This document shows, one piece after another, positions 1 through 39,232 of a DNA stretch of 39,232 bases; within the stretch, counting starts at the first letter, position 1; each line of letters begins with the position of its first letter. The stretch is from positions 1-39,232 of the forward strand of contig JAZRHS010000019.1 of the NCBI GenBank assembly GCA_045644865.1, given 5' to 3'. The position numbers were made by a program, and so were the translations under genes. This DNA comes from Eubacteriales bacterium. Its GTDB lineage: Bacteria; Bacillota; Clostridia; Oscillospirales; CAG-272. Under the pieces are notes generated by a model, which was given only the letters and a program-made list of their open reading frames with translations, made no database searches and was not told where the DNA came from.

Positions 1-48
1 TATATGTTAGTATCAATTTTTATATATAATTTTAGAAAGGGAAAAACA

Positions 49-138
49 ATGAGAAACACAAAGAAAACAACAAAAGCGTTACTTCTTGTGCTCGCTGTGG
101 TTATGGTTGTGGGCTTGTTTGCTGTCAGCGCGTTTGCT
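49..138 (+). other. Sec signal peptide (30 aa, predicted cleavage after SAFA)
   Basis: Basic n-region (RNTKKTTK), a hydrophobic core (ALLLVLAVVMVVGLFAV) and an AxA-like SAFA|AV cleavage site. Confidence 0.8.
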
Positions 139-3100
139 GCTGTAAATGAACAAAGCCGTTGCGACCATAAGCATTATGCTATCAACGAAGTAAAGACTGT
201 TTTGTCGGGAAATAATCCCTATTCATTTGGAATTTGTTCCGGATGTAAGCAGGGTGTAATGACTCCCCTTAACAATCTGTTGACCGAGTATACCGGCGAG
301 GCTGACAACAGGGTCAATAACGATCTTCTTGCTGGTGAAGAGGTGTTTGTAGATAACCTGACATATATTCAGGCATCTGAAAGCACACTCGGTTCTGGTG
401 CAAAGGACTACACGGTAGAGTTTGATGTCTATGTGGATAAAATCAATCCCGAGGCGGTTAACGCAAACTTTTTCGGTGTTGTAGCTTGGCAAAAGGTTGA
501 GGGTGAAAATAAGTTTGCGCCTCAGGACTTCCTCAGAATGTTTGCTAAGTCTGAAACAGAGGCAGAACTGAGAATAGGCAGAGATGCAACTGCGTCGCCT
601 CTTGTTACAACCATAAAGGTTGACGAAGGTTATCACTTCAAGTTAACCGTTAATCCCAGACAGGGACAGAGAGCGGTTGTAATTGAAAGCTATAATCTTT
701 CCAATCCTTCCGATGTCAGCATCGCAAGCGGTACAATGAATTGGATCGATAACGGTATGACTACCTACGATTTCCGTATCCTTGAGGGCGCGTGGGGAGA
801 ATTTTGGTTCGATAATTTTGCCTTCTACAACTATGACGAGGTTGAGCAGGAAGCTTGCAACCACGCGGATTATGAGCTTAATGGTGTGAATAAGCTTGTA
901 GTTAAGGGCGGCCTTTATGAGCTTGGCTCTTGCGAAGGTTGTAATCAGGCGGTAGTTGTTAACCACAAGAACCTTATTTACTCAAAGGCCGGTGCCGACA
1001 ATGTAGGTGAAGTCATAAACGATAAGATTCTTGCGGGAGAAACAATTAAGGTTACCAAAGAAAACCGCATATATACATCTTATGATGTGGTAGGTTCTTC
1101 TGACCCATATACAATTGAATTTGATGTTAAGATCAATAGCATCGATTCAAGTAAGAACAACACATCTATGCTGGATCTTGTTGGCAGCAATTATCAGTTC
1201 TTCCTCAGAATGTTTACTTCGTCTTCGGAAGAAGCACAGTTGAGAATAGGTAATTCTAACTCATCTCCGCTGGTTACAACCATAAAGAAGGACCATAGCT
1301 ATCACTTTAAGCTGGTTGTTGCTTCTAACTCTGTGGCTATTGAGGGCTATGATCTCGATACCAAAGAGACATTCAGACAGACAGGCACATTGGATGCTCT
1401 TGCAGCCGGCAATGCTACATATTATTTCAGAGTTTTCAACAACACTCTTGGAGATTTTGACTTCAGCAACTTCGTTCTTTACGGCGAGTGGTCTGATGCC
1501 CCCTGTGTTCACACAGGACACGCGGTTCATAATGAGAAGCTTATGGTTATAGACGGTAAGTTCTATAAGACAGGAAAGTGCGCAGGCTGTGGTGAAGATG
1601 TAAGAGCTTTGTTTGACAGCTTCTTAGAGGATTTGTCGGGCTCGTCTACTATAGTTAAGGACTACCTTCTTAACGGTAAACCCGTTAATATTACGGATAA
1701 CAAGAATGTTTATATTGCTGAAAAATATATTGGCGGTTCAGCAAAGGAATATGTTATTGAGTTCGATGTTGAAATTAATACTATCGATGCGGATAACATT
1801 CGCTATAGTGATGTGAATGACGGAACTATCAAAAGTAACGGTAGAACCTTCTTTGGTGCTACCGGATCCGACGGCAGTGGATACCAGCACTTCCTCAGAT
1901 TGTTTGTTGCACCGAAAAACGGAACAGATCCAAGCACAACAACCGATTATTATGATAACAAGGCGCAGCTCAGAATAGGCGATACTGCTTCTGCTCCTCT
2001 TGTTACTACTATCGAAGAGGGCCATAGCTATCACTTTAAGCTGTCGGTTAATCCTTATAAGGTTAACAACTTAAAATGGGTTACCATCGAGTGCTATGAT
2101 CTTTCCGCCCCCTTTGATGTTTATACGGTATCAGGAAAGATTGGCGACATTTCGGGTAATACATTTGTCCGCTTCCTTGACGGTAAATGGGTTAACTTTG
2201 ATTTGGCTAACTTTGTAATCTATAATGGTAAAGATGCCTTCCTTGAGCCCTGTACTCATGCGGCACTTGAGCTTATAAACACCAGAGTTGTTGTTGTAGA
2301 CGGCACACCTTATTTGACAGGTATTTGTAAGGACTGTGCAGAGGAACATAGCTTTAAGCTTGACAGCTTTTTGACTGCTATGAGCGGCTCTGAGAGCATA
2401 AACGCTGATCTTCTTGCAGGTAAGACTGTTACTGTTAAAGCAAATAAGAACATATATACTACAGAAAGTGTAGTTGGACCCAACGCTCTCAAGCCTTATA
2501 CTATTGAGTTTGATGTTAAGGTCAACTCAATTAATGAAGAAGAGCTTGCAAAATCGGGCACAGGCAGAAACTTCTTTGATGTTATGTCTTCAAAGAAGAG
2601 CTGGGGTGATGAATATCAGCGCTTCCTCAGATTGTTTGCCAAGGAGAACAACACAACACAGGCAGACATAAGGGCAGGCGCTAGCAATACTGCTCCCTTT
2701 GTTGCCACCATAACCGAGGGAAATACCTATCACTTTAAGATAGCTGTTGACCCCGCAAACAAAACAGTTAAGATTGAAAGCTATAATTTTGCAACTCCCG
2801 AAAAGCTTAACAGCGCAAATGGCGTTTATACCAAGCTTTTGGAAAACGCTGATAGCTATAAGTTCCGTTTCCTTGATGCTGAAAGCGGTAACTTTGAAAT
2901 CAGTAACTTTGCCTTCTATAATGGCGCAAAGGAAGAGGGGGTAAGCATCCCCTGCAATCACGGGCTTTATTCTCCCGTTACCTCGCAGCTATCTGTGGTA
3001 AACGGAAAGAGTTACCTGTTCCAGAGCTGTCCTGCTTGTAATGAGGAATTTATAGTTGCTTGTGATAGTCTTTTGGAGACTTCGACAAAATCAAATGCTG

Positions 3101-6100
3101 TAAACAACGCGTTCCTTAACGGTGAAACAGTCAAGCTTTCAGGAGAAAAACAAATATATTCTTCTGATGCTGCCATTGGCCCGGGTGCCGATCCGTATAC
3201 AGTTGAATTTGATGTCAAGATCAATAGCATTGATTCAAGCAAAAATAACAAGTCTATGTTTGATGCTACTGATAATAATACATATCAGTTCTTCCTCAGA
3301 ATGTTTACTTCGTCTTCGGAGGAAGCAAAATTGAGAATGGGTAATGCCGATACTTCTCCTTTGATTACAACCATAAAGAAGGGTCATAGCTATCACTTTA
3401 AGCTGGTTGTTGAACAGTTGGGTTCACAGGTATCGGTAGTTGTTGAGGGCTATGATCTCGATACCAAAGAGACCTTCAGACAGACCAGTAAGCTGGCTGC
3501 TCTTGCATCCGGTAAGTCCACATATTCTTTCAGAGTTATGAATGGTGCTGTTGGTGAATTTGAGTTCAGCAATCTTCTGTTCTATAAGACTAAGAACGCA
3601 ACAAACGAAGTTGACAACAATCATGTTCATACAAACAAATTCAACAATAATATAACAGTAACCAACTTTAATAATAAGGTAGAGTTCTCTTATACTTGTG
3701 TATGCGGTGAGAAGGTAACTCCCGTGAGCCAGATGGCTCTTATCGAACAGGATATTTACAGCTCCTATGAGGGTGCGGTAACCTTTGACGGTGTGGCTGT
3801 TTATGGTGAAACAAACTACGACGAAGAATGTATACCTGAATGGAATGAATATTGGATGTTCTTTGATTACAATGTAAGAAAAGCATCTAATGTTAATGCT
3901 GTTGTTGCTAAGATTGGTGATACAGTTATCAGCACAGTCAGCAAGACCTATAAGGCTCCTGCAACCGAATCGTATGCTATTAATGTAAGATGGATAGCAG
4001 AAGATGTTATTGATTACACGGTATATGTTGACGGTGTAGTTGTTGAGAGAAGATCTGACATTAAGATCAAGGGTGATTATACTGCTGTAACTCTTGGTGA
4101 TGATAATGCCAAGGATGTCAGATTAAACCTTGTTAAGATTATATGGGTAGATGTAACCGATGACTCTTCGGATATAGCTGAATTTGAATATTCTCAAGAC
4201 GATTCCTTGACATCCTGCACACATATTGCGCCTACTTATGGCGGAAGCATAGAGGTTGCTAACGCGCATATCGCATATAGATATACTTGCGGTAAGTGCG
4301 GTGAATATGTATATCTTGACAGCTATTATGATGCAGAGTATAGTGCTAAACAGAATGATGCCCTTATAGTGAATGAGAATGGCTCGGCAAAGATTTCCAA
4401 AGATTATAAAATGCTTTACTCAAAAATATCCGGCAGATTCTGGCTTGCATTTGATATTACATTTGATGCTCTTTATGGAAGTGAGTTGAGCGAAAATAAC
4501 ATTCTTAACTTTGATGGCAATGTAGCTAGCCCGTTGAGAGCGTATAATACAACCGTTGACGGTGAAGTGGCAGTTAAGATAACATCCAATCGTTCTGATA
4601 AGGGCGGCGGAGTTGAGCTTATAACAGCTAAGGCAGGTGATACTGTCAAGGTAGCTCTTTACAATGACTTTGGCGCTCACAGAGTTGATATCTATATAAA
4701 CGGCGAATACATGACTTCAAGAACCGATTTTATAGGTACGAGAAATGATGACGGTTATTTGAGAGTTCGTTTCCTTGATGGTAAATGGGCAGATATTACT
4801 ATAAACAACCTTGTGCTTGTAAGCGTTAATGACTTTACAAAAGAACACATTCACTCTAATGTGGAAAATAATCCTACTACGGTTGTTACAACCGAAGCAG
4901 GTCTTGTTCTCCTTGCTAAGTGTCCTTGCGGAGCAGAGTTCGTATCAGAGCAGATTATAGATGTTGTAGTTGATAATATTAAAGCTGTAGCGGGCAACGG
5001 AACAGTTGCTTTCAATGCTCCCACGGTTGATTATTGGATCGTTTCCGATATCTGCGCAAACGAGGACGCTACAGGCGCAATGCTTACTCTTGGCAAGACT
5101 GTTCTTCTCAGTGCCGATGAGCTAGATAAGAATGTTAAGTCAAGTGTTGCTGTCCACGTAAACGGCTATGATTACACACTTTATGTAAACGGAGAAGAGC
5201 TTAAGGATGGCACTTGGACAGGCGAAACAAAGGTAACATACGGTAATACAGGACTTTCTGACAAGACCCAGTTCATCTTCAATAAGATTGTTGTTCTTGG
5301 TTCTACAATCACACCTGTTGTACCTGATGTAAACGGCTGTAACCACGCTTCTGTAGGCGAGGTTGGAATTGTTTGTCCTGATTGCTACGAATATGTAGCA
5401 GTTATGTATCCTACCGTATCCGATTGCTACCATTCTGCAAAAGCAGATGGAAAAGCTTCTATCTATTTCGATGCTTACGGCGTTCTTAATACAGTTTACA
5501 ACTGCTCTGAGTGCGGAGCTCAGGTTACCGAAAGAATTGACCAGAGCCTTGTAAGAGGTTGGGATAATCCTAACTTTGGCGGTCAGGTTGGTACTCAAAT
5601 TCACGCAAAGGCAGACGAGTTTGAGCTTTCTGTAGGAAGCGCTCCCTATTGGATCATATTTGATGTTACAATGGCAGAGCTTCCCGCAATTCCTGAGAGT
5701 GATGAGACCGAGACAACATTCTCTAACAAGCGAGCTTATAAGGGATATAGCCTTGTAAATGTACAGGATGTACATGCCGGTGGCGACACAAACTATGTAT
5801 CTCAGCTTCGTATGTTTGTGGACGGATATGAACCCGGAAACGCAAAGCTTGATCTTGATAATGAAACTATTACCCCCGGTGAGACCGATGGTAAGGTAGA
5901 GGTTTATTTGGGTAACAAGACATGGAACTACAGAATGGGAGCATATGTTGCTACTCTTGAAAAGGATGTTAAGACTCATTTTGCAATCTATTTTGACCCC
6001 AATAACGGTAACTTTGATGTGTTTGTTAACGGCGAATATACCGCAAGCTCAAGCACAGGAACTCTTGGTAATAACAAAGCACCTCAGGTGCGCTTCTCTG

Positions 6101-9100
6101 AAAGCACCGACGGCGGTAAATTTATCTTTAACAAGATTGATATTGCAAGAGCTGCAGTCAGCTATGACGAAAAGGTAACTGTAATTGAAACCAACGCAAG
6201 ATATAAGAAGACAACCGATGCGGCAGGCACATACGAGCCTCTTGTTTCTATCGACAAAACTATCGCTATTAATAAGAAGGTTACCAAGGAGGAATACTCG
6301 ATAGTATCTCTTGGTCTTATCTATGTTGATACCTGCACAGGTCAGCTTGCTTACAGAACAGGTGCAGACACATATGTTCTCCTTGTAGATAAGGACGGCG
6401 AACCTCTTGTTGTTGAAGAGAGCTTTGGTTCTGATACTAAGCCTTCTTACTCTACAAAGCTTAATGTCGTTTATAACGGCATTGATGGTACAGCAAGATA
6501 CTTTGTAAACGGCAAGATTGCTTATGTTGCAGGCGAGGATGAGGTAATTCCTGTTGGAAATATCGAGGTTTACGATGCAAACGGCTTCTATGATGTAACA
6601 GGCGACACACAGAATATAGTTGTTCGCAGATATACAGATACAGTAAAGGAAAACGCTAATACTGTTGTTCGTGATGTTATTATAAACGAGCTTTATACTA
6701 CCGTTGATTCTGATACCGCTGAGATCATCGGTTTCCAGGAAAGCTATGTATCGCAGAGCCTTCGTTTTGTAGCGGGCTTGAACACAAACCTTTACAATGT
6801 TGTAGGCTTTGACATCAAGGTGCTTGATGTAGACGGCACCGACATAACAAAGCAGGATAAGCCTGTTTTGGCTAGCACCAGACTTTTTGATATAATCGAT
6901 GAGAACGGCAAGCTTGCATTCGCTGCACAGTATGGCTATAAGCACTTTGCAGTAATTGCAATTAACAATATGGATTGTTCTGACAAACCTGTTGCTGTTG
7001 GACAGAAGATCTATATAACTCCTTACACAGTTATTGGAAACACTAAGGTTTCTGGAAACGAGGTAGTTGTTGAGGTTATTAACACCTCTGCTGTTGAAGG
7101 TCAGACAATAATCGGTTATAAATATGCCAACGCTGATTTGGAAGTGATTCCCGAGGGCGAAGGCGATGTTGTTAATAATTATTCCAAGGATAGTCTTTAC
7201 GCCAAGGTTGGCGTAAAGGCTTCCGGAACAACCGGTATCGTTGCTATTAAAGACACATATGTTGTAAGAGGCAAGGCTAATGAGAACTATGGCGGCGAAG
7301 ATGTTCTTCGTATTAAAGCATATGACCGTAAAAATGCCGGCCTTAACAGAATTATGCTTCTCGAGTTTGATCTTACGGGCCTTGATGCAGCGAGCATTGA
7401 AAACGCAAAGCTTTCGCTTTATTGCTTCGCTACAGAGGATTCGACTGCTACCCCCATTGAGGTATATACTATTAACAACTGGGAGTGGGACGAGAATTCT
7501 GTAACATATAATGATTATAAGTCGAAGAGTAAAACCCTAATTACTGACACAAAGGTTGCGGGTTCAGGTTATGTTTTTGTAGATATTACTAACACAGTCA
7601 AGAACGCAATCAATAGTGGCAAAACAAAGCTTACTCTTGCTATTACAGGAACAGATGCTACACTCTTTAATAGAGACAAGATAATACGCCACCTTCAGTT
7701 CCATTCCAAGGAATATAATGGAGCAGATAACCTTAAGCCTCAGATCGTTTTGAGTGATGGATCTTCTGAGTATACAACAAATGTTAAGGTTAATAAGTCT
7801 GATAGCGTAGCAAATGTTTGGAACACAGCGTACACATATGTTAACGAATGGTTTGCAAGCAGAGATGAGATCCTTGCTCGCGAAGATGCGGTTGTTGACA
7901 CCATTGTTAGAAACAATAGTGAATACAGTGTTAGCGTAGGTGCAACAAGCAGCCATATAGATGCTATTGAGGGAAAATCTGGTGAATACGAAGCATATCC
8001 CACAAGACTTGTAAGTACTCTTGAAGGCTATACCCCTGACAGTACAGAGGTTGCGCTTTACAATCAGTACGGAAGCCTTATGGATGAGTCTATGAGACAG
8101 GAAGCTACAGGCTTCTTCTATACCAAGAAGATTGGCGACAGATGGTGGACAATCGACCCCGAGGGTTATCCCTTCTACAGAACCGCTTGTGTTTCTGTTG
8201 ATCTTGGCAGCTCGCTTCAGAAGAAGTATCAGGTTGCCGGTAAGTATGGAAGTGTAGATGCTTGGGCACAGGGAACAACAGACAGACTTAAGGAGCTTGG
8301 CTTTAACTCCACCGGTGGTTGGTCTAATATTGATCTTCTGTCCGTGGTTGATGAGCCTTTGACTCAGACAAGAATTCTTAATGTTCTTTCGGGTTATGCA
8401 AGCAAGATCGGAACTAATGAATCAAAGAGCGGAAATACAGATATTGCATACGGTGTTCTTCCTGTATTTGATCCCGGCTTTGTAAGCTATGCAAGAGATA
8501 CTATCTATGCAAAGGTTAACGAGTATGTTGATGCAGCGTATGTATATGGCTGGATGAGTGATAACGAGCTTCCCAGATCTAAGAATATGCTTGACAGTGC
8601 TCTTATGCTTGACCCAACTGACGCAAAGTTTGTATACAGCTATGCTACTGCTTGGACCTTTATGTATCTCATGACAGGCGATGTAAATGTTTCTCTTGCT
8701 GATATTACAGATGAGCTTCGTCTGGAATTCAGAGCAATGGTATATGACAGATACTATAAGGTAGTTACAGAATGGCTTGATGAGTTCGATCCCAACCATC
8801 TCTATATGGGTAGCCGACTTGTTGAAGGCGCATATCAGGATGAATACATTATCAGAGTTGCAGGTAAGTACTGTGATGTAATTACCTTCAACTACTACGG
8901 TGTATGGGAAGGCGATGCTGAGCTTCTTGCGAATATCGAAAAATGGTCCGGCAAGCCCTTCGTTATTACCGAGTGGTATACAAAGGGTATGGATGCGTGT
9001 TATTGTCTTGATGAGAACGGTAATTATTGTCTTGATGATAATGGGAATAAAATCAGCACAGGTTTTGGTCTTACTAATGAAGCAGGAGCAGGTTGGATTG

Positions 9101-9369
9101 TTAAAACACAGGATGACCGCGGTAAGTTCTATGAGAACTATGCGCTTCAGCTTCTTGAGTGCAAGGGTTGTGTAGGATTTGACTGGTTCAAGTATCTTGA
9201 TAATGACCCTTCCGATAGTAGTGCAGACTCGTCTAATACAAACGCAAATAAGGGTATTATTGATAACAAGGCTAATGAGTATACCGATCTTACAAAGCAT
9301 ATGGCTACACTCAATAACCAGAAATATAACCTTATTAAATTCTTTGATGCGAGAAAGCCAGAAAATTAA
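49..9369 (+). CDS. Giant secreted multidomain protein (3,106 aa): signal peptide, ten metal-knuckle + LamG/ConA-like modules, beta-rich region, DNRLRE/CBM96-like module, C-terminal clan GH-A glycoside-hydrolase-like domain
   Basis: A single uninterrupted ORF runs 4..9369. ATG at 49 follows AGAAAGGG (33-40) and opens MRNTKKTTKALLLVLAVVMVVGLFAVSAFA, a classic signal peptide, so I prefer it to the ATG at 4. Internal repeats and domain motifs are listed as separate features. There is no LPXTG, dockerin or SLH signature at the C-terminus. Confidence 0.85.
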   Translation: MRNTKKTTKALLLVLAVVMVVGLFAVSAFAAVNEQSRCDHKHYAINEVKTVLSGNNPYSFGICSGCKQGVMTPLNNLLTEYTGEADNRVNNDLLAGEEVFVDNLTYIQASESTLGSGAKDYTVEFDVYVDKINPEAVNANFFGVVAWQKVEGENKFAPQDFLRMFAKSETEAELRIGRDATASPLVTTIKVDEGYHFKLTVNPRQGQRAVVIESYNLSNPSDVSIASGTMNWIDNGMTTYDFRILEGAWGEFWFDNFAFYNYDEVEQEACNHADYELNGVNKLVVKGGLYELGSCEGCNQAVVVNHKNLIYSKAGADNVGEVINDKILAGETIKVTKENRIYTSYDVVGSSDPYTIEFDVKINSIDSSKNNTSMLDLVGSNYQFFLRMFTSSSEEAQLRIGNSNSSPLVTTIKKDHSYHFKLVVASNSVAIEGYDLDTKETFRQTGTLDALAAGNATYYFRVFNNTLGDFDFSNFVLYGEWSDAPCVHTGHAVHNEKLMVIDGKFYKTGKCAGCGEDVRALFDSFLEDLSGSSTIVKDYLLNGKPVNITDNKNVYIAEKYIGGSAKEYVIEFDVEINTIDADNIRYSDVNDGTIKSNGRTFFGATGSDGSGYQHFLRLFVAPKNGTDPSTTTDYYDNKAQLRIGDTASAPLVTTIEEGHSYHFKLSVNPYKVNNLKWVTIECYDLSAPFDVYTVSGKIGDISGNTFVRFLDGKWVNFDLANFVIYNGKDAFLEPCTHAALELINTRVVVVDGTPYLTGICKDCAEEHSFKLDSFLTAMSGSESINADLLAGKTVTVKANKNIYTTESVVGPNALKPYTIEFDVKVNSINEEELAKSGTGRNFFDVMSSKKSWGDEYQRFLRLFAKENNTTQADIRAGASNTAPFVATITEGNTYHFKIAVDPANKTVKIESYNFATPEKLNSANGVYTKLLENADSYKFRFLDAESGNFEISNFAFYNGAKEEGVSIPCNHGLYSPVTSQLSVVNGKSYLFQSCPACNEEFIVACDSLLETSTKSNAVNNAFLNGETVKLSGEKQIYSSDAAIGPGADPYTVEFDVKINSIDSSKNNKSMFDATDNNTYQFFLRMFTSSSEEAKLRMGNADTSPLITTIKKGHSYHFKLVVEQLGSQVSVVVEGYDLDTKETFRQTSKLAALASGKSTYSFRVMNGAVGEFEFSNLLFYKTKNATNEVDNNHVHTNKFNNNITVTNFNNKVEFSYTCVCGEKVTPVSQMALIEQDIYSSYEGAVTFDGVAVYGETNYDEECIPEWNEYWMFFDYNVRKASNVNAVVAKIGDTVISTVSKTYKAPATESYAINVRWIAEDVIDYTVYVDGVVVERRSDIKIKGDYTAVTLGDDNAKDVRLNLVKIIWVDVTDDSSDIAEFEYSQDDSLTSCTHIAPTYGGSIEVANAHIAYRYTCGKCGEYVYLDSYYDAEYSAKQNDALIVNENGSAKISKDYKMLYSKISGRFWLAFDITFDALYGSELSENNILNFDGNVASPLRAYNTTVDGEVAVKITSNRSDKGGGVELITAKAGDTVKVALYNDFGAHRVDIYINGEYMTSRTDFIGTRNDDGYLRVRFLDGKWADITINNLVLVSVNDFTKEHIHSNVENNPTTVVTTEAGLVLLAKCPCGAEFVSEQIIDVVVDNIKAVAGNGTVAFNAPTVDYWIVSDICANEDATGAMLTLGKTVLLSADELDKNVKSSVAVHVNGYDYTLYVNGEELKDGTWTGETKVTYGNTGLSDKTQFIFNKIVVLGSTITPVVPDVNGCNHASVGEVGIVCPDCYEYVAVMYPTVSDCYHSAKADGKASIYFDAYGVLNTVYNCSECGAQVTERIDQSLVRGWDNPNFGGQVGTQIHAKADEFELSVGSAPYWIIFDVTMAELPAIPESDETETTFSNKRAYKGYSLVNVQDVHAGGDTNYVSQLRMFVDGYEPGNAKLDLDNETITPGETDGKVEVYLGNKTWNYRMGAYVATLEKDVKTHFAIYFDPNNGNFDVFVNGEYTASSSTGTLGNNKAPQVRFSESTDGGKFIFNKIDIARAAVSYDEKVTVIETNARYKKTTDAAGTYEPLVSIDKTIAINKKVTKEEYSIVSLGLIYVDTCTGQLAYRTGADTYVLLVDKDGEPLVVEESFGSDTKPSYSTKLNVVYNGIDGTARYFVNGKIAYVAGEDEVIPVGNIEVYDANGFYDVTGDTQNIVVRRYTDTVKENANTVVRDVIINELYTTVDSDTAEIIGFQESYVSQSLRFVAGLNTNLYNVVGFDIKVLDVDGTDITKQDKPVLASTRLFDIIDENGKLAFAAQYGYKHFAVIAINNMDCSDKPVAVGQKIYITPYTVIGNTKVSGNEVVVEVINTSAVEGQTIIGYKYANADLEVIPEGEGDVVNNYSKDSLYAKVGVKASGTTGIVAIKDTYVVRGKANENYGGEDVLRIKAYDRKNAGLNRIMLLEFDLTGLDAASIENAKLSLYCFATEDSTATPIEVYTINNWEWDENSVTYNDYKSKSKTLITDTKVAGSGYVFVDITNTVKNAINSGKTKLTLAITGTDATLFNRDKIIRHLQFHSKEYNGADNLKPQIVLSDGSSEYTTNVKVNKSDSVANVWNTAYTYVNEWFASRDEILAREDAVVDTIVRNNSEYSVSVGATSSHIDAIEGKSGEYEAYPTRLVSTLEGYTPDSTEVALYNQYGSLMDESMRQEATGFFYTKKIGDRWWTIDPEGYPFYRTACVSVDLGSSLQKKYQVAGKYGSVDAWAQGTTDRLKELGFNSTGGWSNIDLLSVVDEPLTQTRILNVLSGYASKIGTNESKSGNTDIAYGVLPVFDPGFVSYARDTIYAKVNEYVDAAYVYGWMSDNELPRSKNMLDSALMLDPTDAKFVYSYATAWTFMYLMTGDVNVSLADITDELRLEFRAMVYDRYYKVVTEWLDEFDPNHLYMGSRLVEGAYQDEYIIRVAGKYCDVITFNYYGVWEGDAELLANIEKWSGKPFVITEWYTKGMDACYCLDENGNYCLDDNGNKISTGFGLTNEAGAGWIVKTQDDRGKFYENYALQLLECKGCVGFDWFKYLDNDPSDSSADSSNTNANKGIIDNKANEYTDLTKHMATLNNQKYNLIKFFDARKPEN
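1099..1385 (+). repeat. Intragenic DNA repeat copy A (inside module 2)
   Basis: Near-identical to 3190..3484. Exact shared runs: 38 nt (1192..1229 = 3283..3320, TATCAGTTCTTCCTCAGAATGTTTACTTCGTCTTCGGA), 28 nt (CATAGCTATCACTTTAAGCTGGTTGTTG) and 31 nt (TTGAGGGCTATGATCTCGATACCAAAGAGAC). Confidence 0.85.
3190..3484 (+). repeat. Intragenic DNA repeat copy B (inside module 5)
   Basis: Partner of 1099..1385, with the same exact runs listed there. Confidence 0.85.
7240..7758 (+). other. DNRLRE / CBM96-like carbohydrate-binding module (domain of the giant protein)
   Basis: The sequence DTYVVRGKANENYGGEDVLRIKAYDRKNAGLNRIMLLEFDLTGL...AKLSLYCF...IEVYTINNWEWDENSVTYNDY matches the DNRLRE-domain pattern as I remember it: D/NxxxR...LLxFDL...AxLxLY...W.E..VTWN. 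Boundaries are approximate. Confidence 0.6.
8104..9366 (+). other. Clan GH-A (beta/alpha)8 glycoside-hydrolase-like catalytic domain (GH50/GH42-like; family not resolved)
   Basis: The domain opens with DRWWTIDPEGYPFY. The candidate acid/base lies in WMSDNELP (NE, Glu codon 8566..8568) and the candidate nucleophile in FVITEWY (Glu codon 8971..8973). The spacing of about 135 aa is typical of clan GH-A. The family call comes from memory of motifs only. Confidence 0.55.
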
Positions 9370-9395
9370 ATCTTTTGCGCTTTAGGCGCGAAAAC

Positions 9396-9432
9396 GGGGC
9401 TGATTCATATGAATCAGCCCCAAATTTTATTT
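9396..9432 (+). terminator. Rho-independent terminator of the giant gene
   Basis: Perfect hairpin GGGGCTGATTCA-TAT-GAATCAGCCCC (9396..9421) followed by an A/T-rich tail, AAATTTTATTT. Confidence 0.7.
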
Positions 9433-9435
9433 AAT

Positions 9436-9469
9436 AAAAAAGGGGTAAAGCGCGGCTTTACCTCTTTTT
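9436..9469 (-). terminator. Terminator of the minus-strand membrane-protein gene (could act bidirectionally)
   Basis: A stem of about 10-11 bp spans 9441..9465 (AGGGGTAAAGC / GGCTTTACCTCT). It is flanked by an A-run (9436-40) and a T-run (9465-69). The TAA stop (9458-60, minus strand) sits inside the stem. Confidence 0.65.
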
Positions 9470-9934
9470 ATGTTTGTAACTGTTTCTCTTAGCTTCTTTT
9501 TTGACAGTACCTGTATATGCTCCGATAACAGAGCAAACTATTATAGCCAAGCGTAAGCCAAGCGCACCTGATATGGTGTATCCCGATGAGAGGGTATAGT
9601 TTACCGTCAATGATAAGAGGAATGTAAGAACCGTCAGAATTGCACCAACCGAAAGACCGCATAGCAGAGGAGAAACACGGTTAAGTCTTAAGGCAAGATT
9701 GCCCCCCGCAAGCGCTGCTATGTAAAGGGCGCAAAATGCGGTTGGTGTAATATACCGTCCGGGGTCATCGGTCATATAGAGGATATAGGATAGTAAAAAG
9801 CCCAATAAAATTAATATCGCTACGGCTGCAAGCGCGCCGATTGCCGAGCTTTTAAGAAAGCCCACGGGACTTTTGGGTTTGGATTTAGCTTTGATTTTTT
9901 TGTGTATGCTTCTTTGTGATGCCTTGCTTTTCAT
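9458..9934 (-). CDS. Small integral membrane protein (about 4 TM, lysine-rich termini); possibly TIGR04086/YrzE-like
   Basis: A GGAGG lies 7 nt upstream of the ATG on the minus strand. The protein has four hydrophobic segments. Its position directly downstream of yajC resembles the Bacillus yajC-yrzE arrangement. The family assignment is tentative. Confidence 0.65.
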   Translation of the reverse strand: MKSKASQRSIHKKIKAKSKPKSPVGFLKSSAIGALAAVAILILLGFLLSYILYMTDDPGRYITPTAFCALYIAALAGGNLALRLNRVSPLLCGLSVGAILTVLTFLLSLTVNYTLSSGYTISGALGLRLAIIVCSVIGAYTGTVKKEAKRNSYKHKKR

Positions 9935-10012
9935 AAAAATGCCTCCGCAAAATATAATTACTAAATTATATTAGTGCGAAGGCAAATTTATGATACGCTT
10001 TTAAGTTAGTCC

Positions 10013-10330
10013 TTATTTCTGCGCGTCTTCAGCGTGAACATCAACATTTCTTACCGCACTCTTGAGAATACGGATCTTTGTGCCATCACGGCTGGTCTCA
10101 AGCACGAGAGTTTCGTCCTTGATGCTTACGATCTTACCGATGATGCCGCCGATAGTGGTTATTTCATCGCCAACTACAAGGTTGTTACGCATATTCGCGG
10201 TTTCCTTTTCTTGCTTCTTCTGAGGTCTGATCATAAAGAAGTAGAGGAGAGCGAACATTGCCACCATCAAACCAATGGATATCCACGATGAAGTAGGGTT
10301 AGCATCGGGTGTTTCAAGCAATCTGAACAT
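10013..10330 (-). CDS. yajC: Preprotein translocase subunit YajC
   Basis: One N-terminal TM helix, then RPQKKQEKE...L.VGDEITTIGGIIGKIVSI.DETLVLE, the YajC signature. A GGAGG RBS is present. Confidence 0.9.
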   Translation of the reverse strand: MFRLLETPDANPTSSWISIGLMVAMFALLYFFMIRPQKKQEKETANMRNNLVVGDEITTIGGIIGKIVSIKDETLVLETSRDGTKIRILKSAVRNVDVHAEDAQK

Positions 10331-10440
10331 TTTGTGTCCTCCGTTAAATTTTTATATCTTATTATAAACCAAAAACAAAATTTTTGCAAGTCATTTTTGT
10401 AAACATTTTCATAAATGAAGTGAAATTTTTCTTTATTTCG

Positions 10441-10469
10441 TTGAATTTTTCTATCATTTGTGCTATACT
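10441..10469 (+). promoter_or_regulatory. Sigma-A-type promoter for rimM-trmD
   Basis: TTGAAT (10441-46), a 17-nt spacer, then extended -10 TGcTATACT (10461-69). Confidence 0.5.
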
Positions 10470-10499
10470 ATATTTATCAATAGTATACGAGGACTTATT

Positions 10500-11018
10500 A
10501 TGGAAAAGAATAAATATCTTGAATGTGGGAAAATAGTAAATACTCACGGCGTAAAGGGCGCAGTTAAGCTTGAATCCTGGTGCAACACTCCCTATGACCT
10601 TGCAGAGCTTGACAGACTTTTTATAGAAAAAGACGGTGGGGTAAAAGAGCTTAAAGTAAAGCACGCGTCGGTGTTTAAGCAGTTTGTTATTGCAGAAATT
10701 GCGGGAATAGACGATTTTGACACCGCCTTGGCTATGAAAAACACCGTGGTTTATGCGGCTCGTGAGGATTTCCAGCTTGATGAGGGCGACTATTTTATCG
10801 CTGATGTTATCGGACTTCCTGTAATTGATGCCAATAGCGGTGAAAAATACGGAACGCTTAAGGACATTATAAATCGCGGAGCTTCGGATATTTATGTTGT
10901 GGATACTTCTTACGGTGAGCGAATGATGCCCGCGGTGGACGAATTTGTAAAAGAGGTTAATATAGAAAAGGGCATTTTTATTACTCCTATTGAAGGAATG
11001 TTCGGGGAGGCTCTTTGA
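10500..11018 (+). CDS. rimM: 16S rRNA processing protein RimM
   Basis: GKIVNTHGVKGAVKLESW is the RimM N-terminal motif, with a PRC-barrel-like C-terminus. ATG at 10500 has GAGGA 8 nt upstream. The track start at 10458 is a TTG with no RBS. Confidence 0.9.
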   Translation: MEKNKYLECGKIVNTHGVKGAVKLESWCNTPYDLAELDRLFIEKDGGVKELKVKHASVFKQFVIAEIAGIDDFDTALAMKNTVVYAAREDFQLDEGDYFIADVIGLPVIDANSGEKYGTLKDIINRGASDIYVVDTSYGERMMPAVDEFVKEVNIEKGIFITPIEGMFGEAL

Positions 11019-11728
11019 TGAAGTTTGATATTATGACGCTTTTTCCCGAGCTTGTTGACTATGTGCTTGGCGAAAGCATAATCGGACGGGCGCAGAAAAG
11101 CGGAGCAATAAGCGTAGAAAGCCATAACATTCGCGACTATTCCGAGGACAAGCACCGCAGAGTTGACGATACACCATACGGTGGGGGCAAGGGAATGCTT
11201 ATGATGGCTCCGCCTATATATAATTGCTATTCGGCAATACTTGAAAAGAACAAGGAGCTGGGTGAGAGCGCCAAACGCCGCGTGGTATATATGTCGCCGC
11301 AGGGAAAGGTTCTTGACCACAAAAAGGCACTTGAGCTGTCCGTATACGACAACCTTATTATTCTTTGCGGACACTATGAGGGCGTTGATTACAGAGTTAT
11401 CGACGAAATAGTTGACGAGGAAATTTCTATAGGAAATTTTGTCCTGACAGGCGGGGAAATTCCCGCTTGCATATTGGTGGACGCGGTAGCCAGACTTGTT
11501 GACGGTGTTCTTTCTGATAAGGAGTGTTTTGAAAAGGAAAGCATTTCGGGTGGGCTTCTTGAATATCCCCAATATACAAGACCTTTTGAGTTTCACGGAA
11601 AGGCAGTGCCCGAGGTGCTGATTTCGGGGCATCACGAGAACATAGAAAAATGGAGAAATGAGCAGGCTTTGGAGCTTACAAGGAAAAAACGCCCCGACCT
11701 GCTTGAAAATGGGGGAAAAGATTATTAA
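11015..11728 (+). CDS. trmD: tRNA (guanine37-N1)-methyltransferase TrmD
   Basis: MKFDIMTLFPE...RVDDTPYGGGKGMLM...LCGHYEGVDYRV matches TrmD. An ATGA start/stop overlap couples it to rimM. Confidence 0.95.
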   Translation: MMKFDIMTLFPELVDYVLGESIIGRAQKSGAISVESHNIRDYSEDKHRRVDDTPYGGGKGMLMMAPPIYNCYSAILEKNKELGESAKRRVVYMSPQGKVLDHKKALELSVYDNLIILCGHYEGVDYRVIDEIVDEEISIGNFVLTGGEIPACILVDAVARLVDGVLSDKECFEKESISGGLLEYPQYTRPFEFHGKAVPEVLISGHHENIEKWRNEQALELTRKKRPDLLENGGKDY

Positions 11729-11745
11729 AATAACAAAAAATGACA

Positions 11746-11804
11746 GCGCCGTAAATGGAGGGCTTGGACAGCCCCACGCTTACGGCGCAATTTTTTATTT
11801 TTAT
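11746..11804 (+). terminator. Rho-independent terminator after trmD
   Basis: A 9-bp GC-rich stem, GCGCCGTAA (11746-54) / TTACGGCGC (11780-88), encloses an inner GGGCT/AGCCC stem. It is followed by AATTTTTTATTTTTAT. It lies inside the 5' extension of track ORF 11658..12989. Confidence 0.75.
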
Positions 11805-11813
11805 CGAGTTGGT

Positions 11814-12989
11814 GTGCCGCTTTTATTTAGTGCGGTTGCATTCGTAGGCTTTTTGCCGCACCCGACCCTGCTTTTGCTTGGCTTTTCACTTTTTGCGGCG
11901 GTTGGATGCGCGTTGCGGCTATGTATTGAGATAAGCATTGAATTACGCCTTTTGGATATTTCGGTATTGATGCTTGGAGCGCTGATTCTTCTGTCGGGGC
12001 TTTGGAGCGTGGGCGGAACAGAGTCGCTTTATGGTGCTTTGCTTTCGTTTGCTTTGATTATTACAGCTTTTTTGATTTCATCTACTATGAATAATATTCT
12101 GAGGGAGCAGGCGATAAGTGTTATTATAGCCTCGTCTGCGGCTTCGGGAATAGTAGGCGTGTTGCAGATATTTCACGGCGGATACGAAAGCGGATGGCTT
12201 GATTCCTCTGCCTTTTCGGGAATAAGCGTGCGCATAACATCTCTGTTTGGAAATCCCAATGTTTTTTCGGCTTATCTTTTACTCGTAATTCCGTTTGTAA
12301 TTTACAGGGTAATATATGCTGTCAGCTTGAAAAAGAGATTGCTTTATATTGCCTTGTTTGTGTTGCTTGGGGTATGTATGATTTATACCTGGAGCAGAGG
12401 CGCGTGGCTTGGTCTTGCAATGGAGATTTTTATTTTTTTTGTGCTTTACAAAAGAGGGCTGATTCCTTGCGTGCTATTGTCCTTACCTTTCTTTGGAGCA
12501 GTTACCTCGCTTTTTGCACCAACGGTGTGGGCTCGGTTTGTAAGCATAGCTAATCCCCAAGACACCTCAATATCATACAGGGTGTCGGCGTGGAACGGAA
12601 TAATGAATATGCTTTCAGACAATAATTTTTTTGGCATCGGATACGGGGAGTCGGCTTTTTTAGCCGTGTATCCCTTGTATGCTTATTCGGGGGCGGTAGC
12701 CGTAAGACACAGTCATAGCCTGTATTTACAAATTCTTACCGAGCTTGGTGCGGTGGGGCTTATTATATTTGCCGTGTCAATTCTTGCGGTGTTTTTCAGA
12801 TGTTTTGAAAATATAAAGAAATCTTCCGAAGATAAAGGTGTTTCGGCGGCGGTTGTAATGGCGGTTTTGGGAGTGCTTTTTATGGGCTTGACAGACTATG
12901 TATGGTATGACCGTCGGATATTCCTTATGTTTTGGCTTGTTGTTGCCCTGATGGGGAGAAAGGAGTCTGCTGATGACTGTAAAATTTAA
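11814..12989 (+). CDS. O-antigen ligase (Wzy_C) family polytopic membrane protein
   Basis: About 10 or more TM segments, with the YTWSRGAWLGL motif typical of the O-antigen ligase/Wzy_C loop. The start is uncertain. The track start (11658) and ATG 11709 both precede or span the trmD terminator and translate its T-run as AIFYFY. In-frame GTG 11814, TTG 11853 and TTG 11871 are alternatives, and none has a strong RBS. Confidence 0.65.
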   Translation: MPLLFSAVAFVGFLPHPTLLLLGFSLFAAVGCALRLCIEISIELRLLDISVLMLGALILLSGLWSVGGTESLYGALLSFALIITAFLISSTMNNILREQAISVIIASSAASGIVGVLQIFHGGYESGWLDSSAFSGISVRITSLFGNPNVFSAYLLLVIPFVIYRVIYAVSLKKRLLYIALFVLLGVCMIYTWSRGAWLGLAMEIFIFFVLYKRGLIPCVLLSLPFFGAVTSLFAPTVWARFVSIANPQDTSISYRVSAWNGIMNMLSDNNFFGIGYGESAFLAVYPLYAYSGAVAVRHSHSLYLQILTELGAVGLIIFAVSILAVFFRCFENIKKSSEDKGVSAAVVMAVLGVLFMGLTDYVWYDRRIFLMFWLVVALMGRKESADDCKI

Positions 12990-13449
12990 TAAAAAGATGC
13001 TTTTGTTGCTTTTCGTTGTCATTCTTTTAATAGGAATATCGGTAGTGATTGCGGCGTTTAACAGACAGGAGAAAGATGAGCTTGTAGAGATTGAATACCG
13101 CGTTGTATTTGAAAATGTGGACGAAGGCTTCAGAGAAAAAATAAAAGAAGGCGAGATTGTTTATAATTCGCGGACTATGGCGGCGGTAGGCAGAGTTGTA
13201 TCTGTGGAAAGCGGTGAAAATTATTTTGTTTATGAGTATGACGGTGAATCACAGATAATAAAAAGGGAATATCCCAACAGATATAATATTGATGTAGTTA
13301 TAGGAGTTACTGCCAACTTCAGTAATGGTGAGGGGTATAGCGTGGAAGGTGCGCGGATAGCGGTAGGAAAGGAGCTTGAGTTTCGATTTTCCGATTTTGT
13401 AGGTCGGGGCTTTTGCAGAGATTTGTGGACGGAGGCGCAGAATGGATAA
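12973..13449 (+). CDS. N-terminally anchored small protein (158 aa), DUF4330-like
   Basis: AAGGAG RBS and a single N-terminal TM helix (LLLLFVVILLIGISVVIAAF) followed by a beta-rich domain. The gene overlaps its upstream neighbour by 17 nt. The family call is tentative. Confidence 0.6.
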   Translation: MTVKFNKKMLLLLFVVILLIGISVVIAAFNRQEKDELVEIEYRVVFENVDEGFREKIKEGEIVYNSRTMAAVGRVVSVESGENYFVYEYDGESQIIKREYPNRYNIDVVIGVTANFSNGEGYSVEGARIAVGKELEFRFSDFVGRGFCRDLWTEAQNG

Positions 13450-13918
13450 GAAAATTAATATGTACGCCGCCAAGGCACTTGTTCTCTTTTTTGTTGCATC
13501 GGTGGCATTTACGGCGTTGTTTGTTTATTCGGGGGGCGGAATTTTTCGTTCTCCCACGGAGCTTGACGAGTATAATCTTTATTTTACTGTTAAGGATATT
13601 TCCGCAAACTCTGTTCGGTATTTCGTGGAAGGGGATATGGTTACGGCAGAAGGCGGAATTGTTCTTGGGGAGCTGAAGGGAATAGAGAAAATTGCGCCTG
13701 CGCAGGTGTATGTAACCAAGTCAGGCGGTGGAGTTGAAATTATTGAGTATCCCGAGAATTCACGGGTAGATGCGTATGGCAGTATATCGGCACGCGGTGT
13801 GAGTGCCGGCAGATTTTTGTTGGGCGGGGCAAAGCATATTGCTTCGGGAGATGTTTTTTCTGTGTCAACAGAGCATCTTGATGTAGTGCTTACAATAACA
13901 GAAATTGTCAAAAAATAA
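13442..13918 (+). CDS. N-terminally anchored small protein (158 aa), paralog-like partner of 12973..13449
   Basis: GGAGG RBS, the same 158-aa length and the same layout (N-terminal TM plus a beta-rich domain). It overlaps the upstream gene by 8 nt. Confidence 0.6.
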   Translation: MDKKINMYAAKALVLFFVASVAFTALFVYSGGGIFRSPTELDEYNLYFTVKDISANSVRYFVEGDMVTAEGGIVLGELKGIEKIAPAQVYVTKSGGGVEIIEYPENSRVDAYGSISARGVSAGRFLLGGAKHIASGDVFSVSTEHLDVVLTITEIVKK

Positions 13919-14003
13919 GTCTTTTTAATGCGATTTGTCAAAAATGACAAAAGTATAGCTGTTATATTATATAAAATTCATAAAAAACACCAAAGAAATC
14001 CTA

Positions 14004-14032
14004 TTGATTTTTGTGTGGGATTTTGATATAAT
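14004..14032 (+). promoter_or_regulatory. Sigma-A promoter for ptsH
   Basis: TTGATT (14004-09), a 17-nt spacer, then extended -10 TGaTATAAT (14024-32). Confidence 0.6.
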
Positions 14033-14106
14033 ACTATCGGGTATGTATGTTGTCTGCATTGCCTGTATAAAACAAAAGAATTTACTGTGAAAGGATTTGC
14101 CTAAAT

Positions 14107-14370
14107 ATGTTGACAAGAGATGTAACAATTACAAATAGCATTGGATTGCACGCAAGACCGGCTACATTTTTTATTCAAAAAGCAAATTCCTATAAAAGTT
14201 CTATATGGGTGGAAAAGGATGACCGCAGAGTTAACGCAAAGAGCCTGCTTGGAGTTCTTTCACTTGGAATTGCAAAGGGAATGACGGTTACTCTTATTGC
14301 TGACGGTCAGGATGAGGACGCAGCGTTAAGTGGTCTTTCCGAGCTTATCGACAACGGCTTTGCCGAGTAA
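14107..14370 (+). CDS. ptsH: Phosphocarrier protein HPr
   Basis: An 87-aa protein with the His15 motif IGLHARPA and the Ser46 motif NAKSLLGVLSLG. The retained His argues for HPr rather than Crh. Confidence 0.9.
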   Translation: MLTRDVTITNSIGLHARPATFFIQKANSYKSSIWVEKDDRRVNAKSLLGVLSLGIAKGMTVTLIADGQDEDAALSGLSELIDNGFAE

Positions 14371-14401
14371 AAAGTAGCGTTGACGGATTTCCGTCGTCAG
14401 A

Positions 14402-14426
14402 CTGCGGGGAAATCCCGCAGTTTTTT
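14402..14426 (+). terminator. Terminator after ptsH
   Basis: CTGCGGG-GAAA-TCCCGCAG followed by TTTTTT. Confidence 0.8.
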
Positions 14427-14446
14427 GATTTTAAGGGGGGATTGTA

Positions 14447-16294
14447 ATGGCAAATAACGCGCAAAAGCTTGGAGCTTTGCTTGAAAAAGCCAATACTCTG
14501 CCTCTTTGTCCGGGCGTATATATAATGAAAAACGGGGCTGGAAAGATAATTTATGTTGGAAAGTCCCGAAAGCTGAAAAACAGGGTTTCGCAGTATTTTC
14601 AGAACAGCGCAAAAAATCTAAAAACATCAAGAATGGTTTCGGCGGTCGATAGCTTTGATTATATCGTGTGTAAGACCGAAATGGAAGCCCTTGCTCTTGA
14701 AAACACGCTGATTAAGCAGTACTCTCCAAAGTACAATATAAGACTTAAGGACGCCAAGTCCTATCCCTATATAAAGATAACAGGAGAGGAGTATCCAAGG
14801 CTTCTTTTTACAAGAACAAGACAGGACGACAAGGCAAAATATTTTGGACCTTATAGCGGAACGGCTACAGTTTTTTCTGTGCTTTCTCTCTTATATAAAA
14901 CTCTTGGAATACCTTCCTGTAAAAGAAAATTTCCTCGCGACATCGGCAAGGAAAGACCTTGTATTTACAGGCAGATGAAGCAGTGTTGCGGAGTTTGCGC
15001 GGGCGATGTTACAAAAGAAGAATACAATGACATAATCAGAGCCGCGTCGGATATACTTAGGGGAAATACCGCGAAGGTAAGACGCGCTCTTGAGGAAGAT
15101 ATGATGAAATATGCCGAGGCAGAGAATTTTGAGGCGGCTATAAGATGCAGAAACACGGTTGCGGCGCTTGGAAGGCTTGCGGAAAAGCAAAAGGTAGTGT
15201 CCGCGCCCCACGCCAATCATGATGTGGTTGGAATTTTCAGCGGTGAGCTTTGTATTGCAATATCTCTGCTTAATGTTCGCGGCGGAGTGCTTATAAATAA
15301 ATCCGATTATGTTTTCGGAAATGACAGAGTGGTCGACGACAGCAGTATCGGAAGCTTTTTGTGTGATTATTACAGAGGTAAGGGAGATATTCCGTCAGAA
15401 ATATTACTTTCCTTTGAAATGGACGGCGAGGAGATAGAGCTTGTAGGAGAATATCTTAAATCTTTGTCGGGATACAATGTTGAAATAAGAACCCCCGAGC
15501 GAGGCGACAAAAAAGCCCTTGCCGATATAGCGGTAAGCAACGCCGAGCAGGCGGCTCGCCAATATGTAAGCGAGGCGGAAAAGTCGGATACGCTTTTGGC
15601 TTCTCTTGCCGAGGCGCTTGGACTTGAGGCTCTGCCTGTGCGAATTGAGGCTTACGATATATCCAATCTCGGGGCGGAGCATAAAACGGCGGGAATGATA
15701 GTCTGTGAGGACGGAAGGTTCAAAAAAAGCGACTACAGAAGCTTTACTATAAAAAATGTAGAGGGAACCGACGATTACGCCTCAATGAGAGAGGCACTCT
15801 GCCGTAGGTTTGAGCATATCGGCGACGATGCCGGCTCATTTTCCAATATTCCCGATCTTGTTTTGCTTGACGGCGGTAAAACTCATGTTTCCTGTGTGCG
15901 CCAAGCCCTTGGCGAAATGGGAATAGAAGTTCCTGTTTTCGGTATGGTAAAGGACGAGTTTCACAAGACCCGCGCCCTTTGCGACGAGGAAAACGAAATC
16001 AGTATTGCGGCTGATAAGGAGCTTTTCGTATTTATATATAAAATACAGGAAGAAATTCACCGCTTTACAGTATCTAAAATGACTGCGGCAAAGCTGAAAA
16101 CCCTGAAAACCTCGTCGTTGCAAAAAATAAGCGGAATAGGTGAAAAGAAAGCCAAGGTGCTTCTTTTGACCCTTGGCAGTTTGGAAGCGGTAAAGACCGC
16201 CGAAACAGAGGCGCTTTCCGCTATAAAGGGAATAAGCAAGAGGGACGCGGAAAATATCTATAATTATTTTCACAGCTCGGAGGATAAGAAATGA
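14447..16294 (+). CDS. uvrC: Excinuclease ABC subunit C
   Basis: GIY-YIG N-terminus (GVYIMKNGAGKIIYVGKSRKLKNRVSQYF), a UVR domain, an Endo-V-like region and a C-terminal (HhH)2. The protein is 615 aa. Confidence 0.95.
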   Translation: MANNAQKLGALLEKANTLPLCPGVYIMKNGAGKIIYVGKSRKLKNRVSQYFQNSAKNLKTSRMVSAVDSFDYIVCKTEMEALALENTLIKQYSPKYNIRLKDAKSYPYIKITGEEYPRLLFTRTRQDDKAKYFGPYSGTATVFSVLSLLYKTLGIPSCKRKFPRDIGKERPCIYRQMKQCCGVCAGDVTKEEYNDIIRAASDILRGNTAKVRRALEEDMMKYAEAENFEAAIRCRNTVAALGRLAEKQKVVSAPHANHDVVGIFSGELCIAISLLNVRGGVLINKSDYVFGNDRVVDDSSIGSFLCDYYRGKGDIPSEILLSFEMDGEEIELVGEYLKSLSGYNVEIRTPERGDKKALADIAVSNAEQAARQYVSEAEKSDTLLASLAEALGLEALPVRIEAYDISNLGAEHKTAGMIVCEDGRFKKSDYRSFTIKNVEGTDDYASMREALCRRFEHIGDDAGSFSNIPDLVLLDGGKTHVSCVRQALGEMGIEVPVFGMVKDEFHKTRALCDEENEISIAADKELFVFIYKIQEEIHRFTVSKMTAAKLKTLKTSSLQKISGIGEKKAKVLLLTLGSLEAVKTAETEALSAIKGISKRDAENIYNYFHSSEDKK

Positions 16295-16842
16295 GAATAA
16301 TAACAGGAAGCGCAAAGGGAATAAAGCTTCTTACACTTGAGGGGCTTGAAACACGCCCTACGGCAGAGCGTGCCAAGGAAGCGGTGTTTTCAATGCTTCA
16401 GTTTGATATAGAGGGCAGACGGGTGCTTGACCTGTTTTCGGGTTCAGGACAGATGGCTCTTGAAGCACTCAGCAGAGGGGCTGATTCTGCTGTAATGCTT
16501 GACAGCTCCAAGGACGCGGTAAACATAATAAATAAGAACGCTGAGAAAACTCGCCTTTCTAATAAATGCAAGGTGCTTTGCACAGATTGCTTTGAGTATA
16601 TCAAGCGCAACAGGGGTGAGAAGTTCGACATCGTGTTTATAGATCCACCTTACGCCCTTAAGCTTGTCGAAAAATCAATCAAGGCTCTTGTTGATGGTGA
16701 AATGCTTAAACCCACCACCCTTATCGTGTGCGAGGGTGCGGAGCAGAATGTGTTTACCGACAGCGACTTTGAGAAAAGATTTGAGGTTGTAAAAAGCGGA
16801 AAATACGGCGTGGCTTATATCCATATTTTTAAGGAGGCGTAA
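16291..16842 (+). CDS. rsmD: 16S rRNA (guanine966-N2)-methyltransferase RsmD
   Basis: MRIITG..KG..L....G..TRPT..R.KEAVF, the SAM motif DLFSGSG and DPPY. An ATGA overlap couples it to uvrC. Confidence 0.9.
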   Translation: MRIITGSAKGIKLLTLEGLETRPTAERAKEAVFSMLQFDIEGRRVLDLFSGSGQMALEALSRGADSAVMLDSSKDAVNIINKNAEKTRLSNKCKVLCTDCFEYIKRNRGEKFDIVFIDPPYALKLVEKSIKALVDGEMLKPTTLIVCEGAEQNVFTDSDFEKRFEVVKSGKYGVAYIHIFKEA

Positions 16843-16843
16843 A

Positions 16844-17320
16844 ATGAGTGTCGCTATAATTCCCGGTAGCTTTGACCCTATGACCGTAGGGCATGTTGAT
16901 GTTATAGAACGCGCGTCAAAAATTTTTGATCGGGTTATTGTTATGGTTATGGTCAACCGCGAAAAAAAATATATGTTTTCGATAGAAGAAAGAACCGAGT
17001 TTGCCAAGCTTTCCTGCAGCCACCTTTCAAATGTAGAGGTTATGTGCAGCGAGGGAATGCTTATTGATGTTGTTGATGAGCTTGGAGCGAATGTTATAAT
17101 AAAGGGCGTGAGAAGCGTAAAGGATTTCAGCTACGAGCAGGTTCAGGCATATTGGAACAAGGAGCATAACCCCAAGGCTGAAACAATGTATTTGCCAAGC
17201 AACCCCAAGTTTAAGCGTGTCAGCTCCACTATGGTGCGAAAGCTTATTGACGAGGGTAAGAGGCTTGACGGGGTACTTATGCCCGCGGTTATTTCAAGGC
17301 TTAAGGCTGATAAAAATTGA
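16844..17320 (+). CDS. coaD: Phosphopantetheine adenylyltransferase
   Basis: GSFDPMTVGHVDVIERA (the T/HxGH motif) and a 158-aa length. The AAGGAGG RBS lies within the end of rsmD. Confidence 0.95.
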   Translation: MSVAIIPGSFDPMTVGHVDVIERASKIFDRVIVMVMVNREKKYMFSIEERTEFAKLSCSHLSNVEVMCSEGMLIDVVDELGANVIIKGVRSVKDFSYEQVQAYWNKEHNPKAETMYLPSNPKFKRVSSTMVRKLIDEGKRLDGVLMPAVISRLKADKN

Positions 17321-17333
17321 ATATATTACAAAA

Positions 17334-17357
17334 AGAGAGTGCAACGCACTCTCTTTT
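17334..17357 (+). terminator. Terminator after coaD
   Basis: AGAGAGTGC-AAC-GCACTCTCT followed by TTT. Confidence 0.7.
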
Positions 17358-17387
17358 GTCATAAAAGACCAAGCCTTCTCATATAGT
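17358..17387 (+). promoter_or_regulatory. Candidate mother-cell (sigma-E-like) promoter of spoIVA
   Basis: GTCATA (17358-63), a 16-nt spacer, then CATATAGT (17380-87), compared with the B. subtilis sigma-E -10 CATACAnT. It lies about 30 nt upstream of the RBS. This is pattern matching only. Confidence 0.35.
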
Positions 17388-17416
17388 TTAATGAAAACAA
17401 ATCGGGAGGAAGCTTT

Positions 17417-18895
17417 ATGGCGGAACATTCAATTTATAAGGACATAGCACAAAGGACAGGCGGAGACATTTATATAGGCGTTGTTGGGCCTGTAAGAACA
17501 GGAAAATCCACTTTTATTAAGCGCTTTATGGAGGAAATGGTTCTTCCGAATATCGAGGACGCTAATGTCCGCGAAAGGACGAGGGACGAAATGCCTCAAA
17601 GCGCGGCGGGAAAAACTGTTATGACAACAGAACCCAAGTTTATTCCCGACAACGCTGTAAGTATTAGCTTTGGCGACGGCGCGCGGGTGCAGACAAGGCT
17701 TATTGATTGCGTGGGATATATAGTTGACGGCGCAATGGGCGCAATAGAAAACGGTGAGCCGAGAATGGTTCGCACTCCTTGGCGTGATGAGCCAATGCCA
17801 TTTGTTGAAGCAGCCGAAACAGGAACTAAAAAGGTTATAGAGGAGCATTCGACTATAGGAATGTTGGTTACCACCGACGGAAGCGTGGGGGAGATTCCCC
17901 GCGCCAATTACATTGAGGCAGAGCAGAGAATTGTTAATGAGCTTAAGGCGCTTGGCAAGCCCTTTGCCGTGGTGCTTAATTCGGCTAATCCCTCAAACGA
18001 GGCTTCTGTTGCGCTTGCCTATGAGCTTGAAGAAAAATATCAAGCCCCTGTTGCGCTTGTTAACTGCCTTGAGCTTGACCGCGAGGATATAAAGCATATT
18101 CTTGCGCTTGTTTTAAGTGAGTTTCCAATGGCAGAAATGAAGGTGAAAACCCCATCGTGGCTAAATGCTGTGGACGATGACCACAGAATAAAGCTTTCGC
18201 TGCTTGAAAGCATCAGAAAATGTGCGTCGCATATTAAAAAAGTTGGCGATGTGGAGAGCGCCCTTAAAATTCTTGAGGAAAACGAATATGTTGAACGCCT
18301 TTTGGACATAGGCATAGATATGGGAAGCGGTAAAGCCTGTGTGTGCGCCGAGCTGAAGCCGCAGCTCTTTTATGAGGTCGTCAGTGAAATGACGGGAATG
18401 GAAATAAGCGACGATAGTCAGCTTGTTTCAACATTGTGCGAGCTGTCAGCGCTTCGCTCAAAATTCAAGAGGGTTTCGGAGGCACTCGAGGAAGTAGAGG
18501 AAAAGGGCTATGGTATAGTAATGCCCGATGTGAATGAGCTTCGTCTTGAAGAGCCCGAAATAATCAAGCAGTCGGGTGGATACGGCGTAAGACTTCGGGC
18601 GGCAGCGCAGTCTATCCATATGATAAGAGCCAACATTGAAACCGAAATCAATCCCATAGTAGGAAGCGAGCAGCAGTCCGAGGAGCTTATTAAATATGTT
18701 CTTCGTGAGTTTGAGGAAGACCCAAAGCGTATCTGGGAGTCAAATATGTTTGGCAAGAGCCTGTACGCGCTTATGAACGAGGGACTTCACACCAAGCTTT
18801 CCAACATCCCCGAGGAATCAAGAGTTAAGCTTTCTGAAACGCTTGAGAGGATAATCAACGAGGGGAGCGGAGGACTTATTTGTATTATTCTGTAA
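17417..18895 (+). CDS. spoIVA: Stage IV sporulation protein A (spore-coat basement-layer ATPase)
   Basis: The protein is 492 aa, the canonical length. It has the Walker A motif GVVGPVRTGKSTFIKRFM and a conserved C-terminus, GSGGLICIIL. Confidence 0.95.
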   Translation: MAEHSIYKDIAQRTGGDIYIGVVGPVRTGKSTFIKRFMEEMVLPNIEDANVRERTRDEMPQSAAGKTVMTTEPKFIPDNAVSISFGDGARVQTRLIDCVGYIVDGAMGAIENGEPRMVRTPWRDEPMPFVEAAETGTKKVIEEHSTIGMLVTTDGSVGEIPRANYIEAEQRIVNELKALGKPFAVVLNSANPSNEASVALAYELEEKYQAPVALVNCLELDREDIKHILALVLSEFPMAEMKVKTPSWLNAVDDDHRIKLSLLESIRKCASHIKKVGDVESALKILEENEYVERLLDIGIDMGSGKACVCAELKPQLFYEVVSEMTGMEISDDSQLVSTLCELSALRSKFKRVSEALEEVEEKGYGIVMPDVNELRLEEPEIIKQSGGYGVRLRAAAQSIHMIRANIETEINPIVGSEQQSEELIKYVLREFEEDPKRIWESNMFGKSLYALMNEGLHTKLSNIPEESRVKLSETLERIINEGSGGLICIIL

Positions 18896-18910
18896 AAGTT
18901 AATAAAAACG

Positions 18911-18947
18911 GGGCAGAGAACAAAAAATCTCTGCCCTTTTATTTTTT
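18911..18947 (+). terminator. Terminator after spoIVA
   Basis: GGGCAGAGA-N8-TCTCTGCCC followed by TTTTATTTTTT. Confidence 0.8.
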
Positions 18948-18976
18948 ACATATAGGAAAAAATTTCAGCAAGGGAC

Positions 18977-19005
18977 TTGCAAAAAGAAAGCTGATATGAT
19001 ATAAT
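18977..19005 (+). promoter_or_regulatory. Sigma-A promoter for ychF
   Basis: TTGCAA (18977-82), a 17-nt spacer, then extended -10 TGaTATAAT (18997-19005). Confidence 0.6.
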
Positions 19006-19075
19006 AAGGTGTTGTATTAGACACATAAACACTATTGAAAATAAACCCTTGTAAAATAAAGGAGAACAGACAAAA

Positions 19076-20170
19076 ATGAAACTTGGAATAGTAGGACTTC
19101 CCAATGTGGGAAAAAGCACACTTTTTAACGCACTTACAAGCGCAGGCGCTGAATCGGCAAACTACCCCTTCTGCACCATAGAGCCTAATGTGGGCGTTGT
19201 TGCTGTGCCTGACTCCCGTCTTGATGTGCTGGCAGAAATGTATAACCCCGAGAAATATACCCCCGCGGTTATCGAGTTTGTTGACATTGCGGGTCTTGTA
19301 AGAGGCGCGTCCAAGGGTGAGGGATTGGGAAATAAATTCCTTTCACATATACGCGAGGTTGACGCTATTATTCATGTTGTTCGTTGTTTTGAGGACGATA
19401 ACATCATACATGTTGACGGCAATGTTGATCCTATGAGAGATCTTGAAACAATAAATCTTGAGCTTATCTTCTCGGATATAGAGATACTTGACCGTCGCAT
19501 TGACCGCACCAAAAAGGCGATGAAGGGCGACAAAACTCTTGCGGCAGAGGTGGAGCTTCTTGAGCGAATCAAGGGTGTGCTTGAGGAAGGTAAGTGCGCG
19601 AGAACAATAGACTTTACCAAGGACGAGCTTGAGCTTCTTGGCGACTCACAGCTTCTTACACTTAAGCCTATAATTTATGTGGCTAATGTAAGCGAGGATG
19701 AGGCGGGAAGCGAGCCTGTGGGCAACGCTATGTATGACGCGCTTAAGGCTTACGCCGCAAGTGAGCACTCCGAGATAATCTCCGTGTGCGCGGGCATCGA
19801 GGCGGAAATTGCCGAGCTTGATCAGGAAGAAAAGGCGGCCTTTCTTGAGGATATGGGTATTGCCGAAAGCGGACTTGACAGACTTATCAAGGCAAGCTAT
19901 GCTCTTCTTGGACTTATTTCCTATCTTACCGCAGGACCTAAAGAGGTACGCGCTTGGACTATTACAAAGGGAACAAAAGCGCCCCAAGCGGCAGGAAAGA
20001 TACACAGCGACTTTGAGCGCGGCTTTATCCGCGCGGAGGTAGTTGCCTTTGATGACCTTACCAGACTTGGCTCTGTCAACGCAGTTAAGGAAGCGGGACT
20101 TATGCGAAGCGAAGGAAAGGAATATGTTATAAACGACGGCGACATCGTCCTTTTCAGATTTAATGTTTGA
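19076..20170 (+). CDS. ychF: Ribosome-binding ATPase YchF
   Basis: [21 protein letters not shown], a TGS-like C-terminus and a 364-aa length. Confidence 0.95.
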
Positions 20171-20178
20171 TAAAATAA

Positions 20179-20205
20179 AGGGGCGTATCAAACGCCCCTT
20201 GTTTT
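20179..20205. terminator. Bidirectional terminator between convergent ychF and the DUF975 gene
   Basis: AAGGGGCGT-ATCAA-ACGCCCCTT, flanked by an A-run upstream and GTTTT downstream. Confidence 0.8.
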
Positions 20206-20215
20206 GAAAATTTAA

Positions 20216-20854
20216 TTAGCCCTCTGTTGTTTCTTCGTTGATAAACTCTACTGTTATGGGTTCATCTTTTATCTTGATGTGTGCCTCGTAGAAGTTGGCA
20301 TTAGCCGCCTGCATATAGGGAGTAAGCCAAAGCAGACCTATACCGAAGGTGAAGCAGCAGAGAATTTCCCAACCAATAAAGCTGAAGTGCAGGCAGAACA
20401 GCTCCCATTTGTGCCCGTCCATACGCTTCTTGCTTTCGTCTATACAAGTTTTCCAATCATAGGAAGGATTGTCTATCTTGATGTAGTAAGCCATAGAGTA
20501 TGAGTAGCTCTTAACGATACCGGGAATGAAGAAAAGCAATGACCAAAGAAATGTAAAAATGCCTATCATAAGTTGGAGAAGGAAATTCTGAACAAAGTCA
20601 TTAAATCCATCGAAAAGATTTTCGATTTTTGCTTCCTCTGATCTTGCGAGCTTTACATAAAAGGTAAAAAGACCAATAATAAGCGGACCGGTGAGAAGAA
20701 AAGTTGCTACACTTCCTACATAAGGAACGAAGGAGCAAATTCCTATAATAACCGAATAAATAAGATATGCGGCAAGCGCCAGCATCCATTTACTGCCAAA
20801 GATTTTGCCGCCAAGGTCTTGACGAGCCTTTGCTCTGATTTCATAATTAGTCAT
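20216..20854 (-). CDS. DUF975 family integral membrane protein
   Basis: The N-terminus MTNYEIRAKARQDLGGKIFGSKW and a four-TM layout are typical of DUF975 as I remember it. A GGAGG lies 7 nt upstream. Confidence 0.7.
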   Translation of the reverse strand: MTNYEIRAKARQDLGGKIFGSKWMLALAAYLIYSVIIGICSFVPYVGSVATFLLTGPLIIGLFTFYVKLARSEEAKIENLFDGFNDFVQNFLLQLMIGIFTFLWSLLFFIPGIVKSYSYSMAYYIKIDNPSYDWKTCIDESKKRMDGHKWELFCLHFSFIGWEILCCFTFGIGLLWLTPYMQAANANFYEAHIKIKDEPITVEFINEETTEG

Positions 20855-20953
20855 TTAGGTTACCTCCAAGGTTTATTTTTGGCTACGGTTTAGCCATAAT
20901 TTATTTTAGCACAGAACTCGAATTTTGTCAATAAATTTCAGGAGATTTAAATT

Positions 20954-21622
20954 ATGAGAATGAGAAAAAAGAAGAACGGCACCGCAAGAATAGCGGCGTG
21001 CGGAGAACTGCTTATAAGCAATGTTGAGAATCTTAAAAATGACCCTCAATATGCTTTTGGCGAGAAGAAGCCCTTATACATAGAGATCGGCTGCGGCAAG
21101 GGCAACTTTGCCTGCGGAATTTCCGCCGCTAACCCCGGGGCTAACTTTATCGCAATGGAAAAAGTCCCTGATGTGGCTTGCCTTGCTCTTGAAAAAGCAA
21201 AGAATAGGGCAGATGAACGCCCCGACAATCTTCGTTTTATCATAGGCGACGCCAAAAACCTTTCGGAGTGGTTTCCCGATAGCTGCGCCGACGGAATATA
21301 CCTTAATTTCAGCGACCCGTGGCCCAAGGCGGGACACGCCAAGCGCAGACTTACCTACAGAGCCTTTCTTGAACTTTACAGAAAGCTTCTTAAGGATGGC
21401 GGAGAGCTTATTCTCAAAACCGATAATGTTGGTCTTTTTGACTTCAGCCTTGAGGAGTTTGAGGCTTGCGGACTTGAGGTGGTTTGGTATACACGCGACC
21501 TTCATAATTCCGAGTATAACGAGGGCAATGTAATGACTGAGTACGAGGCTAATTTCTCGTCCAAGGGCTTTTCGATATGCTCCGCTAAAGTAATATTCCG
21601 CAAGGAAACAAAAAATGCGTAA
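20954..21622 (+). CDS. trmB: tRNA (guanine46-N7)-methyltransferase TrmB
   Basis: IEIGCGKGNF...NFSDPWPK..H.KRRL motifs and an AGGAGA RBS. Confidence 0.9.
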   Translation: MRMRKKKNGTARIAACGELLISNVENLKNDPQYAFGEKKPLYIEIGCGKGNFACGISAANPGANFIAMEKVPDVACLALEKAKNRADERPDNLRFIIGDAKNLSEWFPDSCADGIYLNFSDPWPKAGHAKRRLTYRAFLELYRKLLKDGGELILKTDNVGLFDFSLEEFEACGLEVVWYTRDLHNSEYNEGNVMTEYEANFSSKGFSICSAKVIFRKETKNA

Positions 21623-21654
21623 AAGCCTGTAAAAATAATTCTTTGAGGTTTTAT

Positions 21655-22581
21655 ATGTCTGAAAATATTAAAATCGACCCCTGCGGAGTGCTTCTTGTAA
21701 ACAAGCACAAGGGGGTAACATCCCACGATATAGTATATAAGGTTCGCAGGCTTTTCGGCACAAGAAAGGCCGGGCATACGGGTACGCTTGACCCTCTTGC
21801 AACAGGTGTTTTGGTGGTGCTCGTCGGTCGCGCGGCAAAGGCGGCTGAATACCTCGTGTGCGACGAAAAGAAGTACCGAGCCGTAATACGACTTGGTCTT
21901 ACCAGCGATAGCGAGGACATAACGGGAAACATTCTTTCTGTGAGTGATAATTTTCCCGATTTTGACGCGGTAAAGCAGGTGTGCGCCGAGTTTGTGGGAA
22001 ATATAAAGCAGATTCCGCCTATGTATAGCGCTCTTAAGGTTGACGGAAAAAAGCTTGTTGACCTTGCAAGAGAGGGCAAAATCATAGAACGACAGGCGCG
22101 TGATATAACAATTCATTCGCTTTCGGTAACACCTACAGATAGCGAAACCGATTATATTCTTGATGTTCATTGTTCGTCGGGAACATATATCCGTACGCTT
22201 TGTGCCGATATAGGGGCTCGGCTTGGCTGCGGTGCGGTTATGGCTGAACTCAAGCGGTGTGAGGCGGGGGGATTTTCTGTTGAAAACAGCCATAGTATAG
22301 AGGAGCTTGAGCAAATGAGCGAGGGCGAAAGGGGAGAAATGCTTATTCCTATCGAAAGTCTTTTTTCCAGCCTTGACAGCGTGCGACTTGAAGCCTTTTA
22401 CGAAAAGCTTTCAAGAAATGGATGCGAGATATACCAAAAGAAAATAAAAACCTCTTTTGAGGTTGGGGAGCGTGTCCGTATGCTTAATGCCAAGGGTGAA
22501 TTTTACGCCTTGGGTGAGGTGCGGGAGTACTCTGACGGAACAGCGATAAAAGCAATAAAACTCTTTGATTTACAGGAGTAA
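21655..22581 (+). CDS. truB: tRNA pseudouridine55 synthase TruB
   Basis: GVLLVNKHKGVTSHD...GHTGTLDPLATGVL contains the catalytic Asp motif, and a PUA-like C-terminus follows. ATG 21655 has GAGG 5 nt upstream. The track start at 21643 is a TTG overlapping that RBS. Confidence 0.95.
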   Translation: MSENIKIDPCGVLLVNKHKGVTSHDIVYKVRRLFGTRKAGHTGTLDPLATGVLVVLVGRAAKAAEYLVCDEKKYRAVIRLGLTSDSEDITGNILSVSDNFPDFDAVKQVCAEFVGNIKQIPPMYSALKVDGKKLVDLAREGKIIERQARDITIHSLSVTPTDSETDYILDVHCSSGTYIRTLCADIGARLGCGAVMAELKRCEAGGFSVENSHSIEELEQMSEGERGEMLIPIESLFSSLDSVRLEAFYEKLSRNGCEIYQKKIKTSFEVGERVRMLNAKGEFYALGEVREYSDGTAIKAIKLFDLQE

Positions 22582-22583
22582 AA

Positions 22584-23222
22584 ATGAAAATTCTTTATGA
22601 AGATAAAAACATCGTTTTTTGCGTGAAGCCTTCGGGCGTTCTTTCTCAAAGCGATGACAGGGGCAGGGAGAATATGCCCACTCTTCTTTCGGATGCTTGC
22701 GGTTGTGAAATTTACCCTGTTCACAGGCTTGACAGAGAGGTTGGCGGTGTTATGGTGTTTGCCAAAAGCTCCTTTGCCGCCGCAAAAATGTCGGAGATAA
22801 CGTCTTCTCACGAAAGGTTTGTAAAGGAATATCTTGCCGTGGTTGAGGGGCGGCCTGCTGATAGCGGTGTGCTTGAGGACCTGTTGTACCACGACAAAAA
22901 TAAGAACAAGACCTATGTGGTAAAAAAGGAACGCCGCGGTGTAAAGAAGGCAAAGCTTTCTTACGAAGCTCTGAAAAGTATTGTTGAAAATGGCAGGGAA
23001 TTGACTCTTGTCAAGGTTCGGCTGTATACAGGCAGAACTCATCAGATAAGAGTTCAGTTTGCCTCTCGAGGCTTTCCAATAGTGGGCGACCGTCGCTACG
23101 GCGCGTTGGCGGGAGAAAATGAGATACATTTGTTCTCACACAAAATTGAGTTTGAGTCGCCTTTTGACGGCATTTTACACTCATATTCGGCAAATCCCGA
23201 TTTCAAATATATTGAGGACTGA
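22584..23222 (+). CDS. RluA-family pseudouridine synthase (no S4 domain)
   Basis: HRLDREVGGVMVFAK contains the catalytic Asp motif, and GRTHQIRVQFA..G.PIVGD.RYG is also present. Confidence 0.85.
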   Translation: MKILYEDKNIVFCVKPSGVLSQSDDRGRENMPTLLSDACGCEIYPVHRLDREVGGVMVFAKSSFAAAKMSEITSSHERFVKEYLAVVEGRPADSGVLEDLLYHDKNKNKTYVVKKERRGVKKAKLSYEALKSIVENGRELTLVKVRLYTGRTHQIRVQFASRGFPIVGDRRYGALAGENEIHLFSHKIEFESPFDGILHSYSANPDFKYIED

Positions 23223-23239
23223 TTTTTCAGTCCTTTTTT
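23216..23239 (+). terminator. Terminator after the rluA-family gene
   Basis: GGACTGA-TTTT-TCAGTCC followed by TTTTTT. The TGA stop codon lies inside the stem. Confidence 0.8.
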
Positions 23240-23280
23240 GTTTTTAGTCGGTTGTTTCGATGAATTTCGCAGTCTTAGAT

Positions 23281-23289
23281 TGCTATAAT
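23281..23289 (+). promoter_or_regulatory. Extended -10 element upstream of glgD
   Basis: TGcTATAAT at 23281-89. There is no good -35 (TGAATT at 23261-66). Confidence 0.4.
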
Positions 23290-23316
23290 GGTAGTAAGGC
23301 AATATTTTTATAAGGA

Positions 23317-24411
23317 GTGATAGATATTAACATCAACAATGTAGCAGGCGTAATTTTTTCAAATCTGCATGACAGAAGCATACCCGAGCTTACGGGAAAC
23401 AGAACTATGGGGGCAATACCCTTTTGCGGCGGATACCGAATGGTGGATTTTCCTCTTTCGGTTATGTCCAACGCGGGAATAAAAAACATAAGCGTAATTG
23501 CACATCATAATTATGAGTCGCTTGTTGAGCATATCGGAAGCGGCGCAGAATGGGGAATTCCTATTGACAGGGGCGGAGTCAGAATTATTTCGCCGTATAT
23601 GACCGCTTATGCCAAAAAGGGCGGCGAGCAGTATACATCAAGGCTTGAAACTCTTAAAAGTATATGCAACAACCTTGAAAAAATGAAGGAAAAATACATA
23701 GTTATGTGCGACTGTGATTGCATCATCAACATCAATCTCGGAAGAATGCTTGAAACCCACATAAATAACGGTGCGGATATTACTGTAAGCACAGAAACAA
23801 CGCTTAAGACCGACGAGCAGGGAAGAATAACCGAGCTTGACCAAAGCCCCTCGGCGGCGTTTGACCTGAATGTTAATGTTTGGGTGGTAAACAGGGATTA
23901 TCTTGTTGGCGCGGTAAAAAACGCCGTTTCGAGAGGCTACACCGATATGACCCGCGATATATTGGGGCGAAATGTAAGTAAGGACAAATTTTATGTTTAT
24001 CACGCCGATGTTGAGGTCTTGAGGGTGAAAAGTCTGTCCGAGTATTTCAGGGTAAATATGAAGCTGCTTGGCGATAAGGCCTTGAGAGAAAGGCTGCTTG
24101 ACGGAATAAAAAGCCGAAGAAATACCTATATTCCCGTGAAGATAGGAAGCGACGCTATTATTTCCTCGTCTTTTCTTTCCGAGGGGTGCGAGATAAACGG
24201 GACGCTTGAAAATTGTATAGTGTTCAGAGGAGTAAGGGTTGAAAAGGGCGCTGTAGTCAAAAATTCAATACTTTTTCCCGATGTGGCTGTTGCGGAGAAT
24301 GCCAGACTCGATTTCGTTATTGCCGAAAAAAACACAAGCGTAAAAGAGGGAAATGCTCTTTCGGGTTGCAGAATATTACCCTATTTTATAGGCCCGAGAA
24401 AAATTATTTAA
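23317..24411 (+). CDS. glgD: Glucose-1-phosphate adenylyltransferase regulatory subunit GlgD
   Basis: AGVIFSNLHD...LT..R..GAIPFCGGYRMVDFPLS.M.N.GI follows the GlgD pattern and lacks the GlgC GGxGxRL loop. The C-terminus is a left-handed beta-helix. The start codon is unclear (see findings). Confidence 0.8.
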   Translation: MIDININNVAGVIFSNLHDRSIPELTGNRTMGAIPFCGGYRMVDFPLSVMSNAGIKNISVIAHHNYESLVEHIGSGAEWGIPIDRGGVRIISPYMTAYAKKGGEQYTSRLETLKSICNNLEKMKEKYIVMCDCDCIININLGRMLETHINNGADITVSTETTLKTDEQGRITELDQSPSAAFDLNVNVWVVNRDYLVGAVKNAVSRGYTDMTRDILGRNVSKDKFYVYHADVEVLRVKSLSEYFRVNMKLLGDKALRERLLDGIKSRRNTYIPVKIGSDAIISSSFLSEGCEINGTLENCIVFRGVRVEKGAVVKNSILFPDVAVAENARLDFVIAEKNTSVKEGNALSGCRILPYFIGPRKII

Positions 24412-24471
24412 TTAAAGGGAAAAGTTTGTAATAAGGGGTTGATTATTTCTATCTGTTGAGGTAAAATATAT

Positions 24472-25941
24472 ATGATACTTTTTGAAAGTGAGACCGAAAT
24501 GGATAGAAATAAAAAACTTTTGTCAAATACATTTATTCTCGCCCTTGGTACCTTTGGCTCAAAGCTGCTGGTCTTCTTGATGATGCCACTGTATACCGCG
24601 GTGCTTTCAAGCGGAGAGTTCAGTGTTGCAGACCTTATTTCACAGACCGCTAACCTGCTTATACCGCTTGCTTGCGTGGGTATAGTTGACGGAATTTTCA
24701 GGTTTGCCATTGATGGGGCAGAGGAGCAGAAAAAGACCTTTTCATCGGGGCTTGCCGTTCTTGCTCTGTCGTCGGCTCTGTTTGCTGTAATTGCGGTAAT
24801 ATTTGAGCTTGCTGGCGTGTCTGGCGGAATCGGTGAGTATGTTTGGCTTGTTGCCTTTTATGTTATCGCGGCCAATTTTCATTCAGCGGTGGCGCAATAT
24901 ATAAGAGCAAAAGGGGACACCTTGCTGTTTTCTGTTGGAGGAATGATAGGCACGGTTCTTACGGTCGCCTTTAATATTTTGTTTCTTATCGTGTTCAGAA
25001 TGGGCGTTCTCGGCTATGTTCTTTCGGTAGTGGTTGCCGATGTAATTATGACGCTTATCCTGTTTTTTGCCGCAAGGCTTTACAGGGATATAGATTTCAG
25101 ATATGTGGATAAAAACAAAATATCTGAGATGCTGAAATACAGTATTCCTATGATACCTACCACGGTTTTCTGGTGGATAACCAATGTATCCGACAGATAT
25201 ATGGTTTCGGCTATGGTCAGCCACGAGGTAAACGGACTTTATTCTGCGGCATATAAGATCCCTACGCTTCTGACGCTTATTTGTATGGTGTTTATGGAGG
25301 CGTGGCAGTTCTCGGCGGTCAGCGAAAATGATGAGAAGGAGCGATCCGATTTTTTCACCTCGGTGTTTGCGTCATATCAGGGAATACTGTTTATGGCAGC
25401 CTCGGTGCTTATTCTTTTTGCAAAGGTAGCCACAGTAATATTGCTTGACCAAAGCTATTATGCTTCGTGGCAGTATATTCCCGTTCTTTCTATCGCTATG
25501 GCTTATTCGGCGATCGTTAACTTTTTAGGAAGCGTGTATCTTGTAAAAAAGAAAAGCGTTATGTCCTTTGTAACCGCAACGGTGGGGGCTGTTGTAAATG
25601 TGGGACTTAACTTCTTGCTTATTCCTGTATTTTCAGCTATGGGCGCGGCTATAGCAACCTTTGCAAGCTATTTTATCGTGATGATAATAAGAGGAATAAA
25701 CACAAGAAAGTATGTTCTTTTTAATATGGGCGTGCCAAAGCTTGTGTTTAACACGCTGGCTTTAGCGGTTCAGGCGGTTGTAATGATACTTGAGGTAGAG
25801 TGTTGGTTGGTTATTGAAATTGCTCTGCTTGCGGCGGTTGTTGCGGTCAATGGAAAGAGCATTTTTCTCGGTATTATCGGAGCGATTAAAAATTTTAGAA
25901 AAAAAGAAAAAAATAAGAAAAATCTTCAAAAAAACTCTTGA
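24472..25941 (+). CDS. Polysaccharide/oligosaccharide flippase (Wzx-like, MOP superfamily)
   Basis: About 12-14 TM segments. The N-terminus KKLLSNTFILALGTFGSKLLVFLMMPLYT is typical of Polysacc_synt proteins. The start may instead be ATG 24499 (MDRNKK). Confidence 0.8.
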   Translation: MILFESETEMDRNKKLLSNTFILALGTFGSKLLVFLMMPLYTAVLSSGEFSVADLISQTANLLIPLACVGIVDGIFRFAIDGAEEQKKTFSSGLAVLALSSALFAVIAVIFELAGVSGGIGEYVWLVAFYVIAANFHSAVAQYIRAKGDTLLFSVGGMIGTVLTVAFNILFLIVFRMGVLGYVLSVVVADVIMTLILFFAARLYRDIDFRYVDKNKISEMLKYSIPMIPTTVFWWITNVSDRYMVSAMVSHEVNGLYSAAYKIPTLLTLICMVFMEAWQFSAVSENDEKERSDFFTSVFASYQGILFMAASVLILFAKVATVILLDQSYYASWQYIPVLSIAMAYSAIVNFLGSVYLVKKKSVMSFVTATVGAVVNVGLNFLLIPVFSAMGAAIATFASYFIVMIIRGINTRKYVLFNMGVPKLVFNTLALAVQAVVMILEVECWLVIEIALLAAVVAVNGKSIFLGIIGAIKNFRKKEKNKKNLQKNS

Positions 25942-25966
25942 CAAACAGGTATATATATGGTAAAAT
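25938..25966 (+). promoter_or_regulatory. Strong sigma-A promoter for rplS
   Basis: TTGACA (25938-43), a 17-nt spacer, then extended -10 TGgTAAAAT (25958-66). The flippase TGA stop (25939-41) is embedded in the -35. Confidence 0.7.
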
Positions 25967-26057
25967 AATCGTACTGTGTGCTTTTGTGCACAATTAAAGA
26001 ACAGTCCGCTGCGATGCTCTGCATGAATGTTCTGATTTTTATAGGAGGGCCAAAAAA
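25967..26057 (+). promoter_or_regulatory. Structured rplS 5' leader, candidate L19 ribosomal-protein leader
   Basis: The UTR is about 90 nt. One stem pairs TGTGC (25977-81) with GCACA (25988-92). A longer-range stem pairs AGAACA (25998-26003) with TGTTCT (26028-33), just upstream of the RBS AGGAGGG (26043-49). Confidence 0.35.
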
Positions 26058-26399
26058 ATGGATATTATCAAGGCTTTTACAAGTGAGCAGCTTAAGGAGA
26101 ATGTTCCTACCGTTAATGTTGGTGATACAATTCGTGTTCACAACAAGATCAAGGAAGGATCTCGCGAAAGAGTTCAGATGTTCGAGGGTACCGTTATCGC
26201 AAAGCACGGCGGCGGCATTTCCGAGACATTCACCGTAAGACGCGTTTCTTACGGCTGTGGAGTGGAGAAGACATTCCCCATTCACTCTCCCAATGTTGAG
26301 AAGGTTGACATCATCCGCGTTGGTAAGGTAAGACGTGCAAAGCTTTACTATCTTCGTGATAGAGTTGGTAAGGCATCTAAGGTTAAAGAGAAGATATAA
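26058..26399 (+). CDS. rplS: 50S ribosomal protein L19
   Basis: [43 protein letters not shown] matches L19, and the protein is 113 aa. Confidence 0.97.
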
Positions 26400-26420
26400 G
26401 CTTCAAAAACCGAATAAAAA

Positions 26421-26455
26421 AGGTGTGAACGGCTTGTCCGGACACACCTTTTTTA
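26421..26455 (+). terminator. Terminator after rplS
   Basis: AGGTGTG...CACACCT (26421-27 / 26443-49) followed by TTTTTT. Confidence 0.85.
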
Positions 26456-26556
26456 TCTTTTTTGGGAATTTTGGAATTGTAAATATTGTTTGCGGTCGGT
26501 GAGCGGGAGAATGAAGAAAAAAGTTGTCAAATATTAAAAAAATTTTTAAAAATCTA

Positions 26557-26585
26557 TAGACATTTTAAGTAAAATATTATATAAT
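26557..26585 (+). promoter_or_regulatory. Candidate sigma-A promoter of the hydrogenase operon
   Basis: TAGACA (26557-62), a 17-nt spacer, then TATAAT (26580-85). An alternative is TTGTCA (26524-29), 17 nt, TAAAAA (26547-52). The region is AT-rich, so specificity is low. Confidence 0.45.
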
Positions 26586-26717
26586 ATAAAAGTATAGTTA
26601 TATGTAGAAGCGTATAACGCATAAAGCGCGGAGGCGGCGCAAGGCAAAAGCCCCTCGGCGAGAAATTATTTTTTTATCCGCGATAGTTAAAAAAATATCA
26701 ATCAGGAGGTACTATCA

Positions 26718-27212
26718 ATGAAAAAGAAATTGACGACAGTCGAATTTCGCGGCACAAAGGAGCAGGAAGAAAAGCTTCTTGAGGTGATTGCGAAGTACGA
26801 CGGTGTTCCCGGAAAGACAATGCCTATTCTCCAGGAAGCACAGGACATCTACGGATATCTTCCCATAGAGGTTCAGACAATAATTGCCGAAAAGACGGGT
26901 ATTCCGCTGGAGGAGATCTTCGGAATCGCGTCCTTCTACGCGCAGTTCAAGCTTAACCCCAACGGCGAGGTTTCGATTGCAGTTTGTCTTGGAACAGCGT
27001 GCTATGTAAAGGGCTCGGGCGAGATAATCGAGGAGTTCTCAAGGTTGCTTGATCTTCCCGTGGGCAGCACATCTCCCGATGGAAGATATTCTATCGAGGC
27101 AACTCGTTGCATCGGCGCTTGCGGACTTGCTCCCGTTCTTACTGTTAACGGTGATGTTTACGGAAGACTTACCAAGGCTGATGTTGCAGGAATACTTGAA
27201 AAGTATAGATAA
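26718..27212 (+). CDS. hydC: NuoE-like [2Fe-2S] subunit of the bifurcating hydrogenase (HydC/HndA-type)
   Basis: Thioredoxin-like 2Fe-2S fold with CLGTACYVKG...CIGACGLAP. AGGAGG RBS. Confidence 0.85.
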   Translation: MKKKLTTVEFRGTKEQEEKLLEVIAKYDGVPGKTMPILQEAQDIYGYLPIEVQTIIAEKTGIPLEEIFGIASFYAQFKLNPNGEVSIAVCLGTACYVKGSGEIIEEFSRLLDLPVGSTSPDGRYSIEATRCIGACGLAPVLTVNGDVYGRLTKADVAGILEKYR

Positions 27213-27262
27213 TTAAAATTTTCTTGATTTAATGGGTGCTATAGCGCCTTGGAGAAGAAATT

Positions 27263-27613
27263 ATGAAAATAGGTGAAATCAGAGATCTCTTGAACGCTGA
27301 AATCCTTACAGGCGAGGATATGCTTGACTGTGAGGTTTCGTCTGCATTTTGTTGCGATATGATGAGCGATGTTCTCGCGTATGTCAAGGATCAGGGCGTT
27401 CTTGTTACAGGTCTTGTTAATCCCCAGGTTGTTCGTACTGCAAATATGATGGATATAGTTTGCATCGTGTTTGTAAGAGGTAAAGCTCCTACAGAAGAAA
27501 TGCTTGAGCTTGCAAAGGAATGCGACATTGCTGTCCTGCTCACCGACAAGCGTGCGTTTGACACAAGCGGAATTCTTTATATGGCGGGTCTTTCAAGAAG
27601 CATAGAGGGTTAG
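27263..27613 (+). CDS. DRTGG domain protein (116 aa)
   Basis: A small alpha/beta protein. The region DVLAYVKDQGVLVTGLVNPQVVRTANMMDIVCIVFVRG matches the DRTGG-domain pattern. Confidence 0.65.
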   Translation: MKIGEIRDLLNAEILTGEDMLDCEVSSAFCCDMMSDVLAYVKDQGVLVTGLVNPQVVRTANMMDIVCIVFVRGKAPTEEMLELAKECDIAVLLTDKRAFDTSGILYMAGLSRSIEG

Positions 27614-27616
27614 ATT

Positions 27617-28039
27617 ATGTCAGAACCCTTAAGATTTCATTTCGATGTTGACGGCTCCGACTTTTCAAGCGCGGGCGCCGCATCGGTTATGGTTAAGAAA
27701 AAGCTGCGTCAGCTTGGCTATGATCCCGAGGTTATCCGAAAAGTTTCCATCGCTATGTATGAGGGTGAAATAAATATGGTTATTCACGCTAATGGCGGAA
27801 CTGCGGATGTAGAGGTGTCAGACGAGGAGATAGTTATAATCCTTTGCGACAAGGGACCCGGTATACCCGATGTTGAGTTGGCGATGCAGGCGGGATATTC
27901 CACCGCACACGATAATATCCGAAATCTCGGATTTGGCGCGGGAATGGGTATTCCAAATATGATGAAATATACAGACTATATGCATATTGATACTGTTGTA
28001 GGAGAGGGAACTACAGTTACCATGAAGGTTAATTTGTAG
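27617..28039 (+). CDS. GHKL-type ATPase, anti-sigma-factor/Ser-kinase-like (RsbW/SpoIIAB-like), no DHp domain
   Basis: N-box EGEINMVIHA, G1 box DKGPGIP and G2 box GFGAGMGIPN. At 140 aa there is no His phosphoacceptor domain. Confidence 0.75.
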   Translation: MSEPLRFHFDVDGSDFSSAGAASVMVKKKLRQLGYDPEVIRKVSIAMYEGEINMVIHANGGTADVEVSDEEIVIILCDKGPGIPDVELAMQAGYSTAHDNIRNLGFGAGMGIPNMMKYTDYMHIDTVVGEGTTVTMKVNL

Positions 28040-28073
28040 CCCACAAAAAATCAAATAAGCTATCGAGGTACAT

Positions 28074-29405
28074 ATGAAGGCTGCTTACAAACACTCGGTA
28101 TCACTTGATATTGGGAAATGCAAAGGCTGTACAGCCTGCCTTAAACGGTGCCCCACGGAGGCCATTCGAATTCACGAAGGTCATGCCGTGATCAATTCCG
28201 CCAGATGTATCGACTGCGGAGAGTGTATAAGAGTTTGCCCGTCAAAGGCAAAAAAGGCAACTCACGACAGTCTTTCTGTGCTTAATGATTACAAATATAC
28301 CGTGGCACTTCCCGCACCGTCCTTTTACGGGCAGTTTGACAATCTTGACAATATCGGTTATATCATTAAAGGTCTGTTAGACCTTGGCTTTGATGATGTT
28401 TTTGAGGTGGCGTGCGCAGCAGAGCTTGTGAGCGCATATACGCGAAAATACATAAATCGTGAAGATATTAAAAAGCCGATAATCAGTTCTGCCTGTCCGA
28501 CGATAACCAGGTTGATCAGCACCAATTACCCTTATTTGTGTGAAAATATTATGCCTATCCTTCCGCCCATAGATGTTGCGGCAATGCTTGCGCGTGAAAA
28601 GGCGCTTGAGGAGCATCCCGAGCTTGCGCCCGAGGATATAGGAATAATATTTATTTCACCTTGCCCCGCAAAGGTCAGCTATATAAAAAACAACTTTGCA
28701 GGGGAGAGAAATTACATTTCGGCAGTGCTTTCTGTACGAGATGTGTATTTCGCCTTGCTTGACAAAATGAAGAAGGGCGATGCCGAACCGATTGAAGCTA
28801 CAGAATCGGGTATTATAGGCATTGGCTGGGCATCTACAGGCGGAGAGTCCTCTGCCATACTTAATGACAGGTATCTTGCCGCTGACGGTATAGAGAACTG
28901 TATAAGAGTTCTTGACCAGATAGACAGTGCGGATATTACACATCTTGATTTTGTTGAGCTTAACGCGTGTAACGGCGGTTGTGTGGGCGGAGCAATGACG
29001 GTTGCCAATGCGTATATTGCGCAGGCGCGGCTTCAGTCGCTTAAGAGATATTTGCCCATTTCGCCTAACAGACCCGCAAGCGATTGGATTCCCGACAAAT
29101 ATTTCCACGAAAAGAAGGTTGAATATAATCCTTACAGCTCGTTGTCTTCAGACAGAAAGACGGCAATGCAGATGATGCGCGATATCGAGGAGCTTACCAA
29201 AAAGCTTCCCGGACTTGACTGCGGCTCTTGCGGAGCGCCTACCTGTATGGCTTTTGCCGAGGATGTTGTTAAAAAGGAAACCAGCGTTGATGAATGTACC
29301 GTTATTCTTAAGCGCACGCTCAAGGAGTACGGTATAGACAGAGAAATGCTTAACTCGCATCTTATGGATTTTAGAAAAGGGGGCGGCTCAAATGACGGTG
29401 AATGA
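28074..29405 (+). CDS. HydS-like degenerate [FeFe]-hydrogenase H-domain protein (putative sensory, group C-like) with N-terminal 2x[4Fe-4S] and a C-terminal extra Fe-S domain
   Basis: N-terminal clusters CKGCTACLKRCP and CIDCGECIRVCP. H-cluster motifs are SSACP (28485-99) versus TSCCP, SPCPAKVSY versus MPCxxKxxE, and ELNACNGGCVGGAMT (28956-29000) versus ExMACxxGCxxGGGQP. The C-terminal CGSCGAPTC...DEC (29220-97) resembles the RnfB/CdhD-type putative Fe-S domain. Confidence 0.75.
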   Translation: MKAAYKHSVSLDIGKCKGCTACLKRCPTEAIRIHEGHAVINSARCIDCGECIRVCPSKAKKATHDSLSVLNDYKYTVALPAPSFYGQFDNLDNIGYIIKGLLDLGFDDVFEVACAAELVSAYTRKYINREDIKKPIISSACPTITRLISTNYPYLCENIMPILPPIDVAAMLAREKALEEHPELAPEDIGIIFISPCPAKVSYIKNNFAGERNYISAVLSVRDVYFALLDKMKKGDAEPIEATESGIIGIGWASTGGESSAILNDRYLAADGIENCIRVLDQIDSADITHLDFVELNACNGGCVGGAMTVANAYIAQARLQSLKRYLPISPNRPASDWIPDKYFHEKKVEYNPYSSLSSDRKTAMQMMRDIEELTKKLPGLDCGSCGAPTCMAFAEDVVKKETSVDECTVILKRTLKEYGIDREMLNSHLMDFRKGGGSNDGE

Positions 29406-29724
29406 TGTTTGCAGGATCATTGATGCAAAGCCTGTTTGCGGAGAGCTGTCAAAGAGCTTTGACGGTGTGTATATCGGAGATCTTCTCAGCAGGGCTATGA
29501 GCCATGTTGAGAGTGATAATCTCTGGGTTACCATAATGTCAAATGTTAATGTTGTGGCTGTCGCTACTTTGACAGAGCCTGCGGCGATAATTCTTGCCGA
29601 GGGTGTAGAGCTTCAGGACGACGCCCTTGACGGTGCAAGAAAAAATCAGATAACCGTGATTTCAACCGAGCTTTCGGCATATGAGATCGCCGTTAAGCTG
29701 CACCAAGCGGCTTTGGGGATGTGA
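29392..29724 (+). CDS. DRTGG domain protein (110 aa), second copy
   Basis: IGDLLSRAMSHVESDNLWVTIMSNVNVVAVATLTEPAAIILAEG. The gene overlaps its upstream neighbour by 14 nt. Confidence 0.6.
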   Translation: MTVNDVCRIIDAKPVCGELSKSFDGVYIGDLLSRAMSHVESDNLWVTIMSNVNVVAVATLTEPAAIILAEGVELQDDALDGARKNQITVISTELSAYEIAVKLHQAALGM

Positions 29725-29725
29725 T

Positions 29726-30490
29726 ATGAATCTCTATCGGTGCGATCTTCATATCCATTCCTGTCTTTCTCCTTGCGGAGATGAGGATATGACCCCCGGT
29801 AATATAGTTGGAATGGCGCTTCTCAACGGGCTTGAGATAGTCGCGTTGACCGACCATAATACCACAAAAAACTGTCCCGCCTTTTATAAGCTTGCCAAGA
29901 CTCACGGAATTATTCCCGTGGCGGGTGTTGAGCTTACAACATCGGAGGACATTCATGCGGTCTGCCTTTTTCGCTCGCTTGAAGCGGCTATGGATTTTGG
30001 AGAGCTTATAGAAAGCAAAAGAATACGAATTAAAAACCAACCCGAAATTTTCGGAAGGCAGCTTATTGTTAATGAGAATGATGAGGTGTGCGGTGAGGAG
30101 GAGTACCTTCTTATAAACGCGATTAATCTCTCTCTTGATGAAGCCTTTCGTGAGGTAAGCAAGCGTGGCGGTGTGTGCTATCCTGCGCACATTGACAGAA
30201 GCGCAAACGGTATAATTTCGATGCTCGGTGCTTTTCCGCCCGAGCCCGAGTTTACCGTCTTTGAGCTTAAGGAGCTGTCGTCGCTTGACGAATACAGGGC
30301 AAGATTTCCTATATTAAATGAACGGGGCTTGACCTGTGTTGCGGCATCTGACGCCCATTACCTTACGGATATTTCCGAGAGAGGGTTTGAAATTGAGATT
30401 GAGGACGAGCCTTACTCGTCCGATGCCGTCAGAAATAATCTTATAGATTATCTGCTTGGAGTTAAGAAGGGCGGTGAAAAGAATGGATGA
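29726..30490 (+). CDS. PHP-domain metal-dependent phosphoesterase
   Basis: DLHIHSCLSPCGD...VALTDHNT...PAHIDR...ASDAH is the PHP His/Asp metal-ligand series. ATG 29726 lies 1 nt after the upstream TGA. The track start at 29681 overlaps the previous gene. Confidence 0.8.
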   Translation: MNLYRCDLHIHSCLSPCGDEDMTPGNIVGMALLNGLEIVALTDHNTTKNCPAFYKLAKTHGIIPVAGVELTTSEDIHAVCLFRSLEAAMDFGELIESKRIRIKNQPEIFGRQLIVNENDEVCGEEEYLLINAINLSLDEAFREVSKRGGVCYPAHIDRSANGIISMLGAFPPEPEFTVFELKELSSLDEYRARFPILNERGLTCVAASDAHYLTDISERGFEIEIEDEPYSSDAVRNNLIDYLLGVKKGGEKNG

Positions 30491-31040
30491 GTTTTCACTT
30501 TATGTTCTTGATATAACCATGAACTCTGTGAGAGCAGGGGCAAGTGAAATTCTTATTGAGCTTGTTGAAGATGGTGAATGGCTTACCTTTACAGTTACAG
30601 ATAACGGTTGCGGTATGACCGCGGAGCAGGTAGAAAAGCTTTCAAATCCTTTCTTTACCACAAGAACTACCCGCAAGGTGGGGCTTGGTGTTCCGTTTCT
30701 TAAAATGCTTGCGGAAATGACAGGCGGAGAGGTTAAGATCTCCTCTGTTCACGAATCAGTGTCAGTTGAGCACGGCACAACGATACAGGCAAGATTTGGC
30801 AGAAATCATATAGATTTCATTCCCCTTGGGGATATGACTGACACAATAAAAACACTTATTCAAGGAGCTCCCGATATTGATTTTACATATCGGCATATAA
30901 CTAAAAACGGGGAAGTGCTTCTTTCCTGTGCGGATATGAGAGAGATTCTCGGAGATATTCCCTTGAACGAGCCCGAGATACTGAAATGGATAGGCGAAAG
31001 CCTTAATGAGCAGTATAATGAGGTTCGTAAATTCGGTTAA
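30483..31040 (+). CDS. GHKL-type ATPase (histidine-kinase-like ATPase domain only)
   Basis: N-box NSVRAG, G1 box DNGCGM and G2 box GLGVPF. There is no DHp or sensor domain. An ATGGATGA overlap couples it to the PHP gene. Confidence 0.75.
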   Translation: MDEFSLYVLDITMNSVRAGASEILIELVEDGEWLTFTVTDNGCGMTAEQVEKLSNPFFTTRTTRKVGLGVPFLKMLAEMTGGEVKISSVHESVSVEHGTTIQARFGRNHIDFIPLGDMTDTIKTLIQGAPDIDFTYRHITKNGEVLLSCADMREILGDIPLNEPEILKWIGESLNEQYNEVRKFG

Positions 31041-31073
31041 AATTTTTTATATAAAAACGAAAGGATAATTACT

Positions 31074-31445
31074 ATGAAGTCACTTGAAGAGTTGAAGGCA
31101 ATAAAAGCCAAAATGCAGGACAAGGTTGCTCTGCGCACCTCCAGCGGCGACACCCGTATCGTAGTCGGAATGGCAACCTGCGGAATCGCGGCAGGAGCTC
31201 GTCCCGTTCTTAATGCGTTTGTTGAGGGCGTTGCAACAGCGGGAATCGGAGATAGCGTTATCGTTACACAGACAGGATGCATCGGTATCTGCCAGTATGA
31301 GCCTGTTGTTGAGGTTTACAAGGACGGCGCAGAAAAGGTTACTTATGTTAAGATGACCGCTGAGCGCGCAAAGGAAGTTCTTGAAAAGCACATCAAGGGC
31401 GGCGAGATCGTTACCGAGTATACCATTGGCGCATTTGAAAAGTAA
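31074..31445 (+). CDS. Thioredoxin-like [2Fe-2S] ferredoxin subunit
   Basis: VVGMATCGIAAGA...TGCIGICQYEPVV, in a 123-aa protein. Confidence 0.8.
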   Translation: MKSLEELKAIKAKMQDKVALRTSSGDTRIVVGMATCGIAAGARPVLNAFVEGVATAGIGDSVIVTQTGCIGICQYEPVVEVYKDGAEKVTYVKMTAERAKEVLEKHIKGGEIVTEYTIGAFEK

Positions 31446-31479
31446 TTCATAGAAAGTAAATTAGGAGGAATAAATACAA

Positions 31480-33303
31480 ATGATTCGTTCTCACGTACTT
31501 ATCTGCGGCGGTACAGGCTGTACCTCGTCCGGCAGTACGCTTCTTCGTGATAAGCTTGCTGAAGAGCTTAAGGCAAAGGGTCTTGAAGAAGAAATAAAGA
31601 TCGTTATGACAGGTTGTTTCGGACTTTGTGCGCTTGGTCCGATTATGATCGTATATCCCGAAGGCACATTCTACAGCAGAGTTACGGTTGAGGATATTCC
31701 CGAGATCGTTGACGAGCATCTTACAAAGGGTCGTATTGTTGAGCGTCTTGTTTACAATGATACAGGCGCGGAGAAGAACGAGGCAGTTGCTTCTTCTCTC
31801 AGCGAAACAATGTTCTACAAGAAGCAGCACCGTGTTGCGCTTCGTAACTGCGGTGTTATCAATCCCGAAGCTATTGAGGAGTATATCGCTATGGACGGCT
31901 ATTTCGCTCTCCATAAGGTTCTTACCGAGATGACTCCCGACGATGTTATTCAGACTATTCTTGATTCCGGACTTCGCGGACGCGGAGGCGGCGGATTCCC
32001 TACAGGTCTTAAGTGGAAGTTCGCTTCAAATAACCGTGGACAGGTTAAGAAGTATGTTGCTTGTAACGCTGACGAGGGCGACCCCGGTGCGTTTATGGAC
32101 CGTTCTATTCTTGAGGGAGATCCCCACGCTCTTATTGAGGCTATGGCTATCGCGGCTTATGCTATCGGTGCTGACGAGGGTTATGTTTATGTTCGTGCAG
32201 AGTATCCTATTGCCGTTCATCGCTTGAATGTTGCTATTGAGCAGGCAAGAGAAATGGGACTTCTTGGCGACGATATTTTTGGAACAGGATTTAAGTTCGA
32301 TATGCAGATCCGTCTTGGCGCAGGTGCGTTCGTGTGCGGTGAGGAAACAGCTCTTATGACCTCTATCGAGGGTAACAGAGGTGAGCCTCGTCCCCGTCCT
32401 CCTTTCCCTGCGGTAAAGGGTCTTTTCGGAAAGCCTACAGTTCTTAACAATGTTGAAACTTACGCAAATATTCCTCAGATCATTCTTAAGGGCGCTGATT
32501 GGTTCTCCTCTATGGGAACCGAGAAGTCCAAGGGTACTAAGGTGTTCGCTCTTGGCGGTAAGATCCAGAATACAGGTCTTGTTGAAATTCCTATGGGTAC
32601 AACTCTTCGTGAGGTCGTTGAGGAGATCGGCGGCGGTATTCCTAACGGAAAGAAGTTTAAGGCTGCACAGACAGGCGGACCTTCCGGCGGATGTATTCCC
32701 GCGCATCTTATTGATACCCCCATCGACTACGATAACCTTCTTGCCATTGGCTCTATGATGGGCTCGGGCGGACTTATCGTTATGGATGAGGACAACTGTA
32801 TGGTTGATATCGCTAAGTTCTTCCTTGAGTTCACAGTTGATGAGTCCTGCGGTAAGTGCACACCCTGCCGCGTAGGTACAAAGCGCCTTCTTGAAATTCT
32901 TGATAAGATCATTTCGGGTAAGGGCGAGCTTGAGGACCTTGACCGAATGGAAGAGCTTTGCAACTACATAAAGAGCGCATCTCTTTGCGGTCTTGGACAG
33001 ACTGCTCCCAACCCTGTAATTTCTACTCTTCGTTACTTCAAGGACGAGTATATCGCTCATATCGTTGACAAGAAGTGTCCCGCAGGTGTATGTAAGAGCC
33101 TTCTTCAGTATTCTATTGATCAGGATAAGTGTATCGGTTGCGGACTTTGCGCGAAGAATTGTCCCGCAGACGCTATTACAAAGACAACATATATTGCTCC
33201 CGGACACAAGCTTCCCTCTATGGCAATCGATACAGCTAAGTGCGTGAAGTGCGGAGCTTGTCTTGACAGCTGTAAGAAGATCAAGGCTATTTCCAAGAAG
33301 TAA
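31480..33303 (+). CDS. hydB: NuoF-like flavoprotein subunit of the bifurcating hydrogenase (HydB/HndC-type)
   Basis: N-terminal 2Fe-2S (CGGTGC...GCFGLCALGP), FMN/NADH motifs (GLRGRGGGGFPTGLKW), an N3-type cluster (SCGKCTPCRVG) and a C-terminal 2x[4Fe-4S] (CIGCGLCAKNCP, CVKCGACLDSC). Confidence 0.92.
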   Translation: MIRSHVLICGGTGCTSSGSTLLRDKLAEELKAKGLEEEIKIVMTGCFGLCALGPIMIVYPEGTFYSRVTVEDIPEIVDEHLTKGRIVERLVYNDTGAEKNEAVASSLSETMFYKKQHRVALRNCGVINPEAIEEYIAMDGYFALHKVLTEMTPDDVIQTILDSGLRGRGGGGFPTGLKWKFASNNRGQVKKYVACNADEGDPGAFMDRSILEGDPHALIEAMAIAAYAIGADEGYVYVRAEYPIAVHRLNVAIEQAREMGLLGDDIFGTGFKFDMQIRLGAGAFVCGEETALMTSIEGNRGEPRPRPPFPAVKGLFGKPTVLNNVETYANIPQIILKGADWFSSMGTEKSKGTKVFALGGKIQNTGLVEIPMGTTLREVVEEIGGGIPNGKKFKAAQTGGPSGGCIPAHLIDTPIDYDNLLAIGSMMGSGGLIVMDEDNCMVDIAKFFLEFTVDESCGKCTPCRVGTKRLLEILDKIISGKGELEDLDRMEELCNYIKSASLCGLGQTAPNPVISTLRYFKDEYIAHIVDKKCPAGVCKSLLQYSIDQDKCIGCGLCAKNCPADAITKTTYIAPGHKLPSMAIDTAKCVKCGACLDSCKKIKAISKK

Positions 33304-33320
33304 GAAAGGAGAACCCAACT

Positions 33321-35069
33321 ATGGAAACAGTAAATATTAAAATAAATGGTATGGATTATGCCGTTCCTCAGGGTTCGACAGTCCTTGAAGCAGCACGCGC
33401 TGCAAAGATAGAGATCCCCACACTTTGCTACCTTAAGGACATCAACGCAATCGGTGCTTGCCGTCTTTGCCTTGTTGAGGTTTCCGAGGGCGGCAGACCC
33501 TTCAGAATGGTTACAGCCTGCGTATATCCTGTAACAGAAGGAATGGAGGTTCTTACAAATACTCCCAAGATTATTAAGTCCAGAAAGCTTAACCTTGAGC
33601 TTGTGCTTTCTAACCACGATAAGAAGTGCCTTTCCTGTAACCGTAACACAACCTGCGAGCTTCAGAAGCTTTGTAACGAGTACGGCGTAGACGAAAGCCA
33701 TTTCAAGGGAGAGATGAATAAGTACGATATCGACGAATCCTCTCCTATTATCCGTGATAATAACAAATGTATCCTTTGCCGCCGCTGTGTTGCGGTATGC
33801 TCCAAGGTACAGGGCATTGGGGTTATCGGAGCAAACGACCGCGGATTTGACACACACATTGCTTCCGCGTTTGAAACAAAGCTTGCTGATAATGCTTGTA
33901 TCAACTGCGGGCAGTGCATCGTTGCTTGTCCCACAGGTGCTCTTTATGAAAGAGATGATACAGATAAGGTTATGGAGGCTATTGCCGATCCTACAAAGAA
34001 GGTATATATCTGCACCGCTCCCTCGGTACGCGCTCAGATCGGTGAGTGCTTTGGCTACGAGCCCGGCACAGATGTTGAGGGCAAGATGGTTGCGGCTATC
34101 AAGCGTCTTGGCTTTGACGGTGTGTTCGATATGAACCTTACCGCTGACCTTACTATTATGGAAGAGGCAACAGAGTTCCTTGGCAGAGTCAAGAACGGCG
34201 GAGCACTTCCTATGATCACTTCCTGTTCTCCCGGATGGATCAAGTTCTGTGAGCACTACTATCCCGAGATGACAGAGAACCTTTCTACTTGTAAATCTCC
34301 TCAGCAGATGTTTGGTGCGCTTGTAAAGACCTACTTTGCTGAAAAAGAGGGAATTGACCCCAAGGATATTTTCTTCGTGTCCGCAATTCCTTGTACCGCA
34401 AAGAAGTTTGAGGTTGGCCGCGACGGTCAGTCTGCAGCAGGTGTTCCCGATGTTGATGTTGCAATTACAACTCGCGAGCTTGGCAGAATGATTCAGAAGG
34501 CGGGTATCAAGTTCAGACAGCTTGATGACGAAGCTTTTGATACTCCTTTTGATATCGGATCCAGCGCAGGTGTTATCTTCGGTGCGACAGGCGGTGTTAT
34601 GGAGGCGGCTCTCCGTACAGCGGCTGAGGTTATCGAGGGTAAGCCTTTAGAGAAGCTTGAGTTTAACGATGTAAGAGGAACAGAGGGCGTTAAGCTTGCT
34701 TCCTATAAGCTTGGCGATATTACTCTTAATGTTGCGGTTGCAAGCGGAACTGCTAACGCAAGAAAGCTCCTTGACGATGTCAAGGCAGGCAAAGTTGATG
34801 TACAGTTTATCGAGGTTATGGCATGTCCCGGCGGTTGTGTAAACGGAGGTGGACAGCCTCACCAGCCCGTTGAGGTAAGAGAAACTGTTGACCTTCGTGC
34901 AGTTCGCGCGGCAGTTCTTTATAACGATGACGCTAAGGCTGACCTTAGAAAGTCCCACGAGAACTCGGCAGTAAAGAAGCTCTATGACGAGTACTTCGGA
35001 GAACCCAACAGCCACAAGGCTCACGAAATTCTCCATACGCACTATGTAAAGCGCGGTCTTTACAAATAA
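33321..35069 (+). CDS. hydA: [FeFe]-hydrogenase catalytic subunit, group A3 (HydABC bifurcating type)
   Basis: N-terminal plant-type 2Fe-2S, a His-ligated 4Fe-4S, then 2x[4Fe-4S] (CILCRRCVAVC, CINCGQCIVACP). H-cluster motifs are TSCSPGW, IPCTAKKFE and EVMACPGGCVNGGGQP. A C-terminal small-subunit-like tail is present. The protein is 582 aa. Confidence 0.92.
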   Translation: METVNIKINGMDYAVPQGSTVLEAARAAKIEIPTLCYLKDINAIGACRLCLVEVSEGGRPFRMVTACVYPVTEGMEVLTNTPKIIKSRKLNLELVLSNHDKKCLSCNRNTTCELQKLCNEYGVDESHFKGEMNKYDIDESSPIIRDNNKCILCRRCVAVCSKVQGIGVIGANDRGFDTHIASAFETKLADNACINCGQCIVACPTGALYERDDTDKVMEAIADPTKKVYICTAPSVRAQIGECFGYEPGTDVEGKMVAAIKRLGFDGVFDMNLTADLTIMEEATEFLGRVKNGGALPMITSCSPGWIKFCEHYYPEMTENLSTCKSPQQMFGALVKTYFAEKEGIDPKDIFFVSAIPCTAKKFEVGRDGQSAAGVPDVDVAITTRELGRMIQKAGIKFRQLDDEAFDTPFDIGSSAGVIFGATGGVMEAALRTAAEVIEGKPLEKLEFNDVRGTEGVKLASYKLGDITLNVAVASGTANARKLLDDVKAGKVDVQFIEVMACPGGCVNGGGQPHQPVEVRETVDLRAVRAAVLYNDDAKADLRKSHENSAVKKLYDEYFGEPNSHKAHEILHTHYVKRGLYK

Positions 35070-35078
35070 TAGAAAATT

Positions 35079-35107
35079 AAGAGGGTGATTTTTTCACCCT
35101 CTTTTTT
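35079..35107 (+). terminator. Terminator of the hydrogenase operon
   Basis: AAGAGGGTGA-TTTTT-TCACCCTCTT followed by a T-run. Confidence 0.85.
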
Positions 35108-35116
35108 CAAAAGCTA

Positions 35117-35145
35117 TTGACAACAATATGCTGGCGTGGTATAAT
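35117..35145 (+). promoter_or_regulatory. Consensus sigma-A promoter of the gntR-ABC operon
   Basis: TTGACA (35117-22), a 17-nt spacer, then extended -10 TGgTATAAT (35137-45). Confidence 0.75.
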
Positions 35146-35176
35146 TTAACTGTACTAATACATATAGTACAGTTAA
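35146..35176. promoter_or_regulatory. Perfect inverted-repeat operator, likely the YtrA/GntR autoregulatory site
   Basis: TTAACTGTACTA (35146-57), a 7-nt spacer, then TAGTACAGTTAA (35165-76). The 12-bp arms are perfect and abut the -10, covering the expected transcription start. The GT...AC core is typical of GntR operators. Confidence 0.65.
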
Positions 35177-35192
35177 GAAGGGAGGAAACTAA

Positions 35193-35561
35193 ATGCTTGT
35201 AGTAGACAAAATGTCAAGAACTCCGATATACGAACAGATAGAAGAGGGAATAAAGCGCGAGATAATCACGGGAATACTCAAGGAACGCGAGCAGCTTCCT
35301 TCAATAAGAGAACTCTCGGTGATACTTGCCACAAACCCTAATACTGTTCAAAAAGCGTTTATGAGGCTTGATCAAGATGGAATTATCATTTCAAGCCCGG
35401 GGCGAGGCTGCTTTGTTGCTGAAAATGCTGTTCAAAGGATAAGAGAGGGGCTTAAAAGCAAGATAGACGAGATAAGGGAGCTTGCAAGAGCTCTTTCAAA
35501 TGCGGGGATAGAAGAAAGCCTTGTGCTTGAGGCAATTAAAGCGTCCTATAAGTCAAAATAA
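35193..35561 (+). CDS. GntR-family transcriptional regulator, YtrA subfamily
   Basis: PIYEQIEEGIKREIITG.L....LPSIRELS..L..NPNTVQKAF..L...G is a winged-HTH region. The short 122-aa length fits the YtrA type. Confidence 0.9.
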   Translation: MLVVDKMSRTPIYEQIEEGIKREIITGILKEREQLPSIRELSVILATNPNTVQKAFMRLDQDGIIISSPGRGCFVAENAVQRIREGLKSKIDEIRELARALSNAGIEESLVLEAIKASYKSK

Positions 35562-35580
35562 GCGAGAAAGGGAGAATGTT

Positions 35581-36480
35581 ATGATTTGCGCGAAAGATTT
35601 AACTATGAAATTTGATGATTTTACTGCGCTTAAGCAGATGAACTGTAAAATCCCCGAGGCTTGTATTTACGGTCTTGTGGGTAGTAACGGCGCGGGAAAA
35701 TCCACTTTTTTAAGACTTATAAGCGGTATATACCGTCCCAATAGTGGTGAGGTAACAATAGACGGCAAACCCGTTTATGAAAATCCTGAGGTCAAAAGTA
35801 AAATACTTTATGTACCCGACGAGCTTTATTTCCTGCCTCAGTCAAATATGAACAGAATGGCGGAGCTTTACAGCTCGATATACAAAAACTTCAGCTATGA
35901 GCGTTTTGAAAATCTGACAAAGACCTTCGGGCTTGACCCCAAGGCTAATATAAACACCTTTTCAAAGGGAATGAAGCGTCAGGCGGCTACAATTCTGGCT
36001 CTTTCCTCAATGCCCGAATTTCTCTTTTTTGACGAAACCTTTGACGGTCTTGACCCTGTAATGAGAAACCTTGTAAAGCAGGTAATATACAACGATGTTA
36101 TGGAGAGAAAAACCACAACAATAATAACATCTCATTCGCTTCGTGAGCTTGAGGACACCTGCGACCAGCTTGCTCTGCTTCATAAGGGCGGAATTGTGTT
36201 TGAAAGCGATATACAAGACCTTAAAACCGCATTGTTTAAGGTGCAGGTGGCGTTTAACACAGAATATTCCAAGGAGCGATTTGCAGGTATTGAAATGCTT
36301 GATTATAACCAGATGGGTTCGGTGGCAACCTTTATTGCAAGAGGCGACAAGAACGAGGTCGTGGCTAAAATTCGCGCCCTTGAGCCTGTGCTTTTAGATG
36401 TGCTTCCGCTTAATCTTGAGGAAGTCTTCATCTATGAAATGGAAGCTCTTGGGTATGCCTTTAAGGAAATTCTTATGTAA
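35581..36480 (+). CDS. ABC transporter ATP-binding protein
   Basis: Walker A GSNGAGKST, signature-like FSKGMKRQ, Walker B LFFDETFDGLD and H-loop TSHS. ATG 35581 follows AAGGGAG. The track start at 35521 overlaps the gntR gene. Confidence 0.9.
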   Translation: MICAKDLTMKFDDFTALKQMNCKIPEACIYGLVGSNGAGKSTFLRLISGIYRPNSGEVTIDGKPVYENPEVKSKILYVPDELYFLPQSNMNRMAELYSSIYKNFSYERFENLTKTFGLDPKANINTFSKGMKRQAATILALSSMPEFLFFDETFDGLDPVMRNLVKQVIYNDVMERKTTTIITSHSLRELEDTCDQLALLHKGGIVFESDIQDLKTALFKVQVAFNTEYSKERFAGIEMLDYNQMGSVATFIARGDKNEVVAKIRALEPVLLDVLPLNLEEVFIYEMEALGYAFKEILM

Positions 36481-36487
36481 GGAGGAT

Positions 36488-38647
36488 ATGACTGTGGCAA
36501 ATTTCTTTTCTAAAAACTTATATGTTCAGGGCTTGAAGAAAATAAAGATAAGCGGAATAGCCTTCTCGCTGATAATAATTCTTCTTAACGCCTTTTTACC
36601 TATTATAGGAATAATCGACGGCAGCTCCGATCATCTTTCATACAGCAGTCAGCTTGTGGAATACAATATGGTAGTGCCGTTTTGCTTGCTTATAGTGGGG
36701 CTTGTTCCTATTCTTGCTCACGATATGTTTTCTTTTCTTAACGAGCGAAGCCAGTCCGACTTTTACCACTCAATACCCCAAAAGAGGACTTGTGTTTATG
36801 TCAGCTTCACCTTGGCGGTTATCACTTGGGCGTTTGGTACTATAATTTCAAGCACGGTTATAAACACTCTGCTTTGGAGTTTGGCGAGAGCCTATACATT
36901 TACCTTTGGCACAATAATTCTCGGTATGCTTCCGTATCTTGTGCTTGCTGTGCAGATGGCAGGCGTAATGATACTTGCCATGACGGTAACGGGAACTAAA
37001 ATATCCAATTTTCTTGTCGCGATACTCTTCTTCCTGTTTTTCCGTGTAATGAGCGCTTTTTGCATAGCGTCTATTGATGCCGTGTCCAATGTTGTAAATG
37101 TTGACTTTGGTGTGTTCAAGTATTTTGGAATTGAATTTTTCCTTCCCGCGGCATTGCTTATAGGTGTTTTTGACGGGGAGGCGTCGGTTTATATTGATGC
37201 GGTGCTTCAGATATATTCCTTGCTTGTGGGAATCGGCTTGCTTGCTCTTGGCGGATTTGCATATAACAATCGCCGCAGTGAAATCGCCACAAAGAGCGCT
37301 CCCAGCAAAAGGCTTCAGCATATTTACCGCTTTGCCGTAACTCTTCCGTTTGTATTTTTAGTGGCGTTTTCGATAATAAATGACGGTTTCAGGTCCTACC
37401 AGATAATTTTGGTGATAATCGCAATTCTTGTGTATGTTCTTTACGAGCTTATTACCACCAAAAAGATAAAAAATGTGGTAAAATCCTTGCCGCTTATGGT
37501 CATTCCTTTGGCTGCAACCCTGCTTATGGTTAGCGGAATTTTCTGTGTCAGAAACGCTATAAACAATTATCGTTTTGATCCTGACGAGGTTGACGGATTT
37601 TGCTTTGTAAATTCCTATTCCAACACATACGAAACGCTTATGACCAATAAGGTTTATGCTGAAGGCGACAAAGCAGGAGAAATACTTGCCGATGCACTTG
37701 AATACTCGGTTAACAAAGCCGAGTACGGCTATCAGCATACCACTTTTGAGCGTGTTCTTATCAAACTTGACAGCGGAAGAATTGTTGCGAGAAATCTTTA
37801 TATACTTGACGATGAATATGAGGAGCTTGTTAATATAATGAACAATTCCTCGGAATATCGCTCGGCTTATCTTAATATTCCTCACCCCGACGATATTTCA
37901 AGCGCGGGTTGTTATAATAATTTTGACAAGGCGCAATCAAAGAAAATTTACAGAGTTTTTTATGAGGAGTATAATTCGCTGTCCACCGCAGAAAAAATGC
38001 TTGTAAAGAAGCCACGCGGAGAGTATGTGAGTGTAGGAAACATTCATATTTCGGGCTATCTTAACAGACAAAGCTATAGCTCGTATTACAATATCGTATT
38101 TGACCTTCTTCCAAAAACCGCTCTTGCTTATATAGAGATGATGAAAGATAATAACGGGCGCGTATATTGGGGGTCTAATGTTGAGATTGCTTATAATACC
38201 CTTAATTCCCACAAGTCGCAGATTGAAGATATGGAGCTTACCTACTGCTACGGCAGTTTGACTGTTTCCAAGGTTGCGGGGACTTTTGAGGACGGACGAG
38301 TTGAACAAAAATATGATATTAAAAATGTCCCGACTATCCTTGCGGCATATGAGTTTGTTGATATTTTAGCCAATGATGAAAGCACCTTTGACTATAGCGA
38401 CCCGCAAAATCTTTACAGGGTAAGATTGCAAATCGAGGCGGGCTTTTTGGTGGACACTCAAACGGTTAATCTTAACCCCGAGCACACCGTTACAGACCTT
38501 CTTGAAGCGTCGTCTGTTCAGGTTATACCCGATAAGGAGGTATATTATGAGGACGGTATTTACCTCAGTGAGGAGTTCTTCGTGAATATAAGCGAGGAAA
38601 ATATGGTTAGAATAATCGAGCTTATGTTAAAAGCAAATGAACAGTAA
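36488..38647 (+). CDS. Polytopic membrane protein (putative ABC-2-type permease) with a C-terminal soluble domain of about 340 aa
   Basis: ATG 36488 follows AAGGAGGA. There are about 9-10 hydrophobic segments up to about aa 380, then a hydrophilic region with no motif I recognise. The operon position after the ATPase suggests the permease role. Confidence 0.65.
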   Translation: MTVANFFSKNLYVQGLKKIKISGIAFSLIIILLNAFLPIIGIIDGSSDHLSYSSQLVEYNMVVPFCLLIVGLVPILAHDMFSFLNERSQSDFYHSIPQKRTCVYVSFTLAVITWAFGTIISSTVINTLLWSLARAYTFTFGTIILGMLPYLVLAVQMAGVMILAMTVTGTKISNFLVAILFFLFFRVMSAFCIASIDAVSNVVNVDFGVFKYFGIEFFLPAALLIGVFDGEASVYIDAVLQIYSLLVGIGLLALGGFAYNNRRSEIATKSAPSKRLQHIYRFAVTLPFVFLVAFSIINDGFRSYQIILVIIAILVYVLYELITTKKIKNVVKSLPLMVIPLAATLLMVSGIFCVRNAINNYRFDPDEVDGFCFVNSYSNTYETLMTNKVYAEGDKAGEILADALEYSVNKAEYGYQHTTFERVLIKLDSGRIVARNLYILDDEYEELVNIMNNSSEYRSAYLNIPHPDDISSAGCYNNFDKAQSKKIYRVFYEEYNSLSTAEKMLVKKPRGEYVSVGNIHISGYLNRQSYSSYYNIVFDLLPKTALAYIEMMKDNNGRVYWGSNVEIAYNTLNSHKSQIEDMELTYCYGSLTVSKVAGTFEDGRVEQKYDIKNVPTILAAYEFVDILANDESTFDYSDPQNLYRVRLQIEAGFLVDTQTVNLNPEHTVTDLLEASSVQVIPDKEVYYEDGIYLSEEFFVNISEENMVRIIELMLKANEQ

Positions 38648-38736
38648 TATAATCAAAAACCAGCCTGTTATGCGCCATGTTCTTAAGGACAGTTTTTACA
38701 ATCATTCGCCAGAAAGCGAAACGGCTACAGCCAGAG

Positions 38737-38858
38737 GCTCCCTTGTGTAAAGGGAGCTGACGCCGAAGGCGGTTGAGGGATTGTTTTAGTATAAATTTCA
38801 ACTTTACAATCCCTCCGTCACGGCTTGCGCCGTGCCACCTCCCTTTGCACAAGGGAGG
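38737..38858. repeat. GC-rich composite palindromic element of five hairpins; arms are imperfect inverted repeats
   Basis: Hairpins: GCTCCCTT/AAGGGAGC (38737-57), CGCC/GGCG (38761-71), GAGGGATTGT/ACAATCCCTC (38775-84 / 38806-15), CACGGC/GCCGTG (38819-34) and CCTCCCTT/AAGGGAGG (38838-58). The left half is roughly the reverse complement of the right half. Confidence 0.6.
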
Positions 38859-38870
38859 CTTTTTCTTTTC
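38838..38870 (+). terminator. Probable terminator of the gntR-ABC operon (last hairpin of the palindromic element)
   Basis: CCTCCCTT-TGCAC-AAGGGAGG followed by CTTTTTCTTTT. Confidence 0.6.
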
Positions 38871-38923
38871 CTGCAAGTGCGCACTTACTCACCACCAGAG
38901 GTGGTTGTGAGAATAAACAATAT

Positions 38924-38960
38924 ACCGCCAAGAGTGACCATTAAGGTTACCCTCGGCGGT
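38924..38960 (-). terminator. Probable terminator of the minus-strand gene at the window end
   Basis: On the minus strand, ACCGCCGAGGGTAACC-TTAA-TGGTCACTCTTGGCGGT followed by ATATTGTTTATT. It lies 8 nt after the TAA stop at 38968-70. Confidence 0.5.
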
Positions 38961-38967
38961 AGTTTTA

Positions 38968-39232
38968 TTAGTTTTGTACTATAAGCGTAGTAAGAGCTTT
39001 TTTCTGTCCTTCCGTGGGCGGCTTTAACTTACCATTGTTCAAAAGTGTGACAATACAATGGAGCAAGAACCATCCGTCAGAGTGGAACAAAAATTGAAGT
39101 TCATACTCTTTTACTTTTCGCAAATGCGTGGGAACCGAATCCAATACCGCATCCATATAGGGCGCTTTGATGGTATCAAATTCATTTTTATATTTAGCCT
39201 TGATATTTTCACCGATGGCGAGAAGCTTATCT
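38968..39232 (-). CDS. 3' end of an unidentified gene, open to the window edge (partial)
   Basis: The minus-strand frame stays open from 39232 down to the stop at 38968 (DKLLAIGENIKAKYKNEFDTIKAPYMDAVLDS...TLIVQN*). The track lists it only from the internal Met at 39156. I recognise no family. Confidence 0.5.
   Translation of the reverse strand, partial: DKLLAIGENIKAKYKNEFDTIKAPYMDAVLDSVPTHLRKVKEYELQFLFHSDGWFLLHCIVTLLNNGKLKPPTEGQKKALTTLIVQN

What the first reader, a model, noticed from the sequence alone, without database searches (positions are those of the whole stretch)
160..5514. Ten extracellular (C/H)-x-H ... C-x(1,2)-C knuckles punctuate the giant protein
Every module of the giant secreted protein opens with the same four-ligand pattern.

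- nt 160: CDH-x22-CSGC
- nt 856: CNH-x22-CEGC
- nt 1504: CVH-x22-CAGC
- nt 2251: CTH-x22-CKDC
- nt 2953: CNH-x22-CPAC
- nt 3622: HVH-x22-CVC
- nt 4216: CTH-x21-CGKC
- nt 4846: HIH-x22-CPC
- nt 5338: CNH-x9-CPDC
- nt 5425: CYH-x23-CSEC

The first ligand switches between Cys and His while the other three stay fixed. That is what a metal site (zinc-ribbon or treble-clef-like) does, not a disulfide pair. The intervening segment looks like a beta-hairpin (for example VVVDGTPYLTG).

Zinc-knuckle-type motifs repeated ten times as inter-domain connectors in a Sec-exported protein of an anaerobe are unusual. I cannot match them to a named domain.
Basis: seen in the sequence. Interest (0 to 1): 0.7.

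Follow-up and report, generated by a model that had tools for sequence, protein, structure and literature searches.

The report
Zinc-ribbon-like caps on lectin-like modules
A giant secreted sugar-degrading enzyme from an uncultured gut anaerobe starts each of its nine lectin-like modules with a small, undescribed four-residue metal-binding clasp that resembles a zinc ribbon and may do the job disulfide bonds do elsewhere.

Summary
All ten motifs are present at the stated coordinates and spacings. Shuffled sequence gives 0.004 matches against 11 observed. They lie in one 3121-aa Sec-exported protein. It has a signal peptide, nine units of knuckle plus ConA/LamG-like beta-sandwich, one knuckle with no sandwich, a family-typical terminal unit, a CBM96 domain and a GH50-like catalytic domain.

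An exhaustive profile search of 1.84 billion protein representatives found only 68 relatives, mostly giant multi-copy secreted proteins. In the core family, 210 of 243 internal sandwiches follow a four-ligand knuckle. Unrelated LamG-like hits show this in 3 of 59 cases.

In modules clustered by sequence, ligand 1 switches among Cys, His and Asp. The second knuckle varies as CxC, CxxC or Cx4C, always keeping both Cys and usually a following Gly. AlphaFold predicts a three-stranded sheet with the CxxC at the beta2-beta3 turn. The only weak profile matches are zinc ribbons. No Pfam or NCBIfam model covers the unit.

Best reading: a new extracellular zinc-ribbon variant (CHCC or HHCC) that acts as a structural metal staple.

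The parts
49..138 (+). Probable true start and Sec signal peptide (MRNTKKTTKALLLVLAVVMVVGLFAVSAFA|AV); no twin-arginine motif
   Evidence: AGAAAGGGA lies 6 nt upstream of the ATG at nt 49. The sequence has a K-rich n-region, a hydrophobic core and AFA-A. All full-length homologs have the same kind of N-terminus.
160..246 (+). Knuckle 1: C53-D-H55-x22-C78-SG-C81
247..843 (+). Module 1 body, ConA/LamG-like beta-sandwich
   Evidence: Iterated body HMM hit at aa 93-279, E 8e-32. Aligns with modules 2-5.
856..942 (+). Knuckle 2: C285-N-H-x22-C-EG-C313
943..1491 (+). Module 2 body, LamG-like. Three stretches within nt 1102-1469 (345 nt in total) are 79-88% identical at DNA level to the module 5 body.
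1504..1590 (+). Knuckle 3: C501-V-H-x22-C-AG-C529
1591..2238 (+). Module 3 body, LamG-like
2251..2337 (+). Knuckle 4: C750-T-H-x22-C-KD-C778 (the knuckle that was modelled)
   Evidence: AlphaFold gives a three-stranded sheet. Knuckle-only model mean pLDDT is 85.9. In the whole-module model pLDDT is 75-79 over residues 11-40.
2338..2940 (+). Module 4 body, ConA/legume-lectin-like beta-sandwich
   Evidence: AlphaFold mean pLDDT 78.5, pTM 0.77. Foldseek against PDB gives ulvan lyase 6d3u and legume lectins at E 3e-6 to 4e-5, probability 1.00.
2953..3039 (+). Knuckle 5: C984-N-H-x22-C-PA-C1012
3040..3609 (+). Module 5 body, LamG-like
3622..3705 (+). Knuckle 6: H1207-V-H-x22-C-V-C1234 (HHCC type)
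   Evidence: The HxH+CxC type occurs 68 times in the family.
3706..4203 (+). Module 6 body, divergent LamG-like ('YW..D.N.R' subtype)
   Evidence: Body HMM E 7.5e-8
4216..4299 (+). Knuckle 7: C1405-T-H-x21-C-GK-C1432
4300..4833 (+). Module 7 body, LamG-like
4846..4929 (+). Knuckle 8: H1615-I-H-x22-C-P-C1642 (HHCC type)
   Evidence: Falls in similarity cluster 7 with homolog modules.
4930..5325 (+). Module 8 body, short divergent LamG-like
   Evidence: Body HMM E 1.9e-6
5338..5385 (+). Knuckle 9: C1779-N-H-x9-C-PD-C1794. Orphan mini-knuckle with no body, 13 aa before knuckle 10.
   Evidence: By eye it resembles the first knuckle (CxH-x13-CxxC) of the Cys/His-rich C-terminal tail of homologs.
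5425..5514 (+). Knuckle 10: C1808-Y-H-x23-C-SE-C1837
5515..6168 (+). Module 10 body, LamG-like
   Evidence: Body HMM E 3.6e-30
6169..7233 (+). Knuckle-less terminal unit of the family. It forms the C-terminus of relative P0026. No Pfam match.
   Evidence: BLASTP to the last 315 aa of P0026: 30% identity, E 4e-36. No Pfam family.
7234..7752 (+). CBM96 / DNRLRE domain
   Evidence: Pfam PF24517, E 2.6e-25. NCBIfam NF033679, E 4.4e-25. PDB 8wab, E 3.4e-13.
7999..9303 (+). GH50-like catalytic region
   Evidence: phmmer against PDB: 5t3b (glycoside hydrolase) E 3.8e-47; beta-agarases 4bq2, 5z6p and 6xj9 E 1e-22 to 1e-16.

Best explanation
Each motif is a roughly 40-residue zinc-ribbon-like mini-domain. 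It consists of:
- an atypical first ligand pair (C-x-H or H-x-H; in relatives also D-x-H and C-x2-4-H);
- a beta-hairpin;
- a canonical second knuckle ([YF]-x-C-x(1,2)-C-G) at the turn into a third strand.

The four side chains most likely bind one structural metal ion, probably Zn(II), as Cys3His or Cys2His2. This clamps the N-terminal three-stranded sheet that connects one ConA/LamG-like module to the next.

The protein is exported unfolded through Sec by a strict anaerobe, into a reducing environment where disulfides are not a dependable staple. A metal picked up outside the cell would stabilise each connector instead. Because the knuckle is the first part of each module to emerge, it could also nucleate folding of a 3100-aa chain.

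The modules themselves are probably glycan-binding units that serve the C-terminal CBM96 and GH50-like enzyme.

Shown here: the motif, its periodicity, its family-wide conservation, ligand-type substitutions, predicted secondary structure, the lectin-like fold and the export signal.

Inferred: metal binding, the identity of the metal, and the stabilising or folding role.
For: - **Motifs and chance.** Ten motifs are at the exact coordinates, and chance expectation is 0.004 per protein.
- **Family.** An exhaustive HMM search of 1.84e9 representatives gives 68 hits, mostly 1-4.3 kaa proteins with 5-18 copies.
- **Body-anchored census.** This count does not depend on the motif. In the core family, 210 of 243 internal LamG-like bodies follow a four-ligand knuckle. 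In weak non-family LamG hits the figure is 3 of 59.
- **Ligand statistics over 234 knuckles**:
  - ligand 1 is Cys in 132, His in 93, Asp in 5;
  - Gly follows the last Cys in 83%;
  - Tyr or Phe sits two residues before the third ligand in 69%;
  - the spacer mode is 22-24 residues.
- **Switches within similarity clusters.** Ligand 1 changes among H, C and D, and the second knuckle changes among CxC, CxxC and Cx4C, with both Cys always kept (clusters 0, 1, 6, 10).
- **Predicted structure.** The knuckle-only AlphaFold model has mean pLDDT 85.9 with strands at 12-20, 23-30 and 36-40. The hairpin therefore brings C30 and C33 back to the end where C5 and H7 enter. The whole-module model shows the same strands.
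- **Similarity to zinc ribbons.** The knuckle profile searched against PDB sequences mostly returns zinc-ribbon, zinc-finger and rubredoxin-type proteins: eL42 at E 0.0024, TFS/Rpb9 1qyp at E 0.009, RpoP, Zn-ribbon RNA-binding proteins and rubrerythrin. hhalign to the 1qyp ribbon gives 86% probability over beta2, knuckle 2 and beta3.
- **Export.** The signal peptide is Sec-type with no twin-arginine motif, here and in all full-length relatives.
- **Anaerobic spore-former context.** The window holds spoIVA and a HydABC-type [FeFe]-hydrogenase.
- **Background.** Daniels et al. report that aerobic Firmicutes tend to exclude Cys from their proteins, including exported ones (PMC2823432). That makes 28 conserved Cys in a Firmicute exported protein conspicuous.
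Against: - No coordinates were obtainable, so ligand-ligand distances and tetrahedral geometry were not measured.
- The first ligand pair lies in a lower-confidence N-terminal coil. Mean pLDDT for residues 1-10 is 69 in the knuckle-only model and 47 in the whole-module model.
- C-x-H is not a canonical zinc knuckle.
- Foldseek of the knuckle alone was not significant (best E 0.22, generic small sheets).
- Sequence similarity to zinc ribbons is sub-threshold and covers only the second half of the domain.
- 33 of 243 family bodies lack a complete knuckle, so the sandwich can exist without one.
- The association of CxH with CxxC and of HxH with CxC largely follows module subfamily, so it is not independent evidence of contact.
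- There are no experimental metal data.
Confidence: 0.72

Rival explanations
1. The ligand set is the same, but the cofactor differs. The sites would bind Fe(II)/Fe(III) as in rubredoxin, or a [2Fe-2S] cluster as in Rieske (CxH...CxxH) or mitoNEET (Cys3His) centres. That would give redox-active extracellular sites.
For: - C-x-H followed by C-x2-C recalls Rieske box 1 and box 2 (own knowledge).
- Rubrerythrin and rubredoxin appear among the weak profile hits.
- Fe(II) is available in an anoxic gut.
Against: - The fourth ligand is Cys, never His, and the Rieske extra Cys pair is absent.
- HxH...CxC and DxH variants do not fit Fe-S ligation.
- The signal peptide is Sec-type, not Tat, so a pre-assembled cluster cannot be exported.
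- The sites are about 200 residues apart, which is too far for electron hopping (inference).
Confidence: 0.1
2. There is no metal. The Cys and His residues would be a conserved structural or packing motif, or would form a CxxC disulfide with a spare thiol.
For: - Metal binding has not been measured.
- The first pair is modelled with modest confidence.
Against: - Type A knuckles have an odd number of Cys, and type B have a strained CxC.
- The invariant His, and ligand 1 varying only among Cys, His and Asp, are unexplained by packing or disulfides.
- The host is a strict anaerobe.
- The C-x2-C-G knuckle signature and the aromatic residue at -2 match zinc knuckles.
Confidence: 0.1
3. The motif is a reactive site. 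A Cys-His dyad at each module boundary would drive autoprocessing of the polyprotein into single modules, or covalent cross-linking to glycans or cell wall.
For: The motif sits exactly at module boundaries, and Cys and His lie close together.
Against: - The putative nucleophile Cys is replaced by His or Asp in 98 of 234 knuckles, including within similarity clusters.
- The CxxC pair would have no role.
- No similarity to Hint, thioester or peptidase families was found.
Confidence: 0.04
4. The pattern is a chance or compositional artefact of a repetitive protein.
For: The motifs lie in tandem repeats, so one ancestral occurrence could have been copied.
Against: - Modules share only 13-41% identity, yet the four positions are the only near-invariant ones apart from one Asp.
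- Shuffles give 0.004 matches per protein.
- The pattern is conserved across roughly 45 distant proteins.
Confidence: 0.01

Closest known systems
Classical zinc ribbon (TFIIS / Rpb9 / archaeal TFS C-terminal ribbon, RpoP/Rpb12, eL42)
   Same: - Two ligand pairs are separated by about 22-24 residues that form a beta-hairpin.
- The second knuckle is aromatic-x-C-x2-C-G at the turn into a third strand.
- A three-stranded antiparallel sheet is predicted.
- These proteins are the best profile matches.
   Different: - The first knuckle is C-x-H, H-x-H or D-x-H rather than C-x2-C, and is not predicted as a hairpin knuckle.
- The ligand set is CHCC or HHCC.
- About a third of second knuckles are C-x-C.
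- The domain is extracellular, repeated up to 18 times per protein, and fused to a lectin-like sandwich rather than to nucleic-acid machinery.
- Similarity is below any family threshold.
Pneumococcal histidine-triad (Pht) surface proteins (own knowledge)
   Same: A Firmicute surface or secreted protein that carries several repeated Zn-binding motifs along one chain, outside the cell.
   Different: - Pht uses HxxHxH triads with no Cys, and a different fold.
- Its proposed role is zinc acquisition or homeostasis, not stapling modules.
- There is no sequence relationship (motif absent).
Rieske-type [2Fe-2S] motif C-x-H ... C-x2-H (own knowledge)
   Same: A first box of C-x-H is followed, after a loop of similar length, by a second box that starts with C-x2.
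   Different: - The last ligand here is Cys.
- HxH/CxC variants occur.
- Export is by Sec rather than Tat.
- The Rieske fold and its extra disulfide Cys pair are absent.
ConA/LamG-like lectin and CBM modules (Pfam Laminin_G_3, legume lectins)
   Same: The body of each module is predicted as this beta-sandwich (Foldseek probability 1.00). Relatives give sub-threshold Laminin_G_3 hits.
   Different: - No Pfam model reaches threshold.
- Among the structural and family matches recovered here, none showed an N-terminal Cys/His knuckle as an integral cap.
Multimodular GH50 enzymes (S. degradans Aga50D 4bq2; 5t3b)
   Same: The C-terminal catalytic region is homologous (E 3.8e-47 to 5t3b) and follows carbohydrate-binding modules.
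   Different: The N-terminal extension of about 2000 aa, with ten knuckles and nine lectin-like modules, has no counterpart among the solved GH50 chains that matched the catalytic region (750-765 aa or shorter).

Membership tests
Zinc ribbon fold group | Second zinc knuckle (C-x2-C, usually followed by Gly) at a beta-turn | tested here: met
   C-x(1,2)-C is followed by Gly in 83% of 234 knuckles. It lies between predicted strands 23-30 and 36-40. It aligns with the CTKCG knuckle of 1qyp.
Zinc ribbon fold group | First zinc knuckle of C-x2-C type from a beta-hairpin | tested here: not met
   The first pair is C-x-H, H-x-H, D-x-H or C-x2-4-H. It lies in a predicted coil before strand 1.
Zinc ribbon fold group | Three-stranded antiparallel beta-sheet carrying the two ligand pairs at one end | tested here: met
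   AlphaFold predicts strands 12-20, 23-30 and 36-40 at mean pLDDT 85.9. This is a prediction only. That both pairs lie at one end is inferred from hairpin topology.
Zinc ribbon fold group | Four ligands coordinate one Zn tetrahedrally | not testable with these tools
   The tools return no model coordinates, and there are no metal data.
Zinc ribbon fold group | Significant sequence or structure match to a curated zinc-ribbon family | tested here: inconclusive
   - Best PDB profile hit: E 0.0024.
- hhalign: 86% probability over 20 columns.
- Pfam zinc-ribbon families: sporadic hits at E > 0.001.
- Foldseek: E 0.22 or worse.
Treble-clef zinc finger | Last two ligands come from the N-terminus of an alpha-helix | tested here: not met
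   A beta-strand (36-40) follows the CxxC. No helix is predicted in the knuckle.
Rieske [2Fe-2S] domain | C-x-H ... C-x2-H ligand set, with His as the fourth ligand | tested here: not met
   The fourth ligand is Cys in all 234 knuckles.
Rieske [2Fe-2S] domain | Export of the folded cofactor-bearing protein via a Tat (twin-arginine) signal when extracytoplasmic | tested here: not met
   The signal peptide is MRNTKKTTKALLL..., with no RR motif, here and in relatives.
c-type haem attachment site | C-x2-C-H | tested here: not met
   The listed residues after the last Cys are G, D, N, E, K, Q, A and S. His was not among the residues the motif pattern accepted at that position, and none of the ten window knuckles has His there.
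ConA/LamG-like (Pfam Laminin_G_3, PF13385) | Match to the Pfam model above its gathering score | tested here: not met
   The window protein gives no hit at E <= 1. Relatives score 20-22 bits against a cut-off of 27.6.
ConA/LamG-like (Pfam Laminin_G_3, PF13385) | Concanavalin-like two-sheet beta-sandwich fold | tested here: met
   Foldseek of the module 4 model gives 197 PDB hits at E <= 1e-3. Top hits are ulvan lyase and legume lectins, with TM 0.33-0.44. This rests on a predicted structure.
CBM96 | Match to PF24517 / NF033679 above threshold | tested here: met
   89.6 bits against a cut-off of 26, and 88.6 bits against 34.
Glycoside hydrolase family 50 | Sequence homology of the catalytic domain to characterised GH50 structures | tested here: met
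   5t3b at E 3.8e-47. Agarases 4bq2, 5z6p and 6xj9 at E 1e-22 to 1e-16. Catalytic residues and activity were not examined.
Pht histidine-triad proteins | HxxHxH motif repeats | tested here: not met
   No such motif occurs in the translation.

The most novel reading that the evidence does not exclude
The knuckles may be more than passive staples. They could be reversible metal or redox switches exposed outside a strict anaerobe. Cys-rich Zn (or Fe(II)) sites at every module boundary would lose their metal on oxidation, or when the gut lumen is metal-starved or sulfide-rich. The rigidity, protease resistance or glycan binding of the whole 3100-aa enzyme would then depend on luminal redox and metal status. 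That would make this an undescribed class of extracellular metal-gated carbohydrate-binding array.
Probability: 0.12. Interest if true: 0.75.

Novelty: new variant of a known kind. Interest (0 to 1): 0.5.

Why it matters
Zinc ribbons are known mainly as intracellular modules of transcription and translation machinery and of nucleic-acid-binding proteins.

Here a CHCC/HHCC variant appears to have been recruited as a repeated extracellular cap on lectin-like modules. It occurs up to 18 times per protein, in a rare and wholly unannotated family of giant secreted proteins from uncultured gut Clostridia.

If the sites bind metal, three things follow:
- Strict anaerobes would have a way to stabilise very long exported proteins without disulfides.
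- The work defines a new domain, and a knuckle-plus-LamG unit, that could be added to Pfam or InterPro and used to annotate giant CAZyme-associated proteins.
- It identifies a possible link between luminal zinc availability and glycan degradation.

If the sites do not bind metal, the strict conservation of four classic ligand residues would itself need explaining.

Tried and rejected
- **The search for homologous proteins.** A single module and a 26-sequence family alignment both returned nothing, although the exhaustive search found relatives. The word-index search is not informative for this family.
- **The search for related loci.** Module 5 found no relative among 185,579 GTDB species genomes.
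- **The look-up of encoding contigs.** The window protein and its closest relative P0001 are not on record.
- **Foldseek of the 42-residue knuckle model.** This gave only generic small-sheet matches, with E 0.22 or worse. It neither supports nor refutes a zinc ribbon.
- **Covariation of CxH with CxxC and of HxH with CxC** (91, 69, 23 and 1 cases). I considered this as contact evidence, but discounted it because it mostly tracks module subfamily.
- **Rejected readings.**
  - Haem c site: no CxxCH.
  - Rieske centre: the fourth ligand is Cys and export is by Sec.
  - Treble clef: no helix follows the CxxC.
  - Catalytic Cys-His dyad: the Cys is replaceable by His or Asp.
- **Literature.** Full-text searches for extracellular or secreted zinc ribbons with LamG or CBM modules, or for giant Clostridia proteins of this kind, found nothing relevant.
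- **Source names.** No source names any of the eight relatives that were looked up.

Full report
**Observation**

The window opens with one ORF, 4..9369 on the plus strand, of 3121 aa. The probable real start is the ATG at nt 49. It follows AGAAAGGGA and begins a classic Sec signal peptide, MRNTKKTTKALLLVLAVVMVVGLFAVSAFA|AV.

Eight are C-x-H ... C-x2-C (spacers of 22, 22, 22, 22, 22, 21, 9 and 23 residues). Two are H-x-H ... C-x-C (spacer of 22 residues).

The motifs account for 28 of the protein's 42 Cys. Residue shuffles give 0.004 matches per protein, against 11 observed.

Nine motifs head tandem modules of 164-249 aa. These modules align with each other at 13-41% identity. In that alignment the only invariant columns are the His, the two C-terminal Cys and one Asp. 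The ninth motif (nt 5338) is an orphan mini-knuckle, 13 residues ahead of the tenth.

**What the protein is**

- Pfam and NCBIfam recognise only a CBM96/DNRLRE domain at aa 2411-2583.
- The last ~430 aa are homologous to GH50 structures: 5t3b at E 3.8e-47, and beta-agarases at E 1e-22 to 1e-16.
- The N-terminal 2000 aa match nothing in PDB sequences, Pfam or NCBIfam.
- An AlphaFold model of module 4 (mean pLDDT 78.5, pTM 0.77) shows an N-terminal three-stranded sheet, a short low-confidence linker, and a beta-sandwich.
- Foldseek matches that sandwich to an ulvan lyase and to many legume lectins, at E 3e-6 to 4e-5 and probability 1.00.
- aa 2056-2410 are homologous to the C-terminal 315 aa of relative P0026 (30% identity, E 4e-36).

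The window protein therefore looks like a complete family-type array (signal peptide, knuckle-lectin modules, terminal unit) fused to a CBM96-GH50 enzyme.

The rest of the window is a Clostridia chromosome. It holds rimM, trmD, uvrC, spoIVA, ychF, truB and a HydABC-type [FeFe]-hydrogenase operon. SpoIVA is 88% identical to that of a faecal Eubacteriales MAG. The host is thus an uncultured, spore-forming gut anaerobe.

**The family**

An exhaustive profile search of 1.84 billion representatives found only 68 proteins at E <= 1e-3, and 34 at E <= 1e-10. Most are 1000-4320 aa long, with 5-18 matched stretches.

No source names any of the eight relatives that were looked up. Pfam gives only sub-threshold Laminin_G_3 and stray zinc-ribbon hints on relatives.

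All full-length members carry Sec-type signal peptides without a twin-arginine motif. One member sits next to a BNR sialidase, a GH3 enzyme and a DHDPS-family gene (the family that includes sialic-acid lyases), which points to glycan degradation.

**Is the knuckle a conserved feature?**

A regex scan of the fetched proteins finds 184 strict knuckles.

To avoid circularity, I located LamG-like bodies with an iterated HMM that excludes the knuckle columns, then inspected the sequence in front of each body.
- In the core family, 165 of 243 internal bodies follow a strict knuckle.
- Another 45 follow a relaxed one (C-x2-4-H or D-x-H, with C-x1-2-C).
- Among weak, unrelated LamG hits, only 3 of 59 show either form.

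Most bodies without a knuckle are the first domain after the signal peptide, or carry C-x3/4-C variants.

Over 234 knuckles:
- ligand 1 is Cys in 132, His in 93 and Asp in 5;
- Gly follows the last Cys in 83%;
- Tyr or Phe sits two residues before the third ligand in 69%;
- the spacer peaks at 22-24 residues.

**Metal site or something else?**

Several observations favour a metal site.

1. Cys, His and Asp are the canonical zinc ligands. They replace one another at ligand 1 inside clusters of modules grouped by sequence similarity:
   - HxHFPD changes to CxHFPD;
   - DIHTGAW changes to HLHTGAW and to CGGDH;
   - HxH changes to CNADH.

   The second knuckle changes among CxC, CxxC and Cx4C but never loses a Cys.
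2. The sites hold three Cys, or two in a CxC. Neither arrangement suits disulfide pairing. The host is a strict anaerobe. Daniels et al. report that aerobic Firmicutes tend to exclude Cys from their proteins, including exported ones (PMC2823432).
3. A knuckle-only AlphaFold model built on 141 sequences reaches mean pLDDT 85.9, with strands at 12-20, 23-30 and 36-40. The CxxC therefore lies at the beta2-beta3 turn. The hairpin returns it to the end where C5 and H7 enter. This is zinc-ribbon topology, not a treble clef, which would have a helix after the CxxC.
4. The knuckle profile searched against all PDB sequences returns only weak hits, most of them zinc-ribbon, zinc-finger or rubredoxin-type proteins: eL42 at E 0.0024, TFS/Rpb9 1qyp at E 0.009, RpoP, Zn-ribbon RNA-binding proteins and rubrerythrin.
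5. hhalign to the 1qyp ribbon gives 86% probability over beta2, knuckle 2 and beta3. I supplied the 1qyp sequence from memory, and it agrees with the positions printed. Its C-x2-C-x24-C-x2-C layout nearly matches the C-x-H-x22-C-x2-C layout here.

**Limits of the evidence**

- The tools give no coordinates, so I could not measure ligand distances.
- The first pair is modelled with modest confidence.
- Foldseek of the tiny domain was uninformative.
- The pairing of CxH with CxxC and of HxH with CxC mostly follows module subfamily.
- Some bodies lack knuckles.
- Metal binding is an inference.

**Mechanism proposed**

Each knuckle is an extracellular zinc-ribbon variant (CHCC or HHCC) that takes up a metal ion after Sec translocation, most likely Zn(II). 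It clamps the three-stranded connector in front of each lectin-like module. In doing so it would play the stabilising role that disulfides cannot play reliably outside an anaerobe.

Because it is the first part of each module to emerge, it may also nucleate folding of a very long chain. This last point is speculative.

The lectin-like modules probably bind glycans for the C-terminal CBM96-GH50 enzyme.

**Rivals considered**

- Fe or Fe-S centres. The Rieske-like first box is suggestive. However, the fourth ligand is always Cys, HxH/CxC variants exist, and export is by Sec.
- A non-metal packing motif or a disulfide.
- A catalytic Cys-His dyad. The Cys is replaceable by His or Asp.
- Chance, which is excluded.

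**Novelty**

The fold class is known. Three things appear undescribed: this ligand pattern, its extracellular and highly repeated use, and its fixed fusion to a LamG-like sandwich.
- No Pfam-A (2025) or NCBIfam model covers the knuckle or the unit.
- No PDB sequence is related.
- Full-text literature searches found nothing.
- InterPro member databases other than Pfam and NCBIfam, and HHpred, were not available.

I rate it a new variant of a known kind, of moderate interest.

Noticed in passing
Relatives P0001-P0004, P0007, P0009, P0011-P0015, P0017, P0022, P0028, P0060 (C-termini): Many family members end in a conserved Cys/His-rich tail of about 90 aa: C-x-H-x13-C-x2-C ... H-x-Y ... W-x-K-Y-x-C-x2-C-G-x-[YF]-x-[IV]-x-F-N ... 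L-x-F ... L-x2-Y-L ... Y-x-P-[VI]-F. The window protein lacks this tail and ends in CBM96-GH50 instead. It could be an anchoring or sorting module. No Pfam hit was found on the one tail-bearing relative scanned (P0004).
   Followed up: partly
window 5338-5385: Knuckle 9 (CNH-x9-CPDC) has no sandwich behind it. By eye it resembles the first mini-knuckle of the C-terminal tail seen in relatives. It may be a remnant of such a tail or of a lost module.
   Followed up: no
window 1102-1469 versus 3190-3572: Three stretches of the module 2 and module 5 bodies (345 nt in total, within a span of about 370 nt) are 79-88% identical at DNA level. Their knuckles are much more divergent. This suggests a recent intragenic duplication or gene conversion limited to the sandwich. 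Relative P0001 carries a nearly identical copy of this body.
   Followed up: partly
window 6169-7233: This 355-aa stretch has no Pfam match. It is homologous (E 4e-36) to the unit that forms the C-terminus of relative P0026, and similar C-terminal sequences are visible by eye in several others. The window protein therefore looks like a fusion of a whole family-type protein with a CBM96-GH50 enzyme.
   Followed up: partly
window 26718-35069: A HydABC-type, probably electron-bifurcating, [FeFe]-hydrogenase cluster. It comprises NuoE-like 2Fe-2S proteins, a HydA-like sensory protein, HATPase and PHP genes, a NuoF-like subunit and HydA.
   Followed up: no
P0048 aa 40-170; P0006 aa 1950-2080: Tandem Cys/His knuckles with no sandwich body, of the form H ... 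[PA]-x-C ... G ... C-x(1,2)-C-G. They repeat every 35-50 aa and have no Pfam match. Extracellular knuckle repeats may therefore be broader than this one family.
   Followed up: no
L082 (contig carrying P0016): A family member lies between a DHDPS-family gene (the family that includes sialic-acid lyases) plus an AraC regulator and a 1908-aa BNR sialidase, with a GH3 enzyme nearby. This ties the family to host-glycan or sialoglycan foraging.
   Followed up: no
window 36398-38647: A 749-aa ORF directly after a GntR regulator and an ABC ATPase has no Pfam match. It may be the permease partner.
   Followed up: no
tool behaviour, versus 24 and 44: The word-indexed homology search returned no hits, even for a 26-sequence family alignment. 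Yet the relatives found by the exhaustive search are recorded as members of that same collection.
   Followed up: no

Follow-up and report, generated by a model that had tools for sequence, protein, structure and literature searches.

The window analysed here (the whole stretch of 39,232 nucleotides) carries a gene, hydS, which, judged from its sequence, almost certainly codes for a Group D (M2e) [FeFe] hydrogenase and is an ordinary member of this described family. The gene lies in a ten-gene block which also encodes a bifurcating hydrogenase (Table 1). The best overall explanation, and in our view a likely one, is that HydS adopts an H2-dependent state which is read by co-encoded proteins and which tunes the bifurcating hydrogenase. 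As to HydS itself, we lean towards an H2-sensing or regulatory role. In the literature, the role of Group D enzymes is called putative, and physiological proof of H2 sensing is available for none of them (PMC8924675, PMC13104023).

Table 1. Features of the hydS region and of the HydS protein, with positions in the window
Feature	Position	Strand	Basis
hydC, NuoE-like [2Fe-2S] subunit of bifurcating hydrogenase	26718..27212	+	Pfam 2Fe-2S_thioredx, E 2e-45; 49% identity to Thermoanaerobacter orthologue
DRTGG-domain protein 1 (116 aa), a predicted partner of HydS	27263..27613	+	Pfam DRTGG; orthologue in L001/L006
SpoIIAB-like GHKL ATPase / serine-kinase-like protein (HATPase_c_2), 140 aa	27617..28039	+	Pfam; NCBIfam spIIAB
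hydS, Group D (M2e) [FeFe] hydrogenase (almost certain assignment), 443 aa	28074..29405	+	Single ORF with ATG start; Pfam; TamHydS match; AF2 model
HydS N-terminal F-domain, two [4Fe-4S] motifs: CKGCTACLKRCP (C16/19/22/26) and CIDCGECIRVCP (C45/48/51/55)	28119..28241	+	Pfam; motif reading
HydS L1, ISSACPT, residues 137-143	28482..28502	+	A140 at proton-relay C299 CpI (A137 Tam); C141 = [4Fe-4S]H ligand
HydS L2, SPCPAKVSY, residues 195-203	28656..28682	+	S195 at M353 CpI; C197 = C355; K200 = K358; Y203 replaces E361
Alternative proton path of Group D type in HydS: T255 (S249Tam), E258 (E252Tam), D271 (D265Tam), E295 (E289Tam)	28836..28958	+	Alignment mapping
HydS L3, ELNACNGGCVGGAMT, residues 295-309	28956..29000	+	C299 = C499 CpI; C303 = C503, bridging; N297 at M497; GGAM replaces GGGQP
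HydS C-terminal [4Fe-4S] motif Cx2Cx4Cx16C (C383, C386, C391, C408), PF04060	29220..29297	+	CGSCGAPTC...DEC, residues 383-408
DRTGG-domain protein 2, 110 aa	29392..29724	+	Pfam DRTGG; start overlaps hydS stop by 14 nt
PHP-domain metal-dependent phosphoesterase	29726..30490 likely (longest ORF from 29681)	+	Pfam PHP; DLHIHS motif; 42% identity to Thermoanaerobacter orthologue
Stand-alone histidine-kinase-type CA domain protein	30483..31040 likely (longest ORF from 30456)	+	Pfam HATPase_c; without DHp domain
hydD, small thioredoxin-like [2Fe-2S] protein	31074..31445	+	Profile searches; Thermoanaerobacter orthologue
hydB, NuoF-like flavin/NAD subunit	31480..33303	+	68-70% identity to Thermoanaerobacter/Thermoanaerobacterium HydB
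hydA, Group A catalytic [FeFe] hydrogenase, bifurcating HydABC type	33321..35069	+	NCBIfam FeFe_hydrog_A6, 858 bits (cut-off 765); E 8e-211 to A. woodii HydA1, 7q4v

Pfam matches in HydS comprise a pair of [4Fe-4S] modules (two Fer4 matches, residues 11-60), Fe_hyd_lg_C (residues 74-307, E 4.9e-31), and PF04060 (residues 378-409, E 2.2e-14). A PAS domain is not detected by Pfam, and 35 residues remain past C408. The absence of PAS and the C-terminal Fe-S motif had already been recognized in a first-pass annotation made from the sequence alone. The N-terminal di-cluster domain was not mentioned there. Its eight cysteines are invariant among 80 diverse relatives, and all 80 of these have the identical domain set. 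Neither these relatives nor the ten longest members checked among the 150 nearest clusters contain PAS. Relatives of 515-607 aa were considered as candidates for PAS-bearing Group C proteins, and this was rejected: they are DRTGG or HATPase_c_2 fusions. More than 8000 homologues were scored, with 416 clusters at 50% identity having E<=1e-30, and on this sequence comparison the resemblance of HydS to its homologues is far beyond chance.

An AF2 model computed with 80 diverse sequences as input has a pLDDT of 92.9; an earlier model, for which 26 close homologues had been used, reached only 46.7 and was discarded. Foldseek relates the model to CbA5H, DdHydAB, TmHydA, and CpI (probability 1.00, TMq 0.60-0.67). 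These values are scores without residue pairs, and the correspondence of the cysteines rests on sequence and profile alignments.

The model enzyme of Group D / M2e is HydS from T. mathranii (TamHydS, WP_013150113), the biochemistry of which has been reported from 2019 to 2026 (PMC6984386, PMC8163306, PMC10407848, PMC11803613, PMC13104023). HydS from the window shows 44% sequence identity to TamHydS over 416 aa (E 1e-121). Its scores are 349-372 bits against Group D proteins (371 against Thermoanaerobacter HydS) and 67-70 bits against Group A HydA, these pairwise scores serving as a proxy for its placement in clade D. The two proteins are similar in length (443 vs. 435 aa), have the three-domain architecture in common, and are both devoid of PAS. 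They also share Ala at C299(CpI), Ser at M353(CpI), a proton path of Glu, Glu, Asp, and a hydroxyl residue, the Cx2Cx4Cx16C motif, and the acidic C-terminal residues. Such a combination of features, to which the first-pass annotation had drawn attention, is not unusual: Group D has been defined by it in the literature (PMC8163306). M2e genes were catalogued in clostridial genomes in 2012, as monomeric sensory hydrogenases encoded upstream of trimeric bifurcating hydrogenases (PMC3561251). The organisms with "D M2e" genes in that catalogue include C. thermocellum (Cthe_0335) and strains of Thermoanaerobacter and Caldicellulosiruptor.

The TamHydS sequence was available as a machine-read version of the supporting information of PMC6984386, which has 434 instead of 435 aa and in which 5 of 20 published residue numbers are mismatched. 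Tam numbering was taken via L003, the 435-aa orthologue from T. thermocopriae. In L003, every one of the 20 residues to which the TamHydS papers refer is found at its published number, and the transfer of the numbering to HydS is thus considered sound. The Thermoanaerobacter genomes used for comparison are close relatives at 94-97%; T. mathranii itself was not returned.

The register of the H-domain was obtained from HMMER alignments to solved [FeFe] hydrogenases, with which a MAFFT alignment including HydA from the window agrees. HMMER pairs ISSACPT with TSCCPSW, ISPCPAK with MPCIAK, and ELNACNGGCVGGA with EIMACVGGCIGGG. In these sequence alignments, the four H-cluster cysteines of HydS (C141, C197, C299, C303) correspond to C300, C355, C499, and C503 of CpI. 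All motifs quoted in the first-pass annotation are present in the ORF translation at their exact positions, and the alignments agree with its reading of an [FeFe]-hydrogenase homologue which has kept the H-cluster ligands while the Group A proton relay is gone.

Conservation was analyzed in an alignment of 111 sequences, including 109 diverse cluster representatives. At the proton-relay position, Ala (37), Ser (23), Phe (17), and Thr (10) occur, with Cys absent from the six most frequent residues, while the adjacent C141 is kept in 110 of the 111 sequences. The position of M353(CpI) is occupied by a hydroxyl residue in 95 of the 111 sequences (Thr in 52, Ser in 43); Ser/Thr at this position is a well-conserved hallmark of M2e (PMC8163306). 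An alternative proton path has been defined for Group D (E252, E289, S249, and D265 in Tam numbering, with Ser/Thr preferred at 249; PMC10407848). Of its counterparts in HydS, E258 is conserved in 83, D271 in 77, and E295 in 101 of the 111 sequences.

With the Group A enzymes CpI, DdHydAB, CrHydA1, and HydA from the window, HydS has in common the H-domain fold, the four H-cluster cysteines, and Lys358. It differs from them in overall sequence (20-25% identity), in the absence of the proton path C299-E279-S319-E282-R286, in the replacement of M353, M497, and GGGQP, in having no small-subunit-like C-terminal tail, and in its extra C-terminal Fe-S domain. The exchange of the Group A second-sphere residues (C299, M353, M497, E361, GGGQP) could also be read as degeneration, which would make HydS an Fe-S-only protein without the [2Fe] subsite, such as a Nar1/NARF-like scaffold or a redox/O2 sensor. 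The scores with NCBIfam hydrogenase models, which are far under the cut-offs (132 vs. 450; FeFe_hydrog_A 85.6 vs. 405.95 bits), point in the same direction. We consider this highly improbable, since the four H-cluster cysteines, K200 (K358 CpI), and P196 are not only kept but near-invariant in the family, and since TamHydS at 44% identity takes up [2Fe]adt spontaneously, shows Hox/Hred signatures in FTIR and EPR, and turns over H2 (PMC6984386, PMC8163306).

By analogy to TamHydS, the Group D enzyme from the window would bind a normal H-cluster. Its turnover of H2 would be lower than in Group A by a factor of roughly a thousand, its affinity for H2 would be higher, and it would work with an overpotential. 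CO/O2 tolerance would be a further trait expected of a Group D enzyme. The first-pass annotation had expected a slow or non-catalytic sensory hydrogenase. In the literature, this type is regarded as slow and putatively sensory, H2 evolution by TamHydS being about a thousand-fold under that of Group A (PMC11803613, PMC8163306). TamHydS is bidirectional with a Km(H2) of about 0.1 mM, and one N-terminal cluster is reduced by H2 (PMC10407848, PMC13104023). In HydS, H2 may likewise reduce the H-cluster and an N-terminal cluster, upon which the conformation of the protein would change.

Several positions differ between the two proteins: R32Tam is replaced by H34, K35Tam by H37, E122Tam by K125, K126Tam by R129, S384Tam by A388, and D403Tam by E407. 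In addition, HydS has N297 where TamHydS has L291Tam (at M497 CpI), and GGAM where TamHydS has GGPL. Conserved charged residues at the N-/C-interface and near the clusters are, in Tam numbering, R30, R32, K35, K58, D378, E392, D393, and D403. Of their counterparts in HydS, R32, K60, D382, E396, and D397 are kept, while H34, H37, and E407 are changed; His at the positions of R32Tam and K35Tam is rare in the family. The changed sites corresponding to R32Tam, K35Tam, E122Tam, and D403Tam are among those proposed to matter in TamHydS. The hosts also differ, that of HydS being a mesophilic gut Clostridia organism and that of TamHydS a thermophile.

Group C (M2f) is represented by T. maritima HydS (TmHydS), R. 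albus HydS, and T. saccharolyticum HfsB. Its members resemble HydS in having two N-terminal [4Fe-4S] clusters, Ala in place of the proton-relay Cys, and a C-terminal four-Cys cluster; as for Group D, their activity is low and their genes adjoin Group A hydrogenase genes (PMC8163306, PMC13104023, PMC3561251). At M353 and M497, TmHydS has Gly and Ser (PMC8163306), whereas HydS has Ser and Asn. The first-pass annotation had viewed the Fe-S domain as present "instead of" PAS. This does not hold, because Cx2Cx4Cx16C is carried by Group C (e.g., TmHydS) as well as by Group D, and in Group C a PAS domain has been added downstream of the shared motif (PMC8163306, PMC13104023). HydS is devoid of this addition, and where Group C has PAS, the C-terminal extension in Group D relatives is DRTGG.

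The same annotation had pointed out that the C-terminal motif is of the RnfB/CdhD type, and PDB matches bear out its resemblance to RnfB and CdhD/AcsC (RnfB, 9eri_B 43-77; corrinoid Fe-S protein, 4djd_C 7-45). From this similarity a redox relay had been proposed, in which an H2-sensing HydS would signal to its partners by electron transfer via the RnfB-type [4Fe-4S] cluster. The motif is indeed homologous to electron-transfer modules, each of its four cysteines is kept in 106-108 of 111 sequences, fused DRTGG domains come directly after it, and the cluster is close to the N-terminal clusters in an AF2 model of TamHydS (PMC13104023). Experiments with TamHydS nevertheless make such a redox relay unlikely: 1 atm H2 at pH 6-8 leaves the C-terminal cluster oxidised, and only a strong photoreductant reduces it; variant C379A, in which it is converted to [3Fe-4S], is similar to wild type with hardly altered catalysis; and the change in secondary structure brought about by H2 does not depend on whether this cluster is oxidised or reduced (PMC13104023). 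The flanking acidic residues, which are thought to hold the potential very low, are kept here as D382, E396, D397, and E407 (TamHydS counterparts of the acidic and Cys residues: D378/C379, E392/D393, D403/C404; PMC13104023). Also, according to Pfam, the partner proteins have no Cys motif for an Fe-S cluster or another redox cofactor.

The genes of the block are arranged in the order hydC-[DRTGG-ATPase-hydS-DRTGG-PHP-ATPase]-hydD-hydB-hydA, with hydS four genes upstream of hydB-hydA. Such a setting, ahead of a trimeric or tetrameric bifurcating Group A hydrogenase and beside kinase-like genes, is the usual one for Group D (PMC3561251, PMC8163306). No intergenic gap exceeds 50 nt, and with the longest-ORF starts there are overlaps at three junctions. 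Each of the ten genes is matched one-to-one by an orthologue of the Thermoanaerobacter locus. The genes which flank hydS upstream of hydB-hydA have the same order there, but hydC is found past the PHP gene rather than at the head of the block. In a closer relative, the block occurs in unchanged order with different flanks. The complete block is thus conserved from thermophilic Thermoanaerobacter to mesophilic gut Clostridia.

For the HATPase_c_2 protein, the best PDB match is anti-sigma F factor, and the N, G1, and G2 boxes for ATP binding are kept; its NCBIfam spIIAB score is 56.8 bits (cut-off 135). The stand-alone HATPase_c protein is most similar to the CA domains of KinB and ZraS, while for the PHP protein a sequence search of the PDB gave no relative. 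Pfam, NCBIfam, and PDB matches revealed no DNA-binding protein, sigma factor, response regulator, or DHp/His phospho-acceptor in the block.

In contigs from bovine gut metatranscriptomes, the depth of the regulatory block is about 10-100x under that of hydC and hydDBA, a contrast which may be inflated because the conserved hydB and hydA recruit contigs of other taxa at 88% likeness. With these caveats, the low depth fits a regulator. Contig "joints" in these data most likely reflect cross-alignment among related organisms.

In all loci compared, hydS lies within the hydABCD gene block. Together with the bidirectional catalysis of TamHydS, its Km(H2), and the reduction of an N-terminal cluster by H2, this could indicate that HydS is not a sensor but a module which assists HydABC(D) in catalysis or as a point of electron entry, for example, a high-affinity site which takes up H2 and feeds the bifurcating enzyme. 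Such a function appears improbable to us in view of the slow turnover of TamHydS and the overpotential that it needs (PMC11803613). Furthermore, the interleaved genes code for kinase-like ATPases, DRTGG proteins, and a phosphoesterase rather than for redox proteins, and the surveyed fusions link HydS to signalling-type proteins but never to HydA, HydB, or HydC. The solved complexes 7q4w, 8a6t, and 7p5h, which were matched in the structure search, carry HydABC in their entry titles, with HydS unnamed. The transcript coverage of the hydS region, which is much under that of the structural genes, also argues against such a module, subject to the caveats given above.

Returning to a regulatory HydS, fusion proteins give an indication of its partners. 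HydS-DRTGG fusions, with DRTGG protein 2 at the HydS C-terminus, occur in seven clusters at 50% identity, DRTGG-HydS fusions in two (DRTGG protein 1 at the HydS N-terminus in P0157 and P0198), and a HATPase_c_2-HydS fusion in one (P0153). Assembly or frameshift artefacts were considered and rejected, as the fusions recur on numerous independent contigs, which reach 515 kb, and are present in an NCBI isolate record too. Because HydS is fused to DRTGG or to the SpoIIAB-like ATPase in other genomes, the neighbouring genes are taken to encode physical partners, and we moderately favour the view that the DRTGG proteins and the SpoIIAB-like ATPase are direct partners of HydS. As suggested by gene order, overlaps, and fusions, these proteins would bind HydS and read its H2-dependent state. 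On the same basis, the PHP phosphoesterase and the second ATPase may complete a putative phosphorylation/dephosphorylation switch which would tune the adjacent HydABC(D).

The accessory genes resemble SpoIIAB/SpoIIAA/SpoIIE modules in that a small GHKL ATPase, closest to SpoIIAB, is encoded together with small single-domain proteins and a phosphoesterase. They differ in having DRTGG instead of STAS and PHP instead of PP2C, and a sigma factor is absent from the block. The likeness to partner switching is thus an analogy, and for the accessory genes only. We tentatively propose that the Group D H2 signal might be transmitted not by PAS and a histidine kinase but by a dedicated, previously undescribed module (two DRTGG proteins, the SpoIIAB-like ATPase, the PHP protein, and the CA domain), which would dock on HydS and control the bifurcating hydrogenase by partner-switching phosphorylation, possibly post-translationally. 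A literature search returned no paper which ties DRTGG domains to hydrogenases.

How a hydrogenase without PAS signals is a central question of the HydS field, and the fusions, by pointing to likely direct partners, make it accessible to experiment. In NCBI, close relatives of HydS carry only the name "4Fe-4S dicluster domain-containing protein", and the scores with NCBIfam hydrogenase models all stay under the respective cut-offs. Group D sensors may thus be under-counted in surveys of hydrogen metabolism in gut and rumen.

A scan for promoters and terminators resulted in counts not above those for shuffled sequence. Two individual sites are suggestive: a promoter-like site with 11 of 12 matching positions (26557-26585) upstream of hydC, and a stem-loop (35079-35103, called on the minus strand) just past hydA.

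HydS of the window is encoded by a single plus-strand ORF of 443 aa (ORF listing). Pfam assigns residues 11-60 to an N-terminal ferredoxin-like domain with 2x[4Fe-4S], residues 74-307 to the H-domain (Fe_hyd_lg_C, E 4.9e-31), and residues 378-409 to PF04060, "Putative Fe-S cluster" (E 2.2e-14); a PAS domain was not found by Pfam. The motifs quoted in the first-pass annotation are indeed present in the translation (see table). HMMER aligns them on TSCCPSW, MPCIAK, and EIMACVGGCIGGG of solved [FeFe] hydrogenases, and a MAFFT alignment against the window's own Group A HydA, whose gene lies 4 kb downstream, yields the identical register. Because the two registers agree, we assign C141, C197, C299, and C303 as H-cluster ligands. 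The proton-relay Cys position is occupied by A140, and GGAM is found where GGGQP is expected. Both alignments thus uphold the earlier reading that the four H-cluster Cys are kept, the proton-relay Cys is replaced by Ala, and GGGQP is absent. The C-terminal motif does resemble those of RnfB and the corrinoid Fe-S protein, as noted earlier (HMMER against solved structures).

An AlphaFold2 model computed from an 80-member diverse alignment (pLDDT 92.9, pTM 0.90) matches CbA5H, DdHydAB, T. maritima HydA, and CpI with a Foldseek probability of 1.00 and TMq 0.60-0.67; among the matches listed, none is described as Group C or Group D. No NCBIfam model is passed (FeFe_hydrog_B1, 132 bits with a cut-off of 450; FeFe_hydrog_A, 86 bits with a cut-off of 406), and close relatives are labeled by NCBI only as "4Fe-4S dicluster domain-containing protein."

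The combination of features had been taken as unusual but corresponds to the published definition of M2e (Group D) [FeFe] hydrogenases: two N-terminal [4Fe-4S] motifs; an H-domain in which C299 (CpI numbering) is missing and M353 has given way to Ser or Thr; and, at the C-terminus, Cx2Cx4Cx16C with no PAS domain (PMC8163306). The window HydS shows 44% sequence identity over 416 residues (E 1e-121) to TamHydS, the Thermoanaerobacter mathranii protein that serves as the Group D model enzyme. The TamHydS sequence was taken from the SI of PMC6984386, a machine-read copy with small errors: it has 434 rather than 435 aa, lacks E27 and a P near the C-terminus, has an extra residue near 250, and from about residue 250 to 290 its numbering is shifted by one. 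Because of these errors, orthologues from genomes were used for numbering, with the 435-aa HydS from T. thermocopriae (L003), which has every one of the 20 residues that the TamHydS papers name, as reference. An alternative proton path (TamHydS E252, E289, S249, D265) has been reported as a feature of Group D alone (PMC10407848), and all four of its positions are represented in the window HydS, that of S249 by Thr. Judged from its sequence, the window HydS is almost certainly a Group D (M2e) [FeFe] hydrogenase in a canonical locus, an uncharacterised member of a well-described kind.

Features of the window HydS and of the ten-gene block (Tam and CpI, residue numbering of TamHydS and CpI)
Feature	Window HydS residues	Window coordinates	Remark
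L1 motif ISSACPT	137-143		
L2 motif SPCPAKVSY	195-203		
L3 motif ELNACNGGCVGGAMT	295-309		
C-terminal motif CGSCGAPTC-x16-C	383-408		
A137 Tam (C299 CpI)	A140		alignment via L003
M353 CpI	S195		
K358 CpI	K200		
S249 Tam	T255		
E252 Tam	E258		
D265 Tam	D271		
E289 Tam	E295		
M497 CpI	N297		
D378/C379 Tam	D382/C383		
E392/D393 Tam	E396/D397		
C404 Tam	C408		
Gene 1, hydC		26718-27212	NuoE-like
Gene 2, DRTGG protein 1			
Gene 3, HATPase_c_2			SpoIIAB-like GHKL ATPase
Gene 4, hydS		28074..29405 (+)	
Gene 5, DRTGG protein 2			
Gene 6, PHP phosphoesterase			
Gene 7, HATPase_c			stand-alone histidine-kinase-type ATP-binding domain
Gene 8, hydD			small 2Fe-2S protein
Gene 9, hydB			NuoF-like
Gene 10, hydA		33321-35069	Group A, NADH-dependent/bifurcating type; NCBIfam 858 bits, cut-off 765

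A search of 1.84 billion cluster representatives with the window HydS returned 416 clusters at E<=1e-30. Conservation was counted for 109 full-length representatives (alignment of 111 sequences). Of the 111 sequences, 109-110 retain the four H-cluster Cys and 106-108 the four C-terminal Cys. The C299 (CpI) position is occupied by A, S, F, or T, and that of M353 by T or S in 95 sequences; Glu is found at the E258 and E295 positions in 83 and 101 sequences, respectively, and Asp at the D271 position in 77. The Pfam architecture is common to all 80 members of the diverse alignment, with PAS in none of them. The window HydS differs from TamHydS in having H34 and H37, residues seldom found there in the family, in place of R32 and K35, for which interdomain salt bridges and tuning of the N-terminal clusters have been proposed. 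It also has K125 in place of E122, the sole Group A proton-path residue retained by TamHydS, and E407 in place of D403, while N297 occupies a position that is poorly conserved in the family. As far as can be judged from the alignments, these departures are minor and leave the classification unaffected.

TamHydS incorporates [2Fe]adt to form a normal H-cluster. Its interconversion of H+ and H2 needs an overpotential and is about a thousandfold slower than that of Group A enzymes; its Km for H2 is lower (~0.1 mM) and it tolerates CO and O2 better. Upon exposure to H2, the H-cluster and one N-terminal cluster are reduced, and H2 also sets off a secondary-structure change (PMC8163306, PMC10407848, PMC11803613, PMC13104023). 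As the residues implicated in these properties are kept, we infer that the window HydS would behave in the same way. A redox relay through the C-terminal cluster, which had been suggested, is contradicted for TamHydS: H2 does not reduce the cluster, the C379A variant is close to wild type, and the H2-induced structural change is independent of the redox state of this cluster (PMC13104023). The acidic residues thought to keep its potential low are conserved in the window HydS, as D382, E396, D397, and E407. Nor does the Fe-S domain stand "instead of" a PAS domain, as this four-Cys motif is also present in Group C enzymes, where PAS follows it (PMC8163306, PMC13104023).

The hydS gene lies within a tight same-strand block (26718 to 35069) in which no gap exceeds 50 nt. 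If the longest ORFs are taken, there are overlaps at hydS/DRTGG2, DRTGG2/PHP, and PHP/HATPase_c; with the preferred starts, two of the three remain. The longest ORFs of the PHP and HATPase_c genes (29681-30490 and 30456-31040) probably overshoot the true starts at 29726 and 30483: ATG 29726 directly follows the DRTGG2 stop, ATG 30483 overlaps the PHP stop, and both agree with the gene lengths in locus L010 (246 and 185 aa) and with the Thermoanaerobacter orthologues. The same genes are found in a Thermoanaerobacter locus (L001) whose HydS is 94% identical to the published TamHydS, and each of the ten window proteins has a one-to-one orthologue in it (39-69% identity). The only rearrangement concerns hydC, which is located between the PHP and HATPase_c genes in L001 (10523-11005) but is the first gene of the block in both the window and L010. 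Because L010, from a closer relative (HydS 83% identical), has the identical gene order with quite different flanking genes, we consider the ten-gene block to be a unit.

This arrangement has been known since at least 2012: in the list of Carere et al., hydrogenases classed as "D M2e," monomeric and sensory, lie five genes away from trimeric bifurcating ones (TTE0887 and TTE0892-0894; Cthe_0335 and Cthe_0340-0342; Csac_1857; Athe_1292; Teth39_1463); the label "sensory" was based on protein kinases nearby (PMC3561251). TamHydS is likewise encoded near protein kinase genes (Land et al., PMC8163306). The sensory role proposed in the first-pass annotation matches current opinion, which is itself still putative. 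The window genome belongs to spore-forming Clostridia (SpoIVA is present) and occurs in gut metagenomes. The closest match of the small ATPase is SpoIIAB, the anti-sigma-F serine kinase, and its ATP-binding boxes N, G1, and G2 are conserved. The second ATPase consists of a kinase CA domain and lacks DHp, and in the PHP protein the DxHxH motif near the N-terminus is retained.

Long forms among the 150 nearest HydS cluster representatives are domain fusions, not PAS proteins. Seven clusters carry a C-terminal DRTGG domain (P0143, P0145, P0151, P0255, P0265, P0222, P0263), usually most similar to the downstream DRTGG2; this domain holds the place occupied by PAS in Group C. At the N-terminus, a DRTGG1-like domain is found in two clusters (P0157, P0198) and the HATPase_c_2 protein in one (P0153). 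All these fusion partners are encoded by separate neighbors of hydS in the window. The 533-aa HydS-DRTGG cluster comprises 80 members, whose contigs reach 515 kb, and a DRTGG-HydS fusion is also present in one NCBI isolate record; recurrence on many independent contigs, together with the isolate record, rules out assembly artefacts as the source. Gene fusion is a classical sign that the unfused proteins interact. We thus consider it rather likely that the DRTGG proteins and the SpoIIAB-like ATPase are direct signalling partners of HydS. A search of the accessible literature found no paper connecting DRTGG domains with hydrogenases, and at this locus only the fusion evidence for these partners is to some degree novel.

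We thus propose that HydS is the H2-binding receptor in an assembly with the SpoIIAB-like ATPase and the DRTGG proteins, through which the neighboring HydABCD enzyme would be adjusted by means of a kinase/phosphoesterase switch. Since neither a DNA-binding protein nor a sigma factor nor a response regulator was found within the ten-gene block, the output may lie at the post-translational level. Contigs from two bovine gut metatranscriptomes (>=88% alike, span 26300-35300) give hydC and hydD/hydB/hydA a depth of 30-1200 and the six-gene regulatory block (27263-31040) only 0.4-11. This contrast fits a low-copy regulator, but contig depth is a poor measure of expression, and the difference may partly result from contigs of other taxa cross-mapping to the more conserved structural genes.

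In the window HydA, L1 (residues 300-306) reads TSCSPGW rather than TSCCPxW, with Ser at the position of CpI C300, a [4Fe-4S]H ligand, and Ile is found at the M353 position (residue 356, IPCTAKKFE). TSCSPGW is shared by A. woodii HydA1, whose structure has been solved (7q4v/7q4w, E 8e-211), and has been remarked upon in Melainabacteria hydrogenases (PMC3787301); T. kivui HydA1 (8a6t), unlike the window HydA, has TSCCPSW. Elsewhere in the window, no Pfam match at E<=1e-5 was obtained for a 158-aa ORF (13442-13918, +) and a 749-aa ORF (36398-38647, +), the latter directly 3' of an ABC-transporter ATPase gene (35521-36480). A 3121-aa ORF (4-9369, +), which begins at the left end of the window and has the carbohydrate-binding module CBM96 (residues 2411-2583) as its only Pfam match, presumably codes for a giant surface or glycan-binding protein.
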